Source: Hydrolagus affinis
Taxonomy: Eukaryota
DNA length: 64,000 bases
Direction: 5' to 3'
NCBI GenBank assembly: GCA_012026655.1
Contig: JAAILG010001178.1
Span: 1 to 64,000, forward strand
Shown here: in pieces, positions 1 through 64,000 of the stretch
Layout of the letters: each line of letters starts with the position of its first letter
How positions within the stretch are numbered: the stretch's first letter is position 1
Translations under genes and position numbers: made by a program
The notes under the pieces: generated by a model
Told to the model about the DNA's origin: nothing
Database searches by the model: none
Seen by the model: the letters and a program-made list of their open reading frames with translations, nothing else

Positions 1-416
1 GGGTCAGGTAGGAGTGGAACCAGTCAAGGACTGTGCCTTGAAGGTTGAGGTGGGAGGAAAGACGTTGGAGAAGGATGGTGTGATCGACTGTGTCGAACGC
101 GGCAGATAGGTCAAGGAGGACGAGGAGACAGAGGGAGCCCTGGACAAAGAACAAATACAAATGGCAAGTCACAAATATTTACATGCACTTGTCGTACTGT
201 CTCCCACCCAGCCTCATTTGGCTGCACCTATTGCTGCAATGTTCTTCAACAACAACAAAATTACATTTGTATAGTGCCTTTCACAGCGGGAGTCCTGATC
301 TTGATATCAGAAGAAATATTGGAGGATTGGGGGTGGGGTTATGTTATGCTTAGAACACTTACAACTCTTAAAACTAACAGTAGCAACTTGCATTTACATT
401 AAGTCTTGGATGAGTT

Positions 417-1420
417 GTAACAACAACAAAATTACACTTGTATAGCGCCTTTCACGTCAGGAGGACGTTCCAAGGCACTGGTCAGTCATTGTTTCAGACC
501 TGAGTTGGGGTCGGGGACGATGAAGGGAAAAGGGGGGGAATTTGGGGTGACCGATGGGACCGTCGAAGAGAAGGGTCTTGAGGCGGGACTTGAAGGAGGC
601 CAGGGAAGGGGTGAGTAAGAGGGACTGCGGGATGGAGTTCCACAGGTTAGGAGCAGAGTGGCTGAAAGCTTGCCCAGCAATAGTTGTGTGGGTGGGTTGG
701 GGGATATGGAGCAGGCTGGAGCCTGCTGATCGGAGAGGGCAGGCAGGTTGGTAGGAGGTTAGGAAGTCGCAGAGTAGGGTGGGGCAAGGCCATGGAGGGC
801 TTTGAATGTGACGACCAGGATCTTAAATTGAATCTTCTAGGTGATGGGGAATCAATGGAGTCGGGCAAGGATGGGGGAGATAGGGTCCCAAAGCTTGGAG
901 TGGTAGAGTACATGGACCGCAGAGTTCTGGATTATCTGCAACCTATGGAGGGAGGAATTGGGAAGGCCGACAAGAAGGGTATTGGTGTAGGCGAGCCTGG
1001 ATTTGATGAAGGCATGAATGAGGGTTTCAGCAGCCTGAGGGATGAGGTAGTGCCAGAGGTGGGCAATATTGCTGAGGGTTGGGAAGGCAGAGCGGTTCAT
1101 GGCTTCAATATGGGGGAGGGAAGACGGTTGAGGATCGAACAAGGCACTTATGTTCCTGACTGGCTTGGTGAGGTTGAGTGAGCAACCATGGAGGTTGATG
1201 CTATCAGTGCCTGATGTGTGAAGGCGCTGGTGCAGGAGGGCCTCTGTCTTGTTGACAATCAACTGTAGAAAGTTAGCTCTCATCCAGGACTTGATGTCTG
1301 TCAGGACAGCAGTGGTCCTGGAGTCGAGGGTAGAGGCAGTAAGATAGAATTGAGTGTCATCCGCATACATAGGAAAGTTGACCCCATGTCTGTGGATGAT
1401 GTCGCCAAGTGGGTAACTTC
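417..1420 (-). mobile_element. L2-clade LINE 3' fragment with (GTT)n tail
   Basis: YADDTQFY RT motif, LHRLQIIQNSA..., 3' tail gtgaaaggcgctatacaagtgtaattttgttgttg. Confidence 0.9.
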
Positions 1421-1579
1421 CCTCAAATAAATGTAGGCAGACAAGGCTAGACTTTCCCTCCAGAGCCTCTTCAATTCAAGCTCCGACACCGAGCACATTA
1501 TTCACTCCACCTTGAGCTAGTGCAGAACCTCAGTGTGGTCAACATTTTCAAAAATGGCAGAGAACTCAAGGAGGACAAT

Positions 1580-1875
1580 AATAATCCTTGCATTTGATCT
1601 TTTCAGGTCTTGTGGACATCTCAAAGTGCTGCACAGAATATACTGTAAAGTGAATTGACTGTATACTTGTGGGTGAAACGCGACAACCAATTGTGCACAA
1701 CGTGTCCCACAAACAATCGTGGATTGAAATGACCAATTTTTAATTTTTGGGTAGAGGCATTATTATTAGGCGTGTGGAGTAAGGAAACTTGCCCAAGGTT
1801 TCACCCTGACCTGCCTGGATCGAACACAAGTCTCACACTTGCAAGGCGGGTGCTCTACCTACTGAGCTACAGGAC
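1580..1875 (-). mobile_element. tRNA-derived SINE (full length)
   Basis: A/B-box tRNA head, body shared with other copies, (ATT)n tail. Confidence 0.88.
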
Positions 1876-2144
1876 AAGGAGGCAAAGGGAGCCCTGTCAC
1901 AAAGAGATTATGTTGAAAAAGGCTGTGAGCAGAGCAGAAGCCAGACGTGAGGGGCTCAAGTGGGGAGTGGAGGCAAATATGGGTGTAGAGTTGAGTTGAC
2001 TCAGTGAACATTGGCCTAGTTCTTGTTCTAGGTCCAGTTCCAGGACTTTGGATAGGAAAGGCACATTGGAGATGAGCTAATAGTTGGAGATTTGGAGAGA
2101 TGATGGGTAGTATTTTTTGAGGAAATGGTGATGATAGGCTGATT

Positions 2145-2790
2145 AACAACACAATTATATTTGCATAGCTCCTTTCACATCAGGAGGACGTCCCAAGCAC
2201 TGGACAGTTATTGATTCAGACTCCAACTGAGGAAAGGGTGGGGGTTGGGGGAGGAGTGGCCAATGGGTCCATCAAAGAGGAGAGTCTTGAGATGAGACTT
2301 GAAGGAAGCTAGGGAGGGGGCGAGGCGGATGGACTTCGGGATGGAATTCCAGAGGTTGGGGGCAGAGTGGCTGAAGGCTCGCCCTCCAATGGTTGGGCGG
2401 GTGGGTTGTCTGACATGGAGCAGGCCAGAGCCAGGATCTTGAATTGTATCCTCTGGATGATGGGGAGCCAATGGAGTCGGGCAAGGATGGGGGAGATGGG
2501 ATCACGGAGTTTGGAATGGTAGACGACATGGGCAGCAGAGTTCTGGATTATCTGCAGCCTGTGGAGGGAGGAATTGGGAAGGCCGGCCAGCAACGCATTT
2601 GCATATTCGAGCTGGGATGTAATGAAGGCGTGGATGAGGGTTTCGGTGGCTTTAGGGGTGAGGTAATGGGGGAGTCGGGAAATGTTGCGGAGGTGGGGAA
2701 AGGCAGAGCGAGTCATTGCTTGGATGTGAGGGAGGAAAGACAGTTGAGGGTCAAACAAGACACCTAGGTTCCTGACTGGCTGGGTGAGGT
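2145..2790 (-). mobile_element. L2-clade LINE 3' fragment
   Basis: FDPQLSFLPHI...LHWLPIIQRIQFKIL. Confidence 0.9.
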
Positions 2791-2801
2791 GTTAACATAA
2801 A

Positions 2802-3356
2802 TTAACATACTGGATCTGAGGACAATGAGGTTTGCTGATCTTCCAAATGTTTGTTGAAAGTTACTGGAATGATTGAAGTGCGTCGTGAGGTTGAGTCACG
2901 TCTTGAGATGATTGAGGGATGTGTTTTTAGTAAAATAGGTTGTGAATTGATGGACTCTTGTTGTAGGCTCATTTTGCGGGACCTTGGGAGGGCTTTTTGT
3001 GCGATTCCTGAGGACTGTGTTGAGTTTGGTGACTGATGCCTTGTTTTTGGGGACACTTGTCTTGAGTTTGGTGACCCAAGTCTTAAACCTGCTGACCCAC
3101 GTCTTGAATCTGCTGACCCACGTCTTGAATCTGCTGACCCACGTCTTGAATCTGCTGACCCACGTCTTACAGTGGCTGATCCAGGTCTGGAAGTTGCTGA
3201 CCCATGACTTGAAATGATTGATTGAGGTCTGGGACTTGCTGACTCACGTTTTAAAATTGTTGACCCAGAGGTTGACTGTTGCCTGTGTAATATTCTCTGG
3301 TCAATTTCTTTTTCTGACTCAAAATTTTCATTAAAATCATCATTTTCATCAATAAC
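2802..3356 (-). CDS. C2CD6: C2CD6 probable exon 15, Ser/Arg-rich tail with RRGSADS repeats
   Basis: ttgtccag acceptor, long open frame; ends at TAA 2804-2802 or splices at CCA|gtatgt (2811) to exons outside the window. Confidence 0.72.
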   Translation of the reverse strand, partial: VIDENDDFNENFESEKEIDQRILHRQQSTSGSTILKRESASPRPQSIISSHGSATSRPGSATVRRGSADSRRGSADSRRGSADSRRGSAGLRLGSPNSRQVSPKTRHQSPNSTQSSGIAQKALPRSRKMSLQQESINSQPILLKTHPSIISRRDSTSRRTSIIPVTFNKHLEDQQTSLSSDPVC

Positions 3357-6300
3357 CTGGACAACAAAAATACACAGATTAGTCATAAATACAAATGTAC
3401 ATATACTACTACTAATAATAATGCTTGCATTTGATATAGCGCTTTTTATGTCTTCTAGATGTCTCAAAGCGCTTCACAGAATATACTGTAAAGTGAATTA
3501 ACTGTATATTTGTGGGCGAAACGCGGCAGCCAATTGCCTGACCATGGGAGCCTCTCCCCATCAGCTTATTGGCTGCACCTAGTGCACACAACAGAGTTAA
3601 TTGATGGTCCAGGACTACATTGATCAACAGATATTATGAGGTATACTACTATATCTAATGATTGATATAATCTAAAAAGGTGTAATTTACAAGGTATGAG
3701 AAAAGGCAGGTAAATGTGATTCAATGGATTACTCTTTCAAAGATAGAGCCCAGACCCAATGGGCTGAATGGCTTTCTGTTCTGTATGGTTCTGTGTTAAA
3801 AATTGGCTCCAAACTTACAGTTTTTGAATTAAATGAGATGCTCCCTGCAATCTAGACAACATTCCTTTTCCTAGATTTATGTTTAGCAAATGATGAGATC
3901 ATTTTATGCAGATGAGATCTATGAATCTGAAAGAGCAAGAATTCAATGATCAATCCATGAAAGAGTAAGGACTATTAAAGTCATTTTTTTTTATCTCTAA
4001 TGTGAAAACCTGTGTATTTTAGTGGATTTCTCTGGTTTCTTTTCCAATTCAAAAAAGGAGAAAATATGAGGGGGAAACAATTTGTACCCAAAAAAAAACC
4101 CACAGGTGAATTGGGTAAAAATCTGCCACTGATTTTAATTTTCTGTCCTTGGAATGCTAGGCAGAGAACATAGGATGACTCTGAACACTTCTTTGACTCA
4201 AATCACGAGCAACAAATAGTACCATACAATGCCATGAGCAACACAGCAGGGTACAGAAGTCACCTGTGAGAGAGCAACTTGCATGTCAATGGGTGTAACA
4301 CATCCCATGGCTGATGAGAAGCCAAGAAAGTTAGAAATTATTTTGCGGAATTTAAAGAAAAACAATCACATTTCATCAAAACGCTGGGTATTCATGGTGA
4401 AAATAGTAACAAATGATACTCACAGTAGATTTGACAAATTCTGAAATCTTTTGTCTGGGCTGTGGAACAGATTTTGCGAAACTTGAGAACAATTTTCTGC
4501 GTGGGAAATATCTTGATCTTGGATGGAAATTGCTTGTACGTTCCAGCAACCGTTTACCAAAGTTACTTATATTCAAATGCTTCTTACTGTCATCTGGGGT
4601 TGCCTGTGATCCATAAATACAATATTCAGACACGAGTGCGCAAGCGCAACCTAGTCTGGTTGTAGGACACTCTCTGACACCCTTATTGTCCTCACCTATT
4701 CATTATTAAATATAATTATTAAGGGCAAGATAAGGAAATGGATTTGAAAATGTTTGGAGGGAAGGAAGTCGAAGGCAGCAGCTAGTGGAAGCTTGGTCAA
4801 AATGAATGGTGCCTCTGGGATCTGTACTGGAACCCTCCTGGTCCTTGTACATATTAATAGTTTGGATTTGCAGACCTAGAGTAAGGTTGTTAAAGATATA
4901 AATGACAACAAGTTAAGGGGTTTGTGTTAGGGTTTGTAAGAGCTTTGCTAACCCTGGGCAGATAGGGCGGGATACATAAAGCAGGCCGATGTTTGTTGAG
5001 GAAACTGAGGGTTGCAATAGGTCACAGCAGTAGGTTAAGTGGAGACTGTGGGGAATTTGTAAGTGAGAATGAGGATTTTGAATTAGATCCACAAAGGTTT
5101 GGAGAACCAGAGGAGCTGATGAAAGATGGGGTGATAGGCCACATTGCCTGATATGGGAGCAGACATGGGATGCAGAGATGTGGATAGCCTGCAACTTGAG
5201 TAGGCGAGGCCTGGGGGTCCAGGGAGAAGAGCATTAGTATAGACAAACCTGAATGTGAGGAAAGTGTGATGAGAGTCTCATCAGCTTGGAGGAATAGCAG
5301 AGGCAGCAATATTACAAAGTTGAGAGACAGCTGAGCAAGTAAGGGCCCAGATGTGGAGCTTGAAAGACATTTGGAGGGTCAAACAAGACACTGAAGTTCT
5401 GCTTAGTTATACATAAGAACGTAAGAATTAGGAGCAGGAGTAGGCCATTCAGCCCTTGAGCCTGCCTCACCATTCAATAGGATCATGGCTGATCTTCTAA
5501 TCTAACTTTACCTACCTGCCTTATCCCCATATTCCTTAATCCCTTTATCCACAAGAAATCTATCAATCTCAGTCTTGAATATGTTCCTCTGGAGTAGAGA
5601 ATTCCATAAATTTATTATCCGTTGAGTGAAGAAGTTTTTCCTCAACTCAATGCGAAATGGCTGACCCCTTATTGTAAGACTTTGATCCCTGGTTATAGTT
5701 TCTCCAACCAAGGGAAACATTCTCCCACTATCTACTCTGTCGTACCCCTTAATAATCTTATAGGTTTTCATAAGATCACCTCTGATTCTTTTATATTCTA
5801 GAGAATATAGAATATTCTCGGCCTAGATTTAGGCCTAGATTGCTCAACCTATCCTCATAGCTCAGCCCAGGTACCAACCTAGTGAATCTACGTTGTACCC
5901 CCTCCAAGGCGAGTACATCCTTTCTTAAATAGGGAGACCAAAACTGCACACAATATTGAAGGTGTGGTCTTACCAGGGCCCTATACAGGGCAGCAAGACT
6001 TCCCTACTTTTATATTCTAACCCCTTTGTAACGAACGCCAACATACCATTAGTCTTCGTAATTGCTTGCTGTACCTGCAAACTAATTTTCTGTGACTGTT
6101 GTACAAGGGCACCCAAGTCTCTCTGAATACTAACATCATCTAGTCTCTCCCATTCGAAAAAATAATTTGCTCTATTGTTTTTACCACCTAGGTGGATGAC
6201 TTCACACTTCCCTACATTATACTTCATCTGCCACCTACTTGCCCACTCACTTAGCCTATCTATATTGCATTGCATTATTTTAATGTCATCCTCGGTGTTT

Positions 6301-9300
6301 ACTCTCCCTCCTAGTTTAGTGTCATCCATGAATTTGGATATTTTAGGTTTGATGTCCTCATCTAGATCGTTGATGTAGATTGTAAATAGTTGAGGCCCAA
6401 GCACTGATCCTTGTGGCACTCCACTAGTCACATCCTCCCAATCTGAGAAGGACCCATTTATCCCAACTCTCTGTTTTCTTCCGTTAGCCATTCTTCAATC
6501 CATGCTAATATATTCCCCTTAATTCCATGGGTCCTCATCTTGTGGATCAACCTTTTATGAGGCACCTTATCGAATGCCTTTTGGAAATTTAAATACACTA
6601 CATCTACTGATTCCCCCTATCTAATCTACTTGATACGTCGTCAAAAAATCTAAAAGATTTGTCAGGCATGACTTTCCTTTTGTAGAGCCATGTTGACTCT
6701 GCCTAATCATATTGTGGTCCTCTAAATATCCTTAATTAAGGATTCTAGAATTTTCCCTACCACTGATCTCAGACTAACTGGTCTATAGTTCCCCATCTTT
6801 TCTCTCCCTCCCTTCTTAAATAGTGGTGTGACATTTGTGATCTTCCAATCAATGGAAACTGTTCCAGAATCCAAAGAATTTTGGAAGATCAGACACAAGG
6901 CCTCCACTACCTCATGAGCCACCTCTCTGAAAATCCTAGGATGCAAACCTTTAAAACCCTAGGATGTTAGTTGACTCATCACTCATCAAAACAGTATTTG
7001 TATTTTCACTCTATAGAGTTTAACCACAGCCTGCTGTAATTTGAGATTACCTGACTGGCTACTTCATTGTCATTCTCTCGTTATTTATTATTTTTTTCTG
7101 AGGAATAGGAAAACAGCATGAAGGATTCAGCCTGTCAAGCCTGTTTGTTCAATCATGGCAGATATTTTAATCTCAAAGCCCTGCCTTTTCACCATATCCC
7201 TCATTACCTTCTACTGTACAAGTATTTGTCCATTTCTCTTGTAAACATCCATGTCAATTCTGCCTCTACACTTTCTGTGGCAGAACATACCACCTGTTAA
7301 TAATAATGATCCTTGCATTTGATATAGTACTTTTCACATATTCTGGACGTCTCAAAGCACTTCACAGAATATACTGTAAAGTGAATTGACTGTATATTTG
7401 TGGGCAAAATGCAGCAGCCAATTGCGCACAGTGTCCCTGGATTGAAACAGTTGTGGATTGAAATGATCAATTTTATTAGAGAGGTTGATATTAAGCGTGT
7501 GAAGTAAGGAAACGTGCCCAAGGTTTCGCCCTGATCAGCCTGGATTCGAACAGAGTCTCACGCTTGTAAGGTGAATGCTCTAACCACTGAGCTACAGGAC
7601 TCCACCTCTTGACAACAGATTATAAATTGAAGTTGTTGTTGTTATTGATGAGAGAAATGCTGCTTGACCTCAGTTCTAACTATATTAATTTAGAATTTAA
7701 GCCTCGCTCCTCATACCCCGTAATGAATTTCTCTACCAAAGGAAAGAGTGGAACATCTTGTTGTCAATCCTATTCATTATTTTTTAAATGCTTGCCCTAA
7801 CCCCAGTGTGTAGCAGTAAAAAGAAATAATCGAATATCTGTTGTCAATAGGAATAAACAAACTCAATACTTGTTAACTACAAGATTTGTTAACTACAACT
7901 ACAAGATTGTAATGAACTTACCGAATATGTATTCGCTGAGGACACTCTTAATGATAGTGTTGAGAGTGATTCACGACTTGGTGTGTCCATCTTCAAATTT
8001 TCTGAGACCTGCGGGCCACTGATTAAAGATGTTTTGAAAAGGACTACTGAACTTTTAATCTCTACAGGCCTCACATCTGATGGTACTGTATAATCATCAG
8101 GAGCGCTCACAAACTGCAAGAGCAATAATCAAAATGATCAATTACCAATACTTAGGTGACTTTGTCAGCTTCAAGATTGTCTGCTGAGCAGCTTCATTGA
8201 CTGCACTCAATTACATGCAGATTAAATATGATTAACCAGCACTTGCTGATCCAGGATTGCAGAGATTCCACCAGAATTTATTAAATTCTCAGAAGTTCAT
8301 CTGTAGTGCTAACAGCAACCAGAAACAATTTCAGGAGACGTCAATCCTTCTTACTTTATTTTGGGCATTCCCTGAAATATGCCCCAAAACTCCTCTCCCT
8401 TCAATCCCTCTGTTTTGCCCTCTCCCTCCCCACTTTCAAATCCTACCTAATGCCCTTCATTTTTGTTCGTGCTTACTATCACCTCCCCCCTCCTTCTTCC
8501 TCTGGCATGGTCAGGACGCTACTCCTTGTGAAAGGCACTATATAAATGGAAGTTTTTGTAGTTGTTGTAGTATTCCTGGTCATATCACTTTACATTTAAA
8601 TCTACTTGGTGTTAGCCTGGATCAATTGGTTACACACTCAATTCTGTATCAGAATGGATTCAAGCAGTAGAACGTGACTTTGAACTCACAAATCTAGATT
8701 CCCCCAAGTGCAGTATTATGTCCCTGCATGGTTCAAAAGGTGATATTGAAGGTATTGATTGTAGGAACAAGGGGCATTTTGTTATTTTGGTCAGCCAACT
8801 CCACCGCCCGCATAATCACCCGCACCAAGCTTCATACCCCGATTCCCTAGTCTTTGCCAAACTACACTGGCTCTCTGTCACAGAGTGGATCGACTTCAAA
8901 ATTCTCACTCTTGTGTTTAAATCCCTCCACTCCTCAGCATGTCCCTACCTCTCTAACCTTCCTCTCTCCTCACAGGAGTACCCGCTGCCTCAACTCTACT
9001 GGGTCTGGCCTCCTCCTTGTTCCCCAAATCCTCCACTCTAACATCGCCAGCCATGCTTTCAGCCACTAAACCCCAAAATCTTGGAATACCCTCCCACAAC
9101 CCTCTTCACCTCACTCCCTCCTTTTCAATCTTCAGGCTCCTTTCTCTTTGACTGAGCTTATGGTTACCTCCCCACTCCCCCTGGTTTGGCCTCGAGCTCC
9201 GCCATTATGAAGTACTCAGAGATGCCACCCAGCATGGAGGGTGCTATATAAATGCAAGTTGGTGTTAGTGTTGTACATTATAGAATTCCATAAGAATATA

Positions 9301-12300
9301 TTGGTGTACATACCATCTTTGTATCTTGAAATGTGTCATGTGATTCTGTTGGATAGGAGAGCAGAGAATATTGAGTGACCTAAAGATCATCAGCTGGAAT
9401 AAACAAGCTATTACACGCCTAATAATAATCCGTCCAAAAAAAACCACAATAATAAAATTGGTCATTTCAATCCACGACTGTTTGTGGGACACTGCTGTGC
9501 TCAATTGGCTGCCGCGATTCACCCACAAATATACATTCAATTATATACTTTACATTCAATTATATACTTTACAAAAATATACTTTACAGTATATTCTGTG
9601 AAGCGCTTTGGGACATCGATAAGATGTGAAAAGCGCCATATCAAATGCAAGGATTATTATTATTATTAATTGAAATACAGGCAAATATAACAATATCCAT
9701 AGAAGTTTGTTGTGTTTTATTGTGCAAAGTGCTTTTATTATTATTTGCTGCCAGCAATGGTCTGGCTAATATCAATTAGCAGATTTAAGATAATTGCACG
9801 AATCAATTTGTTTTGGTGCCACAACAAAACATTTTGCATCAGGTATTGCGTATAATGTATCCTTTAGTGACAGTCAAGGACTAGATAGCTTCAGGTAGAT
9901 TCAGCACACCATCGTTTCATTCACTGAAGACGGTATCCTTCCCACTCACCTCTTGTTAACCCCTTCCCCTTGTCCCTATCTGACAGTTCAGCACCTTGGG
10001 ACGTCCTCCCAACGTGAAAGGCACTCTAAAAATGTAATTTTGTTGCTGTTGAAAATCAAAACCCTAATGGTCATAGCTGGACAAGTATTGGGAAGCTTGA
10101 TCGAAACAACCTGATTTTTTGCTGGTTAGACTTCAGCAATACACCACCAACTCACACACTTTCCCTTTCATATAGGGAAATTTCCATACATAGATAGATG
10201 GCATATAAATGTGGAACTCTCAGTTTGGTTTGGATACCCTTCAATCATAGGTTTCTGCTTGTATCAGACACCCGGCAAGAAAAAAGAAACAGTCCAGACT
10301 GACACGACAATGCAACCCATGTATTGTGTTTTATAGCAACTATCCAGTTTCCAATGGACAGTGATAACATTTTTTAAAAGTCACTATATATTCATTAATC
10401 GCCCATCTGACTCAAAAGTATTGCTTTGTGCTAGAAATGGAAATATCATTTGTAAGTAATATTAGTGAAGCTGTTCTGAAATTGTTTTTGTGGCACTAGT
10501 TGTAGAGAAGTGGCTTTGCTCTTGACTTTGTCGAGGAGCAGCTAACAAGACTAAAACAACATGTGAAATGGCCTCATCCATTAGCAATTATTCTTTAGGC
10601 CATGTAATGCACCTGTCATAAAGAACCAACAAAAAACAACTAAAAAGCTCATTAAGTGTGAAAAAATGGAGTATGAGGGTAAGTTAGCTGGGAACATTAA
10701 GTCAGATTGCAAACATTTTTATAAATATATTAATCCTCTGGATCTTTTTTTGGCCCCTTAAGAGGAATAGGCTAGTGAGAGTAAATGTAGGTCCACTTCA
10801 GGCAAAGATGGGAGAAGTTGTAAAGGGGCATAGTGATATCGCGGAGTCCCGAAATGAATACTTTGCGTATCTAGGGTTCACCCTAGAAGACACAACAAGT
10901 CTGCCAACAATAGGGATGCACCAAGGGGTAAATGACAGGGAGCAACTTAGGGAAATCTTCATTAGCAGAGAATTTGTGCTAGGGAAACTATTAGCACTAA
11001 AAATTGATAAATCCCCTTGTCCGGATGGCTTGCACCCCAGGTTCTTAAAAATGGTATCTTATGAGATAGTGGTGGCCTTGTGTCTGATCTTCCAAAATTT
11101 CTTGGATTCTGGAACAGTCCCCATGGATTGGAAGATCGCAAATGTCACACCATATTTAAAAAGGATGGAAAGAAAAAGATGGGGAACTGTAGGCCAATTA
11201 GTCTGACATGGATGATAGGAAAAATGTTAGAATCCTTGATTAAGGATATTTTAATGTGGTATTTAGGGGAGCATGATATAATTAGGCCAAGTCAACTTGG
11301 CTTTACAAAAGGAAAGTATTAGTGTGCAGAGGGACTTGGGTGTCCTTGTACACCGAACACAGAAAGTTAGTATGCAGGTGCAGCAGGCAATTAGGAAGGC
11401 TAATGGTATGTTAGCTTTCATTATGAAAGGGTTAGAGTATAAGAGTAGGGAAGTCTTGCTGCAGCTGTATAGGGCCCTGGTGAGATCACACCTGGAATAC
11501 TGTGTGCAGTGTTGGTCTCCTTATTTAAGAAAGGATGTACTTGCCTTGGAGGGAGTGCAGTGTAGGTTTACTAGGTTAATACCTGGAATGAGGGGGATGA
11601 GTTGTGACGATCGGTTGATTAATTTGGGCCTATATTCTCTGGAATATAAAAGAATTAGAGGGGATCTTATAGAAACCTATAAGATTATTAAGGGGCATGA
11701 CAAAGTAGATAGTGGAAGATTGTTTCCCCTGGTTGGAGAATCTAAAACCAGGGGTCACAATCTTAAAGTTAGGGGTCAGCCCTTTCACACTGAGTTGAGA
11801 AAAAACTTCTTAACTCAAAGGGTGGTGAATGTTGAATTCTTTACCCCAAAGGGCTGTTGATGCTCAGTCGTTGAACATATTCAAGACTGAGTTAGATAGA
11901 TTTCTCATTTATAAAGGGATTAAGGGGTATGGGGATAAGGCAGGTAGCTGGAGTTAGAGTAGAATATCAGCCATGGCAGGGCAGGCTCGATGGGCCAAAT
12001 GGCCTACTCCTGCTCCTATTTCTTATGTTCTTGTCCTACACCTTGACCTCCTTTTCCAGGAGCAACTTGTCTACATAAGCACACTTAGTGAAAAAAATTA
12101 AAGCTTTATTTTGCAGGATTGAGGACATATCCAAACTTTCTTGTCTTAATGATGTGATAGTCATACTGGTCAGTCATCAACAGTACTTTGGATTACTGCC
12201 AATCAGCCCGGCTTTAACGCTTGTGGATCCTTGAAGTCAGTGGAGTCACTGCTTATTTCCATACCCTCTACCCTCATTTCAAAACATATTTCCTTAGATA

Positions 12301-15300
12301 TGGTACTCATGTATTGACCATAAAAGGTGAAATACTTTGTGGATTCAAATGCAGTTTGCGAAAGAACACTTAAAAAGCCTACTCAGTGAGGTTGTAGCAA
12401 AGGATATTGATTGAGGATCATCACCAGAAAAAAAAAGGGGAGTCAGTTGTAATTCTTGTTTGCAGAGATGGTTGTTGAAATAGGGTGTGCCTTATCACAA
12501 GTGGAATGCATTTAAAAGGTTTATGGCATGGGACATAGTATATAATCTTTTGAGGTACCTGTACTTACCTTCTTACAATCCAATAGCATAATATAATATT
12601 AATATAATATAATATAATTTTCTACTCAGTGATGTACCTGAAATATCCAGAGAACTCATAGAAAAACCAGCTGTTGCTTCAATTAACATATTCCCTGCCT
12701 GAAATGAAGGAGAACCTGGAATGAGTCTTCAGACTTAAGATGCTTTTTTGGTCTAAAAGCATACAACAACAATTTGCATTTATATTGGGCCCTTCGTGCG
12801 AGCAGCATCAAAATGGTGAATCTTACTGAATCTGTTATCCCTTTGCTTCTCTCCTGAATTTACAGTTTAGGGGTTTATCAGATTGATAAACCAACTCTTA
12901 TCCATCAGACATACTGTATTCTTGTCATAGGAGAACCGAGCTCTACTACTAGATTGAATGGAATAATCACAGATAAAAAAGATGCTGAGTTAACAGTTTG
13001 GCATTTTCAACGTTCTGTTCTTGGGAAATATTGAGTTGCAAAGGCAGAGGTCCATCATAGGATACCATTTTCAGAGCTGTGTGACTGCTTTTGATGTTAA
13101 CGACCACTAACACTAAAGAACACTAACACTGATGCCCAATCCTGGTAAATAACTGGTGAACTGGTCCAATTTATATCTGAACCTGCACTCATTTGTGGGG
13201 TGAATGACTTGGGAAAGGTACAGAAAGTCGTAGATTCTCTATTCTATTCTGTTCACAAGCTAAGCATTATTTTAGGCTTTAAAGTGCACTTGATAATCTT
13301 GCCTGGGAAGTTTTCTTTTCGAATCTGGACCACCTATCAGTTCTTCCGGTTTTCTTTAGGATCAGCCTTTCCATATAATCCATCCGTTGTTCTTGAGTTT
13401 TCTGTCTGTCACATTCATTCCTCAAGTATTCCAGTCTGAAATAAGAGGTTTTAGAGACAAATTTCACAGAAGAGACCAGGATCAAGGTATCTCTTTAGGA
13501 AGGGAGACTCACTTTGAAGAGGAGTTAGGCATAGAAACAGTGTTATTTTGTGTAGCAGACAAGACGTCTTGATGCATGTCGAATAATAACAACAATAATA
13601 ATAATTATTGCCCAGCGAGTTTTTCGGATCTGGAATACATTACCTGAAAGGGTAGTGAAAGCCGATTCAATAACAACTTTTAAGAGAGAAGTAGATGGGT
13701 ATTTGGGGAGCACAAGATAATAATAACGATAATAACAATCCTTGCATTTGATATTGCAGAGCTATGGAGAGAAAGTAGGCCAGTGGGATTGAGTTGGACA
13801 GCTCTTTTCGGAGCCAGCGCAGACTCGATGGCCACGTTATTATTGATTCTATAATAATCAACCTTGCATTTGATTTAGCGCTTTTCAAGTCTTCTAGATG
13901 TCTGAAAGCACTTCACAGAATATGCTATAAAGCAATTTGACTGTATATTTGTGGGTGAACATTGCAACAAATTGCGCACAGCAGTGTCCCACAAACAGTC
14001 ATAAATTGAATTACCGATTTATTATTGTTGTTTTGAGGGATTATTATTAGTTAGGCGTGTGGAGTAAGGAAGGTTTGCCCAAGGTTTTGCCCTGCCGGGA
14101 ATCAAACCCAGGTTTCGCATTTGTAAGATGAGTGCTCTAACCACTACAGGACCACAAATGAAATGGTTCGGAAGGTGAAGGGGGCAATGGAGTTAAGGAT
14201 GGAGGAGAGGGAGTTGTGGAGGAAAGGGAGCGAAGAGGGTAGATCGGTTTGCGAGAGGCAGAGGGGTAGGAGTTGTGATGACTTCAGGGCAGCAGAGACG
14301 GAGCGGGAGGAGATATTATTTTACCAACGGAGGTAGTGGTGGTAGAGGGTTGAGTAAGGGGAATTGTATGGGGGTGTAAAAGGAGATTAATTGGTGGACG
14401 GAACTGGCTTTAACGGTGATGGTGATGTCTGAGATGGTGAGAACCCGGGTAATCACCAGCTCAAGATGGTGGCCATGGATGTGGGTGGTGGAGTGGATAT
14501 AGAAAGAGAGGATGAGGGAGGGAGGAGAAGTCAGCAGAGGTAGAGCAGGAGGGGGTGAAGTGGAGGTTGAAGTCACCTAAGATGAGGGGGCATTCAGAAC
14601 AGAGGAAGAGGAAAGACAGGAGGGTGGAGATGTCCAAGGGGAAGGTGGGGGAGGGCTTGGGGGGAACGGTAGACAAGTAGCTAACAACCATACAAATAAT
14701 CCTTTTAATAATCCCTACATTTTGAGTTGGTTCTCTGGACTTTTTTTGGCCCCTTTCTGCTGAGGTTATTCAGTAGTATGAGATGCCGTCTGGCATGGAG
14801 GGCATTGAAGTTGTTGCTGTTGTTGTCCTCGATTCTTCTTGATTTCTCTATCGCCTTCAACACTGTCAATGATGATATCCTTCTCCAGCTACTCTCAGTT
14901 CCACCTTCTTGCTTCTGTCCTCTCCTCTTATTACTCTTATCTATCCCAGTGTTTCTGCTTCATCTCTTTTAATTGCTTCTCCTCCCATTTCCACACTGTC
15001 CCACTGTAGCATTGAGTGGGGCTCTATTCTTAGTCATCCCCTTTTCAACATCTACATGCTCCCACTTGTTGATGTTATCTGCACGCAGTGGTTAATATCC
15101 ACATGTATGTGGATAACACCCAATTCTGTCTTTTTGCCTTCACCCTCAATTCGAGGACCATTGCTTATTTGACGGTTGCCTGTTAGACATCAAGCACTGG
15201 ATGTCAACATAAGGAGCCTTTTCCTGAACTTTACAGTATATTCTACAACATGGTAGGATAGGTTCATAGAATCACAGAATCATAGAATTGTACAGCACAC

Positions 15301-18300
15301 AAGGAGGCCAGTTGGCCCATTGTGTCTGTGTCTGCTCTTTGAAAAGAGCTATCCAAATCAAATTCCACTCCCCTGGTCTCTTCCCTATAACCCTGCAAAC
15401 CAAATAATTATCTACTTCTCTTTTAAAAGTTGTTATCGAATCAGCTTCCATCGCCCCATCACCCTTGATTCTCCCGACATAAAAGGTAGGCACTGTATCA
15501 AATTAAAGGATTTTAAACATTATTTGGCTGCTGTAAACAACAATTTGGTATTGACAATTTGACATTGGGGGTAAATTTGGATGAGCAGGAAATATAAACA
15601 GGAGTGGGAGATACCTGACTGTCAGTGTGAATCCTAAGGCAGACAGAATCTAATGCGTGACTCAATCCAAAAAAGGGATGATGATCAATAAATTCAATAA
15701 TAAATTGTAAACTTTTATGGTGCAGAATGTTGTTAGGAAACATTTTACGCTGTGGTTGCAAAGCAAACCTGAATAAAGATTACAAATACTTGCCTTTTTC
15801 TCGAGTGTATCAGGTTCATGATTTTTGGGGGCACTCTAGTGAAGGTATCCCCAGGGTCAGGTGGTTGCTCCACTTGCTGTTCTCTCTCTTTGCTTAGGGG
15901 GCCCACAGATATGCGTAGTTCTTCAGGCAGGAACTCCGGGTATGGCATGAGCTTGTAGTTAACCACATTACTATATAAGAGAAGTTCAACATCGAAAAGC
16001 ATGGAATGAGGAAGGACCATTCCGTTCCTGAAGCTCAACCCTTTCTGACAAAACATGTACAGCATCTACTCTTTCCTAATTCGTTTAATCTTGCATGAGA
16101 GGCAAATTATTTAGCATTTCCCAGATTTATCCTTGGCACTCTTCTCTGAACTCCCTCCCAGTGTATCCACATCCTTGAAACATAAGTCAAATTTTGCAAA
16201 CAAAATACTAATTTTCACAAGTAACATCCATTGTAATCTCCAGTTTCATGCATCATCTCGCAGTGGAAAAGCCAGTGGAACACAAATTGTTTGTGTGCGC
16301 GTGTGTGTACGTGTGTGTACAGCTTGTAGTTTACAGACTTTGGAGTCCTATAACTCAGTGGCTAGAGCACTCACCTTGCAAGCGAGAGACCTAAGTTAAA
16401 TTCCTGGCAGGGTAAAACCTTGGGCAAGTTTCCTTGCTCCACATACCTGATAATAATCCCTCGAAAAAACCCAATAATAAATTGGTCATTTCAATCCGTG
16501 ACTGTCTGTGGGACACTACTGTACACAATTGGCTGCTGTGTTTTGCCCACAAATATACAGTCAATTCACTTTACAGTATATTCTGTGAAGCACTTTGAGA
16601 CACCTAGAAGATGTGAAAAGTGCTATATCAAATGCAAGGATTATTATTATAAATGCTGGCTTACGAATGTGTTATAATTTGTTAAAGTCACATGGAGTGA
16701 TGCATCAACTGGGTGCTAAGGCCAACTGATTTTTGTGGTCAGCTGGGTGAGTTACCCAAACAGTAACATGTCACTATGTTTAACGTATCCAAACAGACAG
16801 CTCCACATATCTATACACCTACACATAGAACTTTCCCTGTGAGTTGAATGAAGTGTGCATTCTCTCTAGAGGAGTGACAGCCAAGGTTTGGTTGCAACTA
16901 ATTACTGCAGTACCTATACTGTCTTCATCTAATAACCCTCAACGTTGAATGCCTCACATTGGAAATTTTTGAGTACCCACTCCATAATTGGGAGGAGCAA
17001 TCAAATCCATGCTTTTACCTGGATCATCAAAGGAGTAGTTCATATTTATTTTGTCTTCTAGCACAGGATCATTTCTTTAGTACAGTATTGGTAAATGTCA
17101 TTTACTTACTAGATATTGTCTTTCCTATTATCCTGTGGAGGAATTCGGAGGAAGATCGATTGTTCATTGATTTTTTGTTTGTCTTTTTCCTTTTGCTTCA
17201 GCTGATATGAAGAGTAAGCCATTTAAAACATACAGCACATGCTTTGAGGTAACTACATTCCATGCTCATTATAAGGCACTCCTCAGAATTCAAGCATTTT
17301 ACATACAAGTCAATAATTATAATAAAATGTGCAACATATATAAGTGTAAATAATCAATCAATATCCAACAACATTAAGTGAATAATAGAAATACTTAAGA
17401 TGTGGACAGACAGACAAAATTCAACTGTAGGAAGTTAGCTCTCATCCAATCTGTCAGGACAGTGGTAGTCCTGGAGTCGAGGGTAGAGACAAAGAGATAG
17501 AGTTGGGTGTCATCCGCACATGTGAAAGTTAACTCCATGTCTGCGGATGATGTCACCAAGTGGGAGCATATAGATGTTGAAAAATAAGGGGCCAAGGACA
17601 GAGTCCTGGGAGACGCCATAGGTGACAGTGCGGGGGCCGGAAGAGAAACCATTGGTGGTGACAAAGTGTAGGCAATGAGAGAGGTAGGCAAAGGCAGGTC
17701 TGCAGAGATTGAGGAGGGAGGAAAGGCACTGTAGGAAGATGGCATGGTCGACAGTGTCGGAAGGCGGCGGAGAGGTCAAGGAGGACAAGGAGACAGAGAT
17801 GTGATATGAAAGGTGTTATATAAGTGTAATTTTGTTGTTGTATTCTTATGTACTTATTCTGCTCTCCCCCACTTGCTCTGCCTTCTGCTCTATGGTGCCT
17901 TGGTTTGCATTCAGGCCTCCTTCCCCAGACTTCTCCCTCATCCAATGTAATAGGTATATTGTAGCTGTTGGACAGGACCAGTGCCTCTTTCTCTACCTCT
18001 ATGGGTTTCTACTACCATGCTGGCTATCAATCGCACAATCCTGTTCCTCTACCTCTCTATGTGGCTTGGCTATGTTCTGAAGTAAAACGTCCAAATAGTT
18101 CATTCCCTTCCTTCTGGAGTGTCTCTAACACTCCAAATCAAAAACCCTGAGCCAGAATGACTCAAGACTTTCTAGCTTCTACTCTTCTAAAGTTTAGGAT
18201 TATTTTAATATATATTTATATTTACAAGGTTTTAGCTTTGCCTTGTATATTGTTCATTTATTTTCCCCTTAATCTACTTTACTATTAACAATTTCAGGGT

Positions 18301-21300
18301 AAATAGGTAAACAAGTAATTTCACACCTTTAATCCCTTGCTCACACTCCTTAATACTGTACGTAACACCTACTCAACACCTACTGCCTCAGGAATGTGAC
18401 CTTTTGTCTAGGCTCTAGCTACTTTTGTCTTTCCTTTACAAGGACATTGAAACAAGTTCTCACCTGCACCTCCTTCCCTCTCTGCACCAAATTCCCACTT
18501 GCCTAATTGCCTAACAGAATTCTCACTCTGTTCCACGTCACTCAGTCCCAACAACAACAACAACAACTTGCACTTATAGAGCGCCTTTCACATCGGGAGG
18601 ACGTCCCAAGGCGCTGCACAGGAGGCGTGTGACCCGAGCTGGGAGGGGAGTGTTCGGGAGGGGGTAAAAAACGTAAGGGAGGTCGAAGAATTAGGGGGGG
18701 AACAGAAGGCACGGTCGAAAAGGAAAGTCTTCAAACTGGCCTTGAAAGAGGAAAGGGAGAAAACAAAGCGGAGGGATGGAGGGATGGAGTTCCAAAGGGT
18801 GGGAGCGGAAAAACTGAAGGCCCGGCCTTTGATGGTGGGGCGGTTCGGGCGGGGGGCTTGGAGCAGGCTGAACGGAGGGACCGGGTGGGCTTGCAGGGGG
18901 AGAGTAGATCGGAAAGATAGGGCGCGGCAAGGCCGTGTAAGGCCTTGAAGGTGAGGACGAGGATCTTGAACTCGATCCTCTGGGGGATGGGGAGCCAATG
19001 GAGACGGGCGAGGGTGGGGGTTATGTGGTCGCGGAGGCGGGTGCGGGATAGTACACGGGCTGCAGAGTTTTGGATCATCTGCAGCCTGTGAATGGAGGAG
19101 CTGGGGAGGCCAACAAGGAGAGAATTCCCATAGTCCAGCCGTGAGGTGATGTACGCGTGCACGAGTGTTTCAGCAGCTTGGGGAGTGAGATAATTGCGGA
19201 GCCTGGCAATGTTGCGCAGGTGGAAATAGGCAGTGCCGGTCTAGGCGCGGATGTGGGGGAGGAAGGAGAGTTTGGAGTTGAATGTGATGCCGAGGTTCCT
19301 GACTGGCTTTGTGAGGTGGAGAGTACAGCCTCGGATGTTGATGCTGGCAGCGCCTGATGTGCGGAGGCGCTGGCTTGAGCCAATCAGGAGGGCCTCGGTC
19401 TTGCTCATGTTCAGTCCCACTCAGTCTCACGCTGCTGTGCTCTCTGCTTCTTTGCAAGGTTGGCATGTTCATTAAACTCACACTAGTTGGGGATTTCTTT
19501 TCACGGTGATAAATGGTTAAATGGTGCCACAGGTGGACAACACATGATAACAACTGGGTAATGTATTTGCCACACAAGTGATGCTTCCCCCACAAGATTT
19601 TTAACTGGAACATACCTGATGAGAGAAATTGTATCCAAAGCATCCATAGGCAAAGCTTATTGTCAGCTCAAGGTTACAGACATGCTGAAAAATGTAACAC
19701 CATATTATTATTAGAGGAAGTATGACTCTACTCTTCAAACATTCAAACATATCCCTATCTCTGTCCATATCTTGTCCCACACAGAACAAGGTGCTGAATG
19801 TCATGCATCTCATCATCTGCCTCAGTAGATTATTTTCAAGTTACTTGTCCTTAATTTCAAATTCTTCCATAGACATTTTCCTCCCAATCTGTGAAAACTT
19901 TTAAATATCCTACAGTTCAGCTCAGCCCAGCCAACGTCCTCTGCTTTTCTACTTGTGCTCCACTCACTCCTCTCCACCATTGGAAGTCAAGCTTTTAGGC
20001 AGTCCACCTCTCTCTCTCACATGCACACAGTATTATATCCTTCCCAGTGCCACTAAATGAAATACTTACCAAGTTCTTGATCCCCAGTTCATATTGTTCT
20101 GTGCGTGAAACATTCTGAAATGCAAGCAGACAGTTTTATATCAAAAGCAAACATTATATCATTAATATACACTGTCTATGTAATTATAAATGATAAACAA
20201 ATATTGTGTTTTATAGGAACAAGGGTAGACCCTTCAAGCCTGTTCCGCCATTTAATCGGATCATGGCTGATCTGTACCTCAACTAATGCTTTCAATTCCA
20301 CTTTCCCGCTTTATCCCCATATCCTTTAACATCCTGATACCCTGACCCTAATAACCTGGTAAGCCAGCAAGCGGCAGGGACAGGTGTGAGCCAGTGACCG
20401 GCAGGGACTGTCAGGGGCCAGCGAGTGGCAGGGCCTCAAGGAACCCAAGTGCATGGACATTCGAGTGGGAGACCAAGAAGAGACCCAGATAACCCAAGTG
20501 GAAGCCATGGGTTGAAAATTGCAGTCAAGAAAAGGCGGGAGAGGGAGGTCGAGGACTGGCATGGAAAATGTCAAGACTCTACCTGTACAGCACGTGCCAA
20601 GACCACGCTCAAGATGAGTGGTGACGGCAGTGAGGAGAGGTAGAGTCTCAGCTGTTTCAGCCATTTCAAAATTTTCCACCTGAATAACGGCTGAATCTCG
20701 CTGCCGACCATCACTTCCTGCTGCCATTTTGATGGCCGGCCAGCTGGGCAAGGTAGGTATAGTGAACGTCACTTCCTAGCGCCAGTTTCAAATCCAGCAG
20801 GGAAGGTTAAGTACAGTATATTCAATCATCATTCTGCTACCTTGTCCACCCAGTCCCTGGTAAGCCATGACCCTCTCCCACTGTGCTGTCTGGATTCCTT
20901 GATTTGGATTCCCCCACCAGAGGAAATAGCTTTTCTGTATCTATCTTGTCAAATCGCTTTATCATCTTAAATACCTCAGTCAAGTCACCCCTCCACCTTC
21001 TAAACTCAAGGGATACAACCCAAGTTTACACAGGCTTTCCTCATAACTTAACTCTTTTAGACATTCTGGTGAACCTGGGCTGTCACCCACTCCAGAGCCA
21101 ATATATCTTTCCTGAGGTGTGGTGCCCAAAACTGAATGCAATACTCCAGATGGAGTCTGACTAACACTCTGTACAGCTGAAGCATAATTTCTTCCCCTTT
21201 GTATTCCAAACTCATTGAGATAAAAAGCCACCCACCTTTTTGATTACGCTTTGCACCTGGGAATTAGTTTTTAGTGATTTGTGGATATGGAAGGCCAAGT

Positions 21301-24300
21301 TTCTTTGCTGCTCCACAGTTCTTAATTTCTCCCCATTAAGAAAATATTCTGCTTTATCTTTTTTTGGTCCATAGTGGACAACCTCACACTTCTCTACATT
21401 GAACTCCAACTGCCACAGTTTTGCTCACTTACTTAATCTGTCTAAATTCCTTTGTAACTTCCTATTTCCATCTACATAATTTACTGAACCTCCGATTAAT
21501 GTTGTCTGCAAGCTTGGATATAAAACTTTCTATTCCTTCATCTCTATGGAAAGGTTTACTATCTGCACCCTCTCACTGATCATAAATTCTCCTCACCAGA
21601 GGATAACATGGTCTTGATCCAACACTGGTCTTCAACTGGGATAACTTTACCAAAAAATGCCTTCAATCAGCTTGGTAGTCTAGATAGAAACTTGGTCACA
21701 CAGCTCTGCAAAATTATTAGGCGTAAACTCTGGGGTTTACAATGATCCTCTATAATGGTATGGGCCATATGGGCTATTCAACAACAACAACAACTTGCAA
21801 TTTATATAGTGCCCCTTGCACAAAGTAGCGTTCATCTTTCCTTCTACCTCTAGCATGGTCAGCAAGCATCAATTAATGTAAAATTTACCCGAATAATATT
21901 TATCAAGTGGAGTTCAGTGTGACCAAGAAGCCTGTGTAAAGCAGAGTGCCGTTCAATTTCAATCAGCTCCACTGTGATCCTGTTCCTTTCATCATTTATA
22001 CGTCTTGGAACCTAACAAGTTAGGAACAACAACAACAAAATTAAATTTGCATAGTGCCTATCATGTCGGGAATATGTCCCAATGCCCTGAACAGACAGTA
22101 TTCCAGACCTTTTCTGGGAGTAGGGTTTGGGGATGGTGGAGGGCTGGGGGCTTGGGAAGGAGATTGATTGAAGCACAGTCAAAGAGAAAGGTGTTGAGGG
22201 GGGTCTTGAAAGGAGCAAGGGATGGGGAGAGTTGGAGGGACTGTGGATGGAGTTCCAGAGGGTGTGGGCAGATTGACTGAAAGTCTGCGCACCAATGGTG
22301 GGGCGGTAAGGGAGGGGTACGCAAAACAGACTGGAGCCTGCTGAGTGGAGGGTGTGAGTAGGTGGTAGGGGGTTAGGAGGTCGCAGAGGTAGGGGGCAAT
22401 GAGGCCATGGAGGGCTTTGAAGGTGAGAACTAGAATCTTGAACTCTATCCTCTATGTGATGGGAAGCCAGTGGAGTCGAATGAGGGTGATATGGTCACAG
22501 AGTCTAGTACAGGAGAGGACATAATCTGCAGCCTTTGGAGGGAGGAATTGGGGAGGCCGACATGCAAGGAGTTTGCTTAGTCAAGCCTGGATGGTATGAA
22601 TGCATATATGAGAGTTTTGATGGCAGGTGGTGTGAGACAGTGGCGGAGCTGGGCAATGAGGACAAGGTGGGGGAAAGCAGAGTAGGTCATGGCACAAATG
22701 TGGAGTAGAAAGGACAGTTGAAGGTAGAACAAGACGCCAAGATTCCAGACTGACTTAGTGATGTGGAGTGTGCATCGATGGATGGTGATGCTGAGGTGTG
22801 GAGGCTGATGGGAGCCAAATAGGATGGCCTTGGTCTTGTTGATGTTCAATGAAAAAAGTTAGCTTTCATCCAGGACTTGATGTCTGACAGACAATTTTTT
22901 GACTGACTTTCACCTTATGGCTGTTTGTAAGACCTTGTTGGTGCAAATGGCTGTTATACAAGCCTACAAAAACAGTCACCACACTAGCCAGGTTACCTCA
23001 AATGTGATAGGGTACTGTAAAACATTCTTCCTTTACCTATCTTTACCAGTATGGTACCTGGAATGAGGGACTTCAATTATCAGGAGAAGCTAGATAGATA
23101 AGATTATTTTCCTTGGAGCAAAAGAAGCTTAACAGAATTTTTCAAAATTATCAAGGGATTCGATTGGGTGAACAAAGAAAAACTATTTCCACTGGCATGT
23201 GGGTCGGTAACCTGAGAACACCAATTTAAAATAGTTGTTAAAAGAAACAGAGGTAAGCGAGGAGACATTTTTTCACCCAGTGAGTTGTTCAAATCTGGAA
23301 TGCATTGCCTGAAAAGGTGGTGAAAGTCGATTCAATAACAGCTTTCAAGAGAGAAATAGAAAGTGATTTGGGGAGGACAGGTTTGCAGGGCTACGGGGAG
23401 AATGTGGGGGAGCGCGATTGATTTGGACAGCTGTTTTTCAAAGAGCTGGCACAGACATGATGAGCCGAATGGCCTCCTTCTGTGCTGTATAGTTCTATGA
23501 TTCTATGATATCTTGAACATCCAGACTTAGTTTTGCAATGTGCGAGACAATTCTATACCTGAACAACGAAGTACTTGACTTCTTCGAAATGAATAATCAT
23601 TTTGGATTTCTTCAACTTCAAGATATCCTTAACGTGGTGAGGCATCGTACATTTCTGTTTATCCCCTATAGTGATGCGGATCATCAGCTGCATTTTCCTT
23701 CTCAGAACCACTGCAATGGTAAATTCCTTAAAGAAAATAATCCCAATTTTTCAAAGATCCCAGTTATCCTTGAGCAAGTCACTGATTACTTAACGGGTGT
23801 CTCCTTTCATCTGCTCCATGGCTTGCAGTGGGGTCCATAGGCTGTTTGGTGCCGTGCCCACATGAGGAACATGAAAAGACAGGTGGCAAAGTAAAGTGAA
23901 TTCAGAAAAGACTTTAGGTCAATGGTGGTTTGAAGGGAGTGGGTAGTGAGCAATGGGAATAAAGATTATAGTAATGAAGTGATAGTATGAGATGGCCTTG
24001 TCATGGATGGTGAGTCTGAGTTGGTGAAGCCACTCCTCACTCTTGTGTTTAAATGCCTCCACTCCACTCGGCATCCCATATCTCTCTAACCTCCTCTCTC
24101 CTCACAGTACTACCGGTTGCCTCCGCTCTACTGGTCTGGCCTTCTCCTTGTACCCCAAATCCTCTGCTTCACCATTGGCAGCCATGCTTTCAGCCACTAC
24201 GCCCCAAAACTTTGGAACTTCCTCCCTCAACCCCCTTGCATCACCCACTCCTTTCCCATCTTCATGTCGTACATGAAGAGCTTTCTCCACGATGGCGCTT

Positions 24301-26395
24301 ACCTGCAGGAACTGGCGCTCTGCTGCCCAGGAACTGCAGGTAAGCAGACATAAATTGTTAACGACCCAAAGAAATTGTCTGAAACTGAAAAAAAATTATC
24401 TGAGATGTCAAAGACAAGGGTTGACAGTCTAATAATATATAAAGCCCACCTCCAATTGTTTCTACCCATTCATTCTCTGCCTGTGTGTTCTGTACTTTTA
24501 GGAGCTTTTATCTGGAGGGTTGTGAGTTGCCAATGGAGCTGTATCTGTACTTACAGGAATCACACCCCCCCAAATCATTTACTGTTGTCCAAAGATGAGC
24601 TCTTTGAAGACTGATCTTTTGAAAATATTATATTGAGAAAATCAGCAGAAAGTACCTCCAGACAGTGAAATCTGCAAGCTGAGTAAAAGGATACGTGTAT
24701 TGGTAAAGTCCTGGCAGTGTTTGATATGAAATGATATGCAACCAATCTGCAACCAAAATAGTTAAAAATCAGACAACAGAAACTTTACAGACACCGTCCA
24801 CACACCTCAGACCTGGGCCCCAGAAATTATGTCCCTACCTCTTTGAGACACTTAGGTACAGACTCTACAAATTATGCTGTTCAGTAAGGTGTCAGGTTTG
24901 ATTATTGATCTGAGTTAGTTGCTTTTAGCTGGAGCAGTGGTGTGCGCGGGTTGTGTGTGTGTGTGTGTGTATTTCACCCACAAATACACAGTCAATTCCC
25001 TTCACAGTATACTCTGTGAAACTCTTTGAGACGTCTAAAGTTGTGTAAAGCGCTATATCAAATGCAAGGATTATTAGTATTATTATAATAAACGAATGTC
25101 CAAAAAAAAACTGGAGTCCATTATAATATGAATGACTCAACTCACCCATCATCCACGATTCTATAGTATCTATGGTTTGATATCTACAAGCTGCAGGAAT
25201 GAACTAACTTACTGGCTCATCTTCAGTTACAAGCTCGAAATCAGATGGGTTGAGAAACTCTGTATGTTCTTCCTCATCTTTCTTTAATTTGGAACTTCCC
25301 ATGAAGCTCTGCAATAAGAGTGAAATCTCAGCATGAGGGTAATGTATACATCGATTACAAAACCAGAATGAGCAATAATAACAACATCAAAATTACATTT
25401 GTATAGCGCCTTGCACATCAGGAGGATGTCCCATGGCAATGCATTGGAAAAATACCTATACAGTAGTTAAAATATTATTTTTGAACTTGTCTATGCTGAT
25501 ATTTATACTCCACATAAATCTCCACCCATACTCATCCCTTCTCTGTATCTCTCTCCTTCCCATACTTGTGTATTCCCTCCTCGCTTATGTTTTCTTTTGT
25601 ATTCAATGTTTTATGTTAGCTGATCTTATCCTGAGCAACAGTGGAGTGCTACTGGCTTCTGAGGAGATGCCTTAGGATTCTTGCTACTGAATGTTGTTAA
25701 GAGATCTGTGCTGGCAGTTTGCAGTCAAATGTTAAAATCCCACAATACTTTTTCAAGCTAAAATTCTAGTAAATAATTGTACTATGGAGTCCTGCAGCTG
25801 AGTGGTTAGAGCAGTTGCCTTGCAAGCAGGAGACCTGGGTACAACTCCAGGCAGGGCGAAACATTGGGCAAATTTCCTTACTCCACATGCCTGATAATAA
25901 ACTTGGCTGACACGTTTCGCCCAGAAATATACAGCCAATTCACTTTACAGTATATTCTGTGACATGCTTTAAGATGCCCAGAAATCGTGGAAAGCACTAT
26001 ATCAAATGCAAGGATTATTATTATTACTGATTAAAATGGTGATTGTGGACTGTGCTGTGGGCAAAATGGTGACATGCTTGCCTACAGTCAGTGCACATGA
26101 TAGGAATTGCCCATGAAGTTCTTTAAGGCATCTCAACATATAGGCATCGTATCAAATTGAATCACTTTGATAATAAATCTAGATTTACCTGGAGAAGTCC
26201 AGGTTGCTTGTCTTTGTTGGAGTAAGCTTTAGTGCTTGAAGACGCATTGACATTGGTTCTTCGAGATGAAGTTTCTGTGATTTTAGGCACTAGCCACTTG
26301 GAGCTTAATCTTTCATTGATGTCAGTTGTGCGGTTCTGTTGGGATGTGGTGGATACTGGAATTATATTTGCCAATTTCTCTCTGAATGGTAACAT
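2802..26395 (-). CDS. C2CD6: C2 calcium-dependent domain-containing protein 6 (ALS2CR11 / CatSper-tau); 15 coding exons, ~720 aa; 3' end uncertain
   Basis: Assembled exons give [14 protein letters not shown]...IRITIG..KCT...[29 protein letters not shown]...[24 protein letters not shown]...YPEFLPEEL, matching recalled human C2CD6 motifs (IKFDEVKYFSVQVPRR, FSYGNFGYGFSHQLK, YPAFL). Phases consistent throughout. Human C2CD6 and NBEAL1 are both on 2q33. Confidence 0.88.
3089..3168. repeat. 21-bp coding minisatellite (ctgctgacccacgtcttgaat, ~3.8 copies; degenerate units extend ~3020-3210)
   Basis: Directly visible tandem units starting at 3089, 3110, 3131, 3152. Confidence 0.95.
3413..3540 (-). 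mobile_element. SINE 3' half
   Basis: Same body and tail as full-length copies. Confidence 0.8.
4424..4603 (-). CDS. C2CD6: C2CD6 probable exon 14 ([10 protein letters not shown]...EFVKST)
   Basis: cacag acceptor, gtgagt donor, 180 nt open. Confidence 0.7.
4915..5400 (-). mobile_element. Old, degraded L2 fragment
   Basis: Remnants ETLI, S.LQV, LHWFSK..FKIL. Confidence 0.65.
5410..6950 (-). mobile_element. CR1-clade LINE 3' fragment (RT core and 3'UTR), frameshifted
   Basis: [35 protein letters not shown]; 3' end ggcctactcctgctcctaattcttacgttcttatgt. Confidence 0.93.
7298..7602 (-). mobile_element. tRNA-derived SINE (full length)
   Basis: ggagtcctgtagctcagtggttagagc head through (ATT)n tail. 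Confidence 0.9.
7922..8113 (-). CDS. C2CD6: C2CD6 probable exon 13 ([16 protein letters not shown]...ANTYS)
   Basis: ttgcag acceptor, gtaagt donor, 192 nt open. Confidence 0.7.
8820..9265 (+). mobile_element. L2 3' fragment (older subfamily)
   Basis: [17 protein letters not shown]; tail gctatataaatgcaagttg. Confidence 0.8.
9314..9345 (-). CDS. C2CD6: C2CD6 probable micro-exon 12 ([11 protein letters not shown])
   Basis: Pyrimidine-rich acceptor, ATG|gtatgt donor, 32 nt, phase 1 to 0 restores the frame. Confidence 0.55.
9412..9668 (+). mobile_element. SINE 3' part with internal tandem duplication (atatactttaca x3)
   Basis: SINE body and tail match. Confidence 0.82.
10620..12032 (+). mobile_element. 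CR1-clade LINE 3' fragment with internal deletion of the RT core at ~11315
   Basis: [20 protein letters not shown] joined directly to VQRDLGV..., [13 protein letters not shown]1 3' end. Confidence 0.92.
12638..12698 (-). CDS. C2CD6: C2CD6 probable exon 11 ([20 protein letters not shown])
   Basis: Strong acceptor, CAG|gtacat donor, phase 0 to 1; no homology support. Confidence 0.55.
13303..13435 (-). CDS. C2CD6: C2CD6 exon 10 ([28 protein letters not shown]...KTSQ)
   Basis: tttcag acceptor; helical segment resembling recalled human RLEKMKKEY...NYLE; donor probably CAG|gcaaga. Confidence 0.75.
13852..14153 (-). mobile_element. tRNA-derived SINE
   Basis: Head, body and tail match. Confidence 0.87.
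14160..14690 (-). mobile_element. L2 ORF2 endonuclease-region fragment
   Basis: LILGDFNLH and [13 protein letters not shown] (APE endonuclease motifs). Confidence 0.75.
14826..15210 (+). mobile_element. L2 RT fragment
   Basis: [22 protein letters not shown]. Confidence 0.75.
15794..15970 (-). CDS. C2CD6: C2CD6 exon 9 ([23 protein letters not shown]...HSRK)
   Basis: ctcttatatag acceptor, GC donor AAG|gcaagt, phase 2 to 2. Confidence 0.83.
16340..16650 (+). mobile_element. tRNA-derived SINE (full length)
   Basis: Head, body and tail match. Confidence 0.9.
17110..17201 (-). CDS. C2CD6: C2CD6 exon 8 ([30 protein letters not shown])
   Basis: AG acceptor, gtaagt donor, 92 nt, phase 0 to 2. Confidence 0.87.
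17415..17800 (-). mobile_element. L2 RT fragment
   Basis: [31 protein letters not shown]. Confidence 0.88.
18549..19412 (-). mobile_element. Young CpG-rich L2 3' fragment
   Basis: [42 protein letters not shown]; (GTT)n tail. Confidence 0.92.
19616..19684 (-). CDS. C2CD6: C2CD6 exon 7 ([23 protein letters not shown])
   Basis: tttcag acceptor, gtatgt donor, 69 nt; family-typical YGxFGYxFSHQ motif. Confidence 0.92.
20070..20114 (-). CDS. C2CD6: C2CD6 exon 6 ([15 protein letters not shown])
   Basis: tttcag acceptor, gtaagt donor, 45 nt. Confidence 0.85.
20210..21545 (-). mobile_element. CR1 3' fragment interrupted by a ~500-bp insertion (20367-20855)
   Basis: [31 protein letters not shown]1 3'UTR at 20210-20350. 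Confidence 0.82.
21889..22011 (-). CDS. C2CD6: C2CD6 exon 5 ([41 protein letters not shown])
   Basis: AG/GT sites, 123 nt. Confidence 0.9.
22025..22895 (-). mobile_element. L2 3' fragment
   Basis: [21 protein letters not shown]; (GTT)n tail. Confidence 0.87.
23050..23510 (+). mobile_element. CR1 3' end
   Basis: 3'UTR with ggcctccttctgtgctgta and (ttctatga)n tail. Confidence 0.82.
23559..23710 (-). CDS. C2CD6: C2CD6 exon 4 ([21 protein letters not shown]...[12 protein letters not shown])
   Basis: 152 nt, phase 1 to 0, CAG|gtatag donor. Confidence 0.88.
23711..24694 (-). other. U12-type (minor spliceosome) GT-AG intron of C2CD6
   Basis: 5'ss GTATCCTTTT matches RTATCCTTT; branch-site-like TTTTCTTTAAG ~17 nt before the AG; this junction restores a gap-free C2 alignment. 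Confidence 0.8.
24695..24746 (-). CDS. C2CD6: C2CD6 exon 3, start of C2 domain ([17 protein letters not shown])
   Basis: ttgcag acceptor, U12-type donor GTATCCTTTT, 52 nt. Confidence 0.85.
25213..25308 (-). CDS. C2CD6: C2CD6 exon 2 ([32 protein letters not shown])
   Basis: ttgcag acceptor, gtaagt donor, 96 nt. Confidence 0.75.
25786..26026 (+). mobile_element. tRNA-derived SINE (internally deleted)
   Basis: Head and tail match. Confidence 0.82.
26189..26395 (-). CDS. C2CD6: C2CD6 probable first coding exon ([10 protein letters not shown]...GLLQ)
   Basis: ATG in AAAATG context, CAG|gtaaat donor, 69 codons. Confidence 0.65.
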
Positions 26396-26605
26396 TTTGT
26401 TTTATTAATCCTGCAGGATTACTCCTGGCTGCTACCTGGTAGGTTCAGGTTTGGCATTCCAATTGAATGATCACATGAGAGGCTAAACTTTCAAATTGTT
26501 AGTGGCTGAGAGATGCGCTGCTGATGCAAATATTTCCTTGTTCACGTAGACAATGGTTAATCAAGGAAGTCCATTGATCGTCAGAAGATTGTCAGCATTA
26601 TCTCT

Positions 26606-26725
26606 CAGCTAACAACGGCGAGCCTAACCGTTCAACATTTCCAATACCAGCCTTTCTTCATCTTAAACAGTTGGTTGTTGTGTTTTGAACTGAAGCCGTT
26701 AGCAACACAACTCACCAGTTGCATC
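26606..26725. promoter_or_regulatory. Candidate germ-cell promoter motifs upstream of C2CD6 (MYB YAACKG cluster plus RFX half-site)
   Basis: CAACGG 26613, AACCGTT 26626, CAGTTG 26668 and 26716, CCGTTAGCAAC 26696-26706; 200-330 nt upstream of the ATG. Confidence 0.4.
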
Positions 26726-27379
26726 ATAATCATTTAGAACTCCTTGCTCAGAGAGAATGCATTACTTTCAGCACTTATCATACAATATTAAGAGGGAATG
26801 GTGGGGGCTCCTGGATTTAGCAAGGGTTCATTTCTTCCAGACCAGCTCATGTACCATGATGCTGAAACCTGTCAAAATATTGCAAGCATAATGTTCATTA
26901 GGTATTAAATTTATTATTTAAATCTAAAACTGAAGCTCCTGATTGACACCTGTCAGCACCTTGTTGTAAATTATAATCTGTAGAATGTAACCCATTACAC
27001 GTATAAGTGATCAGGATTGGCTCAAAGAAGGACAACCAACAACAAAGTATCAAAACTGCAATTCGCCTAATTGTTTAATGATTAAAAACCACAAAGTGGC
27101 TGTATAATAAATCCTAATAAGGACAAGGAGAAGGAGGAAGTAAGACTGCATAAAAAGTACTTGGCAAACACTCAAGAGGGCAGATGAGACTCCGGGGAAT
27201 TACTTGCGGAGAATAATTTCATCACCAACAAGAAAAGACAACTTACAGCCTAACCTAATCACTTAAGAGTCGTGTGGGTATTGTATGATCTCTTACATTC
27301 CTTATTATCTACCTCTCTCTTATTAAATGAATTTATGCAATGAAGACTTAAGTTTGTATAATATGTTCACAAGACAGTA

Positions 27380-27885
27380 GATGTTCAGTTTGTGCAACAA
27401 CCTCCACACCTCAGGTGCTGATACCATCACCATCCATGGATGCACACTCCATCTCACTAAGCCAGTCTGGAACCTTGACTTCTTATTCGACCCTCAACTA
27501 TCCCTTCTTTTCTTTTGACCGCACCTTTGGTCACCATTTTGCCCCTGTCCATCCATGGTTCGGGCCTGGGATCTGTTATTGTGAAGCACTCTGAGATGCC
27601 GTCCGGCGTGGAGGGCGCTACATAAACCGAAGTTGTTGTTGTTTCTACTCCACATCTGTGCCATGACCTGTTCTGCTCTACCCCACCTCTGCCAGCTTGC
27701 CCGGCTCCGCCATTCATAAACTCCAAGCTTGACTATACAAACTCCATGCTTGTAGGCCTCCCTAACTCCTCCATCCACAAGCTGCAGATCATCCAGAAGT
27801 TTGCAGCCCATGTCCTCTCCCACATTAAGCTCTGTGACCATGTCACCCCCACCCTAGCCCAACTCAACTGGCTTCCCATCACACA
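27380..27885 (+). mobile_element. L2 fragments (one 3' end nested in another)
   Basis: SKLDYTNS, KLQIIQK; internal tail at ~27630. Confidence 0.75.
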
Positions 27886-27889
27886 GGTT

Positions 27890-28120
27890 ACCACCTTTCA
27901 ATGAGACATTGTACTAAAGTCCTAGCTGCCTGTTCGAGTGGATGTCAAAGATCCCATGCCAATATTTAAAAAGGGGAGTGTTTCTATCATCAATTCTCCA
28001 GTTCCCATTCACTTCATAGTATACTGACATGAATAGCTGCAGTGTCTTAGCCACTTCATTCGATAGTGATTGTGTAAGCAGTGCTTTTGAGATGTTCCAA
28101 TGTGACAAGATGCTATAAAT
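27890..28120 (+). mobile_element. Ancient DeuSINE-like element
   Basis: Deu-domain-like core tgcctgttcgagtggatgtcaaagatcccatgcc; similar copies at ~41275-41550 (+), ~45890-46280 (-), ~52800-53040 (+). Confidence 0.6.
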
Positions 28121-28157
28121 TAAACATTATGAATAAAAAACATTATTTTCAAAACAA

Positions 28158-28163
28158 TTTATT
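28158..28163 (-). terminator. Polyadenylation signal AATAAA (distal NBEAL1 site)
   Basis: tttatt on + strand; upstream UGUA elements, downstream U-rich tract, then TE sequence. Confidence 0.6.
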
Positions 28164-29069
28164 CTGGTGCAAAAATGTTGCTATAATCTTCAATGTGTTA
28201 ATATTTACACAACACAAATACCACACCCATTATTCCATTCATTTTTGCTGCCTTAGGTCTCATTGGTCTTGTATACAAAGCAGATCTAATAATTTATTAT
28301 GTACAGGTAATGTGTACAACAGTTTTTAAATTTTACAATTTGCAGTATTTGAAAAGTGCTAAAAGTCTCACCTTTCAACGACCACACTATACATATAAAA
28401 CAATCAGAAAAATGTACAAACATTGAAGTGAGCTGTTAAATTATAGAACAATCTAAAACCATCAGGAGCATCACCTCTGGGGCACTGCAGACAGTGGCTG
28501 GGAACATGCAGCAGATGTCTAACCCAACCAGTAATCAATATTTCACATAGTAAACTTGCACAAATTAGGGAAAAAATGAAGACTTTGAAAGTACACATTT
28601 GGCATAAAATACCCTTCTCCCACAACAAAATAGAAACGCACAACAAAATAGAAACGCACATAAGAAGTTTTTAAAAAAAAGTTATTTGCGAAACAAAACC
28701 ATAATATTTCTGAATATTTCCGTCATATTTAGTACTGTATATTGCGTTGAACAGTGTCTTAAATTACATTTACAGCTTTCATAGATTAATTCATAATAAT
28801 TATGAGACAGCTAACAAACACCCTGCTATTCCCCATACATTCTAACAAACATGGGAGTTCGGATTACGATTTGTTGCTTTATAGACGAGATTTGGTTTTG
28901 AGTTGAGTCACAATTTGTTGTCAGCATTTAAACAAAGGAAATACCCCAAACTGGATTATAGTATTCAATGTGATTAGTCTGGTATTGTAATTCTAAATTA
29001 TTTATTGTATATTTTCAGTTGAATGGAGTAAACTTAACACAACCTCCTACTTTAAAATGCCATAACCAG

Positions 29070-29335
29070 TGGAGTGCTGAAGTGCAGTAATTAGAGCACT
29101 CGCCTCAGAAGTGAGAGACCTGGGTTCAATTCCAGGCAGGCCAAAACCGTGGGCAAGTTTCCTTACTCTACACGCCTATTAATAATTCCTTAAAAAAAAA
29201 TTGCTCACTGTTTGTGGGACACTGCATGCGCAATTGGTTACCGCATTTCACCCACAAATATAGTCAATTCACTTTATAGTGTATTCTGTGAAGCACTTTG
29301 AGATGTCTATATCAAATGCAAGAATTATTATTATG
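29070..29335 (+). mobile_element. tRNA-derived SINE within the putative NBEAL1 3'UTR (antisense)
   Basis: Head, body and tail match. Confidence 0.82.
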
Positions 29336-32027
29336 AATTTGGTCCCCAAAAGCTTGATATATCCTCAACTGCATGAATCTACTGTAAGAAATAGGTTCAG
29401 AGCATTGGTTCCTGTAGATTTACAGGAATCCCATCATATAACATATTCTCATTAACTGCTCATATCACACAGCAACCCAAACCTATGTCATGTTATGATT
29501 CCAGATAAACAAACAGATGTGGATGTTACTTGTGGGGAATTCGTTACAATGGCTGCTGTATTTACTTGCTCTGGCAATGAAACGGGAATACTTTGTCCAC
29601 CATTGACACATTCCCATAGTGGCCTTTCAAGCAAGATTAATTTGACTCAAATTGACTCAACTACAAGAATTAAAACACTGCAGATAGATTATTCTTAGAT
29701 TTTGAGCCCATTTTACACACGATAGGTAAAATCGAAAGATAGCGACACAAGAGCGTTGAGTGGATTAACTAGCTCCTTGTAGTTAAGGATTTCAGTGGAA
29801 ACATCAGTGACTTCAAAAAGACTTCTTGCTAATTTATTAAATAAATCTGTCAAACAATATTGCAATGTAATCAAAGTCTATCATTTTAGTTAGGAAATGG
29901 TGCCCAGGTATGAATGAAAACAGTTATTACATTTACCTTCCAGCTGTATTGAGGTGAGAAGAATGGGAATATAACCGTTTAAGGAAATGCATTAGTATTG
30001 CACACATTGAAAACCTCTCTCTAAATAATATGTGATGCTTACTTATATAACAGTATACAAAGTTAGCCACCCTGGATTTTCAAATGAAGGGATTGCTTGA
30101 TGCCAATGCAAGGGAAGGTTGGAGAATTCCAAATCAGGATCATCCCTGGTTTCTCTAAAAACATTCTCTAACAAATGTTTAATGCATAAACAACTGAAAA
30201 TCTCCCAATCAAATTGAGTTAGCTTTTTTTAAAAAACAATTAACAGGCAATGTATTTTTCATTCCAGTAAAAAAGTTTCTCTTGAATAGAGTACAGCTGG
30301 CATCTCTGTCATCAACTAATAGGTCTGGGATCTGCCGTTTCAGATTCAGGTAAGGGGGGTGGTATAATTGTTCTGCAATGAATGACTAACTTTTCCTGGA
30401 TCAACACAGGAAAGCACCTTCAGTGAATCTCTAATTGACTGCAGCACTTGCATTTCAAAAGAGAAAGTGGAATAAACAGTTGGTATGTTGCAAAAACAAA
30501 AGGTCTAAGGCCTCCCAAAAGGTTGAAGTCCTCTACTTCAAATAAAATAAATGAGTTACTAGATAGTGCAACCTTCCAGTGTATGAGAATTTCATCTTCT
30601 GGCTTTGAGATGGAAAGGCTGCCAACCTTTTCTTTAGGTTCTCCCTATGGGTGGTGGGTTTGGTTTACCTCTAAATAACATTTTATAGGGCCTTACCTAA
30701 AAGGTAGTGCTTGTGATGCATCAGGAAAGATATGACCTTTGGTTTAACCTTACACTTTTTCTCACTCTTTCTATCCCTCTACAAGCTGGCTGTTTCACAC
30801 AATCCTTTCCATATGTCAACCTACGGAGGGCTCTAAACATGCCACTCGCCAAAGTCTAGGAATTATGCTTGGATACTGACCAACAGGAAAAGATTCTCAG
30901 TTCTGATGGACCAGTGGGCAAAACACACAAACTTTTACACACAGAATTTTATTCTGCACTCGGAATTGTATGGTGGTGGGAGAGGGAATGAGAAGGAAAA
31001 TAAATCAGACACAAACCTCTAGAAGTTTCCTTCTCCTAGCAGCTATGAAAGCAATGTACATTTCAGGTAAATTGGTAATATGAAGGAAAAAATAAAAGTT
31101 TAAATAAGTTTCATTTCTATAAATTATGCTCACAATATAAAGTGCACATAGAAAAACAGAACATGCGAAGAAGAGCCTAACTCATTCAGATTTGTATGAT
31201 TGTCAGACTGCTATACGTGAGATGCTACACAATGGATTTAAACATTATATCATCAATGTGAACTACTATTCTAAATTTCTAATGATTTAAAAAGTTTTGT
31301 GGGGGGCTGGCGGTGGGTGGAGGAGGAGCAAACCATGTGCCGATATGGGTTTACTGTGACATTCCAAGTGTGTGGCAATTGAGGCCTTTATTTCTCTCCA
31401 TTCTGAGGTGAAGCCATTGCACGGAATAAAACACTTATCACCTGAGCTTTCAACATCCACACCTGGTATGTAGTGCCTCACCATCCTTCAGAGATTCCTG
31501 ATGAGACTCTGCATCATCTTCTCAAGAAAAACAGGTGAGATGAACTCTCCATTCAAGTATCGGTTAAGTATATAGCGGTTACTGCTGCCCTCAAAGACTC
31601 CATGATAATCATAACGCTGGGACATTTAAAAATAAAATGTCAACATAATGGATTCAACGCCTTTGGGCTTCCACCCGAGAGAAACGCGCTGTGTAAATGC
31701 AATTTGTTGTTAATAATTTATTTTAAATGGTCCTCAAAATGCTGGGGTGGGCAAGTTTAAAAAAAGCTAAATGAAGCAAGATAAAAACATTTTGATACTT
31801 AAATTTTTTTTGTCTTTTTGGCTGTACAATATGGGTCCATTCATATCCACCATAGGAGAAAGTCTCCAGAGGAAAAGTTCCATTGAAACACAATGTGTTA
31901 CATGATCAGAAATCAACAGTCAGATTTGCTACACAGCTTCATTTAGGTAGCAATGTGAGTAAAAACAAGAAGAAACCAGCAACAGTGTCCAGTGAGCCGT
32001 AGGCTTTCCTTCACTCCTCCAGTTCCA

Positions 32028-63531
<31,504 letters not shown>

Positions 63532-64000
63532 TCATGTCTTCTAGATGTCTAAAGCATTCACGGAATATACTGTAGTGAATTGACTGTATATTTGTGGGCA
63601 AAACAGTCGTGAATTGAGATGACCAATTTATTATTGTTTGCAAGCAAGAGAAACCTGGCCCACACAGTTGGTTATTTGCGCACCATACTGAAGATATGGT
63701 AGTTTACACAGGACCACAGGAAAAGTTTGTTTTGAGTGAAGATGTTTCAATCCATTTAACCTCATTGTTCCAGAATAACCAGCCTGTTATCTTCCCATGA
63801 CCACCTCAGGCCACTCGTCAAATGTGTCCAACATCCTGGCATCAACCCATATTCCATCTTAAATACTTGCAGTGTAAACAACAACAACAACAAAATTACA
63901 CTTGCATAGCACCTTTCACATCAGGAGGACGTCCCAGAAGAAATACTACCTGTTCTAAAATTACCCTTTATAACCCTAAACCTGTGTCCATTTGACCTAC

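What the first reader, a model, noticed from the sequence alone, without database searches (positions are those of the whole stretch)
2860..3260. Minisatellite-built tandem PKA-consensus array in the CatSper-tau tail
Seen: a 21-bp repeat encodes [28 protein letters not shown] within a longer 7-aa-period run ([14 protein letters not shown] ... [21 protein letters not shown]), with extra basic-x-S sites nearby (KRES, RKMS, RRDS, RRTS). Established: RRxS is the PKA consensus, and cAMP/PKA signalling drives sperm activation and acts upstream of CatSper in mammals. The identical core units point to recent expansion. Inference: a length-variable multisite phospho-switch on a sperm-channel subunit, possibly under sexual selection.
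Basis: partly seen in the sequence, partly recalled or inferred. Interest (0 to 1): 0.7.

Follow-up and report, generated by a model that had tools for sequence, protein, structure and literature searches.

The report
Repeat-built kinase array in CatSper-tau tail
In a cartilaginous fish, a predicted exon of the sperm calcium-channel subunit CatSper-tau holds a 21-base tandem repeat spelling four back-to-back protein-kinase-A-type target motifs, and three shark species carry different repeat arrays of the same motif in this protein, so the tail likely acts as a multi-site phosphorylation dial, though no phosphorylation has been shown.

Summary
A 21-bp repeat (13 units in register, 3275-3003, minus strand; 80-nt perfect core) lies in predicted exon 13 of a chondrichthyan C2CD6/CatSper-tau gene. 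Exons 3-10 match shark and ray homologues; exons 11-13 rest on splice signals and frame only. Every unit keeps its serine, four read RRGS, and the array has no stops or indels, which favours coding. A strong donor-like site at 3248 could splice most of it out. The exon is probably internal, not the C-terminus. New from relatives: bamboo shark and two catsharks have apparently unrelated 37- and 44-residue tandem units in the same tail carrying RRxS plus a hydrophobic residue (28 of 29 anchored 44-mer copies intact, x variable). Two batoid species and 22 amniote proteins have no RRxS arrays, although many have other repeats. Best reading: a PKA-type, possibly GSK3/CK1-relayed, multisite charge switch, amplified more than once in cartilaginous fish. 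Phosphorylation, length polymorphism and sexual selection are untested. The array shows no overall purifying selection, and PKA control of CatSper is disputed in mammals. A neutral coding minisatellite remains a strong rival. New variant of a known kind; interest 0.42.

The parts
3003..3275 (-). 21-bp / 7-codon tandem array, 13 units in register; Ser in slot 5 of every unit; Arg or Lys at -3 in 10 of the 12 units tabulated
   Evidence: the upstream 13th unit read from the sequence
3087..3170 (-). Homogeneous core: four RRGS units, 80-nt perfect run 3089-3168; model Ser573, 580, 587, 594
2811..3356 (-). Predicted exon 13 of C2CD6 (phase 0 start). Ends at a moderate donor after 2811 (internal exon, favoured) or reads to the stop at 2802-2804. 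Acidic patch (net -7), then basic array (net +12)
   Evidence: prediction, no transcript
3357..3385 (-). Acceptor of exon 13: branch-point-like element, polypyrimidine tract, CAG
   Evidence: consensus recalled
3242..3250 (-). Strong donor-like 9-mer inside unit 1 (last exon base 3248, phase 1, 6 of 7 consensus matches); possible alternative 5' splice site
2874..2981 (-). Post-array basophilic sites RKMS, RRDS, RRTS (model Ser636, 661, 667)
4424..4603 (-). Predicted exon 12 (phase 0-0, basic, net +10); no significant homology
7922..8113 (-). Predicted exon 11 (phase 0-0, Ser-rich); no significant homology
13303..13435 (-). Exon 10; homology-supported; GC donor
15794..15970 (-). Exon 9; homology-supported; GC donor
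17110..17201 (-). Exon 8; homology-supported
19616..19684 (-). Exon 7; homology-supported
20070..20114 (-). Exon 6 (45 nt); 9-11 of 15 residues identical to four homologues
21889..22011 (-). Exon 5; Pfam CTSRT E 7e-7
23559..23710 (-). Exon 4; Pfam CTSRT E 1.5e-6
24695..24746 (-). Exon 3; start of the C2 region; 10-12 of 17 residues identical
25213..25308 (-). Predicted exon 2; 8-12 of 32 residues identical
26189..26395 (-). Predicted first coding exon (ATG 26395)

Best explanation
The 21-bp repeat lies in a predicted coding exon of this cartilaginous fish's CatSper-tau (C2CD6) gene and encodes a likely disordered, arginine-rich run of serine motifs that would act as a graded multisite phosphorylation switch, most likely written by PKA. 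SHOWN: the repeat; the C2CD6 gene upstream on the same strand; an in-frame exon model; four RRGS plus two further RRxS motifs; and separate RRxS-bearing tandem arrays in shark orthologues. INFERRED step 1: exon 13 is spliced in with the array translated. INFERRED step 2: when cAMP rises, PKA phosphorylates the slot-5 serines. In the core, the shared slot-1 serine is at -4 of one site (GSK3-primed spacing) and +3 of the preceding site (CK1-primed spacing, recalled), so each unit could take two phosphates, as in Ci/Gli clusters. INFERRED step 3: the phosphates would progressively cancel the +12 charge of the array and loosen its hold on anionic membrane, on the acidic patch just upstream or on a partner, tuning how CatSper-tau targets or organises the channel; copy number would set the threshold. 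INFERRED step 4: slippage or unequal crossover amplified such sites more than once in cartilaginous fish (7-residue unit here; 37- and 44-residue units in sharks).
For: Gene: CTSRT hits; exons 3-10 match four shark and ray proteins; the core groups with chondrichthyans at 100/100; 13-exon model, 690 aa, no internal stop, exons 10-12 all ending in phase 0. Coding beyond the 3248 site: of six frames only this one is stop-free across the array. P(no stop given the observed substitution load) is 0.065. There are no indels among about 46 substitutions, where the window's interspersed repeats give 0.118 indels per substitution (P 0.004-0.03). 66 further codons stay open (P 0.03). Slot-5 Ser is kept in 11 of 11 simulated units (P 0.011; 0.024 allowing any slot). 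Motif: 6 RRx[ST] against 0.66 expected; -4 Ser in 3 of 4 core sites and +3 Ser in 3 of 4; array net +12, 10% hydrophobic, beside a -7 patch. Parallel: RRxS inside tandem repeats in 4 of 10 chondrichthyan rows (8, 7, 17 and 2 sites). In the 44-residue unit 28 of 29 anchored copies keep RRxS while x varies (R, P, L, Q) and +1 is V, M or I in 29 of 29. 42 of 43 RRx[ST] in seven chondrichthyan loci have a hydrophobic +1 (background 20%; copies not independent). 3 of 8 hand-called shark repeat families carry RRxS against 0.61 expected, P 0.017. Cartilaginous fish keep CatSper, sNHE and sAC (PMC6660944, passages). Smo and Ci/Gli precedent (PMC3567827 and PMC7119169, passages).
Against: No transcript or phosphosite evidence for this species. 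Exons 11-13 lack clear homology: post-array summed P 0.015, but a control frame scored 0.029. A donor-like site scoring 6 of 7 lies inside unit 1, and none scoring 5 or more occurs in about 940 nt of exons 2-10. Against the consensus pN 0.215 exceeds pS 0.159, so there is no overall purifying selection. Core sites have Ala at +1; only 1 of 6 window sites has V/I/L/M/F. A profile of the shark 44-mer does not hit exon 13, so there is no positional conservation. Narcine (3 rows), Leucoraja (1 row, possibly partial) and all 22 amniote rows have no RRxS in repeats, while turtles and marsupials have long repeats without it: the tail is repeat-prone in general. PKA-to-CatSper regulation is disputed.
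Confidence: 0.45

Rival explanations
1. Neutral coding minisatellite: the array is translated, but it is a slippage product tolerated in a fast-evolving disordered tail. The RRxS motifs are incidental or phosphorylated without consequence.
For: No overall purifying selection. Large repeats without RRxS in marsupials (about 13 to 26 copies) and turtles; no RRxS array in batoids or amniotes. One RRGS unit copied four times explains most of the enrichment (3 distinct contexts).
Against: Slot-5 Ser retention (P 0.011-0.024). Shark units keep R-R-x-S-hydrophobic with a free x position across three species. Family-level excess P 0.017 (families called by hand).
Confidence: 0.3
2. A phospho-array, but written or read by something other than PKA: CaMKII or testis-specific basophilic kinases on R-x-x-S, proline-directed kinases on the three R-x-x-S-P units, or 14-3-3 docking (consensus motifs recalled).
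For: R-x-x-S is the common denominator: Arg or Lys at -3 in 10 of 12 units, but Arg-Arg in only 4; units 9-11 have Pro at +1 and units 2 and 4 are R-P-x-S. CaMKII is listed in the CatSper domain. ALS2CR11 appears among phosphoproteins reduced in Iqcn-deficient mouse testis (10.1101/2025.03.10.642497, one passage).
Against: The recently homogenised units are precisely the RR-x-S ones, and the shark arrays match the full RRxS-hydrophobic pattern.
Confidence: 0.15
3. Most of the array is intronic: exon 13 ends at the strong donor at 3248 (109-nt exon), and the repeat is a non-coding minisatellite straddling the exon-intron boundary.
For: The 3248 site scores 6 of 7 against 4 of 7 for the donor after 2811; no such site in exons 2-10. 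No significant homology downstream.
Against: The frame stays open for 146 codons beyond the site, with no indels. Ser retention. The repeat begins upstream of the site. Ser-codon periodicity after the array is 11, 6 and 4 by frame. Sites scoring 6 or more occur at 0.52 per kb across the gene span.
Confidence: 0.1

Closest known systems
C2CD6 / CatSper-tau (ALS2CR11; Pfam PF15729 CTSRT)
   Same: CTSRT/C2 core, 54-58% identical to shark and ray proteins and 30-39% to amniotes; long, fast-evolving tail. Complex 3' splicing and tyrosine phosphorylation on capacitation are reported in mouse (10.1101/2021.07.06.451342, passages).
   Different: A 7-residue RRxS array with no homologue in 32 named relatives. 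The two mouse papers searched (passages) showed no tail repeat or PKA site of this protein.
RRxS-bearing 44- and 37-residue tail repeats of shark C2CD6
   Same: Same gene, same tail, tandem amplification of one RRxS per unit; RRxS sites in the 44-mer array differ by species (4, 8-9, 17).
   Different: Unit length 44 or 37 versus 7; hydrophobic +1 versus Ala; located 1100-1850 residues in versus about 570; no detectable homology to the window unit.
PKA-primed phosphorylation clusters of Ci/Gli and the Arg-cluster (SAID) switch of Drosophila Smoothened
   Same: RRxS sites with Ser at -4 and +3; repeated Arg-cluster/phospho-cluster modules that could give a graded charge switch.
   Different: No homology; no beta-TrCP-type DSG degron in exon 13; built by a minisatellite; no functional test. 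It may work like them but is not a member.
Length-variable N-terminus of CatSper1 in rodents (PMC4041144, abstract)
   Same: Length change in a cytoplasmic region of a CatSper subunit, linked there to sperm competition.
   Different: Different subunit; indels rather than a motif-bearing repeat; there, shorter sequences go with stronger competition. No such data exist here.

Membership tests
C2CD6 / CatSper-tau | CTSRT (PF15729) C2 domain | tested here: met
   Two exons above the curated cut-off of 24.4 bits (29.0 and 30.1)
C2CD6 / CatSper-tau | Groups with named C2CD6 proteins, collinear exons | tested here: met
   Exons 3-10 hit in order; chondrichthyan clade 100/100 in a 23-row tree, long branch
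C2CD6 / CatSper-tau | Repeat exon is part of the C2CD6 transcript | tested here: inconclusive
   In-frame model and coding signals, but no clear homology and an internal donor-like site
C2CD6 / CatSper-tau | Conserved C-terminal FPEV block of long forms | tested here: inconclusive
   Present in shark, ray and several mammal rows; no tblastn hit below E 0.5 in the window; the gene probably runs off the left edge
C2CD6 / CatSper-tau | Testis expression and association with CatSper | not testable with these tools
   Known for mouse; no data for this species
PKA substrate | R-R-x-S/T motif | tested here: met
   6 sites, 0.66 expected; RRXS given as the PKA site in PMC7119169
PKA substrate | Bulky hydrophobic residue at +1 (recalled preference) | tested here: not met
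   Ala in the four core sites; 1 of 6 sites has V/I/L/M/F
PKA substrate | Site conserved at the same position in orthologues | tested here: not met
   No homologous array in the four homologues aligned or by profile; motif class recurs elsewhere in shark tails
PKA substrate | Phosphorylated by PKA in vitro or in sperm | not testable with these tools
   Needs experiment
Ci/Gli/Smo-type PKA-primed clusters | Ser at -4 (GSK3) and +3 (CK1, spacing recalled) of RRxS | tested here: met
   -4 Ser in 3 of 4 core sites (5 of 6 overall), +3 Ser in 3 of 4 core sites
Ci/Gli/Smo-type PKA-primed clusters | beta-TrCP degron (DSG-x2-4-S) or homology to Hedgehog-pathway proteins | tested here: not met
   No DSG in the exon-13 translation; no Pfam family above cut-off for exon 13
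Coding minisatellite / VNTR | Head-to-tail unit over 10 bp, multiple of 3, in an open frame | tested here: met
Coding minisatellite / VNTR | Copy number varies among individuals | not testable with these tools
   One sequence only; no population data

The most novel reading that the evidence does not exclude
Cartilaginous fish have repeatedly and independently turned the CatSper-tau tail into a copy-number-tunable PKA rheostat: 7-residue units here, 37- and 44-residue units with up to 17 sites in sharks. This would give cAMP a direct, evolvable handle on CatSper targeting or nanodomain assembly that amniotes lack, with site number shaped by sperm competition.
Probability: 0.2. Interest if true: 0.75.

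Novelty: new variant of a known kind. Interest (0 to 1): 0.42.

Why it matters
How cAMP/PKA reaches CatSper is disputed in mammals, and the function of the long CatSper-tau tail is unknown. A channel subunit whose tail has more than once amplified PKA-type motifs offers a concrete, cheaply testable substrate and a natural dosage series (0 to 17 repeat-borne sites across cartilaginous fish). If real, it is an example of tandem repeats building a phospho-rheostat convergently. Its reach is limited: the amniote proteins examined lack the arrays, so it would be a lineage-specific solution rather than an answer to the mammalian question. Two full-text searches showed no paper on C2CD6 tail repeats; most subscription journals are not in that library.

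Tried and rejected
Word-index protein searches with exon 13 (4646 candidates, none scored) and exon 4 (13 candidates, none scored) found nothing; this is weak evidence. The ESM Atlas gave no usable hit for exon 13. Pfam gave no family above cut-off for exon 13. The cluster look-up for names could not be made; names came. The idea that exon 13 is homologous to the shark 44-residue unit arose from a pairwise score (P 0.002 against P0002) and was rejected: neither of two profiles placed exon 13 among its top 12 rows over 2182 window ORFs. The self-BLAST repeat finder printed nothing and was replaced by a k-mer method. A terminal-exon reading is disfavoured: no AATAAA and one ATTAAA in the 2.8 kb downstream, 75% of which is interspersed repeat, and the conserved C-terminal block is missing. 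Other reading frames over the array all contain stops. A search for extra phase-0 exons in introns 10-12 gave 9 weak candidates, none adopted. Mammalian phosphosites: no mention of C2CD6 in the main text of 10.1101/2025.09.18.677062 or in the one supplement of PMC13588705. bioRxiv supplements could not be seen and may list C2CD6 sites. PMC7504923 is not held, so that study is known only through PMC12167957. Rows left out: 1 unnamed protein of 33, and 3 of 8; the tree used 22 of 32 homologues; one search used 7 of 10 chondrichthyan rows (isoform duplicates dropped). No fold or complex job was run, since a low-complexity tail without an alignment would not be informative.

Full report
1. Observation. 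Tandem Repeats Finder reports a 21-bp array at 3059-3213 (7.4 copies, score 184, the best of 16 rows in the window). The core unit occurs four times within two mismatches against none in 100 shuffles, and the perfect run is 80 nt. In codon register there are 12 units at 3254-3003 and one more at 3275-3255 (sequence). All have Ser in slot 5; Arg or Lys stands at -3 in 10 of the 12 tabulated, and Arg-Arg in four. Exon 13 has 6 RRx[ST] against 0.66 expected, or 3 distinct contexts once copies are collapsed.

2. The gene. Pfam CTSRT matches two upstream ORFs on the same strand. A 13-exon model from 26395 to 2802 gives 690 codons without an internal stop, with two GC donors. A search with exon 4 found 8 proteins. 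An alignment of four of them retrieved 33 relatives, 32 of them named and used. Exons 3-10 match shark and ray proteins in order. The core is 54-58% identical to sharks and batoids alike and groups with them at 100/100 on a long branch; a chimaera is a reasonable guess, not a result. Exons 11-13 have no clear homology. Long homologues end in a conserved block that is absent from the window, and no canonical poly(A) signal follows the stop. Exon 13 is therefore probably internal, ending at a donor after 2811, with the gene running off the left edge. Mouse C2cd6 has complex 3' splicing (passages), and a large acceptor shift in its penultimate exon is noted in 10.64898/2026.06.30.735536 (one passage).

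3. Is the array translated? The acceptor at 3356 is strong, and exons 10-12 end in phase 0, which fixes the RRGS frame. Against this, unit 1 holds a donor-like site at 3248 that scores 6 of 7, better than the donor after 2811 (4 of 7); none scoring 5 or more occurs in exons 2-10. For coding: only this frame of six is stop-free over the array. Random substitutions at the observed load would leave it open 6.5% of the time. There are no indels among about 46 substitutions, where local interspersed repeats give 0.118 per substitution (P 0.004-0.03). 66 more codons stay open (P 0.03). Slot-5 Ser is kept more often than simulated (P 0.011, or 0.024 allowing any slot), although pN (0.215) exceeds pS (0.159) overall. 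I put translation of the array in at least one isoform near 0.85-0.9; alternative use of the 3248 site is possible.

4. Relatives. Tandem repeats are common in C2CD6 tails. RRx[ST] inside repeats occurs in 4 of 10 chondrichthyan rows and 0 of 22 amniote rows: Chiloscyllium has 8 in a 44-residue array, S. canicula 4 in the 44-mer plus 3 in a 37-mer, S. torazame 17 in the 44-mer, and a second S. canicula locus 2 in an 80-mer. Narcine and Leucoraja have none, and marsupials and turtles have long repeats without RRxS. In the 44-mer, 28 of 29 anchored copies keep R-R-x-S, x varies among R, P, L and Q, and +1 is always V, M or I. Across seven loci 42 of 43 sites have a hydrophobic +1 (background 20%; copies are not independent). 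Three of eight hand-called repeat families carry RRxS against 0.61 expected (P 0.017), and the 16 copies of a 61-mer in S. torazame carry K-R-F-S-L. A profile of the 44-mer does not recognise exon 13, so the window's 7-mer looks like a separate expansion.

5. Mechanism. Inferred, not shown. The array is 84 residues, net +12, 26 Ser/Thr, 10% hydrophobic, next to an acidic patch of net -7; disorder is inferred from this composition. In the core, the slot-1 Ser is at -4 of one RRGS site and +3 of the one before (3 of 4 sites each). PKA sites RRXS priming GSK3 at SXXXpS are described for GLI3 (PMC7119169, passages). PKA priming of GSK3 and CK1, and graded neutralisation of Arg clusters in Smoothened, are described in PMC3567827 (passages); the +3 spacing for CK1 is recalled. 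The likeliest working model is a graded charge switch: cAMP rises, PKA and then relay kinases load the array, and the tail lets go of membrane, the acidic patch or a partner, tuning CatSper targeting or organisation. Cartilaginous fish retain CatSper, sNHE and sAC (PMC6660944, passages). Caveats: Ala at +1; PKA-to-CatSper control is disputed (PMC12167957, passages); the search for elasmobranch sperm cAMP/PKA work listed nothing specific among 12 titles. Confidence: best 0.45, neutral minisatellite 0.30, another kinase or reader 0.15, intronic 0.10.

6. Comparison and novelty. The gene is a member of the C2CD6 family. The array works like a Ci/Gli/Smo-type cluster by spacing but is not a member of that system, and it passes only part of the PKA-substrate test. 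Length evolution of a CatSper subunit under sperm competition is known for rodent CatSper1 (PMC4041144, abstract). Searches for C2CD6 with 'tandem repeat' (1 paper, unrelated use) and with phosphorylation and capacitation (40 papers, 30 listed by title) showed no description of these arrays. Papers seen as passages; abstract only; one supplement.

7. Verdict. Observation confirmed; interpretation partly supported and strengthened by the shark parallel, but wholly untested in function. New variant of a known kind, interest 0.42. The boldest reading not excluded is convergent, copy-number-tuned PKA rheostats on CatSper-tau in cartilaginous fish (probability 0.2, interest 0.75).

Noticed in passing
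window 33400-63500, minus strand: A BEACH-domain gene (PH_BEACH and Beach Pfam hits at 45022-49391; WD40-like exons near 33400-38100) lies head-to-tail upstream of C2CD6. The name NBEAL1 is recalled, not from a call.
   Followed up: partly
window 15794 and 13303, minus strand: Two consecutive introns (9 and 10) are modelled with GC donors. The first is required by frame and homology; the second is weaker.
   Followed up: partly
P0004/P0012 and P0009/P0013/P0014: Both catshark species appear to have at least two C2CD6-like loci on one chromosome-scale contig, about 81% identical over the first 690 residues with divergent tails. One paralogue has the large RRxS array and the other mostly lacks it.
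   Followed up: partly
P0009 residues 1927-2930: A second array in S. torazame: a 61-residue unit, about 16 copies, each with K-R-F-S-L, whose start resembles the 44-mer.
   Followed up: partly
P0021, P0023, P0026: Marsupial C2CD6 tails carry large Ser/Lys-rich repeats of about 25-26 residues. Sarcophilus has 27 [RK][RK]x[ST] motifs inside them but no RRxS.
   Followed up: partly
window 1-2791: About 75% interspersed repeat, with LINE-like ORF remnants (L2-like by recall) starting about 11 nt after the exon-13 stop; no further C2CD6 exon found.
   Followed up: yes
window 12040-13300: Stretch in intron 10 with several 40-60-codon minus-strand ORFs and no homology to the four proteins tested; no phase-0 exon candidate.
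   Followed up: partly

Follow-up and report, generated by a model that had tools for sequence, protein, structure and literature searches.

Intron 3 of C2CD6 (CATSPERT), the gene for CatSper-tau, is very probably a U12-type intron in the cartilaginous fish Hydrolagus affinis, and likely orthologous to a minor intron already on record for C2CD6 in both human and mouse. Judging from sequence comparison and predicted RNA pairing, we give this reading a probability of roughly 0.88. The window, that is, the whole 64,000-nt stretch of genomic DNA that was analysed, carries the gene on its minus strand. The original prediction had presented the intron as though it were new; however, C2CD6/C2cd6 is already listed as a minor-intron gene in both human and mouse by Olthof et al., 2019 (PMC6717393), and the rows for the probably orthologous intron are found in that catalogue. 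What is new here is the age, as one minor intron catalogued in mammals can now be traced to the ancestor of jawed vertebrates. The intron appears to be ordinary but old, and as it stands it matters little.

The assignment of the gene to C2CD6, first made from the sequence alone, is borne out by matches to the Pfam CTSRT family (PF15729): exon 5 scores 29.1 bits, above the cut-off, and is the sole match in the genome, and exon 4 scores 23.9 bits (E 5.7e-5), slightly below the cut-off of 24.4. Exons 3-10 were placed by tblastn with five homologues, and exons 2-10 when joined yield 939 nt with zero stops (Table 1). A word-index protein search with exon 4 as the query gave no matches, and a HMMER protein search found six proteins; P0001, an ENA sequence from the HMMER search, was dropped as repetitive. 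The homologue set used below comprises 126 proteins (P0002-P0127), including the best 120 of 138 matches of one search. The nearest proteins are those of Chiloscyllium, Leucoraja, Scyliorhinus and Narcine, with a core identity of 54-58%, versus 35-41% in seven tetrapods, and the window's protein is 37% identical to the human one over 249 residues. In a tree, it clusters with these four elasmobranch proteins (100/100), branching outside both the shark pair and the ray pair at a fork that is not resolved, which marks the source as a cartilaginous fish and is compatible with a chimaera. Exons of CATSPERB are present in the genome as well. Upstream of C2CD6, on the same strand (35298-59104, minus), lies an NBEAL-like BEACH/WD40 gene with a DUF4800 match (E 3.9e-48), which we take to be NBEAL1, presumably the same gene that lies near C2CD6 on human 2q33.

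Table 1. Features of the C2CD6 locus, in positions of the window.
Feature	Position	Strand	Remark
Exon 1, coding, probable	26189..26395	minus	ATG inferred at 26395
Exon 2, 96 nt	25213..25308	minus	
Exon 3, 52 nt	24695..24746	minus	strand 1 of C2 domain, by alignment to skate model
Intron 3 of C2CD6/CATSPERT, very probably GT-AG U12-type	23711..24694	minus	984 nt, phase 1
U12-type 5' splice site GTATCCTTT	24686..24694	minus	predicted U11 duplex
Rival in-frame U2-like donor, GT at 24655	24647..24655	minus	39 nt inside intron 3
Predicted U12 branch site	23727..23740	minus	branch A at 23728 (-18)
3' splice site CAG	23711..23713	minus	TAG in near relative (run X1)
Exon 4, 152 nt	23559..23710	minus	Pfam CTSRT PF15729 profile positions 28-73
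Exon 5, 123 nt	21889..22011	minus	PF15729 match
Exon 6, 45 nt	20070..20114	minus	
Exon 7, 69 nt	19616..19684	minus	
Exon 8, 92 nt	17110..17201	minus	
Exon 9, 177 nt	15794..15970	minus	then GC-AG donor
Exon 10, 133 nt	13303..13435	minus	

Intron 3 begins with GTATCCTTTT and ends with CAG, and the reading frame stays open across the junction. The donor motif RTATCCTTT is not rare in itself: four matches occur on the two strands of the window, compared with 1.69 +/- 1.20 expected, and counts of at least four were reached in 5 of 100 shuffles. The weight of the motif therefore lies in its exact placement at a homology-defined exon end, where ATCCTTT at +3..+9 has a chance of about 1e-4 given the local base composition. 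The other matches (9857, 12407 and 20319) lie off mapped exon ends and are taken as chance occurrences.

Genes for the minor snRNAs are present in the genome, including U12 (140.7 bits), U11 (114.2 bits) and U4atac (98.6 bits), together with three U6atac-like matches (59.2, 49.6 and 37.4 bits), all above the Rfam cut-offs. The U6atac-like matches (e.g. on contigs C12683 and C431) span only 106-107 nt. The predicted duplex between the intron 3 donor and the 5' end of U11 has an energy of -8.2 kcal/mol, versus -3.2 to +1.2 kcal/mol for the donors of 13 comparison introns (eight from C2CD6 and five from the upstream NBEAL1-like gene), and the predicted duplex with U6atac-like RNA likewise reaches -8.2 kcal/mol. 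On the acceptor side, the original prediction had noted a branch-like site about 17 nt upstream of the acceptor, and an A at -18 does indeed hold the best U12 register of the 274 adenosines in the intron: the 12 bases before this A pair unbroken with the genome's own U12 snRNA (-9.6 kcal/mol, one G-U), and the register score of 8.5 is also the highest of 14 acceptors, the runner-up scoring 7.5. Such U12-pairing sites are expected at a rate of about 0.003 per 33-nt acceptor window. Unconstrained duplex energy leaves the branch site non-unique, with values of -8.6 and -9.3 kcal/mol at two other acceptors, and the branch A is followed by G in place of the usual C. Taken together, the predicted duplexes with U11, U6atac-like RNA and U12 agree with the earlier assignment to the U12-type class, a call that rests on duplex energies and our own register score in place of a PWM or intronIC. 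As a separate observation, the acceptor of intron 4 (22012-22030, minus) carries a TTCCTAAC element with a U12 register score of 7.5, though its donor is U2-type; this element is probably an ordinary U2 branch point.

The acceptor had also been described as having no pyrimidine tract. This holds in part: at -20..-4, pyrimidines make up 8 of 17 positions, the lowest value of 14 introns (11-13 of 17 in the other 13), but the tract is weak rather than absent, with 7 of 11 at -14..-4, equal to intron 2. In a near relative (run X1, about 98% identical over the contig piece), the acceptor of intron 3 reads TAG at 23713. Over the contig piece that holds the acceptor, no branch-site difference between the window and X1 is found among the 8 of 11 differences listed. 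Run X1 itself resembles genomic DNA, with a depth of about 50-60 through introns. Three single-cell RNA runs (X2-X4; one sample of organism B, about 27-30% of each read) had zero depth in the exon 1 and exon 3 bins and, with 97% of the aligned reads diverging from the window as repeats do, are uninformative on expression or splicing; no exon joints occur among the 15 of 2,257 listed.

Based upon these pairings, U11 and then U6atac would pair with the donor, U12 would pair with the 12 bases that precede the predicted branch point, the A at -18, and the CAG 17 nt past this A would serve as the acceptor. The minor spliceosome likely removes intron 3 as an ordinary constitutive step. In its extended invariant donor, its predicted branch site close to the acceptor and, less clearly, its weak pyrimidine tract, intron 3 resembles other vertebrate GT-AG U12-type introns. 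It also resembles vertebrate U12-type introns in being a lone minor intron among major ones and in not being phase 0, consistent with the phase bias described by Larue and Roy, 2023 (PMC10639083).

Five splice models were set against five homologues, and the 24695/23710 junction gave a gap-free alignment with four elasmobranch proteins and a turtle. For a broader comparison, 120 of the 126 proteins with a C2 core were used (six were dropped for low score; all are gene models, not reads). Among the matches listed, a Cys and an Arg on either side of the junction lie 18 residues apart in 108 of these 120 homologues; nine have a spacing of 17 or 19, and three are gapped. The human peptide on which the original prediction had leaned matches the retrieved human protein, P0091, and the predicted junction itself stands, with an open frame and a fit to the 120 homologues in the matches listed.

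Alternatively, the U12 motif could be incidental, the real intron being U2-type and starting from the donor at 24655, or ending at the AG at 23727. That RTATCCTTT occurs four times in the window, a count matched in 5 of 100 shuffles, would allow for coincidence, and the 24655 donor, which the original prediction had named as an alternative (GGAG|gtact), preserves the frame, adding 13 residues with no stops. However, this 13-residue insert is present in none of the 120 homologues; the 31-residue Cys-to-Arg spacing expected of it was seen in 0 of 120, and the U12 junction model beats the rival donor model in 118 of 120, in each case among the matches listed. The AG at 23727 fares no better, as it causes a frameshift and seven stops with either donor, and was rejected. 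Moreover, the conserved exon end coincides exactly with the U12 motif, and human and mouse share this donor motif. We therefore consider an incidental motif extremely unlikely. For annotation, the practical point is that a gene finder might choose the in-frame U2-like donor 39 nt downstream.

Comparison with a structural model places the junction within the protein. In the AlphaFold model of the skate orthologue P0003, two strands (residues 106-117 and 129-137) flank the junction, which falls at 122/123 between them. The model was built on a 44-sequence alignment, and its ten-residue pLDDT means are 77-97 over residues 101-240, with an overall mean of 52. A Foldseek search with the model returned C2 domains, with otoferlin C2A as the best match (E 7.9e-9) and CEP120 and dysferlin also found; no sequence relatives of P0003 were found in the PDB at E<=1. 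In this model, strands 1 and 2 of the C2 domain are joined by the first loop, which intron 3 splits, and thus the earlier placement of the intron within the C2 domain agrees with both the skate model and the Foldseek matches. Were intron 3 retained, translation would end after 135 residues, with only strand 1 of the C2 domain left. Truncation at this point is the effect of any unspliced intron there, and is therefore no evidence of regulation. In mouse, where testis expression and CatSper targeting by C2CD6 have been described (PMC8857959; 10.1101/2021.07.06.451342), a truncated C2 domain abolishes CatSper-tau trafficking (PMC8857959).

Skipping of exon 3 alone causes a frameshift and was rejected as a productive form. 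Exons 3 and 4 together (25212-22012, minus) amount to 204 nt between two phase-0 introns, such that their joint skipping would remove 68 C2 residues in frame. This raises the possibility of dual use, in which intron 3 is U12-type and its acceptor is also open to the major spliceosome, via the 24655 donor or the exon 2 donor, with in-frame skipping of exons 3 and 4 also possible, yielding minor isoforms with a damaged C2 domain. The 24655 donor is in frame and stop-free, and loss of the 204 nt of exons 3 and 4 introduces no stop. In addition, a mouse mutant with a 134-bp deletion also yields transcripts without exon 3 (PMC8857959), which suggests that splicing to the exon 4 acceptor is possible from a donor further upstream; our own extrapolation is that the major spliceosome would be the agent. 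Yet the 13-residue insert occurs in 0 of 120 homologue models among the matches listed, no other of the 14 introns scored has so weak a pyrimidine tract, and neither mouse nor human C2CD6 is tabulated in PMC6717393 among the genes alternatively spliced around their minor introns. On balance, we regard dual use as rather unlikely, and favor removal of intron 3 by the minor spliceosome from the U12-type donor.

The relationship with the mammalian intron could be examined through the catalogue entries. The human C2CD6 minor intron is listed at chr2:201601885-201603223 (1339 nt, ENST00000439140, exonic triplet AGA), and the mouse C2cd6 minor intron at chr1:59075143-59076670 (1528 nt, exonic triplet GGT); both entries are of the GT subtype, with GTATCCTTT donors scoring 89.5 and 93.0 and branch scores of 70-71 (PMC6717393). 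Because the catalogue tables give no intron rank, orthology rests on the triplets and on exon length. The aligned residues at the junction are Lys|Ile in human (codon 124 of P0091) and Arg|Phe in rodents; split at phase 1, these can end in AGA and GGT, and are thus compatible with the catalogued triplets. In comparisons with four rodents other than mouse, slots fitting both triplets numbered 3 of 1506, 3 of 1422, 5 of 1455 and 6 of 1443, and two slots, at human residues 86 and 124, fit both in all four comparisons. Slot 86 (phase 1) is the second candidate, and would lie inside exon 2 if exon structure is conserved. As for exon length, the 134-bp and 186-bp deletions made in mouse differ by exon 3, which implies an exon 3 of 52 bp (PMC8857959), equal to the 52 nt found here. 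From these comparisons, intron 3 and the C2CD6 minor intron of human and mouse are very likely orthologous.

The fish and mammalian introns are alike in several respects: the gene is the same, as are the GT subtype and the GTATCCTTT donor; the branch site is imperfect in both; the codon and phase are apparently shared; and the upstream exon has the 52-nt length of its mouse counterpart. They differ in length, and in that T replaces the second C of the usual TTCC in the branch site here, the predicted upstream pairing with U12 is longer, and the host is a cartilaginous fish. Could the two instead be introns at different positions with separate origins? The missing intron rank in the catalogue tables leaves room for this, as does Table S8 of Olthof et al., 2024 (PMC11347168), in which the human C2CD6 intron (column 560, by a hand count from the row end in two rows only, the chimaera Callorhinchus and the turtle Pelodiscus) is marked no_ortholog in both species. 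However, no_ortholog here means that no orthologue of the gene was detected, and a Pelodiscus C2CD6 protein (P0008) does exist, so the table misses fast-evolving C2CD6, at least in these two non-mammalian vertebrate rows. The triplet test and the 52-nt exon, moreover, converge on one junction. Separate origins are accordingly very unlikely in our view, and we infer that the jawed-vertebrate ancestor already carried this intron and that it has remained U12-type ever since.

A minor intron in C2CD6 was found in supplements, but no discussion of it was found in the open full-text literature (which lacks most subscription papers). Larue and Roy, who classified more than 3000 genomes, may well include shark orthologues (PMC10639083). 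Long conservation of minor introns is described in the same work as the vertebrate norm, and as possibly largely neutral; age alone is thus no evidence of regulation. Minor-intron genes are typically described there as old, whereas C2CD6 was found only in vertebrates, in protein searches of limited sensitivity. On the more speculative view that C2CD6 is truly limited to vertebrates, intron 3 would have been acquired late, which is rare for a minor intron.

C2CD6 is not the only gene of its channel complex with a minor intron. CATSPER1 and CATSPER2 are likewise testis-expressed minor-intron genes (PMC6717393), and the same source reports an enrichment of minor introns for voltage-gated ion channel activity. 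The original prediction had invoked such ion-channel enrichment, which is thus on record but does not explain the intron of C2CD6, a C2-domain protein. CATSPER1 and CATSPER2 are pore subunits and belong to the voltage-gated channel superfamily, to which C2CD6 is unrelated. The minor introns of the two pore subunits probably descend from those of the superfamily.

Minor splicing of intron 3 had been suggested to gate production of the protein, on the premise that U12-type introns are often rate-limiting. This premise is contested, as for 467 of 722 mouse minor introns retention was seen in none of eleven tissues (PMC6717393), a figure that also tells against a gate, and the authors of that study state that inefficient splicing may not hold for all minor-intron genes. 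Under a regulatory gate, developing sperm would owe the level or the timing of their intact CatSper-tau to minor splicing of intron 3 that is slow or confined to a stage. Several observations would fit: a protein made from a transcript that keeps intron 3 would stop at 135 residues, and in mouse a C2 domain that is cut short does not traffic (PMC8857959); CATSPER1 and CATSPER2 are minor-intron genes in both human and mouse (PMC6717393); and in mouse, U6atac is quickly lost from spermatid nuclei at the onset of spermiogenesis, and loss of U11 impairs spermatogenesis (PMC12956336). The main text of this U11-knockout paper does not name C2cd6 or CatSper. On the other hand, despite a testis expression of 165.7 TPM, the mouse C2cd6 intron is not among the 150 consistently retained minor introns of PMC6717393, and neither the name nor the coordinates of C2cd6 occur in that study's tables of retention and alternative splicing, in which Catsper2 is listed at 2.8%. 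The retention tables cover introns retained in all three replicates; a further 105 introns retained in one or two replicates are unlisted, and C2cd6 could be among these, while NMD could mask retention. Weighing these points, we consider a gate unlikely, and an ordinary constitutive removal of intron 3 remains the reading that we favor.

A wider form of the same idea, in which minor splicing would set the developmental timing of CatSper assembly, is speculative, and we doubt it to the same degree. It draws upon three observations: that CATSPER1, CATSPER2 and C2CD6, from two unrelated protein families, all have minor introns; that mouse spermatid nuclei lose U6atac at the start of spermiogenesis (PMC12956336); and that the intron appears to have been kept since the jawed-vertebrate ancestor although the core is only 37% identical between fish and human. 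Were it true, waning minor splicing would give rise to truncated or C2-deleted forms, by retention, use of the +39-nt donor or skipping of exons 3 and 4, that would be unable to target the channel, and minor-spliceosome defects would be linked to sperm motility failure.

Elsewhere in the locus, the intron after exon 9 has a GC-AG donor (AAG|GCAAGT at 15793, minus), backed by the open frame and by homologue alignment. A probable late exon, putatively of C2CD6, lies at 2802-3356 (minus) and is Ser/Arg-rich with short tandem peptide repeats; the elasmobranch homologues carry different repeats in their C2CD6 tails. The introns within 20200-26170 and 852-11860 contain many short high-copy repeats and retroelement-like fragments, the latter presumably resembling non-LTR retroelement reverse transcriptase.
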